Positions 1 through 64,000 of a stretch of 64,000 nucleotides of DNA are shown piece by piece. A program made the translations under genes and the position numbers. The DNA is from Squalus acanthias. Its lineage: Eukaryota. The notes below the pieces were generated by a model. That model was not told the origin of the DNA. It saw only the letters and a program-made list of their open reading frames with translations, and ran no database searches. The stretch spans positions 150,042,001-150,106,000 of the forward strand of contig CM059431.1 in NCBI GenBank assembly GCA_030390025.1. Direction: 5' to 3'. The stretch's first letter is position 1. The number at the start of each line of letters is the position of its first letter.

Positions 1-120
1 CTGAAGAAGGAGCAGCGCTCCGAAAGCTCGTCATTTTAAATAAAACTGTTGGATTATAACCTGGTGTTCTGCGACTTCTCATTTTTGTCCACCCCAGTCC
101 AACACGGGCATCTCCGCATT
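1..120 (+). mobile_element. Penelope-like element terminal repeat fragment carrying a minimal hammerhead motif; runs off the window start
   Basis: Same sequence as the arms of the 6871-7087 hairpin. CTGAAGA-A-GGAGC-agc-GCTCC-GAAA-GCTC at 1-29. Interrupts CR1 ORF2 at ~120. Confidence 0.6.
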
Positions 121-2635
121 ATTTCCTTTCTGAAAGACTCCCACTGCTCTGATGTGGATTTTCCTACAAGTAGCTGATCCCAGTCCACTTTGGCCAGATC
201 TTGCCTTATCATATTCAAATCGACCATCCCCCAATTTAGAACATTTATTTCCGGTCCATCTTTGTCCTTTTCCATGACTACCCAAAATCTCACCGAATTA
301 TGGTCACTGTCACCATAATGCTCTCCTACTGACACTTCTCCCACTTGCCCGGCTACATTACATAGAATTAGGTCCAGTACCGCCCCCTCTCTTGCAGGAT
401 TTTCTACATGCTGGCTCAAAAAGCAATCCTGGATGCACTTTAAGAATTCCACACCCTCCAAGCCTTTCACACTCTGCCTATCCCAGGTAATATTGGGGAA
501 GTTGAAATCCCTTACTATTATTACCCTATTATTTCTACACTTCTCTGAGATTTGCCTACATATCTGTTCCTATATCTCCCCCTGACTATTTGGGTGCCTA
601 TAGAACACTCCCAGCAAAGTGCTTGCCCCCTTTTTGTTTTTAAGTTCTAACCTTATGCCCTCATTAGAGGAACCTGCTAAGATATCATCCCTCCTTATAC
701 CAGTAATTGACTCCTTGATTAATATTGCGCACCCCCTAATCTTGAACACGCCCCTCTATCTCGCCTGAAGAATCTATACCCCGGAATATTGAGTTGCCAG
801 TCCTGCCCCTCCCTCAACCATGACTCTGTGATAGCAACAATATCATAGTCCCATGTGTTCATCAACACCTTCAATTCATCTGCTTTACTCGCAAGACTAT
901 TTGCATTAAAATAAATGCCATCCAGCCTTGCCATACTCCCTTTTGCCGTTATATATTTGCTCTGCCTTCCAGGCTGACTTGTTTTTTCCTCTATATTTGG
1001 CTGTGCATCACCCCCTACTATAGCTCCACTCCGTATCCCAAGCCCTGCCAAGTTAGTTTAACCTCCTCCAAACCCGCTAACAGGACTAGCATACCGCCCC
1101 TTAAGGATGTTGGTCCCATTCCGGTTCTGGTGCAACCCGTTCGACTTGTTTAGGTCACACCTTCCCCAGAAGCAGAACAGTGATCCAGGAAACTAAAGCC
1201 CTCCCTCCTGCACCAACTCTTTAGCCACGCATTCTTCTGTTCTATCCTCCTATTCCTATACTCATTAGCACGTGGCACCGGATGTAATCCAGAGATTACA
1301 ACCTTTGAGTTCCTGATTTTTAATTTGATTCCTAGCTCCCTAAATTCTTGTTGCAGGACCTCATCCCTTTTTCTAGCCATGTCGTTGGTACCAATGTGAA
1401 CCACGACCTCTGAGTATTCGCCCTCCCCCTTCAGAAAGCCCTGCAGCCGTTCAGTGGCATCCTTGACCCTGGCAACAGGGAAGCAACATACCATCGTGGG
1501 GTCAGGTCTGCGGACACAGAAACCTCTATCTGTTCCCCTTACGATAGTATCCCCTATCACTATGGTTATCCCACTCTTTTTCCCCCCCTCCTGTGCAGCT
1601 GAGCCACTCGTAGTGCCACGGACTTGACTCTTGCTGCATTCCCCTGAGAAACTATCTCCCCCAGCCGTATCCAAAACGGAAACACTGTTGGAGAGGGATA
1701 TGGACCCAGGGGACTCCTGCACTACCTTCCCAGTTCTTTTAATGTGTCTGGCGATCACCCACTCCCTGTCTGCCTGTGCACTCTTTACCTGCGGTGTGAC
1801 CACCTTGTTAAACGTGCTATCCATGTAGATCTCAGCCTCGCGGATGGTCCACACTGACTCCAGCCGCAGCTCCATATCAGAAACGCGGATTTCGAGTAGC
1901 TGCAGCTGGAGACACTTCATGCAGATGTGTTCGCCTTGGACAGCAAAAGTGTTGCTGACTTCCAACATAGGAGGAGCACTCCACGCTGCCGAGCTGCCCT
2001 GCCATGTCCTCCGCTGAATTTACTGCCTTTAGTTCCTTTAAATTAAATAATATTAAATAAATAAGGGAACATACCTCCCTTTAAAAACTACTTCTTCTAA
2101 ACTAGAGACCTTAGCTTTACTTTAACGACTGGAATGTAGAAATACTGTAGAAATACTCACCGCTGGTTCTCTGTCCCCTGTTGTGCAGGTTTTTAGCTCC
2201 TGCTCTCCTGGAAGCTGACAAAGACAGAAAAAGAAAGGAACACCTCCCTCCCCGAAGTCCCTCACTCACCAACCTCGCAGCTTCACACTCTGTTCCGATC
2301 TGCACACCGTGACGAACTGCACGCTAGCCTCCCTTGTTGATACTGCTAAGATTGAAATAACTGAGCTATCTGGCAGTTACAGAACCAGATTAGACCAGTT
2401 AATTAATTAATTACTCTCACCTGCTCTCCAGCACAGAGCTTGCTTAGCCCTGCCCAAGACTGGAAGAAACTTAAAACCTGAAACAATAAATTTAAATTTA
2501 AGTTAAATGCTAATTGCAAGCACACAAGACCAGATTATATAAAAAGGAGATTAACTCTTAAGATTCACTCCCTCACTCACCAAACTCGCAGCTTAACACT
2601 CTGTTCCGATCTGCACTCCGTGACAAACTGAACTC
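121..2635 (-). mobile_element. CR1 LINE 5' part: 5'UTR, ORF1 and the endonuclease region of ORF2 (degenerate)
   Basis: APE endonuclease motifs YFNANSL, IVAITESWL, LDLIL and SDHN in ORFs 719-1051 and 54-470. Same family as 50647-53848. A ~65-bp direct repeat lies at ~2259 and ~2569. Confidence 0.9.
1150..1968 (-). pseudogene. CR1 ORF1 (CxxC/leucine zipper + SGNH esterase)
   Basis: CMKCLQLQLLEIRV..LELRL, IVIGDTIVRG, VVVHIGTND: typical CR1 ORF1 esterase blocks. Confidence 0.85.
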
Positions 2636-3016
2636 TAGAGGTGTACACAATTATGTGGGGCATGGCTAGGGTAGATAGAAAGGAACTTTTCAACTTTGTA
2701 GAGGGGTCAATAACAAGGGGGCAGAGTTTCAATGTAGGTGGCAGGAGGTTTAGAGGGGATTTGAGGAAAAACATTTTCACCCAGTGGGTGGTTGGAATCT
2801 GGAACTCACTGCGTGAAAGGTTGGTAGAGGCAGGAACGCTCACAACATTCAAGAAGCATTTAGATGAGCACTTGAAACGCGATAGCATACAAGGCTACGG
2901 ACCAAGTGAAGGAAAATGGGATTAGAATAGACAGGGCTTGATGGCCGGCGGGGACACGATGGACTAAAGGACCTCTTTCTCTGCTGTATATCTCTATGAC
3001 TCTAACTATGACTCTA
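2636..3016 (+). mobile_element. CR1 3' end (end of ORF2, 3'UTR, ctatgact-type tail)
   Basis: ORF 2641-2925 matches the C-terminus of ORF 52947-53759 (FFTQRVVG.WNSL, FKKHLDEHLK). Tail ctctatgactctaactatgactct. Confidence 0.9.
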
Positions 3017-3034
3017 TTAATTATAACTTTTAAC

Positions 3035-5060
3035 TTTTGCAGTTGACACGCAACTGGGAAATGTCGTAAACACTGAATGGGATAGCAGTAGGCTTCAGGA
3101 GGACATAGACAGACTGGTCAAATGAGCAAAATGATGAAAGGAGTCGACGACAGTGCTATTAAGTGGTACTTACTCACCAATAAACTAATCACCGGCGCTC
3201 AGATTGTGTTCAGCCTGGACTTAAATACAGCCTTTGTCCAAACATGGACAAAGAGCTGAATTCCAGAGCTGAGGTGAGAGTGACTGCCCTCGTCATCAAG
3301 GTCACATTTGACCAAGTGTGGCATCAAGGAGCCCTACTAAAATTGAAGTCATTGGGAATGAGGCGGAAACTCTCCATTGGCTGGAGACATACCTTACACA
3401 AAGAAAGATGGCTGTGGTTGTTGGAAGTCAATAATCTCAGCCCCAGGACAGAGAAGTGTACTAGGCACAATCATCTTCAGCTGGTTCATCAATGACCTTC
3501 GCTTCATCATAAGATCAGAACTGGGGATGTTCTCTTACGATTGCAGTGTTTACTTCCATTCGCATCTCTTCGGATAATGAAGCAGTCCGTGCCCGCAAGC
3601 AGCAAGACCTAGACGTCTTTCAGGCTTGGGCTGATAAGCGGCAATAACACTCGCACCACACAAGTGGCAGGCAATGACGATCTCTAACAAGAGCCACCTG
3701 CCCGTGACTTTCAATGGCATTACCATCGCCAATCTCCCACCATCAATATCCTGAGGGACACTATTCACCAGAAACTTAACTGGACCGAGACCAGCCACAT
3801 TAAAATTGTGGCTACAAGAGCATGTCAGATCCTGGGTATTCTGCGGCTATTGTCTCACCACCTGACACCCCAAAGCCTTTCCACCATCTACAAGGCACAA
3901 GTCAGGAGTGTGATGGAATACTCTCCACTTGTCTGGAGGAGTTGCAGCTTCAACAACACTCAAGATGCTCGACATCATCCAGGACAGAGCAGCCCGCTTG
4001 ATTGGCACATATCCACCACCTTAAAAATTCAGACCTTCCACCGCCGGCGCACAGTGGCTGCAGTGTGTATCATCTATTGGATGCACTGCAGCAACTCGCC
4101 AAGGCGTCTTCGACAGCACCTCCCAAACCCGCGACTTCTACCTCCTAGAAGGACAAGGGTAGCAGGCGCATTGAACATCAGCACCTCTAAGTGCCTATCC
4201 AAGTCACAGAGCTTCCTGACTTGGAAGTATGTCGCCGTTCCTTCATCGTCGCTGGGTCAAAATCCTGCAAGTCCCTCCTTAACAGCACTGTGTGAGAAAC
4301 GTTGCCTCACGGGCTGCAGCTGTTGAAGAAGGCGGCTCAACGCCACCTTCTAAACGGCGTTGCAGGAAAAGAGACACCTGGGAGTTTACTTACCGAAGCC
4401 TTTGAGGATGGCAGTACAAGTTGACAAGATTGTTAAAAAAGCACATGGGATCCTTCGCTTTATAAATAGAGGCAGAGAATAAGAGCAAGGAAGTTATGCT
4501 GAAACTTTATAAATCACTTGTTAGACCCCGGCTGGAGTATTGTGTCCAAATCTTGGCACCTTTATGAAAGATGTCAAGTTCCTGGGATGGGCACAGAGGA
4601 GACTTAAAACAATGATATCAAGGTTGACGGTCTTAATTTATGCGGAGAGACATGAAATGCTGGAGTTCTTCTCCAGAGAGCACGCAATATAAAAGGGAGA
4701 TATATGGGAGATGTTCAAAATTATGACGGGTTTCATGGAGTAAAATAAATTCTACTGGCAGGAGGGTCGGTAAACAGAAGGCAAAGATTTAAAATAATTA
4801 TGAAAAGAACCAAAGGGATGATGAGGAGAATTTGTTCTACGCAGCGAGTTTTTATGATCTGGAATGCACTGCCTGAAAAGGTGATAGAAGCAGATTCAAT
4901 AATAACTTTCAAATGGGGACTGGATCAATACTGGAAGTGAGGGGCTTGCAGGACTGTGGGAAAGGAACAGGAGAGGGACACATCTGGTGTTGCTCTTTGA
5001 AAGAGCCGGCAGAGGCTCGATGGACTGAATGGCCTCCTTCTGTGCTGAATGATTCTGTGA
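3035..5060 (+). mobile_element. Old CR1 RT/3' fragments (3035-3125, 4360-5060) interrupted by a second LINE family (~3128-4358)
   Basis: CR1 LQEDIDRLV and RPxLEYC remnants. The inner element has ALxIKxxFDQVWHQGAL and IYKAQVRSVMEY, like 20175-22215. Confidence 0.75.
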
Positions 5061-5289
5061 TAACAGAAGCCACGGAGTCCTGGTCTCACGTGTAGATTCG
5101 GCCTTCTGCAGTTTTTGAGCCGGATTCTAATCGTTACTTGTAATCTGATAAAGTCGACAGCGGAAAAGCTAACACAATGTGCTGGTGAGACAAGGTGTGT
5201 TGACAAATTTATAACAGAGTTCATAAAAACTGAAATCATGAAATAGTTATGAGAATAAAATAGCGGCCATGAATATAAGGTAGTCACTA

Positions 5290-5555
5290 ATAAATGCCAT
5301 CAGGCATTCAGGAGAAAGCTCTTTACCCAGAGAGAGGTGAGAATGTGAAACTCGCTCCCACAGAGAGTGGCTGAGGTGAATGGCATTGATCCATTTAAGG
5401 GGAAGCGTGATAAACACATGAAGGACAAAGGAATAGAAGGTTATGCTGATAGTGTAAGATGAAGGAGGAATGGGAGGAGGTTCCTGTGGAGCATAAACAC
5501 CAGCATGGAGCAGTTAGGCTGAATGGCCTGTTTCTGTGCTGTATATTCTGTGCAA
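5290..5555 (+). mobile_element. CR1-like 3' end fragment
   Basis: Degenerate FRRxLFTQRxVRMxNSL and 3'UTR gaatggcctgtttctgtgctgta. Confidence 0.6.
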
Positions 5556-5954
5556 TTTTTTCAACTTTGCCTGGTTTCAATCAGTGAAGTAAAATCATTG
5601 ATTATAATCCTATTACATTTTTATGTCTGTTTGTCTCTGGATATCGAATCAAAATGTAAACAAGACATGGATGAGAGGGCCAGCAGAAGATGAGCTCAGG
5701 CAGGGGCGGAGACGGCCGTTGTTATGGATGCGGAAATCACGATGGCGACTGACTGGGACACCTCCCACGTTTCAATAGCAACACTCAGCAATGACTTCTA
5801 AGGAACTGCCAGAGGAAGCCGGACCCCAGTGAGAGACAAAACGTTACAGGGTGAACAGAATGAGTTTTGTAATAACAGAACTGATCAACACAAACACTGT
5901 CTCAGATTAGTATTCAGGTATTTGATACGTTGGGAATGACAACCATCTTAGTTT

Positions 5955-6085
5955 AAACTGCTCCCCTGGCAGGTACAGCACGGGGTTGGACACAGAGTAA
6001 AGCTCCATCTACACTGTCCCATCAGACACTCCCCGTGCAGGTACAGCATGGGTTACTTATAGATTAAATCTCGCTCGACACTGCA
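5955..6085. repeat. ~65-bp tandem unit, about 2 copies
   Basis: ctcccc..gcaggtacagca.gggtt....acagagtaaagctc repeated. Confidence 0.6.
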
Positions 6086-6094
6086 CCATTCTCT

Positions 6095-6430
6095 GTGTAT
6101 GAAGTGCTCAGTACCACATCGGGAGTGAGTTCAGGCTAACACAGCACAGCCCTGGGATGGAGCCTTGGGCTTTCCTGCTCTGTGTCTGTGTGGGGCGCAC
6201 TACCACAGCGGGTGAGATAAGGCTAACTCAGCACAGGCCGGAAATGGAGTCTGGGCCTTTTCTGATCTGTGTCTGTGTGGGGCTCAGTACCACAGCGGTG
6301 GAAAAAGGCTAATTCAGCACCAGCCGGGGATAGAGCCTGGGCCTTTCCTGCCCTGTGTGTATGTGCGGCTCAGTATCACACCGGGTGTGAGATCAGGCTA
6401 ACTCAACACAGGCCGGGCTGGATACTGGAC
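6095..6430. repeat. ~87-bp tandem repeat, about 4 copies, possibly SINE-derived
   Basis: gtaccaca...aggctaactcagcacaggccggg motif recurs at ~6111, 6200, 6287 and 6373. Confidence 0.75.
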
Positions 6431-6870
6431 ATTTCCCAACGATCACTGCCTCCCCTCTCTCAGTGATGCCCCTGCCTGGGTTGCTCAGCTCCAGTCTCTG
6501 TCGGATCTGTGTCGAGATATCAATCCCTGCTTCTGTCGTCCCAGTGTATTGAAATTAATCCACTTTCTTCCTGGTACCTCTCTGCTGTCCTTCCAAAAAG
6601 TTGCTGCTGTTTCGTTGGCAGGAGCTCAGCTCTGTGACATTATTGGAGATAATAAATCTGGGATCACATCCAGTAGTAACGCACATTCTGTTTAAGAACC
6701 ATGAACAGCTCAATGGGCCCAGAGCACACAGAATTTTACAAAACCAAGAGGGAAACACATCTCCCTCTGTCTATAATCTGCTTCTCACTTCGCGTTTGTC
6801 TGCTATCATCTATCTCTCCTCTATGTCTGTCAACCATTCTCTCTCCCTATCTATATCTATAGTGGTCATG

Positions 6871-7087
6871 ATGCGGAGATGCCGGTGTTGTACTGGGGTG
6901 GACAAAAATGAGAAGTCGCACAACACCAGGTTATAGTCCAACAGTTTTATTTGAAATCACAAGCTTTCGGAGCTGCTGCTCCTTCGTCGGGTGAATTGAC
7001 CCGACGAAGGAGCAGCAGCTCCGAAAGCTTTTGATTTCAAATACAACTGTTGGACTATAACCTGGTGTTGTGCGACTTCTCATTTTT
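6871..7087. mobile_element. Penelope-derived inverted repeat (hairpin with ~92-bp arms, 6904-7087)
   Basis: Near-perfect palindrome centred on AATT at 6994-6997, embedded in CT-rich simple sequence. Confidence 0.85.
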
Positions 7088-7089
7088 AT

Positions 7090-7325
7090 CTATATCTAGT
7101 AATCTCTCCTCTCTCTCTAGCTCCATCTATCTCGCCTTTATCTCTGTCACCCTCTCTCTCTCCCTATCTGTACATAATAATCTCTCCTATCTCTATCTCC
7201 ATCTATCTCTCCTTTATCTCCGTCACCCTATCTCTCCCTATCTATATTGATTAATCTCTCCTCTCTCTATTTCCATTTATATCTCCTCTCTATTTCTGTC
7301 ACTTTGTCCATCTTCCTCTCTCCGA
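7090..7325. repeat. CT/TCTA-rich low-complexity sequence
   Basis: Directly visible. Confidence 0.8.
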
Positions 7326-7880
7326 AGGAGGTTGACAGGATATGAGCTGAAAGGTTGTTTCGCCTGGCTGGAGTGTCTAGAACTAGGGGTTATAATCTCA
7401 GGATAAGGGGTAGGCCATTTAAAACTGAGATGAGGAGGAATTTCTTCACACAGAGAGTTGTGAATTTTCGGAATTCTCTGACCCAGAGGAATTTGGATGC
7501 TGAGTCTTTGAGTATATTCAAGGCTGAGATAGATAGATTGTTGCACTCTAGGGGAATCAAAGGTATGGAGATTGGAGTTGAAGTCCGCACTCCATTGGCT
7601 GGTGCAGCCTACAATCATCCACGTCTTCAAGCACTGTAATAATCTTATATGATTCAATGATATCACCTCTCATTCTTCTAAACTCTAGAGAATATAGGTA
7701 TAGTCTACTCAATCTCTCCTCATAGGACAATTCCCCCATCCCAGGAACCAGTCTGGTGAAACTTCATTACACTCCCTCTATGACAAGTATATCCTTCCTT
7801 CGGAAAGGAGAACAAAACTGTACACAATGTTGTCTCACCAGGGCAACTATATAACTGTGGAAAGACGTCTTTAATCTTTA
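7326..7880. mobile_element. Two CR1 ORF2 3' fragments in opposite orientation (7326-7575 +, ~7630-7880 -)
   Basis: TRGYNLRIRGRPFKTEMRRNFFTQ on +; SYEERLSRLYLYSLEFRRMRGD on -. Confidence 0.8.
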
Positions 7881-7889
7881 CCCACTTAG

Positions 7890-8170
7890 AGCACACAGCA
7901 CTCCTACCCGGCCATTGGCCCAGAGCGTGTCGCAAATTTCCAATCCACACATTTACGCAAAAACTGACAGCCAATCAGATGAAGCTCTCGCCCACCCCGC
8001 CCCCAACTGCACTGTATCCCGCGCTCTCTGCAGCCGCTGGCGTTCTGGCCATTGTTCCGCGATCCCCGCCCCCAGCCCAGCTCTCCACATACCTGTGAAT
8101 GTGACTGCGCGGGGCCTTGCAGATAGCTACGCGACCGTGCATCCGCGCACCTTCGCAGGAACATTGATGC
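7890..8170. promoter_or_regulatory. CpG-rich promoter-like segment with CCAAT and GC boxes
   Basis: ATTGG ~7915, CCAAT ~7939, CAGCCAATCAG ~7968, CCCCGCCCCC ~7995 and ~8064. High CpG density relative to the flanks. Confidence 0.4.
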
Positions 8171-8317
8171 AACCTCGAATTAATGTAAATAATTATGAAA
8201 GTCAGGGAACTGTCGTAAATTGATAAGCTTTCTGTGGGAGATGTTTATGTCATTGCCTATACTGAACAATAAGAAAATTTAATTTTATAGCCTGGCCCCT
8301 ACTCTAGATTTCGGAAC

Positions 8318-9510
8318 TGTAGACTTCGCAAAATCCCCCAGAAAGTCGAACAGATCCCTAAAGGGAGTGATTTCTGGACGTTTCATACAATCTTGGGATG
8401 ATGGGGCCTAAGTGAAGTGATTTGATGTAAAAACCGATAGATCAGGGAAGAAAAACCTGAGGAAAATGATTTTTTTTAAACCTTATTGTTGAGAGGGACA
8501 TTTTTTTCACGGACACAAGCTGCGAGGGGCCTGGCCGGTCAGTGAACAGATCAAGCTGCCTGGGAATTGTTTGAGACAAAGCAAAACTCACAAACACATT
8601 CAAATATGTATCTCCACGGGCAAACAAGATGCTGGAAATCTAAAAACGATTCAATGACAATATAACTTCGATCACACAGTTTCATAGCCATTATCCCATC
8701 AAAAAAAACATCAACCAGGTTTCCACAGAACAGATTTAAAAGCCCGCCAACAGAAGGACAATAGGGTGGAGATTTGGCGCGTAGGTAAGGCTGTGTTTAA
8801 ATCGGAAAACGATTAACACCATGCAAAAACCATCGGAACTGGCAAGACAGCCAAAAACTAGACAATTGCACTAAGCAAGCTTTATTTACAATCAAAAAGG
8901 AATTCGGTTTCGTAAGGGGTTTTTGGGCGCAAAAAAGAAACGGTATATCTTGAGATTCTCTGCCATAATTTCTCTCTTTTTCGGACTGACTGACGACGCG
9001 GACACAGCTCTCTCCCTGCTCCAGCAAAAATTAACACAAGCCACGAGGAAGAAGGCCAGAAGACAAGCACGCAAGAAGATACCAGAGCGACTGCCTCAGT
9101 GACCATCAGACACCTCGCAGCAACAAGGGCCTTACGGAGTCCTTTTAAAGAAAAGACTATAATATCCTGTCAATGAATCGTTGGTGAGCATTATCCCTGA
9201 TCTCCTGAAACCAAAAACCTAGCCAGATAGCGGGATCTTTTGGAGGGATAAGGTTTTGTTTGATATATTGTCATTTCCCTCGCTTGTACCGTGTGTTCCC
9301 CGAATCTGTGTTGAAGTAATAAGTGTGTTTCAAGTTTTTTACCTTTTTCCTTTAATAAAGTAAAATTCTTTCATCAGAACCTATTTACTGCAATTTTGTT
9401 CACAACCCCTAATTAAGCACAAAGTCTAGGTACCGGAGGGGTGTTGGAGCGATTCGAACCGCTCACTGTGTCATAAAGAGAAGGCTGAACCCATCAAGAT
9501 ACCCCTTACA
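8318..9510 (+). repeat. 5' LTR
   Basis: TGTAGACTTCGC...ACCCCTTACA. AATAAA at 9354-9359. Aligns end to end with 14960-16152. Confidence 0.95.
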
Positions 9511-9513
9511 TAA

Positions 9514-11202
9514 ATGGCGACCGTGGCAGGAGTTTGCCGAAAGTGTTGTGAAGCAGTAAATGCTGGTTTTGAGGAGAGAACAAAAATGGAAGAGAGGATG
9601 TCATCCTATGTATATAAAAAAGTAAATATCACCAAGAAATGGGTCCTCAGGCTGTTGCATGCTGGACGTCCTATGGACGCTGCAGCTGCATGGACTGAGA
9701 GCAAGGAATACAATAAGTCTGTGGAGAAAGCCATATGGTTGGTCTGCTCCCAGAAACAAATGCAGCTTATGGGGAAGCGCATTCAGGCTCTCACAGAAGA
9801 GCTAAAGGAAGAAAGCCAACTGTCCCGTGCCAGAGCTATAGCAGGGGATAGGTTGTTTGCAGATCTCGGCACAAAAGATCAGGAACAGTCACAGATGCTG
9901 GAGGAACACCGTGCCAGTAAGGGATACCTCCAGTGTCAGGCCACCGAGGCCAAAAGTAGTGGCATTGCGGGAGCAGAACACCCGCCTTGCCAAGCAATTA
10001 AGGGAACTCACAGAGAAGTTAAACGATGTTCAGGCAGCCTATAGAATAGCCAATAAAAGGGAGTTTGAGGTAGCGGACCACGGCCCCTGTCAGAAGCAGA
10101 TTGAGAGTCTGAACCTTGCTCTGTCCAAGGCAAAAGGCATGCTGTGCCTGATAAGCCAGGGTGCGGCCCAGGCAGACCTGGAAGAGCAGGGGGAGACTGT
10201 TCGACCACCACCTGTGGCGCCAAGGAGAAGCTTGGTTAGGCAGCAGGAGGTGCAGACAATCTGTGAGGCTGACGGGGAGTGCACACCAGCACCTGTGGCG
10301 CCGAGTTTTGACTCGGTCTGGCAGCAGGGAGAGGGGGGCTAACCGATGCAGGAGAAGTCGGAGCCAGGGCCAATGTGCCCAGCACGACAGCAAAAATTCG
10401 GCCCGCCCGCCGGTGGTGGAGGTCAGGGACCCCTTGAAAGTCAATTCTTGGCTCCCCACGGTACACAACAGCTTAGGGCTATGGTAAGCCACCTGAGTAA
10501 ACTTACCCAAAAGGAAGACCCCTCAGTCCACTTCATGGAGGTGGAGCAATCAGCAGCCATTAACGATTGTGACGATGCCGAAATGGCAAAAATTGCTCCT
10601 GTTCTCATTAGATGGCAAATTGTACCAGTCACTCTCTACTGAGAGCAAGAGAGGACAGAACGGGTATGCTGCCCTCAGGGAAAAAGTTTTAGAGGCCATG
10701 GGAATGAATGAGGGAAGTCCTTTCTCCCGGGTGGAGAAAAACAGTGCAACTCGCAGGGGAGACCCCACAGGCTTTCGCAGACAGGCTGTGGCCGGTGTGC
10801 ATGGGTGCTTGTAATGGGGCTCTCGACAGGGCTAACCGCAACAGGGACGAGCTGGCCCACTGGCTCCGTAGCCTAGTGGCAAACAGCTTGCCACGAGTCA
10901 AAGCCAAGGCTGAGCTTTGGTTTGACCCAAGAGATCCCCGGGTCACCGAGGAGGCAGTGGTCAGGCAACTGACCCTAGCCTACCGGAACGGTAGGGGAGC
11001 TGAAGAAACCCCAACGAAAGGGAAGGTGCATGAGATAAAGCCCAGTCAGGATAAGAAGGAGTGGCACCAGGAAGGTGGTAAACCTTCCGACATGAAGCAT
11101 AACTGCTTCGTGTGCGGGAAGAGGGGGCACTGGAGAAAGGACTGTAGAAATCCTGGAAGGATATGCTGTCAAAGAATTCCCCAGCTTTTGCCCCAAAAGT
11201 AG
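9514..11202 (+). pseudogene. gag: gag, frameshifted: N-terminal coiled coil, capsid-like region, CCHC zinc knuckle
   Basis: Chained ORFs 9514, 9857, 10346, 10569 and 10708. Heptads (LREQNTRLAKQLRELTEKLNDV) and CFVCGKRGHWRKDC at 11104-11145. Confidence 0.85.
9515..9531 (+). promoter_or_regulatory. Primer-binding site, probably tRNA-Arg
   Basis: TGGCGACCGTGGCAGGA, 4 nt after the LTR. One mismatch to the complement of a vertebrate tRNA-Arg(TCG) 3' end as I recall it (TGGCGACCGCGGCAGGA). Confidence 0.7.
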
Positions 11203-11369
11203 AGGCACCGACCTCTTCCCCCACAGTGGACACAATAGTAGCGGCCATCAGAGTCCTGTTTGTTGTCCCAGGGAATGTAGCTTCTGGTGCATTAATCCCA
11301 TCTGCACCCCGCTAACGCAGACCTATGACTGGAACCAGCGCAGCCTGTCTACCTGTGTTCCCCGGGATA

Positions 11370-11830
11370 CCATGTTAAGAAGGGGGTGGATAACGTGCAG
11401 GGGAGATTTTGGTGGACACCGGAGCTGCCAGCACTGTTGTCCATTCGGCAGACCTGACCAATTCACCCAAGTCTAGCGGGGTTCCTTACAGTTTAATTGG
11501 AATCACAGGGAACAAGCAGGTTGGGGCCATGTCCAAACAGTTGGACATAGATTAAGTATCCCTCCATACCACGTGGGAGGGTAACCAAAAGGCCGACAAG
11601 TTGGCCAAGCAGGGGGCCGGTGAAGGAGAGTTATGGGATCTGTATAAAGCAGGTCCGGTAGCTGCAATCCGGGATAAGATAGGTACACGAGGGGTAGCTT
11701 AGCCCCCGGACTTAAAGCAGGTCCAAGCCCAGCATCCCGTCTTTAAGGCCGGCCTCGTAGAGAGAGAGAGAGTGCGGAGTCTATCGGAGGTCCGTTCAGG
11801 GCAGAGGACGATATTTTTGAACAGAATCAC
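11370..11830 (+). pseudogene. pol: pro-pol remnant: aspartic protease joined by deletion to the RNase H C-terminus; RT and integrase core absent
   Basis: EILVDTGAASTVV at 11403-11441, LIGITG flap, EGNQKADKLAKQGA at 11577-11618, then DLKQVQAQHP linker. Confidence 0.8.
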
Positions 11831-12699
11831 TGGTAAGCAGCCAATAACCTGGGGAGCCAGCATCAGAAAGATGGGCTGCTGTTAGAACTGACCAGTGCAA
11901 ACTTTTTAATCCTAAAAGGGAACAGCCGGCCAAGTTAGAAATCCGCAGCAAGCCACAAATGTCGCAGACACACAAGCTGCAGCGCGTTGGACAGTGTGTT
12001 GTCTCACAGGAGAGTTCACTCCACCGATTATGTGGGGCTCAAGCACCCCCCCAGTGGCCAGAGCCCTAAGAAGGTCTCCCCGCACACAACATCAAAGGCT
12101 ACTTTGCCCACAGGTGTATCTGTTTAGAGGGTCCCACCCAAAGAGGGTTGCAACCCGAAGAAGAGCGCCCAAGAGCAGGGAGGTTCTAAAGTTGGGGATT
12201 CCCAGCCTACAGCCTCCAACAGTGAGGGTTTCACAGGAGAGGTAGTACTGGAAGAAGAGAGAGAGAAGGGTCCCCCGCCCGCAGCCTCAGGCTGGGAGGA
12301 GCACACAGATATTAACGAGGGCGCTGCAAACACACCAAAGGCGGTAGTGTGCTGCAGCACAGGACGCAGCTGGGATGTTAAGATACCCCCAGCGGTTTTG
12401 AGGAAGGCCTTCTGGGTCCGGCGGAACAGGCCGCACTACACCCAGGTGTACAAGCCATCCAGAGGCCACATAAGGAAGAGACTAAACAGGACTTTACCTG
12501 GCCGTCCGGAGACGGGGGGCAAATGTAAATAATTTTGGGTTTTTATGTAATTGCAGTTTTGGTGGTTGTGGGTTATCATTAGTTTAGTTGTTTGTAGAGT
12601 TTTTTTTAAGTTTAAGGGCTTGATTAATTATCCAGCCAGAGAAACTTTCTGGGACATGGATATATGTTTTGTGTGTGCCCCTACAGAAAGGACTTCGGG

Positions 12700-14676
12700 A
12701 TGACAAGGTTTCTGCTCCTGCTCGCCCTGGTAGGGGTGAGCATCGGCTACCGAGGTGACGTGGAGACTCCCACATCTATGGGTGCTCAGGAGTGAGAGCA
12801 CCAGTCGTCACCGCAGGGGGTGGCGAGCGGGGAGTGGAGGAGCTCGCCATCTACTTCCAGGAGGGAAGGTGGCCAGCGTGGCTGGGGTCCAACTCTGCTA
12901 AATACTCCAACCAGCCCGGGTTCACGTACGGGGAGGGCTCCCTCCCATGCCCCAGAATACAGGACATTGCCACAAGGGTCAGTGTCACCGAGGGGAAGCG
13001 TGTGTGCCTTACCTGAAAGCCCCTACCAACGACCCAATACCGAAAACCCTGGAAGAAAAGTGCCCTACCACCACCAAGGGACCAGGGAATGGGTTAGTCC
13101 TGGTACCAATCGAAAGAGTACTATACCAGGGGGTACACTATGAAGTAGCTTCAGTAATATTAAACCTTACCGAGGTATATTTACCTGAGTGGTGTCCTAA
13201 GGAAACGGAGCAGCTGTACCAGGCCCTGCTAAAGGAAATGTATAGGAAATTTTACGAATTTGATTTTGCCAATATAGACAAAGTAGAGCTGTACAGAATA
13301 CACCCTGAGAACCCTATGGGCACGGGTAGACAAAGAAGGGGAGCCTGAAATGATGTCTTCACTGCCTATAGTACAGAGTCCTCTGTAATAAATAGCCTGG
13401 ATGACATGGAATTACAGACACGGATAAATGGTTTAAAAACCCAGTTAAGAAAGATCCTGAAGAATGGGAACACAGTGGTAGGCTCAGAGCTACATGAGGA
13501 CCAAGCTATGACGGTTCATTTAAAGGAAATTATTGCAGAATTGGAAAGGCATGCCAAAACAGTAAATGCACTCATACGGGAGGATAGGAATGCATCGGAT
13601 CAGGCTGCACAGAATGAGGTGTGTGTGCTGTATGGGGCATGGTTGCTGGGCGAGGGCCGTAGCAACCTGGAGGATTTAAAGCAAGGTTTAGTCCCCTCCT
13701 GGATCAGCAACAAGCACCTAACAGACCTCCACGCGTTTAGTAATTCGCTGAGCCCATGCCAATTTCGTCTAGCCTCTGAAGCCTACCCTGTCCCAATAGA
13801 TTGTGGGGGTTCAAATCACACTATCATGGGGATAGTAGTGAGAATGCCGGTCATGAGTGGGACAGCCCGACCCGTACCGGTATACAGGGTGGAGAACATT
13901 GGAGTCATTCATGAGGGTGCACACATCAGTTTTACAGCGGTCCCACCTTATGTCATAAAGTGGGAGCACGCCATGACAGGTACTGACCTCTCCGGGTGCC
14001 GGAGCCGGGGTTCACACATAATACAGTGTCCCCAGCACTTGAACGCCTATTCCAAAAAACAGTGCGAGTTTAAAACTGCTGGCGCACGACCTATCAATAG
14101 TACCATGGAGGTGATGGCACACAGACATGTTTCGCCACAGGTAGCATATATAGGGGTGGGATATATTGTGTCACCACAGCTGCGTCCCACTAAGTGACAG
14201 CAGTTTCTGCTTTAAACCCGAGGCAGAAGTTCAAGTCGCCCAGGAACGGATTGTCCCCATTCCTTAACCCTCCACTGTTCACCTCACTGTAACAGAAAAC
14301 ATCACCTACCTGCAAAAGTATGTGACTTACTTTGGATGTAAAATTCCCCCTCTACCCGAACATCTTACCATCCTATTTAAAGCTGCAGGGATTTCACAAA
14401 AAACATTTCTACACCCTGGAACAGAAAACAGTTGAAATAGGGGCTGAGATTTTGGATATAGTAGTTCCACCCTGGTGGGATATTTTCGAGAATATAGAGG
14501 TGCCGTCCTGGATCAGGATGGCTTCCCATCTTTTGGTGGTCTGCCAGCTCGGGATAGTTCTCTACCTGCTGTGTACAAAGTGCAGGGGAAGGGACGGGGA
14601 GCTCCGCTACAGACAGGAAGGGACTTGGGAAGTGCATCAAAATAAAGGCTATTGCCAGGTTTGGAACGAACCTTGA
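12700..14676 (+). pseudogene. env: env, class I fusion glycoprotein of the F type (several stops and frameshifts)
   Basis: Acceptor ...gcccctacag at 12686; signal peptide MTRFLLLLALVGVSIG from ATG 12700; furin site RQRR at 13328-13339; heptad region; Cys-rich beta region; TM WIRMASHLLVVCQLGIVLYLLC. Confidence 0.85.
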
Positions 14677-14959
14677 ATTTTGTCTTTGAATAAAACAAAT
14701 TGTATGTGTGTTGTGTCATTTTTATGATGTGTATGATGTGTTTTTTCCAAGCTGTGCAGGTGTGTCGGACCCTCTCCGTGCTTGGATGTGAAATAAAGAT
14801 TGATTCTTACCTGTATGTAACTGAAACACAACTTTCAAAAGGGGAATGAATGTTTGGGTTTTTAGTTTAGGTAATATAGTCGAAGGTTGGTTTTCGGGGA
14901 TCAGAAATTTTGCTCACCTGTTAATGATACTAATTCAGTTTTATTATCAAACTGGAGGA

Positions 14960-16152
14960 TGTAGGCTTCGCAAAATCCCCCAGAACTCGAACAGAGCACT
15001 AAAGGGAGTGATTTTTGGACTTTTCATACAAACTTGGGATGATGGGCTCTCAGTGAAGTGATTTGATGTAAAAACCTATAGATCAGGGAAGAAAAACCTG
15101 AGGTAACTGATTTTTTTTTTATCTTATTGTTGGGAGAGACATTTTTTTCACAGGCACAAGCTGCGAGGGGCGTGGCAGGTCAGTGAACAGATCAAGCTGT
15201 CTGGGAATTGTTTCAGAAAAAGCAAAACTCAGAAACACATTCAAATATGGATCCCCGGTGCAAACAAAATGCTGGAAATCTAAGAACGATTCAATGACAA
15301 TATAACTTCTTTCACACAGTTTCATAGCCGTAATCCCATCAAAATAAACAATCAACCAGGTATCCACAGAACAGTTTTAAAAGCCCGCCAACAGAAGGAC
15401 AATAGGGTGGAGATTTGGTGCGTAGATAAGGCTGTGCTTAAATCGGAAATATATTAACTCTAAGCAAAAACCACCGGAACTGGCAAGCCCGCCAAAATCT
15501 AAACAATTGGACTAAGCAAGGTTCATTTACAATCAAAAAGGACTTCGTTTTCGTAAGTGGTTTTTTGGGAGCGAAAAAGAAACAGTATCATTTGAGAGCC
15601 TGTGCCATAATTTCTCTCTTTTTCGGACTGACTAACGACACGGACACTGCTCTCTCCCTGCTCCAGCAAAACTTACCACAAGCCACGAGGAAGAAGGCCA
15701 GAAAACCAGCACGCAAGAAGAAACCAGAGCGACTGCCTCAGTGACCATCAGACACCTCGCAGCAACATGGGGCTTACGGAGTCCTTTTAAACAAAAGACT
15801 CTAATATCCTGTCAAGGATTCGTTGGTGAGCATTATCCCTGATCTCCTGAAACCAAAACCCTAGCCAGATAGTGGGATCTTTGGGTGGGATAAGGTTTTG
15901 TTTATAATATTGTCATTTCCCTCGCTTGTACCGTGTGTTCCCCGTATCTGTGTTTAAATAATAAGTGTGTTTCAAGTTTGTTACCTTTTTCCTTCACTAA
16001 ATTAAGATTCTTTCATCAGAATCTGTTTACTGCAATTTTGTTCACAACCCCAAAATAAGCCCAAAGTCTAGGAACCGGAGGGGTTTTGGAGCGATTCGAA
16101 CCGCTCACTGTTTCAGAAAGCGAAGGCTGACACCATCAAGATACCCCTTACA
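14960..16152 (+). repeat. 3' LTR
   Basis: TGTAGGCTTCGC...ACCCCTTACA, preceded by a short purine-rich tract (aaactggagga) and followed by the GAAC TSD. Confidence 0.95.
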
Positions 16153-17899
16153 GAACCACGCAGAGAGAGATGAGCAAAGATCTCCAGACACCTCACGATC
16201 TTTTGATAAGATCACCTGAAAGCCCGAGAATGGCTTGGATCAGATGTCACGTGTGGCATGATATTGGGATACGGTTTTGTGCGTGAACGAACGAGTCTCA
16301 AACATGCTTCGTTATCGACAGCAGCACAACATGAAATGGCTAATGTGGCTCAGGAGAGTGAGACACTTCTTAAATCATAAAGGCCAGGACACATTCTCCA
16401 TAGAGAAACCGATTTTAAATATTCAGGATAGTGTTAAACATCCTGTCAGAGGCATTACAATTAAAAGTCAAGATAATGCTCATGAAATTAGGATTTCCTT
16501 TCCGCTAAATTTGTCGTCACCTTCAAGGCCTCTACTAAGTATTGAACAATGAAAGATTGTAGGGAGGCTAAAAACAACAGATATTAAGGGAGGCCGAGAC
16601 CTGTCTGTGTCTGGACCAGTTGGCCATGGTTGTATCCAAATCAGCGACAAGCTGAAGGTTTGAGACCAGGAGGCCATAACTTACAGGTTCCATAACAAAA
16701 CATGGATCCAAGTGAGAGGCAACCTCCAAGAGAAAGCAGAAGAAATCAAAAGGGTTTAATTTGTAATCAGTGATAAATAGAAGTGCAGCATCTCAATCGC
16801 ATAATTTCGGTGACAATAGAGAAAGAACCCTAAAGCAGGCTCCTTGGGATGATTGGGAGTCCCGTATGCAGGAGACCAGGAAGACCCCGCTGAACCAGGT
16901 GAGATGGGACACACCCTGACCCCAAACACTAAATTGGTCACTGAATTCATAGCGTTCAGTTAAAGACTTAATATCAGACTCGGACAAAAAGTAATTCGAG
17001 AACATTGTAAAATACTTCAATAACAACTTACAAGAAAACTTCAGCAAGTTATTTTAAAGTAACAAATGTCTTATGTTGATAAGTAATATTAACTATTGCT
17101 TTGCCAAGTACAAACGCTGATGGTGATCAACGTAACACTAAAACTTTTGTGAGACCAAAAGAAAGACATCCCACCTCACATACAGATCTCTACCTGTCCG
17201 ATCCAGCAAAATAACCCAAACGTTGATGGACTAGAAATAATTGAATCAGCAAATGTATTATATAATGATGTGTGTGTTGAAATTATACTGGTTGCGTTTA
17301 CGTTGATCTTGAATCTGTAAACCAGATTATGTGATGGGAGTTATTCACAATTAATAGGCAAAATGGAAGGAGAATTAGTAAATAATGTGCTAGTAAAGAA
17401 CAGAAAATAGGAACCAAGGGCTGAGGTAGACGAGGAGCAGAAGGAGAATCAGTTTAAAATCGAGAAGGATTGGCGATGAATAGGAGCCATGGCAAGGTTA
17501 GCGGGAGTTAGCAGAATACCTATAGAAAGTATGGAGGAACACGACGAGTTAATGAAGAGGCAATTGGAAAGATTGTTTGCAAACAATGAGGTTAACCAGA
17601 ATCAGGACCTTAATGGAGGAATCGTGTGTAGCCCCTATGTGACATTTGTGATGAATGTGGTACAGAATGGTCTTACTGCAATTATATAGGGCGCTGGGTG
17701 TGTCCCATTCCACCTGGTTCAGGGAGTCTTCCTGGTCTCCCGCATACGGGACTCACAGTATTCCCAAGGAACCGGCTTTAGGGATCTTTCTCTACTACCA
17801 CCGAAATAAAGCTTTTGAGAGGCCATACCTCGGTTTTTCACTGATTCCAAAACTAACCATTTTGAGGTCTTCTGCTTCATCATGGAGTTCACCATGGAT

Positions 17900-18875
17900 G
17901 TCACTCTGATATACGCCACACACAATACTTTAAAACTCTGATAAAGCGCAAACCCCTGAATTTAAGACTTTGATATACCCTACGCCCCACACTGTAACAC
18001 TCTGATTTACCCGGCATCACTCATTGTAACACTTTGATATACACAACACCCCTCACTGTAACACACTGAAATAGACCACACCCCTCACTGGAACATTCTG
18101 TTATACCCTAAACCCCTCACTGTAACACTCTGATTTACCACACATCACTCACTGTAACACTCTGATATACCACACACACCTCACTGTAATCCTTTCATAT
18201 ACCACACACCCCTCACTGTAATACTGATATATCTTACACGATTCTGATATAATCCGGTCCCCTCACTATAACACTCTGATATACTCCACCTCCATTACTG
18301 TAACCCACTCTGCTATACACCATACCAATCACTGTAACACTCTTATATAGCCCGCACCCCTCACTGGAACAGTATATTACACACCACTGCACTCAATGTA
18401 ACACTCTTATATAGCCCACACCCCACACTGTAACATACACCGATATACTTCACACACCTCAATGTAATACTCTAATATAACCCACACCCTCACTGTATCA
18501 TTATGATATTCCCACATCCCTCACTGTAATACACTTCGTTATCCCACATCCCTCGCTATAACACACTTATATATTCCACACCCATTACTCTAACACTGAT
18601 ATACCCCACACCCCTTACTTTAAACATCTGATATACCCTACAATTCTCACTCTCTCTTATATATCACACACGCCTCACTGTAACAATCTTACATACACCA
18701 CACCCCTCACTGTAACACTCTGATTCATGCCACACACTGGACTATTATTCCCACACCACTCTCTGTAATACTGATATACCTCACATCCCTCACTGTAGCA
18801 CTCTGATACATGCCACACTCTGGAAGGTTTCACCCCACACCACTCACTGTAATACTGACATAAGTCGCACCACTC
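17900..18875. repeat. Degenerate ~30-bp minisatellite (ccacacccctcactgtaacactctgatata)
   Basis: About 30 diverged units directly visible. Confidence 0.9.
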
Positions 18876-19134
18876 ACTGTTGCCACTGCCACTTTAATCC
18901 CATGGGCTTCAATTTTGGAAAAATGTGTTACTTTATCAAGCACCTTTTGCAAGTATAGGGAAATTGGGAAAGTGAAAGAAATATCAATCATAAAACCATA
19001 AAATTGGTGAGCCAAGTTGAGTTGACAATGTTTTTGGCGGAACATGATGCTCCGCTCTGATCACAGGCCTCGCCTGGTTTCAATCCGTGAATTTCATAAT
19101 CAGTGATTTTATTCCCATTTTATTATATATATTT

Positions 19135-19745
19135 ATTTGTTCTCAGGATATGGGCGGCGCTGTGAAGGCCGGTATTACTTGCCCATCCCTAGTTACCCAT
19201 GAGAAAATGGTGGGCCTTCATCTTGAGCCGCTGAAGTCCGTGTGGTGAAGGTGCTCCCACAAAACTGTTACGGAAGAAATTTCATGCTTTTGTCCCAGTG
19301 ACGATGAAGGAACGGCGATATATTTGAAGGGTACGTTAGGATAGTGGTTATGTTGCTGGACTCGTAAACCAGATGCGTGGATGAATGATCCTGAATTCAA
19401 GTCCCAACAGCTGTGGAATTTAAATTCGATTCATTAAACAAATCTGGAACAAAAGTTTAATGTCAGTAATGATGAACATGAAACTACCGGATTGTAGTAA
19501 AAACACAGCTGGTTCATTAATGTCCTTCAGGGAAGGAAATCTGCCGTCCTTACCCATCCTGGACACAATGTGCCTCTAAATCCACAGCAATGTGGTTGAT
19601 TATTAACTGCTCCTCTGAAATGTCCGAGCAAGCCACTCAATTGTATAAGGCATCGTACCACAACCTTCTCCAGGGCAATTACGGATGGGCAACAAACGCT
19701 TGCCTTGCCAGCGATGCCCACATTAGAAGAATGAATAAAAAAACA
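19135..19745. mobile_element. LINE 3' tail (-, 19135-19330) joined to a tRNA-type SINE (+, 19330-19745)
   Basis: Tail matches the 3' end of the 20175-22215 LINE. SINE head and body match 37260-37604. Confidence 0.65.
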
Positions 19746-19789
19746 TTAATTTATTATCATAATGTTGTACAAAGGGTTATAATGTTGTA

Positions 19790-20140
19790 ACCAGTGCCGT
19801 CATCTTTGTTACGGGCGCCGGAGCTGCCATTATTGCGCGGGGCGCCAGAGCCGCCATTTTTGTGCGTAGCGCCAGCGCCGCGATCTTTGTTAGGGGCGCC
19901 AGAGCCGCTATATTTGTGCCCGGCTCCGGAGCCGCCATCTTTGTGCGGAACGTGCGTTCTGCCATTTGGTGCTAGGTAACGGAACCACCAACTTTGTGCG
20001 GCGCGGCGGCGCCATTATCTTTGTGGGAGGAAACTGCGTCACCCTAGTTGTGACGGGCGCCGTTTGCGCCATCTTTGTGATGTGAATTTCCAGCGGGAGG
20101 TCGTGCGGCCAGCGGGAGGTCGTGCGGCCCGGGGATTGCG
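19790..20140. repeat. GC-rich ~27-bp tandem repeat with GCCATnTT (YY1-like) cores
   Basis: gccgccatctttgtgcggggcgcc variants, about 8 units. Confidence 0.7.
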
Positions 20141-20174
20141 GCTCTCCACAATATATCGAATGGCCCGGCCTATG

Positions 20175-22215
20175 GTTCACTCTACCATTACCACCAAGCA
20201 GGGGACCAACCCTGGTTCAACAACGAGTGTAGAAGAGCATGCCAGGAGCAGCACCAGGCGCAACTGAAAATGAGGTGCCAAACTGGAGAAGCTACAACAC
20301 AAGTCTACATGCATGCTAAAAAGCGGAAGCAGCATGCTATAGACAGGGCGAAGCATCCCAAAATGAACGCTTAGATCAAAGCTCTTCAGGCTTCCCACAT
20401 CCAGTCATGAATGGTGGGGGACACTTAAACAACTAACGGGAGAAGGAGGCTCCAAGAATATCCCCATCCTCAATGGTGGTGGAGCCCAGCACGTGAGTGC
20501 AAATGACATGGCTCAAGCGTTTACAACCAACTTTAGCCAGAACTGCCGAGGGGATGGACCATATCGGCCTACTCACGAGATCCCCACCATCACAGAAGCC
20601 AATCTTCAGCCAATTCCGTTCACTCCACGTGATATCAAGAAACGTCTGAGTGCACTGGATACAGAGAAGGCGATGGGCCCCCGACAACGTCCCGGCTATC
20701 GTGCAGAAGACTTGTGCTCCAGAACTAGACACGCCTCTAGCCAAGCTGTTCCAGTACAGCTACAATACTGGCATCTATCCGACAGTGTGGAAAACTGCCC
20801 AGGTATGTCCTGTCCACAAAAAGCAGGACAAATCCAAACCGGCCAATTAACGCCCCATCATCTACTCTCAATCCTCAACAAAGTGTTGGAAGGTGTCATC
20901 GACAGTGCTATCAAACGGCACACTCACCAATAACCTGCTCTCTGATTCCCAGTTTGGGTTCCGCCAAGACTACTCGGCTCCCAACCTCATTACAGACTTA
21001 GTGCAAACATGCACAAAGGAGTGGAATTCTGGCGGTGAGGGGAGAGTAACTGCCCTTGACTTCAAGGCAGCATTTGACCGAGTGTGGCATCAAGGAGCCC
21101 CTAAAACTGAAGTCAATGGGATTCAGGGGGAAAACGCTCCACTGGCTGGATTCATATCTAGCACAAAGGAAGATAGTTTTGGTGGTTGAAGGTCAATCAT
21201 CACAGCCCCATGATATCACTGCAGGAGTTCCTAAGGGCAGTGTCCTGGGCCCAACCATCTTCAGCTTGTCCATCAATGACCTTCCCTCCAACATAAGGTC
21301 AGAAATGGGGATGTTCGCTGGTTGACTGCACATTGTTCAGCGCCATTCACAACTCAACAGATAATGAAGCAGTCCATGCCAGCATGCAACAATACCTGCA
21401 CGACTTTCAGGCTTGGGCTGATAATTGGCAGGTAACATCCACACCACAGAACTGCCAGGCAATAACTATCTCCAACAAGCGAGAGTCTAAACACCTCCCC
21501 TTGACATTCAGTGGCATTACCATCGCCGAATCCCCCACTATCCACATCCTGGGTGTCACCATTAACCAGAAACTTAACTGCACCAGCCACATAAATATTG
21601 TTGAGCAAGAGCAGTTCAGAGGTTTGGTATTCTGCGCCGAGTGTCTTAACTGTGACTCCCCAAAGCCTTTCCACAATCTACAAGTCACAAATAAGGAGTG
21701 TGATGAAATACTCTTCACTTGCCTGGATGAGTGTAGCTCCAATAACAGTCAAGAAGCTCGACACCATCCAGGACAAAGCAGCCCGCTTGATTGGCATCCC
21801 ATCAAACAGATTAAACATTCATCACTCGACCACCGGCGTACCGTGGCTGCAGTGTATACCATCTACAGAATGCACTTCAGCAAATCGCCAAGGCTTCGTC
21901 GGCAGCACCTCCCAAACCCGATACCTCTTCCACCTAGAAGGACAAGGGAAGCAGGTGTATGGGAACACCACCACCTCCAAGTTCCCCTCCAAGTCACAAA
22001 ACATCCTGAAATAGAAAAATATCGCCCATCCTTCATCGTCGCTGGTACAAAATCTTGCAACTCCCTACCTAACAGCACTGTGGGAGTACGTTCACCACAC
22101 AGACTGAAGCTGTTCAAGAAGGCGGCTCACCACCACCTTCTCAAGGGCTAATAGGGATGGGCAATAATTGCTGGCATTTCCAGCGACGCCTAGATCCCAT
22201 ACACGAATAAAAATG
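20175..22215 (+). mobile_element. 5'-truncated LINE of a second CR1-group family (RT and 3' end), degenerate
   Basis: QFGFRQDYSA, ALDFKAAFDRVWHQG, GVPKGSVLGP. Ends with gaataaaaa ~55 bp from the GPCR stop codon. Confidence 0.85.
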
Positions 22216-22268
22216 TTAAAAAAAATCACACCAAGATAGCTGTCAGGCTGCAAATTATCCGTTTAACA

Positions 22269-23170
22269 TTATCCTTTAATGAATGTTACAATCAGAGTAA
22301 AGGGATATTTTCCCATATTCTTCAACTGCTCTCTGAACTTAGTCTGGGTCACGGCATAAATCCCTGTGTTTGTGCAGCAACTCAGCATCTGCAGCATCAA
22401 TCCCAATTCCTGTAAATAAAGAGGAGCATTTACAGACACAGGACTGATAGACCCTATCCGGCTCCATATATAAATCACCATAAACACTGCCCATAACAGG
22501 ATGAAATTGCCCGAGATAACAAGCAGTAAAGTGATGGATTTCCTGCGGCTCTCCATCTCTGGGTCTCTCTGACTCTCCCCAATGCAGGGACCCCGGAGTC
22601 TCCTGCGGGCTTTGCTGGCCACTAAAATGTGTCTGACTGTGAGAGCATTGAACAGCAGAATCAGAACAAATGGGACCGCCGGGGTGAGACTATAATGAAG
22701 GAGCTCGATTGCTGCCCAGGCACGTGATTTCATAACGTCGATTGTTACCTCACAAAACCAGGGCATGTTCCAAAGCCCATACCAAGTTTCGAACATAAAA
22801 TACCAGGAAATGTTCTTTGAGCCGCTCAGCACAGTCACTGTTCCCAGAATCACAGCCGCCGTTTTCTCCGTGCAATATTTCGTTTTCAGCTTCTGGCGAC
22901 AAATGGCCACAAATCGATCGAAGGTGAAAGTGACGGTGAACCAGACAGAACAGTCTGTGGCTGCATAAAGCAGGACGGCATGGATATTACACACGGGGAT
23001 GGATCGCACGAACTGAAAATGTTCCAAATAAACAATCGGAATGTGCCTCAATATCAGGTCGAGGAAAACGACCAGTAGATCCGCCGCTGCCATGGCCAGC
23101 AGGTAGCGAGTGACACATTTGGAGAGACCGCACTTTCCCCGAGACAGGATCATAATCGTCACTAAGTTCA
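22269..23170 (-). CDS. GPR139/GPR142-like rhodopsin-family GPCR, main exon (second half of TM1 to TM7), intact
   Basis: Acceptor ttgctcacAG|TG at 23171/23170 (phase 1). Motifs VNLVTIMILSR, LLAMAAADLL, TFDRFVAIC, NTGIYAVTQTKFR. 300 codons without a stop. Confidence 0.9.
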
Positions 23171-23459
23171 CTGTGAGCAAGGGAAATAAACAGTGACATT
23201 ATACATCAGGCTGGGAGGGGAAATAAAGAGGGAAATTATACATCAGGCTGGGAGCAGGAGCAGCAGTTTGAAGGAATTCGGGGAGAAATCAGCAACTCAT
23301 TAGCGACATTCAATTATATAATCTCATTGGATTACCCGTGAAGCTGAATACAGGTTTATTTTAAGAATAATCGGAAATACATTGAAGAATCGATCAATGA
23401 ATCGGGGCTGAATACAACAGGAAAGTAACAGATGTTTGATCAATGAGAGATTAATTGCT

Positions 23460-26400
23460 CAAGGATGTCTCATAGCGGCTACAGAGCATTTTCGAAGGGG
23501 AGTCAGAACGGGATGAGGTCCTAAAAGCAGGGAGTTAGGAGGTAAATTAAAAAATAGGTCCTCAAAAGTAGTAATCTCAGGATTGCTACCAGTGCCACGT
23601 GCGAGTCAGAGTAGAAATAGAAGGATATTTCAAATGAATACGTGGCTAGAGGAATGGTGCAAAGGGGAGGGATTCAAATTCCTGGGTAATTAGAACCGGT
23701 TCAGGGGGAGGTGGGACCAGTACAAACCAGACGGTCTACATCTGGGCAGGGCCGGGACCGATGTCCTAGGGGGAGTGTATGCTCGTGCTCTGGGGGAGGG
23801 TTTCAACTAAAATGGCAGGGGGTTGGGTACCTGAGCAGGGAGTCAGAGGAAAGTGAAACAATGATAATAGCAAAAGATAGGAATGAGAAAAAACAAAAGT
23901 GGCAGTCAGAGAAAGCAACGATTTAAATCAAAAGTGGCAACAGTAAATACTAATTCTAATAGGTCTAAGAGCGTTAAAAAAACAAGCCTGAAGGCTTTTT
24001 GTCTTAATGCAAGGAGCATTCGGAACAAGGTGGATGAATTAGCTGCGCAAATAGAGGTACACGAATATGATTTGATTCGGATTACCGAAACATGACTCCA
24101 GGGAGCCAAGGCTGTGAACTCAACATCCAGGGGTACTCAACATGCAGGAAAGATAGGCAAACAGGAAAGGGAGGTGGGGTAACATTGCTTGTTAAAGAGA
24201 GGATTAACACAATTGGAAGGAAGGATATTAGCTCTGATGATGTGGAATCTGTATGGGTTGAACTGAGAATTAACAAGGGGCAGAAAACGTTTGTGGGAGT
24301 GATATATAGACCTCCAAACAGTAATGCGGAGGTTGGGGATGGCATTAAAACGGAAATTAGGGAAGCCTGGAATAAGGGCACAGCAGTCATCATGGGTGAC
24401 TTTAATATACATACAGATTGGGCTAACCAAATTAGTAACAATACTATGGAGGAGGAATTCCTGAAGTGTTTACGGGATGGTTTCCTGGACCAATATGTCG
24501 AGGAACCAACCAGAGATCAGGCTATCTTAGGCTGGGTAATATGCAATGAGAAAGGATTAATTAGCAATCTTGTTCTGCGAGGCCTCCTGGGTCGGAGCGA
24601 TCATAATATGATAGAATTCTTCATTTGGATGTAGAGTGAAGTAGTTGACTCATAGACTAGGGTCCTGAATTTAACTAAAGGAAACTACGATGTCATGAGG
24701 TGCGAGTTGGGCAGGATTGATTGAGTAATGTCACTCAAAGTGTTGACGGTTAATATGCAATGACAAACATTGAAAGACCGCATGGACGAACTGTAGAATT
24801 TGTTCATCCAAATTTGGCATAAGGTTAAAACAAAAAGGGTGACTCAACCGTGGCTAACAAGGGAAATTAGGCATAGCATAAGATCCAAGGAGAGGACATA
24901 TAAATTGGCCAGAAAAAGCAGTAACCCTGAGGATTGGGAGTAGTTTAAGATACAACAAATGAGGACAAAGGGATTAATTAAGAAGGGGAAAATAGATTAT
25001 GAGAGTAAGCTTTCAGGGAACATAAAAACTGAGTTTAAAAGCTTTTACAGATATGTGAAGAGAAAAAGATTAGTGAAATCAAGCGTAGGTACTTGCAGTC
25101 AGAATCAGGGAACCTATAATGGGGGAAGAAGAAATGTCAGACCAATTAAATACATATTTTAATTCTGTCTTCACATTGGAGGACTGAAATAACCTCCCAG
25201 AGATATTGGGGAACAGAGGGTCTGATGAAAGGGAGGAACTGAAATAAATCAATATTTGTAGGGAAATGGTGTTAGGGAAATTGAAGGGATTGAAGGCCGA
25301 TAAATCCCCAGGGCCTGATAATCTACATCCTAGGGTACTTAAGGAAGTGGCCCTAGAAATAGTATATGCATTGCTGATCATCTTCCAACATTCGATGGGA
25401 TCTGGAACAGTACTCATGGATTGGAGGGTAGCTAATATTACCGCAATATTCAAAAAGCGTGGTCGAGAGAAAACGGGGAATTACAGACCGGTAAGCCTGA
25501 CATCGGTAGTGGGAAAGACGCTTGAGTCCATTATAAAAAATGTAATAGCTGAGCACTTGGAAAACAGTGACAGGATCGGTCAAAGTCAACATGGATTTAC
25601 AAAAGGTAAATCATGCTTGACGAATCAATTGGAATTTTTTGAGGATGTAACTGGAAAAATAGATAAGCGAAAACCAGTGGATGTGGTGTATTTCGACTTC
25701 CAAAAGGCTTTTGATAAAGTCCCGCATAAGAGATTAGCGTGTAAAGTTAAGGCACATGGGATTGTGGGCAAGGTATTGCCTTGGATAGAGAACTGTTTGG
25801 CAGACAGAAAGCACAGAATTGGAATAACCGGGTCTTTATCCGAGTGACAGGCAGTGACGAGCGGGGTAATGCAGGGATCGGTCCTTGGACCACAGCTATT
25901 CACAATATATATTAATGATCGAGACAAGGGAGCTCGATGTAATATCTCCAAGTTTGCTGACGACACAAAACTGGGTGGGCGTGTGTGCTGTGAGCAGGAT
26001 GCTGAGAAACTCCAGGATGATTTGGAAAGGTTGGGTGATTGGGCAGAAGCGTGGCAGATGCATTATAACGTTGATAAATGCGAGGTTATCCACTTTGGTG
26101 TCTAAAACAGAAAGGCAGATTATTATCTAAATGTCAATAGATTGGTTGAAGGGGAGGTGCAACGAGACCTGGGTGCCGTTGTGCACCAGTCGCTGAAGCT
26201 AAGCATGCAGGTGCAGCAGGCGTTTAAGAAGGCCAATGTTTTTTTGGCCTTCATAGCGAGAGGGTTTGAGTGCATGAACAAGGATGTCTTGCTGCAGTTG
26301 TACAGGGCCTTGGTGGGACCACACCTTGAGTAGTGTGCGCAGTTTTGGTCGCCTTTTCTGAGGAAGGATGTTCTTGCCATGGAAGGAGTGAAGCGAAGAT

Positions 26401-26893
26401 TCACAAGGCTGATACCTGGGATGGCAGGAATGACGTATGAAGAGAGATTGGGTCGATTGGGCTTATACTCGCTGGAGTTTCGAAGAATGAGAAGGGATCT
26501 CATTGAAACTTATAAAATTCTGACAGGACAGGCCAAACTAGATGCAGGAAGGATGTTCCCGATGGTCGAGGAGTCCAGAACCAGGTGTCACAGTCTAAGG
26601 CTAAGGGGTAAGCCATTTAGGACAGAAATGAGGAGGAATTTCTTCACCCAGAGAGAGGTAAAACTGTGGAATTCTCTGCCACAGAAGGCAGTAGAGGCCA
26701 ATTCATTAAATAGATTCAAGAAGGAGTTAGATATATTTCTTAAGGCTAAAGGGATCAAGGGATATCGGGAGAAAGCAGGGACAGGGTACGGAATTTGGAT
26801 GATCAGCCATATTCGCATTGAATGCTGGAGCAGGCTAGAGTGGCCGAATGGCCTACTCCTGCTCCTATATTCTATGATTCTATGATTCTATGA
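23460..26893 (+). mobile_element. CR1 LINE from the ORF1 C-terminus to the 3' tail, degenerate, intronic and antisense to the GPCR
   Basis: CLNARSI, MGDFN, SDHN, QHGF, DFQKAFD, QGSVLGP, FADD and (ctatgatt)n tail. Confidence 0.95.
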
Positions 26894-27954
26894 TCTACAT
26901 TTAGCTCAGCAGACAAAAGCACCGCCCGAGGTACCAGGGACACAAAGGACCAGAAGCTCTCAGGAAGCCTCCGTGTCCCGGGATCAGTCAGCATTTGGAG
27001 CGGAGCAATTTGGTTCAGTGCCCTTTATGTTAGAGAGGGGGAAATACTGCGTGTATTCCTGCTTCTGGTTAGATATCCATTAGATTGAGGACTGAAAATG
27101 AATGCAACGGCGAAGTACAGAAACTGTAAACTTGGCGTGCATTAATTACAGCCAACTGAATTTAAAATTTGCGTTTGTAATAGGAAAATATTGATAAAAT
27201 AAATACAAGTGCCCTGCAGTTATAAAGATAACTGGGATGTAAGAAGTGATTTGAAGATTGAGCTTTCTACAGTTTTGTTGAAATACTCAATTTGTGGCTC
27301 ATTGAAAGGAAGATTTTCCAAATAACATTGCAAAGAATGGACTCTGAATTAAAATAAATAGTTAAAATTGATCAGGTAATATCCCACTAAATGCATTTAT
27401 TCGCATCATAATCACGCGACTTATTCAACAGGCAACGAGCCGTCGAATGGTTTTGTAAAGTATCTGAACTCAAATGGAAGAGATTTATCCTTGTACTTTT
27501 TCGCCTGTTGTTTTCCAACTTGTGCAGAGAATATTAGTCGAGAAAATATTAAAGGATTTTCTTATCCTCAGTGCTTCAGTTACAATCAGCTGGGATTGTT
27601 TATCCTGCAGTACAGCAGGAGGCGATATAGAATCACTCTGGGTCTCACTGAGAGATCCACTGAACTGTAACATGTGTGCATGGGATCCAATTGTAAATTC
27701 AAACCAAAGATTGGAAATAAATGCATTGAAATATGTCTGAGTGAACGTTTTTTGAGAATGTAAATTATCCTAGTAATCCTTTTCTAACCTTCAGAAGCAG
27801 TGCCACTAATGCAGAGCTGGAGATGGTGGGAAAGAACTCACTGACTGGAACTGAATGATTCGCCAATATTTCAGACATTTAAAGATGTGGGTGTGATCTG
27901 CCAGGATTTGTTCCTGTGACTCTGTGTCAGTAACCATGCCGTGCATTAGATGAA

Positions 27955-28085
27955 AACAAAAGCAAATTACTGTGGATGCTGGAAATCTGAAATAAGAACA
28001 GAAAATGTTTTCAATACTCAGCAGGTCAGGCAGCATCTGTGGAGAGAGAGTGAGTTAACGTTTCAGGTCGATGATCTTTCGTCTT
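27955..28085 (-). mobile_element. Penelope 3'-end fragment
   Basis: Reverse complement of ~30135-30230, including the GACC-TGAAACGTT hammerhead-like motif. Confidence 0.7.
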
Positions 28086-28294
28086 TAGGTGAAAATCTCC
28101 TCAACCAAGACAATATTCTTCTGATCTGTTACTCATGTTCAGTGTAGACAGCAGAACGGAATTCGTTGAGCAAAGAGTCTCGTCCAATATATTTTCTTAA
28201 GTTGAATATAGAACAATTGAATCTTATTAGCGCTGTATCACCTTCAGAATCAATAGCCGACAGCAGTGCCGATGGAATCAGGAATGGCATGGAG

Positions 28295-28585
28295 AGAAAT
28301 ACAGTTAAACATGATTTGTAGAATTAATAGCTGAATACAGAGATTTACCAGGAACACCAGCAGTAGCGAGGGTGTGTGGGGGCAGTAAATGACAAGAAAA
28401 GTAACACAGTTAAACATGATTTATATAATTAATAGCTGGATACAGAGATTTACCAGGAACACCAGCAGTAGCGAGGGGGTGTGGGGGCAGTAAATGACAA
28501 GACAGTAATACAGTTAAACATGATTTATAGAATTAACCGCTGGATACATATACTTACCAGGAACACCAACAGCAGTGACGAAGTA
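28295..28585 (-). repeat. ~105-bp tandem triplication of the GPCR exon-1 3' end and splice donor
   Basis: GGTGTTCCTG|GTAA with donor G at 28348, 28453 and 28557; the same junction as the intact exon 1 at 60022/60021. Confidence 0.8.
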
Positions 28586-28709
28586 TCAGTCTTTTTAAAC
28601 GACTCTTGCATTAACAAAGATGCAACAACATGAAACACAGAATACCATTAATAACAGAGTATTTTACGGTAAATTGCAAGAATAATATTAGAGTGTAACA
28701 TGGTTTCTC

Positions 28710-29360
28710 TACTTAGGCAGTCCCTCGGAACCGAGGATGACTTGCTTCCGCACTAAAAATGAGTTCACAGATGACTGATGAGTCCAATGCGGACCTACAG
28801 TCTCTGTCACAAGTAGGGCAGACGGTGTTTGACGGGGCGGGTGGTTGGGGTGCTTGGGTTGACGAGCGCTCCTTGTGCTGCTTTCGCTTGGCTTCCGCTT
28901 CCGCCCGGCGAAGAGACGCGAGCTGTTCGGCGCCTTCCCGGATGCTTCTCCTGCACTTTGTGCGGTCTTGGGTCAGGCATTCCCAGAAGTCTGGTGAGGA
29001 TGTTGCACATTTTCAAGGAGGCTTTGAGGTTATCCTTGAAGCGTATCCTGTGCCCACCTGGGGCTCTACTGCCGTGTCGGAGCTCCGAGTAGAGCGCTTG
29101 CTTTGGCAGTCTAGTATCGAGCATGAGGGCGATGTGAACCTTCCTTCGCAGCTGATCGAGCATGGACCAAGCTTCGATGCTGGGGATGATGGCCTGAGCG
29201 AGAAAACTGATTTTGGTGCGCCTATCCTGCCAATGGATTTGCAGGATCTTGCGGAGGCAGCATTGGTGGTAGCTCTCCAGTGCTTTCAGGTGCCTGCTGT
29301 ACATCGTGCACGTCTCTGAAGCATGCAGGAGGGCGGGTATCACTACAGGTCTGTAGACTG
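28710..29360 (-). mobile_element. RTE-clade LINE 3' fragment
   Basis: LRKILQIHWQDRRT and RLPKQALYSELRHGSRAPGG..RFKDNLKASLK. Confidence 0.85.
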
Positions 29361-29397
29361 TGGTTTAGAGAATTAATAATTGTTAATAAATAATTAC

Positions 29398-30277
29398 TAT
29401 GAACATTAACAACAGCGAGAAGGGGATAGTAAATCTTTGGTAATCCTCTCCTTCCCTTTCAGTATTCCGAAGGATCCGCTCCCTCCACAATATACTGGTC
29501 CACTCCTTAATCACCATCAACAGCCCCTACCATCCCCACGGAACCTCGCCGTGCAACCGCAGGAGATGCAACACCGTACGTTTTAACTTCTCCCTTTCCA
29601 ATGTCCAGGGCCCCAAACACTCCTTCCAGGTGAAACAGCAATTTATTTGTACTTCTTGCAATTTAGTATACTGTATTCGCTGCTGACGATGCGGTCTCCT
29701 CTACATTGGGGAGACCAAATGCAGATTGGGTGATCGGTTTGCGGAACACTTCCGTTCATTCCGTAAGCGTATCGCTGAGCTTCCGGTTTCCTGTCACTTT
29801 AAACTCTGCTCCCCTCCCATTCTGACATTTCCGGCCTCTGCTTCTTATACTGTTCCAATGAAGCTCAATTTAAACTCGAGGACAGCACTTCAGCTTTCTA
29901 TTAGGCACTTTACAGCCTACTGGACTCAACAGTGCGTACTGCAATTAGAGACCATAACCTCGACGCCTTTTTTTCAGACGGCAGCTTTTGATGATTCTCC
30001 CATCCCCATTTGAAACATTTAACCACTGCTGCCTTCCACCCTATCACAGTCAATCCCTTTTGTTCTTTCCTCTCCTACCCCCTTTCCCTGTCCCTGCACC
30101 TGCTTAAAATCTGTTGCAGCACGAAACCTTTTCAGTTCTGATTAAGGGTCATAGACCTGAAACGTTTACTCTTTCTCTCTCCACGGATGCTGCCTGACCT
30201 ACTGAGTGTTTTTCACATTTTATGTTGTTATTCCAAAGTATTGTAGTTAACTGCCACTGTTCAAGAATACTTTCCAT
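29398..30277 (-). pseudogene. Proximal GPCR first exon, split by a Penelope insertion
   Basis: MESILEQWQLTTILWN (30277-30230) and PKIYYPLLAVVNVH|gtaat (~29440-29398). Upstream 30360-30460 is homologous to 60310-60410. Confidence 0.65.
29444..30229 (+). mobile_element. Penelope-like element 3' part with GIY-YIG endonuclease
   Basis: CTSCNLVYCIRC*RCGLLYIGETKCRLGDRFAEH; degenerate hammerhead at 30138-30166. Confidence 0.88.
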
Positions 30278-30569
30278 GGAGCTCCACGAACCCATGACAT
30301 CCCTTCTGTGACAGGCTGGTAGTCTTTGTGCTGGAGGGAACGCGCTGATTGTGTTAGGTCACACAGTGAATGGAACTCCTTATTCAGAGCAGAGGGAAAT
30401 CCCCTACTGACATCATTAGGGCTCACTGCAACTGGCATTAATTACAGTCATTCAACAACAGAATCATGGAGCCATTATCATCCCAACACTTCACTGCAAC
30501 AAAATTTAGCTCACATTATTGGACACAGCTTTAAATTAAAAGTGAGCGTATGCACAACATTTCACCCTC

Positions 30570-30750
30570 CCTCAGTGCAGGAATTTAATTCCCAGGGCAG
30601 CCGAGATTACACTGCTCCCGCCTCAGTTCAGGAATTTCATTTCCAGGGCTCCCTAGATAACACTGCTCCCGACTCAGTCCAGGAATTTCATTCCCAAGGC
30701 TGCCAAGGTTACATGTTCCCGCCATCGTCCAGCAAGATGATTCCCAGGGC
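30570..30750. repeat. ~50-bp tandem repeat, about 3.5 copies
   Basis: ctcagtNcaggaatttcattcccaggg recurs at ~30572, 30622 and 30673. Confidence 0.75.
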
Positions 30751-30989
30751 ATTCTATTTGCCTGAATCTAGAATAAGAACAACAAGGTGCTTCTGATGAT
30801 TGAGATCAACCTGCCAATCTTATAATGGTGACTTACAGAGGGGGAGAAAATTATAAAGCCAGCAAATGGTTAACACAACGGAATCAAAGGAAAACGCTTA
30901 AAATATTAACCAATGAGATAAATACCCTGTTATCGTCTCAATACTCCATGAAACGCTCCGGAAACATTGAATTATCGGACAATCATAGT

Positions 30990-31620
30990 GACAGAACCAA
31001 TACTATCAGTCAACATTCCCGATTCTTCCATTACCATCCCAGTGTATATCCTGTTCCAACGGCTGGACAGACTCACCAGAGGCGGTGGCACAGGGATATA
31101 CAGTCGACTGGGAGAGATCCTGCGAACCCTCAACATTGCCTAAGGATATAATGAAGTCTCATGGCTTCCAGTCAGATATGAGAAAGGTCACTTCCTGATG
31201 ATTACCGCCTACCGCCATCATTCTGCTGATGAATCAGCACATCTTCATGCTGGACACCATTTGATGGGAGCACCGAGAGCAGAAAGGTCACAACATATAA
31301 CGCTCTGGGTGGTGAGTGGGAGACTTCAATGTCCATCATCAAGAGTGACTCGGAAGCACCATCATTAACCGAGCCCTGAAGAACAAAGCTGCCAGAATGG
31401 GATTGTGACAGGTGATGGGAGAACCAACACGGGAAAATATCCTGCATGACCTCGTCCTCACCAATCTAGATATCGCATAAAACTCTGTCCATGACGATAT
31501 TAGTAGGACTGACCACTGCACAGAATAAGTCTCGCCTTCACACTGAGGACAACATCCACCGTATCATGTGCCACTACCATCGTGCTCAGTGGGATGAAAT
31601 TAGACAGATTCAAGCGATTC
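30990..31620 (+). mobile_element. Degenerate endonuclease region of the second LINE family
   Basis: Remnants of YRLP, GDFNVHH, PTRENILxDLVLTN and TDHC. Confidence 0.6.
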
Positions 31621-31759
31621 CACAACCATCATATCAGATTATTTCAAAGCTGTCATTTCCTTTCGTGAATGGTCTTGAACAATTAAGCTGTTTCCCCATA
31701 GTCCAGAAATTTCTCCTTTTAAAATATATATCGAATTACCTTTTGAATATTTCTATTAA

Positions 31760-32735
31760 GAAAGAAAGACTTGCATTTATAGAGCGCCTTTAACGACCAA
31801 AGAGAGCATCATAAAGACGGCCCCTCCGACAGGACAGTACTCCCTCAGTACTGCCTCTACAACAGTAGAGCACTCCCTCAGTACTTTCACTCTGACAGTG
31901 CAACACTCAGCCAATACTGTCCCTCGACAATACAGTGCTCCCTGCAGTTCCAACAGTGCAGCACTCGCTCAGTACTGCCCTTCCGACAGTGCAGCGCTCC
32001 CTCAGTTCTGACCCTACAACAGTGCAGCGCTCCCTCAGTACTGCCTCTCCAACAGTGCAGCGCTCCGTCAGTACTGACCATTCAACAGTGCAGCGCTCCC
32101 TCAGTACTGTCCCTTAAACAGTTCAGCGCTCCCTCCGTACTGACCCTTCAACAGTGCAGCGCTCCTTCAATACTGCCCCTCCGACAGTGCAGCGCTGCCG
32201 CAGTACTGCCCCTCCGACAGTGCAGCGCTCCCTCAGTACTGCACATTTGACAGTTTAGCTCTTCCTCAGTACAGCCCCTCAGACAGTGCAGCGCTCCCTC
32301 AGTACTGACCCTCCGACAGTGCAGTGATCCCTCGGTACTGCCCCTCCGACAGTGCAGCGCTCCCTCAGTACTGCACATTTGACAGTGTAGCTCTTCCTCA
32401 GTACTGCCGCTCAGACAGTGCAGCGCTCCCTCAGTATTGCCCATCGCGAATACAGAGCTCCCTCAGTAATGACCATCCGACAGTGCAGGGCTCCCTTAGC
32501 ACTGCCACTCCGGCAGTGCATCGGTCCCTCAGTACAGCATTGCGACTGTGCAGCTCTGCCTCTGTACTGCCCCTCCGACAGTGCATCGCCCCCTCAGTAC
32601 TGCCCCTCTGACAGTGCAGCGCTCCCTATCTACTGCACTGGAGTGTAATCCTCGATTATTGTAATCACGTCGCTGGAGTAGGAATTGAACACACAACCTT
32701 CTGACTCAGAGGCGAGTTTGCTAGCAACTGAGCCG
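31760..32735 (-). mobile_element. Deu-domain tRNA SINE with an internal 33-bp unit expanded to about 25 copies
   Basis: tRNA-like head at 32735-32660 (GGCTCAGTTG...GTTCAATTCC), array ctccctcagtactgcccctccgacagtgcagcg, and tail TAAATGCAAGTCTTTC as in 58050-58420. Confidence 0.8.
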
Positions 32736-32859
32736 ATTGAATCTGCTTCCACCAGCCTTTCAGAGAGTTAATTCCAGATCATCTCACTGCGTTATCAAAG
32801 TTCGGCCATTTGGTAATAACAAGTCAGCCAGTGGAAAAATTCCCCCTTACTTCCTCTAT

Positions 32860-35800
32860 CATAAGAACATAAGAAATAGCATCAAGAATACGCCATTTGG
32901 CCACTCTAGCCTGCTCCGCCATTCAATAAGATCATGGCTGAGCTTGGGCTCAAAGACCCTCCCCAGCCCACTCCTCATAACCCTTCACTCCCTTTTCTTG
33001 CAAAAATGTTTCTATATCCACTTTAAATGTATTTAATGACTCAGTCGCCACAGCTCTCTGGAGCAGAAAATTCCACAGATTTACGACCCTCTGAGGGAAG
33101 AAGTTCCTCCTCATCTCAGTTCTAAAAGGGCGACCCTTTATTCTGAGACTGTAGCCCCGAGTTCCAGATTTCCCCACGAGGGGAAACATCCTCTGTGCAC
33201 TTATCCTTTCGAGACCCCTCAGTATCTTATATGTTTCGATGAGATCACCACTCATTTATCTAAATTCCAATTAGTACAGGCCCAGCCTGCTCAACCTTTC
33301 CTCATTAGTCAACCCCCTCATATCTGGAATTAAACTAGAGAATCGTCTCTGAACTGCCTCCAATGCAATTATATCCTTCCTTAAATCAGGAGGCCAAAAC
33401 TGTACGCAGTACTCCAGGTGTGGTCTCAACAATAACTTGTACAGTTGTACCAGGACGTCACTGCTTTCATACTCCAACCCCTTTGCAATAAAGGCCAACA
33501 TTCCATTTGCCTTTTTGATTATTTGCTGTACCTGCATGCTAACCTTTTTTGTTTCATGCACAATGACCCAGAGGTCCCTCTGAAATGTAGCATTTTGTAA
33601 TCTCTATCCATCAAAATAATGGTTTGCTTTTTTATTTTTACTGCCAAAGTCGATAACCTCGCACTTTCCCACATTATACTCCATCTGGCCATTTTTTGCC
33701 CACTCAACTAACCTGTCAATATCCCTTTGCAGATTCTTTGAGTCATCTGCACAACTTTCCCACCCATCTTTGTATCATCCGCAAACTTGGCTACATTCAA
33801 CTCCGTCCCTTCATCCAAGTCGTTTATGTAGATTGTAAATAGTTGAGGCCCCAACACCGATCCCTGTGGCACTCCACTAGTTACCGTTTGCCAACCAGAA
33901 ACTGAGGCATTTATCCAGAATCTCTGTTTTCTGTTAGTTAGCCAATTCTCTATCCATGCCAATATGTTACCGCTAACTCCGTGAGCTCTTAGTTTATGCA
34001 GTAACCTTTTATGAGGCACCTTATAGAATGCCTTTTGGAAATCCAAATGCAACACATCCACTTACTCACCCTTGTCCAACCTGCGTGTTACATCCTCAAA
34101 GAAATCCAGCAAATTTGTTAAACATGATTTCCTTTTCCTAAATTCATGCTGAATCTGTTTGACTACAGTAGGTTTTTCTAAAGCCATGCAACTGCTTCCT
34201 TAATGAAGGACTCCAGCATTTTCCAAACAGCAGATGTTAGGCTAACTGGCCTATAGTTTCCTCTTTCTGTCTCCCTACTTTCTTAAATAGGGGTGTTACA
34301 TTAACCGTTTTCCCTCTATTAATTCCCCAGTCTCATCCTCTAAGAGAACAACGTTTACTTTAGCGACCCTCTTTCTTTTTATATATCTGTCGAAGCTCTT
34401 ACTACCTGTTTTAATGTTTCTTGCCAGCTGAATCTCATAATTCATCTTCTCTCTCTTTATTATTTTTTTAGTCATCCTTTGCTGGTTTTTTAAAAAATTG
34501 CCAATCCTCTGGTCTCCCACCAATCTTGGCAATATTGTACGCCTTCGTTTTCAATTTGATACCATCCTTTACTTTCTTAGTTAGCCACGGATTGTGCACC
34601 TTTCTCTTAAAATCTTTCTTTCTCACTGGAATATATTTTTGTTGAGAGTTAGGAAATATCTCCTTAAATGTCACCGAGTGCATTTCATCTTCCTTACCCT
34701 TTAATTTGTTTTTCCAGTCCCCTTTAGCCAGTTCTGCCCTCATGCCATTTTATTTGCCATTGTTTAAGATCAGTACACTGGTTTGGGATACAACTTTCTC
34801 ACCCTCCAACTAAATTTGAAATTCAACCATACTATGATCACTCTTTCCTAGAGGATGCTTTACTATGAGATCATTTATTAATTTTGTCTCATTACATAGT
34901 ACCAGATCCAAGATAGCCTGCTCCCTGGTTGGTTCCATTACATACTGTTCTAGGAAACATCCCGGATGCACTCTATGAATTCCTCCTCCAGGCTACCATG
35001 GCCAATTTGATTTGTACAATCAATATGGAGATTACAATCACCCATGATTATTACCGTACCTTTTTTATAGGCTGCCATTATTTGTTGATTTATACTCTGT
35101 CCAACAGCATTGCTACTGATCGGGGGCCTGTAGACTACGCCGACCAGAGACTTTTCCCACTTATTATTTTTTCTCTGCACCCAAACCGGTTCTACATCTT
35201 GATCTTCTGAGCCAATATCACTTGTCACCACTGCACTGATCCCAACTTTTAACAAGAAAGCCACCCCACCACCCTTTCCTTTCTTTCTAGCCTTCCGAAT
35301 TGTCATATACCCTGGGATATTCAGTTCCCAGCCCTGGTCGCCTTGCAACCACCTCTCTGTAATGGCGATCAGATCTCACACATTTGTATCTAATTGAGCC
35401 GTCAAGTCATCTATCTTGTTACGAATGCTGCGTGCATTCAGATAAAGAACTTCTAACTTTGTCTTTTTTACCATTTTCCTTGTTTTGGCCTTTTTTTCTT
35501 CCAGAGATTATTACCTTTGTGTTTCTGCTTTTTTAATTTAGCCTCTAGCTGCTCATACTCTGTCAGCAGAACCTCTTTCTTTGGCCTACATATGTCATTG
35601 GTACCTATGTGGATCATGACAACTGGATCTTCCCCTTCTCACTTCAAGTTTCTCTCCAGCTCAGAGGATATGTCCTTAACCCTGGCACCGAGCAGGCAAC
35701 ACAGCCTTCGGGACTCACGCTGTCGGCTGCAGAGAACTATATCTATCCTACTCACTATGCTGTCCCCCATCACTACAACATTTATTTTTGCTCCCTCCAC

Positions 35801-36330
35801 TTGAATGGCTCCCTGTACCACGGTGTTGTGGTCAGTTTGCTCATCCTCCCTGCAGTCCCTGGCCAATTCCACAAAGGGAGCAGGAATATCATAGCTGTTG
35901 GATATGGCCAAGGGCTGAGGCTCCTCCACCACTACTTCCTGGATCCCAATACCTGCCTCGCTTGTAATCACACCCTCTTGTCCCTGACCATGGGCCAAAT
36001 TGGAAGTAATTATTTAGTGGGTGTGACTGCCTCCTGGAGCATAGTGTCCAGGAAACGTTCCCCCTCCCTAATGTGTCGCAGTGTCTGAAGCTCGGACTCC
36101 AGCTCATCAACTCTGAGCCAAAGTTCCTCGAGCAGCCATCATTTGCTGCAGATGTGGTCGCCTTGGACCTCAATGGTGTCCACCAGCTCCCACATGCAAC
36201 AGCAACAACACATTGCCTTTTCTCCAATCTCAATTAATTAATTAGATTTTAGACGCTCAAGTTTGGAAAAAAAGAGAAGTAGAGAAATACTCACCAACCA
36301 ATCACTTACCTGCTTTCTGGTGACGTCAAA
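32860..36330 (-). mobile_element. CR1 LINE with internal deletions (ORF1 and ORF2)
   Basis: ORF1 VMGDSIVSRID; ORF2 [24 protein letters not shown]; tail cataagaa at ~32860. Confidence 0.9.
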
Positions 36331-36364
36331 CTTCGATTACTTTTTACTCACACTCACTTTGTAT

Positions 36365-36848
36365 CTCAGCCTCTCCAGTTGCTCTTGAACTCGCCCGGGT
36401 TTGGCTCTCTCGTTCTGCCCCCGCTGCTCTTGAACTCTCCCGGGTTTTGGCGCTCTCGCTCTGCTCCCGTTGCTCTTGAACTCACCCGGGTTTTGGCGCT
36501 CTGCTCCCGCTGCTTTTGAATTCTTCTTTGTTTTATCGCTCTCGCTCTGCTCCCGCTGCTTTTGAACTCTCCCGTGTTTTATCGCTCTCGCTCTGCTCCC
36601 GCTGCTTTTGAACTCTCCCGGGTTCTATCGCTCTCTCTCTGCTCCCGCTGCTTTGGAACTCTCCCAGGTTTTGGCGCTCTCGCTCTGCTCCCGTTGCTTT
36701 TGAACTCCCCAGGGTTTTGGCGTCTGCTCCCGCTGCTTTTGAACTCTCCCGGGTTTTGGCGCTCTCGCTCTGCTCCCGTTTCTTTTGAACTCCCCCGGGT
36801 TTTATCGCTCTCGCTCTGCTCACGCTACTTTTGAACTCTCCCGGGTTA
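36365..36848. repeat. ~46-bp tandem repeat, about 10 copies, at the 5' end of the CR1
   Basis: gctctcgctctgctcccgctgcttttgaactctcccgggttttatc units. Confidence 0.85.
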
Positions 36849-37966
36849 TCGGAAGCCTCAAAGTTTTGAACACTTTTATTAAATCTCCCCCTAACCTTCT
36901 CTGTCCTAAAGCGAAGAATCCTTGATTCTCCAATCTCCCACATAATTGAAGGTCCTCACCCCTAGTGATATTATGGTAAATTGTCTCCACACAAGCAACA
37001 GGCGATGACCAGGAAGAGATATTTTTAATTGCTCCATTGGACATCAATTGCATTTCCATCACCGAATCCTCCATCATCAATATCCTAGGCGTCGCCATTA
37101 ATCAGAATATCAACTGGAAAAGCCACATAAATGACTATAACAGCAGGTCAGAGGCTGGGGATTCTGAGGTGTGTAACTCACCTCCTGACTCCCCAAAGCA
37201 TTTCCAAAACCTAAAATGCACACGTCAAGAGCATTATGGATTACTATCTGTAGACACCGAATACATTAGCATAGTGGTTATTTTACTGTACTTGTATTCC
37301 AGAGGCCTGGACTAATAATCCGTGAGACATGAGTTCAAATCCCACCACGGCTGTTGGGGAATTTAAATTCAGTTAAATAAATACATTTGGAATTAAAAAG
37401 CTGGTATCAGTAATGGAGACCGTGATACTACCGGATTGTTGTTAAAAAAAACAACTGGTTCAATGAGTAACTTTAAGGATGGAGATCTGCCATCCTTACC
37501 TGGGCTGCCCTTATATGGTTGACACTTAACTACCCTCTGAAATGTCCCAGAAAGCCTCACAGTTGCACAAAAGTCAGACACTTTGGGGGTATCTTAAACT
37601 CAAGGGGGTAGAAATTAGGTCGCGCCCCATTTGGGGCGCAAATATCGTCCGGACGCAAATATTAGCGCCTGGCGCTAATTATCGGCACTGACAGGAAACT
37701 TCACTTTTACCACCCCGGGAGGTGAGTGGAGCGCTAAATTAGGCGCTGCGCACCTGTCTCAAGGCGCAAAGGCCAAGGAGTGAGGCGCTAACTCAGCGCA
37801 CGAGCGCAGCACAGCTGCTGCCAGTTAGCGAGGGAACACAGACACAATGGCGCCGGACACTTCTTAAAGCGGGGGGGGGGGGGGCACTTGCTCCCCAGCC
37901 ACACCCTGCTCATTGCAGCCTTGAATCTCAGCCTGGAGAGACCTGTAATCCATTTTGCTGCCAAGC

Positions 37967-39957
37967 ATGGAGAGGGTGAGAGAACGCGCTCATCGCTTCA
38001 CCGAGCGGGCCTTGGATGCTCTGGTTGGCGCAGTGGAGCGCAGACGATGCATGCTGTTCCCGGAGAGTGGCAGGAGGCCTTTGCCACGCGAGTTCAGAAG
38101 ACTGTGGAGGGAGGTGGCTCAGAGCGTCTCCTCCAGGAGCATGGTGCCCAGGACCCATGTTCAATGCCGCAAAAAGTTCAACGACCTCACTCGGGTCGTC
38201 AGGGTGAGTGGCTTTTTCTCAATACCTCTCCATCCCTCCATCTCAACCTCACTCTATGGCCAGAGGGTCTTAAAACCCCAATGCACAACACTCATCCAAC
38301 ACCTATGGCCCTTTCATCAAACACACACACACATTCCACACTTTGCATACAGTAAGGGCTATTCACCTATGGGAGGCACATCAGGCAAGACCATGGCTGT
38401 ATATTGTAAGGGCTATTCACCTATGGGAGGCACATCAGGCAAGACCATGGCTGCATACAGTAAGGGCTATTCACCTATGGGAGGCACATCAGGCAAGACC
38501 ATGGCTGCATACAGTAAGGGCTATTCACCTATGGGAGGCACATCAGGCAAGACCATGGCTGTATATTGTAAGGGCTATTCACCTATGGGAGGCACATCAG
38601 GCAAGACCATGGCTGTATATTTACTCAGATGCTGTCCTTTTTCTTGCAGGCTAAGCTGGCTCATAATCGGAGACAGCAGCAACGGACGGGTGGAGGGCGG
38701 CTTCAGCTGCAACCCCTCAGCGATCTGGAGGAGCGCGTCCACAGGATTGTTGCAAGCCGGGTGATCGGTCCCGTCGCCACTGGAGACGCAGACCCCGTTG
38801 TGGACAGCAATGGTAAGGTCATCACCTTTTTGTCCTCTGTCCTTCCACTTGTCCCTCACAATACCAGCCTTTGACACTTTCAATCCAACTTGCTAACTCG
38901 CTGCACTTATTCCTCCCTTACTGCCACCCTGTCCTCACGCTAAAGCCACTCTTGTACCTCCCTGCTTTCAGATGGTGATTCACCAGCTGAGGAGACGGGC
39001 CCTGAAGCTGCCACTGGGAGTGATGCTGCAGCTGAGGAGGAAGAGGAAGCCGGAGCATCAGTGCCACCCTCTCCCGAGGAAGCCCATGCCCACACTGGGA
39101 ACACGCCTTCCCCGGAGGGGAGCAGGTGGGAAGAGGCTGATGATGGTGAAGCTCCAGGACCCAGCGGGCTGCAGCAACGCCATGGGGGGGGGGGGGGGTA
39201 GGGAAGAACGGGGGCCTTCTCCCCAGAGGGAGAGTATGCCAGACACTCCTACTGCAATGGACGCAGCGGAGGAGCGGCTGATTGCAGAAATGAACACCCA
39301 GGCGGTGGGCATGCACACTGAGCTCATGGGTGCAGTGGGAAGGGTGCCCGATGGCATTGAGTCACTGGCAAGGAGTGTGGAGCACTTCGCTGTAGCACAG
39401 GCGGATGCCACACTAATGCTTAGTGCTGCAATTCAGTCACTGGCTGCCGTGATCCCACCTCTGACTGCTCTCATACAGACTCAGATGGAGGCCACGCGAG
39501 CACTGACTGCTGCCATCCTCGATGGTTCGTGCACATGTCCCCGGGGCTGTCACCGCGCCGCAGCAGGCCAGCAATCTGTTCTCCGGCAAATTGCTCCGGA
39601 TGCTGTAGTGCTGCCCCGTGGGAGTGCCAGTGTGTCGGGCGAGCAGGGAGTTGCTGTCCTCTCTCACGATGACAGCATTCCTGCTGCCAACACTGTCACT
39701 TCTCCACTGCACTTGCCACCGCCTGTAGGACAGACTGCTGCCGCCATGCAGAGTTGGTGCAGTCTGCAGCCGGGCCCTCCAGGCCCAGAAGTGGTCGAGG
39801 CCGTCCTTCAGGGGCATCTGCAGTGTCAGGGTCTGACGAGCAGCAGCGTTCCACCAGCCTTGCTGCAGCCACTGAGGTCCCATTACGGAGGAGCAGTAGG
39901 GTTAGAAGGGGGGAAGTGCGCAAGGGAAGGAGATCACAATCGAAGGGCAAAAAGTAG
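37967..39957 (+). pseudogene. Harbinger Myb/SANT-like DNA-binding gene, 3 exons (37967-38203, 38650-38812, 38972-39957), frameshifted
   Basis: RFTERALDALV..WREVAQSV..RTHVQCRKKFNDL. Canonical GT-AG junctions. A G15 tract gives an in-frame TAG. Confidence 0.8.
38352..38621. repeat. 54-bp VNTR, 5 copies, in Myb intron 1
   Basis: gtaagggctattcacctatgggaggcacatcaggcaagaccatggctgtatatt; 3 copies in element 2 (46283-46444). Confidence 0.95.
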
Positions 39958-40251
39958 GAGGTGTGCCAAAATGCTGGTCATTTTTTTATTAAAGGCCGAG
40001 GTTCATGGTCCAACTTTTGTTTAGTGTTTTGGACATTATCTCCAGGTTGTGAGAACCAGTTATGTTATTGACTGTTTTTTTGTGTTTATTTCTATGAGTT
40101 TGTCATGAGGAATTGACACACACAGAGTTTGTAAAATAAATAAGTTTCTGTATTCAAAATATACATGGCTGGTGGTTGGAATTATTGGTGCCTTGGCCGG
40201 CTTAGGGGTTGCGTGCTGGGTTGATTAGTGTTTGTAGCAATGGCAGGGGCC

Positions 40252-41412
40252 CTAGAAGCGGCTTGCTATTAGTCGTTGACGGACGGCCCTTGCAGTTTGA
40301 CCATTGTGGGCCGCCCTCCTGCCTTGGTGCTGCTGATGATCATCGTCCTCGTCCTGTTCCTCTTCTTCCTCCTCCTCCTCTGGTGGTGCTACAAGGCCTG
40401 GTGGCATTGGCTGGGTCCTGAGGATTGCCATGTTGTGCAACATGCAGCACACGACTACGAAGTTCGGAACTTGTTCAGGCGAGTACTGCAGTGCTCCTCC
40501 GGAATGGTCCAGACAGCGGAACCGTTGTTTCAGCACGCCGATTGTGCGCTCAATAATGTTCCTGGTTGCTTGATGGCTTTCATTGTACCGCAGCTCAGCA
40601 GGGGTGTTTGGCGTACGGAGCGGTGTCATCAGCCAGGTGCTCAATGCGTTCCCCTTGTCCCCCAGAAGCCAACCAACTGGCTGATGCGGTGCCTCGAAAA
40701 CTTCTGCCACAGTAGTCTAGCGCAGGATGAAAGCATCGTGGCAGCTGCCCGGATAGTGGGCATTGACAGCGAGTATCACCTGTCTGTGGTCACAGACCAA
40801 CTGCACATTCAAGGAATGGAGCCCCTTTCTGTTCCTGAATTCCTCTGCATTCTCTCGCAGAGCACGCAAAGCCACATGTGTGCAGTCAATGGCGCCCTGC
40901 ACCATGGGGAAGCCCGCTACCCTCGCAAAGCCCAGAGAACGGTCACGCTGCTTGTCTGGGGTCATAGGGAAAGAGATGAAGTCTCGTCTCCTTCTGAAGA
41001 GGGCATTGGTGACCTGCCGGATGCAGCGATGCACCGCAAACTGGGAGATATTGCCGAGGTCCCCAACAGCAGCTTGGAATGAGCCAGTGGCATAGAAGTT
41101 CAAAGCCACTGTGACCTTCACTGCCACCGACAGAGACGTCCTGTACCTCAGCTGAGGCTGCAGATCTGGCTGCAGCAGGTGGCAGAGTTCAGTGACCACC
41201 TACTTGCTGAATCGCAGCCTTCGCAAACACAGCTCCTCGGACATATGGATGTAGGAGAGCTGTTCACGATATACCCTTGGAGGGTAAGCTCTCCTGTACA
41301 TGCGCCTGATGGCCCTCCTCCGTCTGGCCATCATTGCCACTCTCTGTCTGCGTCTCACTATCCTCCGATTCAGCTGGAGCAGGACGACGCCCCCAATCAT
41401 TGCAGCCCCCAT
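40252..41412 (-). pseudogene. Harbinger transposase, copy 1, with premature stops
   Basis: Nearly identical to 43487-44647 but split into ORFs 41200-41412, 40717-41199 and 40252-40710 by TAG codons. Confidence 0.92.
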
Positions 41413-42082
41413 ATTCTCTTTGCCAGAAAAGTAATGAGGTACAGCAACTAAAGTAGCAACAAAGTTAGGATGAACTAGGCCAAACTACCTCATAAAGCGT
41501 TGAGTCAATGTAGAAGTCTCTCTCTCTCTCTCTCCGAATCTCTCTCTCTCTCTCAGAACGAGTGGTGCATAAATGTCGACCACAGAAAAAGACAGGAAGA
41601 GGCCCCCTTTAAATAGCGCCCCCCCCCCCAGCCCCACACCAATTGATAACGTTCCAGTCTTCAGGTCGTTGGAAGCGCCAGGCGGTAAGGCAGGGGGCGC
41701 CACTCAATTTCCGCTCTGGGGCGCCCCAAGGGCGTTGCACCATGGAATGACGTCACAATCTGCGCGCGCAGGTGGTCGCAGCGGTAAGTTTTAGCGCCGC
41801 CGCACAATCTCAAGTTAAGTTCTCGAGCGGCGCAAACAGCGCTGCGCCCGGGCGTTAGCGGCTTAACTCCCCATTAGCGCCCTCTTAAGGCGCTAACGGG
41901 GGGCGCAACCAAGTGAATTTTTCCCCCCAGGACTGCAGCGGTTCAATAAGGCGGCTCACCACCACATTCTGACGGACAATTAGGAAGTGGCTTGCCTTGC
42001 CAGCGATGCCCACATTCCGTGAATGAATGAATAAATAAAATACACCGAACCTTTCTCAAAATTAAGCATAATGAAACATATT

Positions 42083-42961
42083 GGGGTAGAAATTAGGTCG
42101 CGCCCCATTTGGGGCGCAAATATCGTCCGGACGCAAATCTTAGCGCCTGGCGCTAATTATCGGCACTGACAGGAAACTTCACTTTTACCGCCCCGGGAGG
42201 TGAGTGGAGCGCTAAATTAGGCGCTGCACACCTCTCTTAAGGCGCAAAGTCCGAGCAGTGAGGCGCTAACTCGGAGCGCTGGCGAAGCTCATGTAATGTC
42301 AGTCAGCAATGGAACACACACACAATGGCACGGGCCAGTTCTTAAAGGGGATGGTTAATCTTGCTTTCCATCCACATCCTGTTCATTGCTGCCTTGAATC
42401 TCGGCCTGGAGAGACTCGCACATCAAATGTGCTGGAAAGAACAATGGAGAGCACCAGGCAAAGAGCTCAGAGTGCAGATCCCACGGTCTCTGCTAAATCG
42501 ATACAAGGAATGGCAAATCAAAATGAACCTGCAAAGTGCTGCTCAGTACCCAAAACTCCTTCACACAACGTTGAATCTCTCCAGAAGTCTCTCCCTCTCT
42601 CTCTCAGAATGCGTAGTTCAAAAATGCCACCAACAATAAAAGACAGGAAGAGGCCCCCTTTAAATAGCGCCCCCCCCCAGCCCCACAGCGATTGATAGCG
42701 TTCCAGTCTTCTGGTCGTTGGAAGCGCCAGGCGGTAAGGCAGGGGGCGCCACTCAATTTCCGCTACGGGGCGCCCCAAAGGCGTTGCACCATGGAATGAC
42801 GTCACAATCTGCGCGCGCAGGTGTTCGCAGCGGTAAGTTTTAGCGCCGCCGCACAATCTCAAGTTAAGTTCTCGAGCGGCGCAAACATCGCTGCGCCCGG
42901 GCGTTAGCGGCTTTGCGACCCATTAGCGCCCTCTTAAGGCGCTAACGGGTGGCGCAACCAA
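42083..42961 (+). mobile_element. Non-autonomous Harbinger derivative with truncated right TIR
   Basis: Both ends match the autonomous element; nearly identical to 57113-58004; lacks the last ~15 bp. Confidence 0.9.
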
Positions 42962-43139
42962 CCATTAAAACTGAGGGGTAAAAATTCACTTGGTTGCGCC
43001 TCCCGTTAGCGCCTTAAGAGGGCGCTAATGGGGCGTTAAGCCGCTAACGTCCGGGCGCAGCGCTGTTTGCGCCGATCGAGAACTTAACTTGAGATTGTGC
43101 GGCGGCGCTAAAAGTTAACGCTGCGACCACCTGCGCGCG

Positions 43140-43295
43140 CAGATTGTGACGTCATTCCATGGTGCAACGCCCTTGGGGCGCCCGGGAGCGGAAATTGAGT
43201 GGCGCCCCCTGCCTTACCGCCTGGCGCTTCCAACGACCAGAAGACTGGAACGTTATCAATCGGTGTGGGGCTGGGGGGGGCGCTATTTAAAGGGG
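43140..43295 (+). promoter_or_regulatory. Putative transposase promoter
   Basis: CRE palindrome TGACGTCA ~43147 and TATA-like TATTTAAA ~43284, ~200 bp upstream of ATG 43487. Kept in all four family members. Confidence 0.45.
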
Positions 43296-43486
43296 GCCTC
43301 TTCCTGTCTTTTTCTGTGGTCGACATTTATGCACCACTCGTTCTGAGAGAGAGAGAGAGATTCGGAGAGAGAGAGAGAGAGACTTCTACATTGACTCAAC
43401 GCTTTGTGAGGTAGTTTTGCCTAGTTCATCCTAACTTTGTTGCTACTTTAGTTGCTGTACCTCATTACTTTTCTGGCAAAGAGAAT

Positions 43487-44647
43487 ATGGGGGCTGCAAT
43501 GATTGGGGGCGTCGTCCTGCTCCAGCTGAATCGGAGGATACTGAGACGCAGACAGAGAGTGGCAATGATGGCCAGACGGAGGAGGGCCATCAGGCGCATG
43601 TACAGGAGAGCTTACCCTCCCAGAGTATATTGTGAACAGCACTCCTACATCCATATGTCCGAGGAGCTGTGTTTGCGAAGGCTGCGATTCAGCAAGGAGG
43701 TGGTCACTGAGCTCTGCCACCTGCTGCAGCCAGATCTGCAGCCTCAGCTGAGGTCCAGGACGTCTCTGTCGGTGGCAGTGAAGGTCACAGTGGCTTTGAA
43801 CTTCTACGCCACTGGCTCATTCCAAGCTGCTGTTGGGGACCTCGCCAATATCTCCCAGTTTGCGGTGCATCGCTGCATCCGGCAGGTCACCAATGCCCTC
43901 TTCAGAAGGAGACGAGACTTCATCTCTTTCCCTATGACCCCAGACAAGCAGCGTGACCGTGCTCTGGGCTTTGCGAGGGTAGCGGGCTTCCCCATGGTGC
44001 AGGGCGCCATTGACTGCACGCATGTGGCTTTGCGTGCTCCGCGAGAGAATGCAGAGGAATTCAGGAACAGAAAGGGGTTCCATTCCTTGAATGTGCAGTT
44101 GGTCTGTGACCACAGACAGGTGATACTCGCTGTCAATGCCCACTATCCGGGCAGCTGCCACGATGCTTTCATCCTGCGCCAGACTACTGTGGCAGAAGTT
44201 TTCGAGGCACCGCATCAGCCAGTTGGTTGGCTTCTGGGGGACAAGGGGTACGCATTGAGCACCTGGCTGATGACACCGCTCCGTACGCCAAACACCCCTG
44301 CTGAGCTGCGGTACAATGAAAGCCATCAAGCAACCAGGAACATTATTGAGCGCACAATCGGCGTGCTGAAACAACGGTTCCGCTGTCTGGACCATTCCGG
44401 AGGAGCCCTGCAGTACTCGCCTGAGCAAGTTTCGAACTTCGTAGTCGTGTGCTGCATGTTGCACAACATGGCAATCCTCAGGACCCAGCCAATGCCACCA
44501 GGCCTTGTAGCACCACCAGAGGAGGAGGAGGAAGAGGAGGAACAGGACGAGGACGATGATCATCAGCAGCACCAAGGCAGGAGGGCGGCCCACAATGGTC
44601 AAACTGCAAGGGCCGTCCGTCAACGACTAATAGCAAGCCGCTTCTAG
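43487..44647 (+). CDS. Intact PIF/Harbinger DDE transposase (HARBI1-like), 386 aa
   Basis: GAIDCTHV, PGSCHDA, LLGDKGY, IERTIGVLKQRFRCL, CCMLHN; uninterrupted ORF. Confidence 0.95.
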   Translation: MGAAMIGGVVLLQLNRRILRRRQRVAMMARRRRAIRRMYRRAYPPRVYCEQHSYIHMSEELCLRRLRFSKEVVTELCHLLQPDLQPQLRSRTSLSVAVKVTVALNFYATGSFQAAVGDLANISQFAVHRCIRQVTNALFRRRRDFISFPMTPDKQRDRALGFARVAGFPMVQGAIDCTHVALRAPRENAEEFRNRKGFHSLNVQLVCDHRQVILAVNAHYPGSCHDAFILRQTTVAEVFEAPHQPVGWLLGDKGYALSTWLMTPLRTPNTPAELRYNESHQATRNIIERTIGVLKQRFRCLDHSGGALQYSPEQVSNFVVVCCMLHNMAILRTQPMPPGLVAPPEEEEEEEEQDEDDDHQQHQGRRAAHNGQTARAVRQRLIASRF

Positions 44648-44941
44648 GGCCCCTGCCATTGCTACAAACACTAATCAACCCAGCACGCAACCCCTAAGCC
44701 GGCCAAGGCACCAATAATTCCAACCACCAGCCATGTATATTTTGAATACAGAAACTTATTTATTTTACAAACTCTGTGTGTGTCAATTCCTCATGACAAA
44801 CTCATAGAAATAAACACAAAAAAACAGTCAATAACATAACTGGTTCTCACAACCTGGAGATAATGTCCAAAACACTAAACAAAAGTTGGACCATGAACCT
44901 CGGCCTTTAATAAAAAAATGACCAGCATTTTGGCACACCTC

Positions 44942-46831
44942 CTACTTTTTGCCCTTCGAGGGTGATCTCCTTCCCTTGCGCACTTCCCCCCTTCTAACCC
45001 TACTGCTCCTCCGTAATGGGACCTCAGTGGCTGCAGCAAGGCTGGTGGAAGGCTGCTGCTCGTCAGACCCTGACACTGCAGATGCCCCTGAAGGACGGCC
45101 TCGACCACTTCTAGGCCTGGAGGGCCCGGCTGCAGAATGCACCAACTCTGCATGGGCGGCAGCAGTCTGTCCTACAGGCGGTGGCAAGTGCAGTGGAGAA
45201 GTGACAGTGTTGGCAGCAGGAATGCTGTCATCGTGAGAGAGGCCAGCAACTCCCTGCTCGCCCGACACACTGGCACTCCCATGGGGCAGCACTTCAGCAT
45301 CCGGAGCAATTTGCCGGAGAACAGATTGCTGGCCTGCTGCGGCGCGGTGACAGCCCCGGGGACATGTGCACGAACCATCGAGGTTGGCAGCAGTCTGTGA
45401 TCGCGTGGCCTCCATCTGAGTCTGTATGAGAGCAGTCAGAGGTGGGATCACGGCAGCCAGTGACTGAATTGCAGCACTAAGCGTTAGTGTGGCATCCGCC
45501 TGTGCTACAGCGAAGTGCTCCACACTCCTTGCCAGTGACTCAATGCAATCGGGCACCCTTCCCACTGCACCCATGAGCTCAGTGTGCATGCCCACCGCCT
45601 GGGTGTTCATTTCTGCAATCAGCCGCTCCTCCTCTGCGTCCATTGCAGTAGGAGTGTCTGGCATACTTTCCCTCTGGGGAGAAGGCCCCCGTTCTTCCCT
45701 ACCCCCCCCCCCCCCCCCCCATGGCGTTGCTGCAGCCCGCTGGGTCCTGGAGCTTCACCATCATCAGCCCCTTCCCACCTGCTCCCCTCCGGGGAAGGCG
45801 TGTTCCCAGTGTGGGCATGGGCTTCCTCGGGAGAGGGTGGCACTGATCCTCCGGCTTCCTCTTCCTCCTCAGCTGCAGCATCACTCCCAGTGGCAGCTTC
45901 AGGGCCCGTCTCCTCAGCTGGTGAATCACCATCTGAAAGCAGGGAGGTACAAGAGTGGCTTTAGCGTGAGGACAGGGTTGCAGTAAGGGAGGAATAAGTG
46001 CAGCGTGTTAGCAAGTTGGATTGAAAGTGTCAAAGGCTGGTATTGTGAGGGACAAGTGGAAGGACAGAGGACAAAAAGGTGATGACCTTACCATTGCTGT
46101 CCACAACGGGGTCGGCGTCTCCAGTGGCGACGGGACCGATCACCCGGCTTGCCACAATCCTGTGGACGCGCTCCTCCAGATCGCTGAGGGGTTGCAGCTG
46201 AAGCCGCCCTCCACCCGTCCGTTGCTGCTGTCTCCGATTATGAGCCAGCTTAGCCTGCAAGAAAAAGGACAGCATCTGAGTAAATATACAGCCATGGTCT
46301 TGCCTGATGTGCCTCCCATAGGTGAATAGCCCTTACAATATACAGCCATGGTCTTGCCTGATGTGCCTCCCATAGGTGAATAGCCCTTACAATATACAGC
46401 CATGGTCTTGCCTGATGTGCCTCCCATAGGTGAATAGCCCTTACTGTATGCAAAGTGTGGAATGTGTGTGTGTGTGTTTGATGAAAGGGCCATAGGTGTT
46501 GGATGAGTGTTGTGCATTGGGGTTTTAAGACCCTCTGGCCATTGAGTGAGGTTGAGATGGAGGGATGGAGAGGTATTGAGAAAAAGCCACTCACCCTGAC
46601 GACCCGAGTGAGGTCGTTGAACTTTTTGCGGCATTGAACATGGGTCCTGGGCACCATGCTCCTGGAGGAGACGCTCTGAGCCACCTCCCTCCACAGTCTT
46701 CTGAACTCGCGTGGCAAAGGCCTCCTGCCACTCTCCGGGAACAGCATGCATCGTCTGCGCTCCACTGCTTCAACCAGAGCATCCAAGGCCCGCTCGGTGA
46801 AGCGATGAGCGCGTTCTCTCACCCTCTCCAT
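44942..46831 (-). CDS. Harbinger Myb/SANT-like gene copy 2 (exons 46831-46595, 46254-46092, 45932-44942); frame break only at a G19 tract
   Basis: Same exon structure as copy 1. C-terminal ORF 44942-45664 is open and ends in a basic NLS-like tail. Confidence 0.7.
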
Positions 46832-47379
46832 GCTTGGCAGCAAAATGGATTACAGGTCTCTCCAGGCTGAGATTCAAGGCTGCAATGAACAGGGTGTGGC
46901 TGGGGACCAAGTGCCCCCCCCCGCTTTAAGAAGTGTCCGGCGCCAGTGTGTCTGTGTTCCCTCGCTAAATGGCAGCAGCTGTGCTGCGCTCGTGCGCTGA
47001 GTTAGTGCCTCACTCCTTGGCCTTTGCGCCTTAAGAGAGGTGTGCAGCGCCTACTTTAGCGCTCCACTCACCTCCCGGGGCGGTAAAAGTGAAGTTTCCT
47101 GTCAGTGCCGATAATTAGCGCCAGGCGCTAATATTTGTGTCCGGACGATATTTGCGCCCCAAATGGGGCACGACCTAATTTCTACCCCTAAGAGTCAGCA
47201 AAAATAAACAGGTTCTAATGGATCCTATTCAGGAGAAGATTTCCAGCTGTGTTCGAACATTAATTGTCTAAGAATCTGTAAGGAAAGACATGAGGTCCTA
47301 GAATTTCCGGTCCGAAATCTTCTGTTTAGTGCCTTCGCTCGAGAGGGATTACTAGACCCTTGAACTTTCACCATTGTTT

Positions 47380-49440
47380 CTCCTTAAAACGCCTGTGTGA
47401 CTGGGTCGTCTCTTAAAAAATCTGTGTGTCTGGTCCTGTTTCTTGAAAAAGCTTTTCTCAGTGTTTCTGATTCATTAAACAGCCATTGTGACTGGTCGTG
47501 TCTCTTTAAAAAGCTTGTATGACTGATCATAAGAACATAAGAACATAGGAAATAGGAGCAGGAGTGGGCCAATCGGCCCCTCGAGCCTGCTCCGCCATTC
47601 AATAAGATCATGGCTGATCTGATCCTAACCGCCAATCTACTATCTATCACAGAACCATCTCCTGCATCTAACAGAATTGCACACACGAAATAGGAGCAGA
47701 ATCAGGCTACACAGTCCCTGGGCCCGCTCCACTACCCACAGGGCCATGACCGATCCGAACCTAGACTCATGTCCAAATTCCTGCCCGCTCCCCGTAACCC
47801 TTAATGCCCTTTACTTCTAGGAAACTGTCTATTTCTGTTTTAAATTTAATTAATGTTGTAGCTTCTACAGCTTTTTGTGGCAGCATATTCCATGGACCTA
47901 CCACCCTCTGAGTGAAGTAGTTCCTCCTCATCTCAGTTTTGAAAGAGCAGCCCCTTATTCTAAGACTATGTCCCCTAGTTCTCGTCTCACCCGTCATCGG
48001 GAACATCCTCCCCGCATCCACCCGATCCAACCCCTTCACAATCTTATATGTTTCAATAAGATCGCCTCTCATTCTTCTGAACTCCAATGAGTAGAGTCCC
48101 AATCTACCCAACCTCTCCTCATATGACCACCCCCTCATCCCCGGGATTAACCGAGTGAACCTTTTTTGCACTGCCTCGAGAGCAAGGATGTCTTTCCTTA
48201 AGTAAGGACACCAAAACTGTATGCAGTATTCCAGGTGCGGTCTCACCAATACCTTGTACAACTGAAGCAATACCTCCCTATTTTTATATTCTATCCCCCT
48301 AGCAATGAAAGCCAACATTCCATTGGCCTTCTTAATCACTTGCTGCACCTGCATACTAACCTTTTGAGTTTCGTGCACCAGGACCCCCAGATCCCTTTGC
48401 ACTTCAGTACTCTCCAGTTTCTTGCCATTAAGATAATAAATTGCTCTAGGATTTTTCCTGCCAAAGTGCATCACCTCACACTTTCCAGTGTTGTATTCCA
48501 TCTGCCAAATCTCTGCCCACTTACTTAGCCTGTCTATGTCCCCTTGCAGGTTTTTTATGTCCTCCTCACTCACTACTTTCCCTCCCATCTTTGTATCATC
48601 TGCAAATTTTGATATGTTACACTTGGTCCCTTCCTCCAAATCGTTAATATAGATTGTGAAGAGTTGGGGACCCAGCACTGACCCCTGTGGAACACCACTA
48701 GTTACTGATTGCCAGTCTGAGAATGAACCATTTATCCCAACTCTTTGCTTTCTGTTAGATAGCCAATCCTCTATCCATGCCAGAATATTACCCCCAATCC
48801 CGTGATTTTTTACCTTAAGCAATAATCTTTTGTGTGGCACCTTGTCAAATGCCTTTTGGAAGTCCAAATACACTACGTCCACTGGTTCCCATTTATCCAC
48901 TCTATATGTTACTTCCTCAAAGATCCTGTCTGTTTAAAAATTCCTCCTTGTCTGGTGCTGGCTCTTTAAAAAGCCTTTGTGTCTGGTCCTGTCTCTTTAA
49001 AATGTCTGTATGACAGGTACTGTCTCTTTATAAAACCTGTGTGACTGGACTTGTCTCTTTATAAAGCCTTTGTGAACAGTCCTGTATATGTAAAATGCAT
49101 GTGAGACAAGTCCTGTCTCTTTAAAAAATCCTACGTGAATTTTCCTGTCTCCTTAAAATGCTGGTGTGACTCGTTCAGTCTCATTAAATAGCCTATGTGA
49201 TGTTCCTGCTTCTTTATAAAGGCTCTGCGACTGGTCCTGTCTCTTTAAAAGGATTGTGTGACTGGTCTGTCTCTTTAAAAAGGAGTGTGTTTTGTCCTGT
49301 CTCTTAAAGAAGTCTGTGCGACTGATACTGTCTCTTTAATAAACATTGTGACTGAATCTTGCTGTTTAAAAAGTCTGTGTGACTGGTCCTGTCTGTTAAA
49401 GAAGCCTGTGTGACTGCTGTGTCTTTAACTGGTGTGACAG
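47380..49440. repeat. ~31-bp minisatellite (gtgtgactggtcctgtctctttaaaaagcct) interrupted by a CR1
   Basis: Units at 47380-47525 and 48922-49440. Confidence 0.85.
47529..48921 (-). mobile_element. Young 5'-truncated CR1 with an uninterrupted 377-aa RT/C-terminal ORF
   Basis: ORF 47767-48900 has no stops; tail (cataagaa)n; apparent TSD GATC at 47525-47528 and 48922-48925. Confidence 0.92.
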
Positions 49441-49752
49441 ATCAGGCAGGACCTCATAATTCATTTTCGGGTCCTGCTCTCATCTGCCAAAACTGCTCAG
49501 AATCCGAGAATCATTCTGCAATGCAAAGATAAATTCCGGTTCCTATTCTCTACTGCTAACCGTCTTCTTAAACCCCTCTCCCCTGTGTCCTCCACCCTTA
49601 CCTCCGATAACAAGTGTAAGGAGCTCATGGACTTCTTTCTCTCTAAGATTGAGACCATCCTTTCAGCTGCATCTGCCACTCTCCTTCCTTCCTCTAGCCC
49701 ACCGGGCCAAACTTCCTCTGAGGTCCCCCCCCCCTGCACTAGCCCTCAACTA

Positions 49753-52700
49753 ACAACATAAGAACAAAAGAAATAGGAGCAGGAGTAGGCCATACGGCAG
49801 TTCGATCCTGCTGCGCCATTCAATAAGATCATGGCTGATCTTCTGCCTCAACTCAATTCACCGGCCCTATCGCCATATCCCTTGATGCCTTTAGTTGTCA
49901 TAAATCTAGCGACTTATGTTTTGAATATACCCAATGATTGAGCTCCACAGCCCTATGGGGTAGAGAATTCCAAAGATTCACCACCCTCTGTGTGAAGAAA
50001 TTTGTTCTCATCTCAGTCCTGAATGGCCTACCCTTTATCTTGAGGCTGTGGCTCCTGGTTCTTGAATCCCCAGCAAAGGGAAACATTCTCCAAGCATCCA
50101 GCCTATCAAGCCCTGTAATAATTTTGTATGCTCCAATGAGATCCCCTCTCATTCCTCAGAATTCAAGTGAATACAGGCCTAGTTTACTTAATCTCTTCTC
50201 ATACAACAGTCCTGCCATCCCAGGAATCAATCTCGTGAACCTTCGTTGCACTCCCTCTAAGACAAGTATATCCTTCCTTAGGTCAGGAGACCAAACTTCT
50301 ACACTGTACTCCAGGTGTGGTATCAACAAGGCCCAATATAATTGGAGTGAGACTTCTTTACTCCTGTACTCAAATGCTCTTGTAATGCAAGCCAGCATAC
50401 CATTTGCCTTCCTAATGGATAGCTGCACCTGCACTTTCAGTGACTCATGTACAAGGACAACCAGGACCCTTTGAGCATTTGAATTCCCCAAACTTTCACC
50501 ATTTTGGAAATACTCTGCTTTTCTGTTTTTTCTACCAAAGTGGATAACTTCACACTTATCCACGCTATATTCTATCTGCCATATCCTCGCCCACTCGCTG
50601 AGCCTGTCGAGATCCCCTTGAAGCCTCTTCATAAACTCTTCACAACTGACAGGAGGATAGAACAGATGAATGCGTGGCTAATGAGTTTTTGCAGGAGGGA
50701 GGGTTTTAGTTTCCTGGATCACTGGGCCTGCTTCTAGGGAAGGTGGAACGTGTACAAGTCGGACGGTTTGCACCTGAACCAGAGCGGGAGAAATATCCTT
50801 GCGGGGATGTTTGCTAGCACTGTTGGGGGGGCTTTAAACTAACTTGGCAGGGGAATGGGATACAGAGTGGAACTGCAATAGGGGGTGATGTACAGTAAAA
50901 TATAGAGAAAAAAAACAAGCAGCTTGGAAGAAAGGGCAAAGATGTAAGAGCAAGGCTAGGAGGCATCTATTTTAATGCAAGGACTCTATCGAATAAGGTG
51001 GATGAACTGAAGGTGTTGATAAACAAATGGGATTATGATATTGTTGCGATCACGGAGACATGGTTGAGGGAGGGGCAAGATTGGCAGCTCAATATTCCGG
51101 GGTACAGAATCTTCAGGCGAGACAGAGGGGGAGGTATAAGAGGAGGGGTGTCGCAATATTAATTAAGGAATCAATTACTGCCATGAGGAGGGATGAAATA
51201 TTAGCAGGTTCCTCCAATGAGGCTATATGGGTGGAGCTTAAAAACAAAAAGGTTGCAAGCACTTCGCTGGGAGCGTACTATAGGCCCTCAAACAGTCAGG
51301 GGGAGATAGAGGAACAGATATGTATGCAAATCTCAGAGAAATGTGCAAATAATAGTGTAATAATAATGGGGGATTTCAACTTCCCCAATATTATCTGGGA
51401 TAGTCAGAGTGTGAAAGGCTTAGAGGGTTCAAAATTCTTAAAGTGCATCCAGGAGAGCTTTTTGAGCCAGCATGTAGAAAGTCCTACAAGAGAGGGGGCG
51501 GTACTGGACCTAATTCTAGGGAATGTGGCCGGCCAAGTGGAAGAAGTGCTAGTAGGTGAGCAGTTTGGTGACAGTGTTCATAATACGGTGAGATCTAAGG
51601 TGGTCATGGAAAAGGACAGGGATGGGCCGGAAATAAAGATTCTAAATTGGGAGAAGGCCGATTTTAATAGGATAAGGCAGGATCTGGCCAAAATGGACTG
51701 GGATCAGCTTCTTGTAGGAAAATCTGCATCGGAGCAATGGGATTCTTTCAGAATGGAGATTGAGATCATACAATGGCAGCATGTTCCCGTAAAGGTCAAG
51801 GGTGGTTCCAAAAACACCAGGGAATCTTGGATGTCAGGAGATATACGAGAATGGATCAGAAAAAAAAGGAAGGCTTTTGGCAGATACAAAATGCTAAAGA
51901 TGGAGGAAGCCCTAGAGGAGTATAAAAAGTGCAGGGGGATACTTAAAAAAGAAATTAGGAGATCAAGGAGGGGCCATGAAATAACACTGGCGAGCAAAAC
52001 AAAGGAAAATCCTAAGATGTTTTATAAGTATATTAAGGTTAAGAGGATAACTAGGGAAAAAATAGGGCCCATTAGTGAAAAAAGTGGCAATCTGTGTGTG
52101 GAGCCGGAAGGTATAGGTGGGTTCTAAATGATTTTTTTGCATCTGTTTTCACTATGGAGAAGGACGATGCAGACATAAAATTAGGGCAGGGGGACTGTGA
52201 TATACTCGAACATTTTAACATCGAGAGGGAGGAGGTATTGGCGGTTTTAGCAGGTCTAAAAATGGATAAATCCCCAGGTCCGGAGGAAATGTATCCCTGG
52301 CTGCTGTGTGAGGCAAAGGAGGAGATTGCGGGGGCTCTAACTCATATATTCAGAACCTCTCTGGCCACAGGGGATGTGGCAGAGGACTGGAGAACAGCTA
52401 ATGTAGTACCATTATTCAAGAAATGGAGTAGGGAAAAACCGGGGAACAACAGGCCAGTGAGCCTAACATCAGTGGTAGGAAAATAATTGGTAAAAATTCT
52501 GAGGGACAAAATTAGTCTCCACTTGGAGAGGCAAGGATTAATCAGTGTTAGCCATCATGGCTTTGTCAAGGGAAGATCATGTCTGTCTAATTTGTTTGAA
52601 TTTTTTGAGTGGGTGACTGGGTGTGTGGATGAGGGTAACGCAGTGGATGTGGTATACATGGATTTCAGTAAGGCCTTCGATAAAGTCCCGCACAGGAGAC

Positions 52701-54075
52701 TGGTCAAGAAGGTAAGAGCCCATGGAATCCAGTGTGCATTGGCACTTTGGATACAAAACTGGCTCAGTGGCAGAAGGCAGAGTGTGATGGTCGAAGGTTG
52801 TTTTTGTGACTGGAAGCCTGTGGCCAGTGGGGTACCACAGGGATCGGTGCTGGGTCCCTTGCTGTTTTTTGGTCTACATTAACGACTTGGATATGAATGT
52901 AAAAGGTATGATCAGTTAGTTCACGGATGATACGAAAATTGGTAGGGTGGTAAATAGCGAGGAGGGTAGCCTCAGTCTGCAGGACGACATTGATGGGTTG
53001 GTCAGATGGGCGGCACAGTGGAAAATGGAATTTAATCCGGAAAAGTGCGAGGTGATGCACTTTGGAAGGACTTACAAGGCAAGGGAATACACAATGAATG
53101 GTAAGACCCTAGGCAAGACGGAGGATCAGAGGGATATTGGTGTGCAAGTACACAGATCCCTGAAGGTGGCGGAACAGGTGGATAACGTGGTAAAAAAGGC
53201 ATATGAGATACTTGCATTCTTTAGCCGAGGCATAGAATATAAGAGCAAGGAGGTTATGATGCAGCTGTATAAAACACTGGTTCGGCCGCATCTGGAATAC
53301 TGTGTGCTTTTCTGGTCGTCACACTACAGGAAGGATGTGATAGCTTTGGAGAGGGTGCAGAGGAGATTCAACAGAATGTTACCCGGGCTGGAGTGCTTCA
53401 GCTATGAAGAGAGACTGGGCAGATTGGGTTTGTTTTCCTTGGAGCAGAGGAGGCTGAGGGGGGACATGATTGAGTTGTACAAAATTATGAGGGGCATAGA
53501 TAGGATGGATACTAAGGAGCTTTTTCCCTTAGTAGAGGGGTCTATAACAAGGGGGCATAAATTCAAGGTAAAGGGCGGGAGGTTTAAAAGGGATTTGAGA
53601 AATAACTTTTTCACCCAGAGGGTGGTTGGAGTCCGGAACTCACTGCCTGAAAGGGCTGTGGAGGCAGGAACCCTCACAACATTCAAGAAGTATTTGGATG
53701 AGCACTTGAAATGCCATAGCATACAAGGCTACGGAGCAAATGCTGGAATATGGGATTAGATTAGACAGGGCTTGATGGCCGGCGCGGACACGATGGGCCG
53801 AAGGGCCTCTATCCTTGCTGTATAACTCTATGACTCTGTGACTATGACACTGCCACCTAGTTTTGTATCATCAGCAAATTTGGAAATGTTTCATTTAGTT
53901 CCCTCATCCAAATCATTCACATAGATTGTGAATGGCTGAGGCCCAGGAACCGATCCTTCCGGTACCCTACTAGTCACAACATGCCATCCTGAAAGAGACC
54001 CGGTTATTCCTACTCTTTGTTTTCTGTCTGTTAACTAATTTTCAATCCATGCTGGTATATTACCCCCCCAATTCC
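49753..54075 (-). mobile_element. CR1 (49753-50646 and 53848-54075) inside the L2, itself interrupted
   Basis: RT C-terminal ORFs 49898-50152 and 50156-50632; sequence resumes at 53848 (FADD region). Confidence 0.85.
50647..53848 (+). mobile_element. CR1 from the end of ORF1 to the 3' tail, few disruptions
   Basis: ORFs 51060-52127, 52094-52486, 52487-52882 and 52947-53759; tail ctctatgactctgtgactatgac. Confidence 0.93.
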
Positions 54076-57000
54076 AACTCATATCTTTCTCCCGTTTCTC
54101 TCCGATCTCCCCCCATGACCTCTCCGCGCTCAACTTGCCAATGAGACTCACTTTCTCCTCCCTCTACGCTATTCCCAGCAAACTGCTGACCACCCAACTT
54201 CCTTTTCAGGCTCCCTCTTTAGCTGACGTTGTTACCGATTCTCTCTCCTCAGGTACTGTCCCCTTCTCATTCAAAACAGCCGTCAGCACCCCTCTCCTCA
54301 ATAAAGAACCATTGACCCCACCGGCCTTCCAAACTACTGCCCCATCTCCAACCTCCATTTCCTCTCCAAAGTAATTGAATGCGCCCAAATCCGTGGCATC
54401 TTTCCCGCAATTCCTTGTTTGAATCCCTGCAATCAGGCTGCCGCCATTCCCTCAGTGCCGAAACGGCTCTCATCAAAGTCACAAATGACATCCTTTGTGA
54501 CTGTGACAAAGGTACACTATCCCTCCTCATCCTTCTTGACTTGTCTGCAGCCTTTAACAAGGTCGACCACTTCATCCATCTGCAACGCCTCTCCACCGTC
54601 GTCCAGCTGGGTGGGACTGCACTCGCCGGGTTCCATTCTTATCTATCTAATCGTAACCAGAGAATCACGTGCAGCGGCTTTCTGTTCCCGCACCCGCATC
54701 GTTACCTCTGGTGTACTCAAGTATTTATCCTTGGCCACCTCCTATTTCTCATGCATGTTACCCCTTGGCGACATCATCCAAAAACAGCGTTCGTTTCCAC
54801 ATGTAGGCTGACGACACCCAGCTCTACCTCATTACCTCTTCTCTCCGCTGTTTGTCATACATACAATTCTGGATGAGCAGAAATGCTCTCGAATTAATTA
54901 GTGCTTGGACCGATGCCATGTTTTTGGCCACTGACACTAACTCCGTTCCCTAGCCACTAACACCAGCCCTCTCCCTAACATCTTTCTGAGGCTGAACAAA
55001 ACTGTTCGCAACCTTGGTGTCATATTTGACCCTGAAATGAGCTTCCGAACACATATCTGCAGCAGAACTAATACAGCAAATGTTCCACCTCCGTAACTAC
55101 GACCGTCTGCACACCTGCCTGAGCACATCCGCTGGTGAAACCCTCATCCATGCCTCTGTTACCTCTTGACTTGAATATGACAATGCACTCCTGGCTGGCC
55201 TCCCATATTCTACCCAACGGAAACTTGAGGTCATACAAAAAACGGCTGCACATATCCTAAATCAACCAAGTTCCGTTCGCCCATCACCCATGCTCTCGCT
55301 GAACTAGATTGGCTCCTGGTTGAGCAGCGCCTCGATTTAAGATTTCTGATCCTTTTTTAAAACTCCCTCCCTGGCCTCGCCTCTCCCTATCTCTGTAATC
55401 TTCTTCATCTACAGCCCTCACCTCCTCCGCCCCCGCCCCTCCGTATATCTGCGCTACTCTAATTCTGCCCTCTTGAGCATCCCTGATGATAATTGCTCAA
55501 TCATTTGTGGCTGTGCCTTCTGTTGCCTTGGCCCTAACCTGTGGAATTGCCTGCCTCATCCTCTCCGCCTCGCTACCTCTCTGTCCTCCTTAAAGATGCA
55601 CGTTGAAATCTACCTCTTTCACCAAGCTTTTGGTCACCTGCCCTAATTTCTCTTTACGTGGCTTGGTGTCATTTTTTTTGTCTCATAATACTCCTGTGCA
55701 TCGCCTTGAGACGTTTTACTACGTTAAATGCGCTATATAACAAGTTGTTGTTTTTGTTGTTAAAGAAGACCAGATGGGTTTTCACTACAATCCGGTAGTT
55801 TCATGGTCACCATTACTTACACTAGCTTTTTATTCCAGATTTGTTGAATTAATTGAGTTTAATTTCCCCAGTTGTTGGGATTGGAACTCAGGGTCAATCG
55901 TCCGGGAATCTGGTTTACTACTGCAGCATCATAACCACTATGCTACCGTACCCTTCAAATATATCGCCGTTCCTTCATCGTCACTCGGTCAGAAGTCTGA
56001 AATTAGTTCCGTAATTGTATTGTGGGAGCACCTTCACCTCACGGACTGCAGCGGCTCTAGATGAAGGCCATCATTTTATCATGGGTAACTAGGGATGGAC
56101 AAGTACGACCGGCCTTCACAGCGCCACACATATCCTGAGAACAAATAAATATAAATAATAAAATGGGAATAAAATCCCTGATTTTATAATTCATTGATTG
56201 AAAACAGGCGAGACCTATTATCCATGCGGACGTCATGCTCCGCTACACAAATTGTCGAAGCAACTTGGCCCACCATTTCTATGGCTTTCTGATTGATACT
56301 GCTCACACTTTCCCAATTTACCTATCCATTCAAAACTTGTTTAATAAAGTATCACATAGTACCTAATTTGAAGCCCATGGGATTAAAGGGGAAGTGGCAA
56401 CATTGCCCTGAAATTGGCTAAGAGGCAGGAGGCGAAGAGTAGTGGTAAACGATTGTTTTTCTGACTGGAGGGAAGTAAAAAGTGGTGCTCCCCAGGGGTC
56501 GGTATTGGGACCATTGCTCTTTTCATGTATATCGATTCCATGGAATTGGGTATGCAGCACATAATTTCAAAGCTTGCAGATGATAGAAAACTCGGAAATG
56601 TTAATTAACAGTGAGAAGGTAGTAACAGACTTCAGGAGCACATAGACAGATTGGTGGAATGGTCAGTTACATGGCAGAAACAATTTAACACAGACAAGTG
56701 TGAAGTGATACATTTTGGTTGGAAGTATGAGCAGAGGCAATAGAAACTAAACGGTACAATTTTAAAGTGGGTGCACGATCAGACAGAGCTGGGGAGTAGT
56801 ATACAATTTTTTGAAGGTGGCAGGGCAAGTTGCGACAGCTGCTAATAAAACATACGGATTCCTTGGCTTTACAAACAGAGACACAGATTAACACAATCCA
56901 GGAAGAAATGCTAACATTTTATAAATCACTGGTTAGGTCCCAACTGGAGAATTGTTTCCAATTCTGGGCACCACACTTTGGCAAGCATATCAAGGATTAG

Positions 57001-57112
57001 AGAAATGCAGGGATTTACCAGAATGGTACCAGGGATCTGGGACTTCAGTTAAGTGGAGAGACTGGAGAAGCTGGGATTGTTCTTTTTAGAGGAGCGAAGG
57101 TTAAGAAACATA

Positions 57113-58004
57113 GGGGTAGAAATTAGGTCGCGCCCCATTTGGGGCACAAATATCGTCCGGACGCAAATATTAGCGCCTGGCGCTAATTATCGGCACTGAT
57201 GGGAAACTTCACTTTTACCGCCCCGGGAGGTGAGTGGAGCGCTAAAGCAGGCGCTGCACACCTCTCTTAAGGCGCAAAGGCCGAGCAGTGAGGCGCTAAC
57301 TCGGAGCGCTGGCGAAGCTCATGTAATGTCAGTCAGCAATGGAACACACACACAATGGCACGGGCCAGTTCTTAAAGGGGATGGTTAATCTTGCTTTCCA
57401 TCCACATCCTGTTCATTGCTGCCTTGAATCTTGGCCTGGAGAGACTTGTACATCAAATGTGCTGGAAAGAACAATGGAGAGCACCAGGCAAAGAGCTCAG
57501 AGTGCAGCTCCCACGGTCTCTGCTAAATAGATACAAGGAATGGCAAATCAAAATGAACCTGCAAAGTGCTGCTCAGTACCCAAAACTCCTTCACACAACG
57601 TTGAATCTCTCCAGAAGTCTCTCCCTCTCTCTCTCAGAATGCGTAGTTCAAAAATGCCACCAACAATAAAAGACAGGAAGAGGCCCCCTTTAAATAGCGC
57701 CCCCCCCAGCCCCACAGCGATTGATAGCGTTCCAGTCTTCTGGTCGTTGGAAGCGCCAGGCGGTAAGGCAGGGGGCGCACTCAATTTCCGCTACGGGGCG
57801 CCCCAAGGGCGTTGCACCATGGAATGACGTCACAATCTGCGCGCGCAGGTGGTCGCAGCGGTAAGTTTTAGCGCCGCCGCACAATCTCAAGTTAAGTTCT
57901 CGAGCGGCGCAAACATCGCTGCGCCCGGGCGTTAGCGGCTTTGCGCCCCATTAGCGCCCTCTTAAGGCGCTAACGGGTGGCGCAACCAAGTGAATTTTTA
58001 CCCC
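57113..58004 (+). mobile_element. Complete non-autonomous Harbinger (892 bp), TSD ATA
   Basis: ATA|GGGGTAGAAATT ... AATTTTTACCCC|ATA. Confidence 0.95.
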
Positions 58005-58049
58005 ATAGAATTATAGAATCATAGAAATATATGGCACAGAAGGAGGCTA

Positions 58050-58425
58050 TGCTGACACTCTAGTGCAATGTTGAGGGAGTGCTGCATTGTCGGAGGTGCC
58101 GTCTTTCGGATGAGATGTTAAATCGAGGGCCCGTCTGCTCTCTCAGAACGACGTAAAATACACCATGGCACCATTTCGAAGAAGAGCACTTGCGTTATCC
58201 TCGGTGTCCTGGCCAATATTTATCCATCAAACAACATAACAAAACAGATTATCTGGTCATTATCATGTTGCTCTTTGTGGGACCTTGCTGTTTGCAAATT
58301 GGCTGTCGTGTTTCCCACATTACAACAGCGACTCCACTTCAAAAGTATTTCATTAGCTGTAAAGTGCTTTGAGACGTCCACTGGTCGTGAAAGGCGCTAT
58401 ATAAATGCAAGTCTTTCCTTTCCTT
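58050..58425 (+). mobile_element. Deu-domain SINE (SacSINE1/AmnSINE1-like), head truncated
   Basis: ggtgccgtctttcggatgag..cggtgtcctggccaatatt and tail aaaggcgctatataaatgcaagtcttt. A further tail fragment lies at ~59805-59915. Confidence 0.75.
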
Positions 58426-59169
58426 TTTTCTTTGTGGGAAGATATTTGCTCTGAAGCCTCACTACCTCCTCCTTGAATGCCCCCTATTGGTGTGATACTG
58501 ATTTACCTTTATGTCACTGTTTCCAGTACACTTTTGCTGAATCCCATCTCAGCTTTGTCAAATTGGCCTTTCCCAAGTTGAAAGAGTTTACACCTTGTCT
58601 ATCTGTGTCCTTTTTCATAAAGGGAGATTTAATATGGATTTCAAAACTTTGATTGGACTTAAAGGATGCATTTGTCATTTTGTTTTTGCAGTGGCAGAAA
58701 GGTGGTTAACCAGAGTTCACAGATTTAAGGTAATAGGCAAAAGACCCAGAGGAGAAGTGAGGAGAATTTTCTTTTTGCAGTGAGTTGCTGTGATCTGGAA
58801 TGCACTGTCTGAGAACATGGTGGAAGTAGATTCAATAGTAACTTTCGAAAGGGAATGGGTTAATTAGTTGAAGAGGAATTTTTTTACAGCGCTCTGGCTA
58901 AATAGTAGGAATAATGAGACAGTTCTTTCAAACAGATGGCACAGAAACAATGGGACGAATGGCCTTCTTCTGAGCTGTACCATTTTATGATTCTATGAGC
59001 AGGTGACAGAGAGAGAGAAGTGGGAAAGTGAGAGACAGAGAGAAATAAAAAATAGAGAAAGCATGACTGGGAGAGGCACAGCAGGGAAGAAATTTACTTT
59101 AAAAGGGGATTTGTTTAAATACTTGAAGCGTAACAATTTGCAGGTCTACGGGAAAAGAACTGGGGAATG

Positions 59170-59625
59170 GGACTAATTGTAGGGATAAGGTCATGGTGGG
59201 ATTTGATCTTAATGATGAGATTATTAAGATCGAGGCTTTTCCCGCTTGGAAGCAAATGTAGCTCAGCGAGCAAAGGGTTGGTGGGTGAACATGACTTGAT
59301 GCGTGTTCGGTTATAGGCAGCAGAGTATTGGAGGTCAGCCAGGAGATTATTGCAATAGTCCATTCAAGTTTAACAAAGGCATGGGTGAGGGTTTCTGCAG
59401 TGGAACGGCTGACGAGAGGCAGACACGGTCGATATTATAGAGGTGGTTTCAGGCAGAGCTGGTGATTCAGAGGATACGAGGTCGATACTCAGTTCAAGGT
59501 AAAAGAAAACGCAGTCGTTGCGAACAGTGTGGTTCATCCTCACACGTTGGCCAGGGAGGGTGATTGAATTGGTAGATTAAAAAAATGGACTTTGTAACGG
59601 GGACCGGAGACAATGCTTTGGTGTT
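59170..59625 (-). mobile_element. Old L2 fragment
   Basis: DYCNNLLADL..PLLAELHLLP. Confidence 0.6.
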
Positions 59626-60021
59626 CCCAAGATTTAAATAACAAACACAGTATATACAGTGAGACGTGGTGTACAGATCTAGTTGCTGGATGTAGAGACT
59701 TAACAGGAACATCAACAGCAGCGCAGATGAGAGAGTAACTTACGAGAATAGCAATACAGTAGGCAAAGGTTTGGAGAGATAATATCTGAATAGACAGACT
59801 TACCAACATTACAACAGTGACTCGACTTCAAAAATAACTTAATTGGCTGTAAAGCACTTTGAGATGTACGGTTGTTGTGAAAGACCCTATATAAATGCAA
59901 GTATTTATTTTTCTTTTTACCAGGAATTACAACAGCAGCAAAGGAGGGGAGAGAAAAAGATAAGGATAGTAATGCTGTTAAACACGGTTTATAGACTTAA
60001 TAGCAATATAGAGAGCCTTAC

Positions 60022-60202
60022 CAGGAACACCAACAACAGCAAGGAGGGGATAGTAAAATAACTGAATCGTCTGAAGTGCGTAAAGGATCCGACTTTGTAA
60101 TGATAGCATATCATAATATTCAGAAAGAACGTCAAATGCCGAGGAAAAACTCTTTTCCATTGTTGTACCATTCCAATCTACTGTTCTCAGATTCCAGTCC
60201 AT
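60022..60202 (-). CDS. Distal GPCR first exon (glycosylated N-terminus and first half of TM1), intact
   Basis: MDWNLRTVDWNGTTMEK...IQLFYYPLLAVVGVP|GTAAG. 181 nt (phase 1), in frame with the acceptor at 23170. The start could also be 60160 or 60316. Confidence 0.75.
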
Positions 60203-60529
60203 TGTTATAACATTCCAATCTACTGTGCTCAGATTCCGACTCCCTCTCTGTGGAGCAGCGCGTTGATCCTTTAGTACCAGAGGTAATGCCGTCACAGATA
60301 CTATGGGATAACACATTGAAATTAGTCCCTTATTAATAGAAGAGGGAAACCCTGCACTGATGCAATAAGGGTCCATGGAGACTGATATTAAGTACAGTCA
60401 CTGAACAAAGAGTTTCAGTGAACCCGTGGAGACTGACATTAATTACAATCACTGAACAAACAGCTTCTGTTAACCCCTTTCAATCCAGCACGTTTTCTAC
60501 CATAGTAAATTAGAACTTTTCCGCAGTCC

Positions 60530-61098
60530 AGATGTATGTATGAGGGTTGCTGAGGGAATGAATGGTGGAAATAGCGCATGATCTGGCCAGAATCTTTAAA
60601 TCCTCCTTGGATATTCCAGTGGGGCCAATGTTACTCCCAGTTTAAAAAAGAAGCGAGGGATAAACAATGTAACTACAGGACAGTCAGGCGAACGTCGGTG
60701 GTGGGGAAAGTTCTAGAGGCCATATTCCCGGAGAAAATTGTTTGTCACTTGGAAAGAAACATGGATTATTAAATGACAAGCAGCACGGATATGCTAACAG
60801 CAAAGTGTGTCTGACAAACTTGATTAAGTATTTTGATGAAGTAACGTCGAGGATTAATGAGTTTGGCGTGGTTGACGTTGTGTATATGGACTTTAAAAAT
60901 TCATTTAATGAAGTGCCATTAAAAAAACGTGTTAAGACTAAGGGGGCAGTGGCAATGGGGATTTCACTTTTGCTATGCGACAAAAAACAAAAAGTAGTGG
61001 TGAATGGCTGTTGTTCAGACTGGATGGAAGTATCCAGTGCTTAGCCCAGGGTTCCCTATTCGAACCATTGATAACTTTGAAAAATATTAATGATGTAG

Positions 61099-61138
<40 letters not shown>

Positions 61139-62120
61139 GAGACAGACTGGTGAAATGAGCAAAATGATAAAAGGTGTCATCGACACTGCTATTAAGTGGT
61201 CCTTGCCCACCAATAACCTACTCACCGACGCTCAGTTTGGTTTCAGCCAGGAACACTCGGCTGCAGACTTCATTACAGCCTTGGTCGAAACATGGAGAAC
61301 GAGCTGAATTCCAGTGTTGAGGTGAGAGTGAATGCCCTGGACATGAAGGCAGCATTTGACCAAGTGTGGCATTAAGGAGCACTCGTAAAGCTGGAGTCAA
61401 TGGGAATGAGGGGGTAAACTCTTCATCGGCTGGAGTCATACCTAGCACAAAGGAAGATGGCTCTGGTTGTTGGAAATCAATAATCTCAGACGCAGGACAT
61501 CGCTGCAGGAGTTGCTCAATGAAGTTTCCTAGGCCCAAACATCTTCAGCTGCTTCATCAATGACCATCCCTTCATCATAAGGTCAGAAATGGGGATATTC
61601 GCTTAAGTTTGCAGTGGGCACTTCCATTCGCAACTCCTCAGATAATGAAGCAGCCCGTGTCCGCATGCAGCAAGACCTGGACGAATTTCAGACTTTGGCT
61701 GATAAGTGGCAAGTAACACTCGCACCACACAAGTGCCAGGCAATGACGATCTCTAACAAGAGCCACCTGCCAGTGACATTCAATGGCATTACCACGGTCA
61801 AATCCCACACCAACTATATCCTGATGGTCATCATTCAACCGAAATTTAACTGGATCGGGACCAGCCGCATAAACATTGTGGCTACAAAATCAGGTCAGAG
61901 CCTGGGTATTCTGCGACGATTGTCTCTCATCCTGACAACCCAAATGTTTTTCCACCATCTACAAGGCACAAGTCAGGAGTGTTATGGAATACTTTCCACT
62001 TGCCTTGATGGGTACAGCTCCAACAACACTCCAGATGATCGACATCACCCAGTACAAAGCAGCCTGTTTGATTGGCACCAAAACCAGGACCTTTAACATT
62101 CACTCCCTCCATCGCCAGCG
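60530..62120 (+). mobile_element. Old CR1 RT fragment, (TA)n at 61100-61134, then second-family LINE fragment (61155-62120)
   Basis: QHGY..CLTNLIKYFDEV; QFGFSQEHSA; composite junction shared with ~3105-3140. Confidence 0.75.
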
Positions 62121-62124
62121 CATC

Positions 62125-64000
62125 GGGAGAGAGAGAGATTTGGGGAGAGAGAGGGACGGGGAGAGATAAAAAGCAGAGAGAGAGAGACTGGTGAGACAGA
62201 AGGAATTAGGTTGAGAGACAATGGGGAGGGGGTGAGAGTCTGTGGGAGAGAGAGACTGCAGAGATGAGAGAGACTGGGAGAGAGAAAGACTGGGGAGAGA
62301 GCGACTGGAGAGAGAAGACTGGGGGAGAGAAAGACGGGGAGAGAGAGAGAGATTGGGGAGAGAGAGAGACTGGGGTGAAAGACTGAGAGACTTGGGAGAG
62401 AGTGAGGGTCTGCTGAGAGAGAGAGAGAGACTAGAGGAGAGAGATTGGTGACAGATACGGGAGAGAGTGAAACTGGAGAGAGAAAGAGAATGTGGAGAGA
62501 GACATAGTCGGAGAGAGATAGACTGGAGAGAGAGAGACTGGGGGAGAGAGAGAGAATGTAACTGGTAGAATAGATAAGGGAGAACCAGTGGATGTGGTGT
62601 ATTTGGACTTTCAGAAGGATTTCGATAAGGTCCCGCATAAGAGATTAGCGTGCAAAGTTAAAGCACATGGGATTGGGGGTGAGGTACTGATTTGGATAGA
62701 GAACTGGTTGGCAGACAGGAAGCAAAGAGTTGGAATAACCGGTCTTTTTCCAAGTGGCAGGCAGTGACTAGTAGGCTACGACAGGGATCGGTGCTAGCAC
62801 CCCAGCGATTCACAATATATATTAATGCTCTAGACGAGGGAACTAGATGTAATATCTCTGTTTGCAGACGACAGAAAACTGGGTGGGCGTGTGTGCTGTG
62901 AGGAGGATGGAGAGAAACTCCAGTATGATTCGGACAGGTTGGGTGATTGGGCAGATGCATGGCAGATGCAGTATAATGTGGATAAATGCGAGGTTATCCA
63001 CTTTGGTGGCAAAAATAGGAAGACAGATTATTATCTGAACGGCAATAGATTGGGAAAAGGGGAAGTGCAACGAGACCTGGGTGTCCTTGCGAATCAGTCG
63101 CTGAAGGTAAGCATGCAGGTGCAGCAGCCGGTTAAGAAGGCAAATGGTATGTTGGCCTTCATAGCGAGAGGATTCGAGTAAAGGAGCAAGAATGTCTTGC
63201 TGCAGTTGTACAAGGCCTTGGTGAGACCACACCTTGAGAATTGTGTGCAGTTTTATCGACTTATCTGAGGAAGGATGTTCTTGCCATGGAGGGAGTGCAG
63301 CGAAGATTTACCAGACTTATACCTGGGATGGCAGGAATGAAATATAAATAGAGATTGGGTCGATTAGGCTTATATTCGCTAGAGTTTCGAAGAATAAGAG
63401 GGGATCTCATTGAAACTTATAAAATTATAACAGGACTAGACAGACTAGATGCAGGAAGGATGTTCCCGATGGCGGGGGAGTCTAGAACCAGAGGTCACTG
63501 TCTAAGGATAAGGGGTAAGCCATTTAGGACTGAGATGAGGAGGAATTTCTTTACCCAGAGATTGGTGAACCTGTGGAATTCTCTACCACAGAAGGCAGTT
63601 GAGGCCAATTCATTAAATATAATCAAGAAGGAGATAGATATATTTCTTAAGGCCAAACGGATCAAGGGATATGGGGAGAAAGCAGGAACAGGGTACTGAA
63701 TTTGGATGATCAGCCATGATCTCATTGAATGGCGGAGCAGGCTCGAGGGTCCGAATGGCTTACTCCTGCTCCTATCTTCTATGTTTGTATGCTTCTATGA
63801 GATTGGGAGACAGTGTGAGAGAAAGGGAATGGAGAGAGTGAGACTGGGGAGAAGAGATAATGGGGAGAGAGAGACAGACTGTTGGAAAGAGAGACTGGAG
63901 AGAGATAAACTTGGGGAGAGAGACTGGGGATAGAGAGATTGGGGAGATAGAGACTGAGAGAGAGAGAGAGAATGGGGAAAGAGTGTGATTGTGGTAGAGA
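62125..64000. repeat. GA-rich low-complexity tract (62125-62556, 63800-64000) with a CR1 inserted
   Basis: Directly visible. Confidence 0.85.
62557..63799 (+). mobile_element. 5'-truncated CR1, same subfamily as 23460-26893
   Basis: VDVVYLDFQKDFDKVPH through KGYGEKAGTGY and 3' ttctatg. Confidence 0.92.

Follow-up and report, generated by a model that had tools for sequence, protein, structure and literature searches.

To which retroviral lineage does the provirus at this locus belong? The window, by which we mean the whole 64-kb stretch of Squalus acanthias DNA analysed here, contains a bounded provirus at positions 8318-16152, flanked on both sides by long terminal repeats (LTRs). The original prediction had proposed a lokiretrovirus-like (loki) element or, alternatively, a new lineage that bears an env and lies near the retroviral root. 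We therefore describe the provirus and its relatives in the same genome, and then consider the pol domains and the envelope separately.

Anatomy of the provirus and its family

The features identified in the window are as follows.

8314..8317, + strand: left target-site duplication GAAC, flanking the 5' LTR
8318..9510, + strand: 5' LTR, 1,193 bp, TG..CA
9514..11325, + strand: gag, with frameshifts and one stop
9515..9532, + strand: primer-binding site, after a 4-nt spacer from the 5' LTR
~11104-11148, + strand: CCHC knuckle of gag (Pfam zf-CCHC)
11326..11328, + strand: in-frame TGA separating gag and pol
11329..11576, + strand: protease stub with DTGA (11415-11426), ended by the pol deletion
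11577..11756, + strand: C-terminal tail of RNase H, fused in frame to the protease stub
11810..12066, + strand: C-terminal remnant of integrase, without the catalytic core
12700..14676, + strand: env, with signal peptide, F-type fusion module and transmembrane segment
13329-13340, + strand: RQRR cleavage site of env
14950..14959, + strand: weak polypurine tract, short and purine-rich, preceding the 3' LTR
14960..16152, + strand: 3' LTR, 1,193 bp, TG..CA
16153..16156, + strand: right target-site duplication GAAC

The paired LTRs and the GAAC duplication were both present as predicted. The LTRs are 91.5% identical to each other (K2P 0.089), which gives a loose insertion age of ~20 My at a rate of 2.2e-9 or ~200 My at 2.2e-10, rates applied in PMC7947760 and PMC4422223 according to the accessible text of these papers. 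The predicted primer-binding site was also found, and is complementary at 16 of 18 bases to the 3' end of the host tRNA-Arg(TCG), as predicted by ARAGORN from the same genome, with one further position that could pair G.U. A first, stricter tRNA pattern had no match in the genome, while a looser one did. In three other copies of the family, 17 of the 18 bases match this tRNA. As for gag, which had been described as carrying a coiled coil and a CCHC motif, the knuckle scored above the Pfam cut-off (E 7e-5) and the coiled-coil-type matches were weak only. The DTGA protease motif and EGNQKADKLAKQGA, located in the RNase H tail at 11577-11618, were confirmed. Between them, a deletion leads from approximately residue 66 of the protease into the RNase H tail, removing RT, the tether and most of RNase H. 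The env frame contains stops, frameshifts and a deletion of ~340 bp at 13011-13019, which takes out the larger part of an N-terminal module that is likely Ig-like. The window copy is thus a dead, inactive provirus, and belongs to an abundant family.

A search of the genome with the env query gave 138 scored matches (86-100% identity) among 7,843 candidates, and one with an RT query gave 150 (90-100%) among 16,269 candidates, a number that will include other elements. We fetched 12 stretches located beside high-scoring env matches. Three carried RT, so that RT-bearing copies could be recovered as anticipated; another three had protease and RNase H joined at the same point as in the window copy, in four a further frame lay between gag and env, and two were more deleted. 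The RT-bearing relatives possess Pfam RT, tether, RNase H and integrase domains, and their arrangement, LTR-PBS-gag-pol-env-LTR with the order PR-RT-tether-RH-IN, is that of canonical Retroviridae. In all 11 family copies examined, the TGA between gag and pol is followed by CTG or CTA.

Of 630 candidate places for the pol-deletion junction, 40 were scored, and all 40 span it; this recurrence suggests that the pol-less form likely multiplied in trans. In protein sequence, the pol remnant shares only 54-66% identity with the RT-bearing copies, compared with about 92-97% for env, and the pol-less form can therefore be regarded as an established lineage. We also examined dN/dS in env at the 8 of the 12 loci that aligned without gaps. 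Among the seven copies other than the window copy, three of which carry the junction, values were ≤0.35 in 19 of 21 pairs, although these loci were top-scoring matches, a choice that biases dN/dS low. Values involving the window copy were 0.59-0.85. This pattern would fit selection during spread followed by neutral decay after insertion.

Placement of the pol domains

The reference for snakehead retrovirus (SnRV), L031, is a contig 10,688 nt long, the size given for SnRV, and its RT agrees by eye with the SnRV row in the alignment of the loki paper. Two loki references (L032 and L033) were identified by the loki RT motif, and a search with L033 added loki pols from lamprey, Xenopus, coelacanth, gar, bowfin and teleosts. 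The remaining references (L034-L079) were assigned as foamy, gamma, delta, beta or lenti by motifs and tree position, not by names. Scans of viral contigs with a single RT and with the loki motif found nothing. From 163 RT slices, a 66-row tree in quick mode and then a careful 38-row tree were obtained, with near-duplicates and long rows dropped. The latter includes only two close loki rows, and the 30-row RT+tether tree five diverse ones. The integrase tree had 35 of 40 rows, the tether tree 36 and the RNase H tree 29. SnRV was a single row on a long branch; the trees were built without Odin, ERV-L/HERV-S, fish foamy-like ERVs, walleye viruses and elephant-shark lineage I, and the integrase tree without a CGIN1 row.

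In the RT tree, loki was sister to a canonical clade (95/91) that includes foamy viruses, SnRV, orthoretroviruses and a shark/frog/coelacanth group (94/94) that contains the family. The RT+tether tree likewise placed loki (97/95) as sister to the canonical clade (99/95), with the group (87/92) inside the latter; the branching order of foamy viruses, the group, and SnRV with orthoretroviruses came out without resolution. In the integrase tree, the group stood together with loki and gypsy, apart from all other retroviruses (97/95), and the family fell outside loki (99/97). The tether and RNase H trees placed the group between loki and SnRV plus the rest; in the latter the family lay outside a clade of loki and foamy viruses (97/93), yet on that side of the tree. 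Loki without the family was monophyletic for RT, RT+tether, RNase H and integrase alike (96-100 bootstrap).

Could the family nevertheless be a divergent lokiretrovirus, or a sister to loki, in cartilaginous fish? Some features point in this direction. The tether, integrase, RNase H tail and UGA junction are loki-like; the tether is 38% identical to that of loki and 26% to that of SnRV, and the integrase scores 221 bits against loki and 136 bits against SnRV. RT gives the opposite order (45% to SnRV, 34% to loki), and all such similarity scores depend on evolutionary rate, SnRV and foamy viruses being on long branches. Constraints joining the family with loki were not rejected by RT alone (p=0.064, with its two close loki rows) or by integrase (p=0.295). 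On the other hand, the AU test on RT+tether rejected this union (p=0.002); AU values are somewhat generous as group membership was defined from the first trees. The RT motif of the family is of the canonical LPQGF type and not NRCPFGY as in loki, and the exact loki motif was not found in this genome. A CCHC knuckle is present in gag, as in SnRV, while Pfam detects none in the gag of loki L033. No chondrichthyan name appeared among the 120 listed matches to a loki pol, no loki has been reported from the host class of the family, and the survey in PMC7947760, in its accessible text, gives three Chondrichthyes screened and none positive. We regard membership in, or a sister relationship to, loki as very improbable. 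The loki assignment thus did not hold, and the chondrichthyan gap in the loki host range, which according to the original prediction such a provirus could fill, stays unfilled. The broader alternative of a new env-bearing lineage near the retroviral root survives in a weaker form. RT from the relatives does not fall within Ty3/Gypsy, as proposed, and is found within the canonical retroviruses and not with loki.

The claim that RNase H is of the retroviral type rather than that of Ty3/Gypsy agreed with the RT trees and with the dual RNase H (tether plus cellular-type) of the relatives, an arrangement common to all retroviruses. RT position and the dual RNase H exclude a Ty3/Gypsy (errantivirus-like) identity. 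A spumaretrovirus identity is excluded by the RT tree position and the CCHC gag, and an Odin identity (dual RNase H, no env, RT sister to loki) by the presence of env, the trees containing no Odin sequence. Foamy viruses share with the family the class Ib env fold and the side of the RNase H tree, but the family differs from them in its CCHC gag, in having gag and pol in one frame and in its distinct RT and integrase clades.

Among described viruses, SnRV is the best RT match, and canonical RT motifs are present in the family too. The two also share a coiled-coil and CCHC gag, an in-frame stop between gag and pol, a dual RNase H and detectable env similarity. The family might then simply belong to the known SnRV clade and hold no special position, with an F-type env common in basal retroviruses and loki-like scores reflecting slow evolution. 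SnRV is presumably primed by tRNA-Arg, which we count in favour of this reading. An SnRV-like lineage (CmiERV lineage I) has been published for the elephant shark (accessible text of PMC4422223), and SnRV-like elements are given as the main ERV type in coelacanth in the portion of PMC4977317 available to us. A union with SnRV was not rejected by RT+tether (p=0.12, with the single, long-branched SnRV row). However, integrase rejected it (p=0.008), and no best tree unites the shark group with SnRV or forms a supported clade of SnRV and the family. Differences are also found in the tether, much less degraded in the family, in the gag-pol junction, TGA-CTR in the family and in loki L033 but TAG-GGC in SnRV, and in the env frame, about 790 codons against 1,134 in SnRV. 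Gag of the family matched SnRV and loki gag in the zinc knuckle only, or not at all. We consider plain membership in the SnRV clade to be very unlikely.

The nearest pol relatives are 'NYNRIN-like' proteins of frogs and coelacanth (42-45%), and the nearest env relatives are uncharacterised proteins of sharks, a skate and frogs (21-79%); env and pol were matched as separate proteins. Heptranchias, Pristiophorus and Rhinoraja are the nearest named relatives. The frog, coelacanth, shark and skate relatives are annotated only as uncharacterised or NYNRIN-like.

The envelope

The family env in the relatives is a frame of 788 residues with a signal peptide, the RQRR site, heptads and a transmembrane segment, and sharks, a skate and frogs have homologues of it. 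It has no CC pair and hence no CX6CC, in agreement with the original observation on this copy. Pfam PF00523 did not match the family env, and a single-sequence search of the PDB found nothing; profiles and folds were required. Env identities are 8-15%. The env model has a mean pLDDT of 60 and TM-scores below 0.5, with much of the core confident. It matched the F proteins of PIV5, NDV, measles virus and RSV with Z scores of 9.2-11.5 and foamy Env with a Z score of 7.9, and Foldseek gave an E value of 2e-10. Atlas groups the env core with baculovirus and paramyxovirus F (0.91). The proposed paramyxovirus-F-type envelope is thus upheld as a predicted fold.

Further matches of the model, at ranks 2 and 18, were the Env predictions for walleye epidermal hyperplasia virus and walleye dermal sarcoma virus. 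Because walleye virus Env matches, the F-type fold is no marker of loki; foamy and SnRV envelopes match as well, and the fold is not diagnostic. In the accessible text of PMC11468914, foamy Env is described as having the F fold, and orthoretroviral Env is treated as a different subclass.

In terms of sequence, the env profile scored 57 bits against loki, 7-23 against foamy viruses, 7 against SnRV and at most 3.7 against gamma and delta envelopes, with 60 shuffles reaching no more than 1.9. With HHalign, the values were 97.6% for loki and 84.5% for SnRV, the latter being consistent with plain SnRV membership, and the profile matched a solved foamy Env by sequence (E 2e-4). The closeness to loki Env among the references tested counts for the loki reading. 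Loki and the family also share the RxxR site, but the family has an extra N-terminal env module, and no domain of the family is nested in loki. The listed Foldseek matches of this module were mostly antibody or other Ig-domain chains (E ~0.01, from a model with pLDDT 46), with Pfam matches below threshold. The module likely looks Ig-like, a lead and not proof.

As the env score to loki is far above that to SnRV, we examined whether the family is a mosaic, an SnRV-clade (clade Huo) ERV by RT into which integrase, env and perhaps the tether were recombined from a loki-type virus. The opposing rejections, of loki by RT+tether and of SnRV by integrase, are what such an origin would leave, and Wang and Han describe swaps of RNase H and integrase as recurrent in retroviruses (accessible text of PMC7947760). 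Still, no tree nests a domain of the shark group inside loki or pairs both with support, the frog and coelacanth relatives show the same pattern, and one ladder, loki, then the shark group, then SnRV and the rest, fits all domains. Recombination is therefore a reading that we hold to be unlikely, though one to be taken seriously.

Proposed replication and the origin of the retroviral envelope

We consider it probable, with some reserve, that the locus holds a dead copy, with pol deleted, of a high-copy ERV family from a likely early-branching canonical lineage (class III/SnRV grade), shared with frogs and coelacanth, and not from loki. The simplest reading of the loki-like features, in tether, integrase, env and UGA junction, would be ancestral states that a slowly evolving lineage has retained. 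Published trees of clade Huo probably already contain the pol lineage of the family.

UGA followed by CUA or CUG is a leaky readthrough context, and full-length members likely express pol by readthrough of this UGA. The pol-less members would likely supply gag, env and the cis signals, their RNA being packaged, and would borrow protease, RT and integrase from full-length relatives. Reverse transcription would be primed on tRNA-Arg. Env is a predicted furin-cleaved class Ib (paramyxovirus-F-type) fusogen, and the probable Ig-like head would serve attachment. That env is conserved in copies lacking pol would point to spread through reinfection.

SnRV-like ERVs have already been published for cartilaginous fish, and a divergent, possibly ancestral branch including SnRV has been suggested, as seen in the accessible text of PMC4977317. 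Our literature search, whose scope lay outside subscription papers, bioRxiv supplements and Dfam/Repbase, turned up neither an account of SnRV-like ERVs with an F-type Env nor one of a loki from a chondrichthyan. In PMC9040795, as far as its accessible text goes, independent gains of Env are preferred because no similarity was detectable between loki and canonical Env. A lineage on the canonical side with an Env that aligns to loki Env by sequence makes the idea of a single origin testable by an env tree.

It is possible, and we put it forward tentatively, that the shark/frog/coelacanth group is the earliest or one of the earliest canonical branches, with an Env homologous to that of loki by sequence, that, given the fold shared by foamy, SnRV and walleye virus envelopes, an F-type envelope was already present in the ancestor of loki and retroviruses, and that the gamma/beta-type Env is a later replacement. 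The early-branching class III/SnRV-grade reading, if true, would argue for an ancestral F-type Env, and such an ancestor with later replacement would, if true, contradict the independent origins favoured in that text of PMC9040795. The family may represent an early retroviral branch and, with the denser trees that are needed, bears on the question of the origin of the retroviral envelope.

Substitutions and structural variants in the provirus family

The LTRs of the provirus (window positions 8318-9510 and 14960-16152) are distinguished from each other by 70 transversions versus 31 transitions; for two other copies, the balance is 32 to 34. We also identified a second pol-less form of the family in the genomic stretches L013, L014, L019 and L024, in which a frame of 250-300 codons follows the gag TGA in place of pol and in part resembles the coiled-coil region of gag (41-44%). 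In a further stretch, L020, integrase and env are joined in frame via a deletion, resulting in a 960-codon frame (L020:7059-9941).

Concerning the predicted primer, tRNA-Arg(TCG), a tRNA pattern gave 428 matches across the whole genome. The tRNA-Arg(TCG) and tRNA-Ser genes are present in tandem arrays with a period of 1,623 bp at ~39.0-42.2 Mb of one contig (G000:C26).

Other features of the window

The window also harbours the following features.

37949-46769, Harbinger/PIF-like DNA transposon region
37949-38761, Myb/SANT frame of this region
43415-44644, DDE_Tnp_4 transposase frame of this region
22272-23198, minus strand, 309-residue frame of a rhodopsin-family GPCR in a single exon
1153-2019, 47770-48933 and 51039-53756, LINE fragments

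Part of the DDE_Tnp_4 transposase is duplicated and inverted near 40273-41079. The LINE fragments contain an esterase-type ORF1, endonuclease and RT.

Env relatives in sharks and frogs

Pieces of the family env are annotated as part of four database proteins that are host gene models of sharks (P0122, P0123, P0127 and P0156), namely Niban, cadherin-related, zinc finger and fbxo15 models, and represent either mis-annotation or exonisation. In the frog Mantella aurantiaca, many full-length env-like proteins are present (the P0161 cluster, 16 members), and their near-identity suggests a young related family in frogs.

Follow-up and report, generated by a model that had tools for sequence, protein, structure and literature searches.

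A deleted env copy from a high-copy endogenous retrovirus family of Squalus acanthias whose Env is a predicted F-type fusogen with a probable Ig-like N-terminal module

The env locus at 12686-14676 in the window (the whole 64,000-nucleotide stretch of Squalus acanthias DNA analysed here) is a dead, internally deleted copy. In the account that we consider very probable, it belongs to a high-copy endogenous retrovirus (ERV) family whose Env, 784 residues long, is a predicted F-type fusogen with a module at its N-terminus that is likely Ig-like and would act in attachment.

The locus lies inside a 7.8-kb two-LTR element on the forward strand (as are all its features given below), with TG...CA LTR ends and a 4-bp target-site duplication (8314-8317, identical to the four bases at 16153-16156 directly after the 3′ LTR). 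The element lacks reverse transcriptase (RT) and most of integrase, and its nearest named proteins are from sawshark and skate (51-75% identical). The 5′ LTR (8318-9510) and 3′ LTR (14960-16152) are 91% alike, the latter preceded by a purine-rich tract (14949-14959). A primer-binding site for tRNA-Arg(TCG), with one mismatch (9515-9532), overlaps the gag ATG at 9514, leaving no leader between primer-binding site and gag (9511-9532). Its pattern matched the genome 431 times, against 0 for a control, and ARAGORN called the source tRNA as tRNA-Arg(tcg) in both of two loci. Elsewhere in the genome, tRNA-Arg(TCG) and tRNA-Ser genes lie in long tandem arrays that repeat every 1.62 kb (L042-L044). 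The broken gag (9514-11202) encodes a coiled coil, a putative capsid-like part and a CCHC knuckle (zf-CCHC, E = 7e-5), unlike foamy Gag, which is not known to have a CCHC knuckle; sibling gag frames span 614-641 amino acids. The internally deleted pol (11300-12535), aligned to the pol-bearing sibling L034, retains a protease remnant, the RNase H end and a C-terminal tail, with no RT and no integrase core. Outside the element, a nested inverted repeat at 37600-47200, with arms 95-99% complementary over several kilobases around a 1-kb centre, may represent a foldback element or else an inverted duplication. The window also holds minisatellites with periods of 32, 33, 46, 54 and 31 bp (17900-18900, 31800-32700, 36350-36900, 38340-38670 and 47400-49400, respectively).

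A splice-acceptor-like site of putative use, a pyrimidine tract with a CAG ending at 12686 (12668-12686), stands 14 nt ahead of the env ATG at 12700, as the original prediction had it. The acceptor AG and the ATG keep the same position in all 14 siblings that cover the site (19 were examined; 5 are unaligned there), including three subfamily loci only 70% alike at this place. A motif scan gave a candidate splice donor at 9183, within the 5′ LTR, which adjoins the start at 9182 of homology to the LTR of a second subfamily. Contigs from four runs, guessed to be RNA, list no joint into 12686 over 9100-14900; contigs cannot show splicing or expression.

From the ATG, a hydrophobic 16-residue leader (12700-12747, by eye) matches the proposed signal peptide and leads into a remnant of the N-terminal module, corresponding to about residues 17-105 of the family Env (12748-13016; 88-92% to siblings by tblastn). 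After the junction of a 348-nt deletion (13014-13019) comes the fusogen core, comprising an F2-like part (13061-13327; residues 243-245 onward of the sibling model correspond to the start of hPIV3 and RSV F2), the furin motif RQRR (13328-13339), an F1-like ectodomain that by the sibling model includes a putative fusion peptide, a long HRA helix, beta domains and HRB (13340-14517), and a transmembrane helix (14518-14574; Kyte-Doolittle 19-mer peak of 2.07 in the sibling). A short tail ends at the stop codon at 14674-14676. The RQRR, the quoted F2-like and F1-like motifs and a transmembrane segment had all been pointed out before and are in the sequence; R-x-K/R-R occupies the furin position in shark and frog relatives too. 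Two premature stops interrupt the frame, at the deletion junction (13014-13016) and at the TGA at 13346, in the putative fusion peptide, together with five frame-breaking indels, near 12765, 13037, 14153, 14191 and 14398 by comparison with 11 siblings. The TGA had been predicted correctly, whereas the frameshifts placed at ~12790 and ~12945 are not at those positions. A Cys-rich stretch upstream of 13037, when read in the F2 frame, is out-of-frame sequence because of the deletion near 13015 and its junction stop. The env of this copy would have decayed at or after insertion.

The window alone suggests a compact, F-like Env made up of signal peptide, F2 and F1 and free of any large receptor-binding insert. 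It had been described in this way, and two lokiretrovirus Env sequences in the available part of the PMC7947760 supplement share that layout. The family does not. The deletion, which removed most of the Ig-like segment, measures 347-348 nt against all 11 siblings aligned, and the extra stretch at 13015 is present in 14 of the 19 best siblings, those aligning on both sides (the other 5 are unaligned 5′ of it). In two of four public runs, belonging to two studies, contigs have about 370 letters where the deletion lies, and the junction itself was found once in the genome (at most 2 mismatches). Searching the genome with the F1 part returned 7843 initial candidates, of which 138 were scored; the 137 besides this copy are 86-93% identical. 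Two siblings yield a 784-residue Env whose furin site is at residue 327, so the N-terminal subunit in the family has about 330 residues, not about 210, with about 220 of them ahead of F2. With the N-terminal 215 residues as query, 150 of 150 scored matches cover at least 209 residues, these being the best-scoring matches and so biased toward full length. Sawshark and skate proteins carry a module homologous to that of the family (55-70%). As the junction creates a stop codon and is present at a single place in the genome, the deletion never gave a short working Env. We conclude that the compact look is an artefact, produced by a deletion that belongs to this copy alone, and we give almost no credence to a naturally compact Env lacking the extra module.

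We modelled the unaltered 784-residue Env of a sibling with AlphaFold2, using a 41-sequence alignment. The model (mean pLDDT 56.5, pTM 0.41) is confident mainly at residues 240-300 and 430-650, with residues 1-235 and 314-392 mostly below a pLDDT of 50. Foldseek against the PDB ranked hPIV3 F first (E = 1e-10), followed by RSV, henipavirus and NDV F, with 242 chains at E ≤ 0.001. VIA-align paired sibling residues 245-650 with residues 26-432 of hPIV3 F, spanning the cleavage site (Z 13.3, 329 residues, r.m.s.d. 17.9), and paramyxovirus or pneumovirus F made up all 50 of the matches listed, measles F among them at Z 10.3 and 16% identity. TM-scores to F were 0.2-0.3 by query length, and r.m.s.d. 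values were large. The nested core, in which both subunits feed the beta domains and the helical bundle, is present in the predicted sibling model. The top ESM Atlas matches were Baculo_F clusters (0.90-0.91), and among the predicted viral structures of BFVD we detected F-like proteins of insect mononegaviruses, baculoviruses and paramyxoviruses, as well as feline foamy Env (E = 4e-4).

Pfam scans of the window and sibling proteins detected neither Fusion_gly nor another fusion family, and no retroviral coat family; single-sequence PDB searches with the window pieces and siblings gave nothing significant. The best PDB match of the family profile was foamy gp130 (8rm1; E = 0.018), on the foamy-like motif quoted in the original prediction, so the likeness to the foamy Env transmembrane subunit holds weakly. 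No gamma-type transmembrane subunit was matched, and the 784-residue Env has no adjacent cysteines and thus no CX6CC motif. Downstream of the furin site the peptide has little hydrophobicity (19-mer means of -0.13 to 0.28) and falls below a pLDDT of 50 in the model. We conclude that the family Env is a predicted F-type fusogen (class Ib, as PMC11468914 uses the term), with the F fold predicted over residues 245-650. The proposal of a class I fusogen of the paramyxovirus/pneumovirus F type, likened to measles F, is right and is well supported by the predicted structure.

Compared with paramyxovirus and pneumovirus F, the family Env shares the predicted fold over 245-650, the order of F2, furin site and F1, the long HRA helix and the transmembrane anchor. 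It differs in its low identity (8-16%), about 220 additional N-terminal residues, retroviral coding and the weakly hydrophobic post-cleavage peptide. With foamy Env, as described in the available part of PMC11468914 and in PDB 8rm1, it has in common a canonical retroviral context, an F-type core and the weak transmembrane-subunit profile match; in foamy Env the receptor-binding domain is inserted between the subunits, whereas the module of the family is N-terminal and its F core is contiguous between residue 245 and the furin site (327). BFVD models of epsilonretrovirus Envs also matched the sibling model (WEHV-1, E = 1e-11; WDSV, E = 4e-10). The WDSV and WEHV-1 Envs are much longer (1159 and 1317 amino acids), with TM-scores of 0.13-0.24 by query, which makes this match a lead only; we found no literature on an F-type match of either Env.

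The N-terminal module is probably Ig-like. Residues 85-170 show the Cys, Trp, Tyr-x-Cys spacing of Ig domains (by eye; C106, W115-117 and Y165-x-C167 in P0011), which recurs in relatives, P0012 lacking the second Cys. Pfam Ig_3 was detected in 4 of 10 aligned members (E = 0.003-0.6), always below the 30-bit cut-off, and the ten best family matches of the module in the ESM Atlas belong to one clan, with the listed families of Ig type, at 0.80-0.82. Bamboo shark and frog relatives have N-terminal extensions at the same place; one bamboo-shark relative is labelled Ig-like in UniRef, and another matches V-set at E = 0.045. A separate model of the module reached a pLDDT of 37, and fold searches with it (Foldseek best E = 0.024, VIA best Z 4.5) gave mixed beta-sandwiches, many of them Ig, none at a significant score and with non-Ig sandwiches ranked first; a PDB profile search with the module gave no match. 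That the module is instead a beta-sandwich peculiar to the virus and unrelated to Ig, or that it serves in folding or shielding and plays no part in receptor binding, is less likely, though we give it appreciable weight. Every Ig signal lies below threshold, hhalign produced no alignment of the module with the N-terminal parts of the distant Envs P0018 and P0037, and the shark Envs P0017 and P0029 start with a different, Cys-rich N-terminus. Against this alternative are the Cys-Trp-Tyr-x-Cys spacing in P0011, the Ig_3 hits, the single Ig-type clan in the Atlas (for all its scores of 0.80-0.82) and the two bamboo-shark relatives. A role of the module in attachment is suggested by its position, by analogy with coronavirus S1 as presented in the available part of PMC11468914.

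Ten siblings were followed over their whole length. Six carry an RT-less pol like that in the window, one a full pol, two another open reading frame (ORF), and one env and LTR only. The full sibling pol encodes protease, RT, tether (RT_RNaseH), RNase_H and integrase. Since all 150 of the 150 scored genome matches to RT are at least 90% alike, helper enzymes acting in trans appear to be plentiful. A second subfamily (L026:1918-7274 and L028:2388-7427) has different LTRs, a gag and nearly the same env but no pol; an ORF of 250-300 amino acids, similar to a portion of the coiled coil in gag and with no Pfam match, replaces pol.

The nearest named proteins to the family RT are frog and coelacanth proteins (48-51%) named NYNRIN-like. 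The RT scored 231 bits against the top PDB entries, which we take to be gammaretroviral RT p80, and 212 bits against an entry that we take to be foamy PR-RT; no foamy row stands in the tree. We built a quick RT tree of 97 rows, with three short matches dropped, and a careful one of 34 rows, consisting of the family RT and 33 of 99 matches chosen by hand; the careful tree is without named foamy, ERV-L or SnRV sequences and has two Loki-type rows, identified by motif. A branch with 100/99 support places the family RT on the canonical-retrovirus side, away from the Loki-type rows, and within that side it groups weakly with frog and coelacanth Pols (84/83).

These data bear on whether the element might be a lokiretrovirus, which would be the first known from cartilaginous fishes and would have an Env that grew longer secondarily. 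The family Env and the lokiretrovirus Env, as described in the available part of PMC7947760, are alike in being retroviral env products with F homology, a signal peptide, R-x-K/R-R, a transmembrane segment and an accompanying dual RNase H. The F-type Env and dual RNase H favour such an assignment, the latter being common to all retroviruses, as do the G-P-x-x-G-hydrophobic motif that opens F2 in both (by eye, from the part of PMC7947760 available) and the frog and coelacanth NYNRIN-like proteins as closest RTs. However, the family has LPQGFHNS where Loki RTs have PFGYSNS (at 38 places in the available PMC7947760 supplement), both trees place its RT with canonical retroviruses, and the AU test rejects a single clade uniting it with the two Loki-type rows (p = 0.0004). 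Lokiretroviruses are also unreported from cartilaginous fishes in the portion of PMC7947760 at hand, whose table stars none of six chondrichthyan genomes as host, and the two complete Loki Envs given there begin F2 directly after the signal peptide. The family RT lies outside the lokiretrovirus-type RTs, and we dropped the label on the RT motif, both trees and the AU test; the lokiretrovirus reading is highly improbable.

Clade Huo and the SnRV-related ERVs, including elephant-shark CmiERV lineage I (available parts of PMC6001957 and PMC4422223), resemble the family in being canonical and non-gamma, with a cartilaginous-fish host. SnRV shares the RT motif LPQGFH with the family; in the tree, the family groups with the frog and coelacanth Pols and not with P0083, the one row with the SnRV-type motif in a tree with no named SnRV. 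The available parts of PMC6001957 and PMC4422223 contain no description of the clade Huo or CmiERV lineage I Envs as F-type.

The LTR pairs of four siblings differ by 1.3-2.4%, and the env cores among these siblings by 1.2-1.9%. In this copy the LTRs differ by 8.5%, mostly through transversions (70 transversions and 31 transitions, versus 2-7 and 12-21 in the four siblings), and the env core lies 3.3-3.8% from the siblings; this copy may be older, may have mutated in an unusual way or may be less accurately assembled. The transversion excess is patchy over 8318-16152, mainly A>T, G>T and C>A; candidate causes are a local mutational process and an assembly error. Both this excess in the LTR pair and the position of the single-base indels, next to runs of 3-6, would fit assembly error in place of decay for some of the small breaks. 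We consider that unlikely, as a 348-nt error is improbable and accuracy is not low in general, judging by an inverted repeat of 99% identity in another part of the window.

An unbroken frame from signal peptide to transmembrane segment is present in 4 of 19 siblings, which is expected because the family is young, with LTR pairs differing by 1.3-2.4%. Intact env frames thus exist elsewhere in the genome, and the suggestion that an intact copy could be a candidate for co-option gains nothing from them. Among four long-frame copies, pN/pS was 0.12-0.84 and so stayed under 1 in each of 12 pairwise comparisons, module included; the changes behind these values are few, the pairs are not independent and the copies were selected for their long frames. 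Together with the intact frames, these ratios fit an env in use while the family spread and give no sign of co-option; at the present locus, two premature stops and five frame-breaking indels argue against a co-opted env gene. Database gene models P0006, P0013 and P0043 contain Env pieces fused to host proteins (Niban-like, zinc finger and F-box); these are likely gene-prediction artefacts or exonised fragments.

We propose that the ancestral virus would have made a spliced mRNA from the LTR donor and the acceptor at 12686, encoding a signal-peptide precursor. Furin would have cut this at RQRR into an N-terminal subunit, consisting of the module, a Pro/Thr linker and F2, and an F1 subunit. The module may have engaged a receptor on the cell surface, the part that S1 plays in the coronavirus spike, and refolding of HRA and HRB would then have fused the membranes. 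The RT-less subfamily to which this copy belongs may have spread in trans with the enzymes of pol-bearing relatives.

F-type Envs have been published for lokiretroviruses (PMC7947760), foamy viruses (PMC11468914) and invertebrate errantiviruses, as far as the available parts of these sources extend, and related work, likewise available in part, includes PMC9040795, PMC12583693, PMC11521997, PMC13709493 and bioRxiv 2023.10.26.564294, 2021.11.05.467493 and 2024.03.25.586437. The shared ancestry of retroviral Env and F, for which this Env had been called informative, is already covered by PMC7947760 and PMC11468914 in the parts available. In the literature, subscription papers aside, we found no description of an Ig-plus-F Env or of an F-type Env in this lineage. 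In the available part of their paper, Wang and Han (PMC7947760) leave open four scenarios for the origin of retroviral Env, and Fernandez et al. (PMC11468914) place orthoretroviral Env in a subclass separate from that of foamy Env and F, again in the part available. The copy in the window matters little in itself, beyond its warning that one deleted copy can pass for a minimal fusogen. At the level of the family, an F-type Env in a canonical retrovirus outside the foamy viruses provides a further branch for testing the Env-origin scenarios. Its N-terminal module would fill the slot of an N-terminal receptor module, so far described for the coronavirus spike in the available part of PMC11468914. 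Tentatively, and at somewhat less than even odds in our estimation, F-type Env may be ancestral to retroviruses, kept by lokiretroviruses, foamy viruses, a basal shark-frog-coelacanth lineage and possibly epsilonretroviruses, with gamma- and beta-type Env a later replacement. If this is true, the family would represent a third way of adding receptor binding to an F scaffold, through an exchangeable Ig-like domain at the N-terminus that may have come from a host gene.
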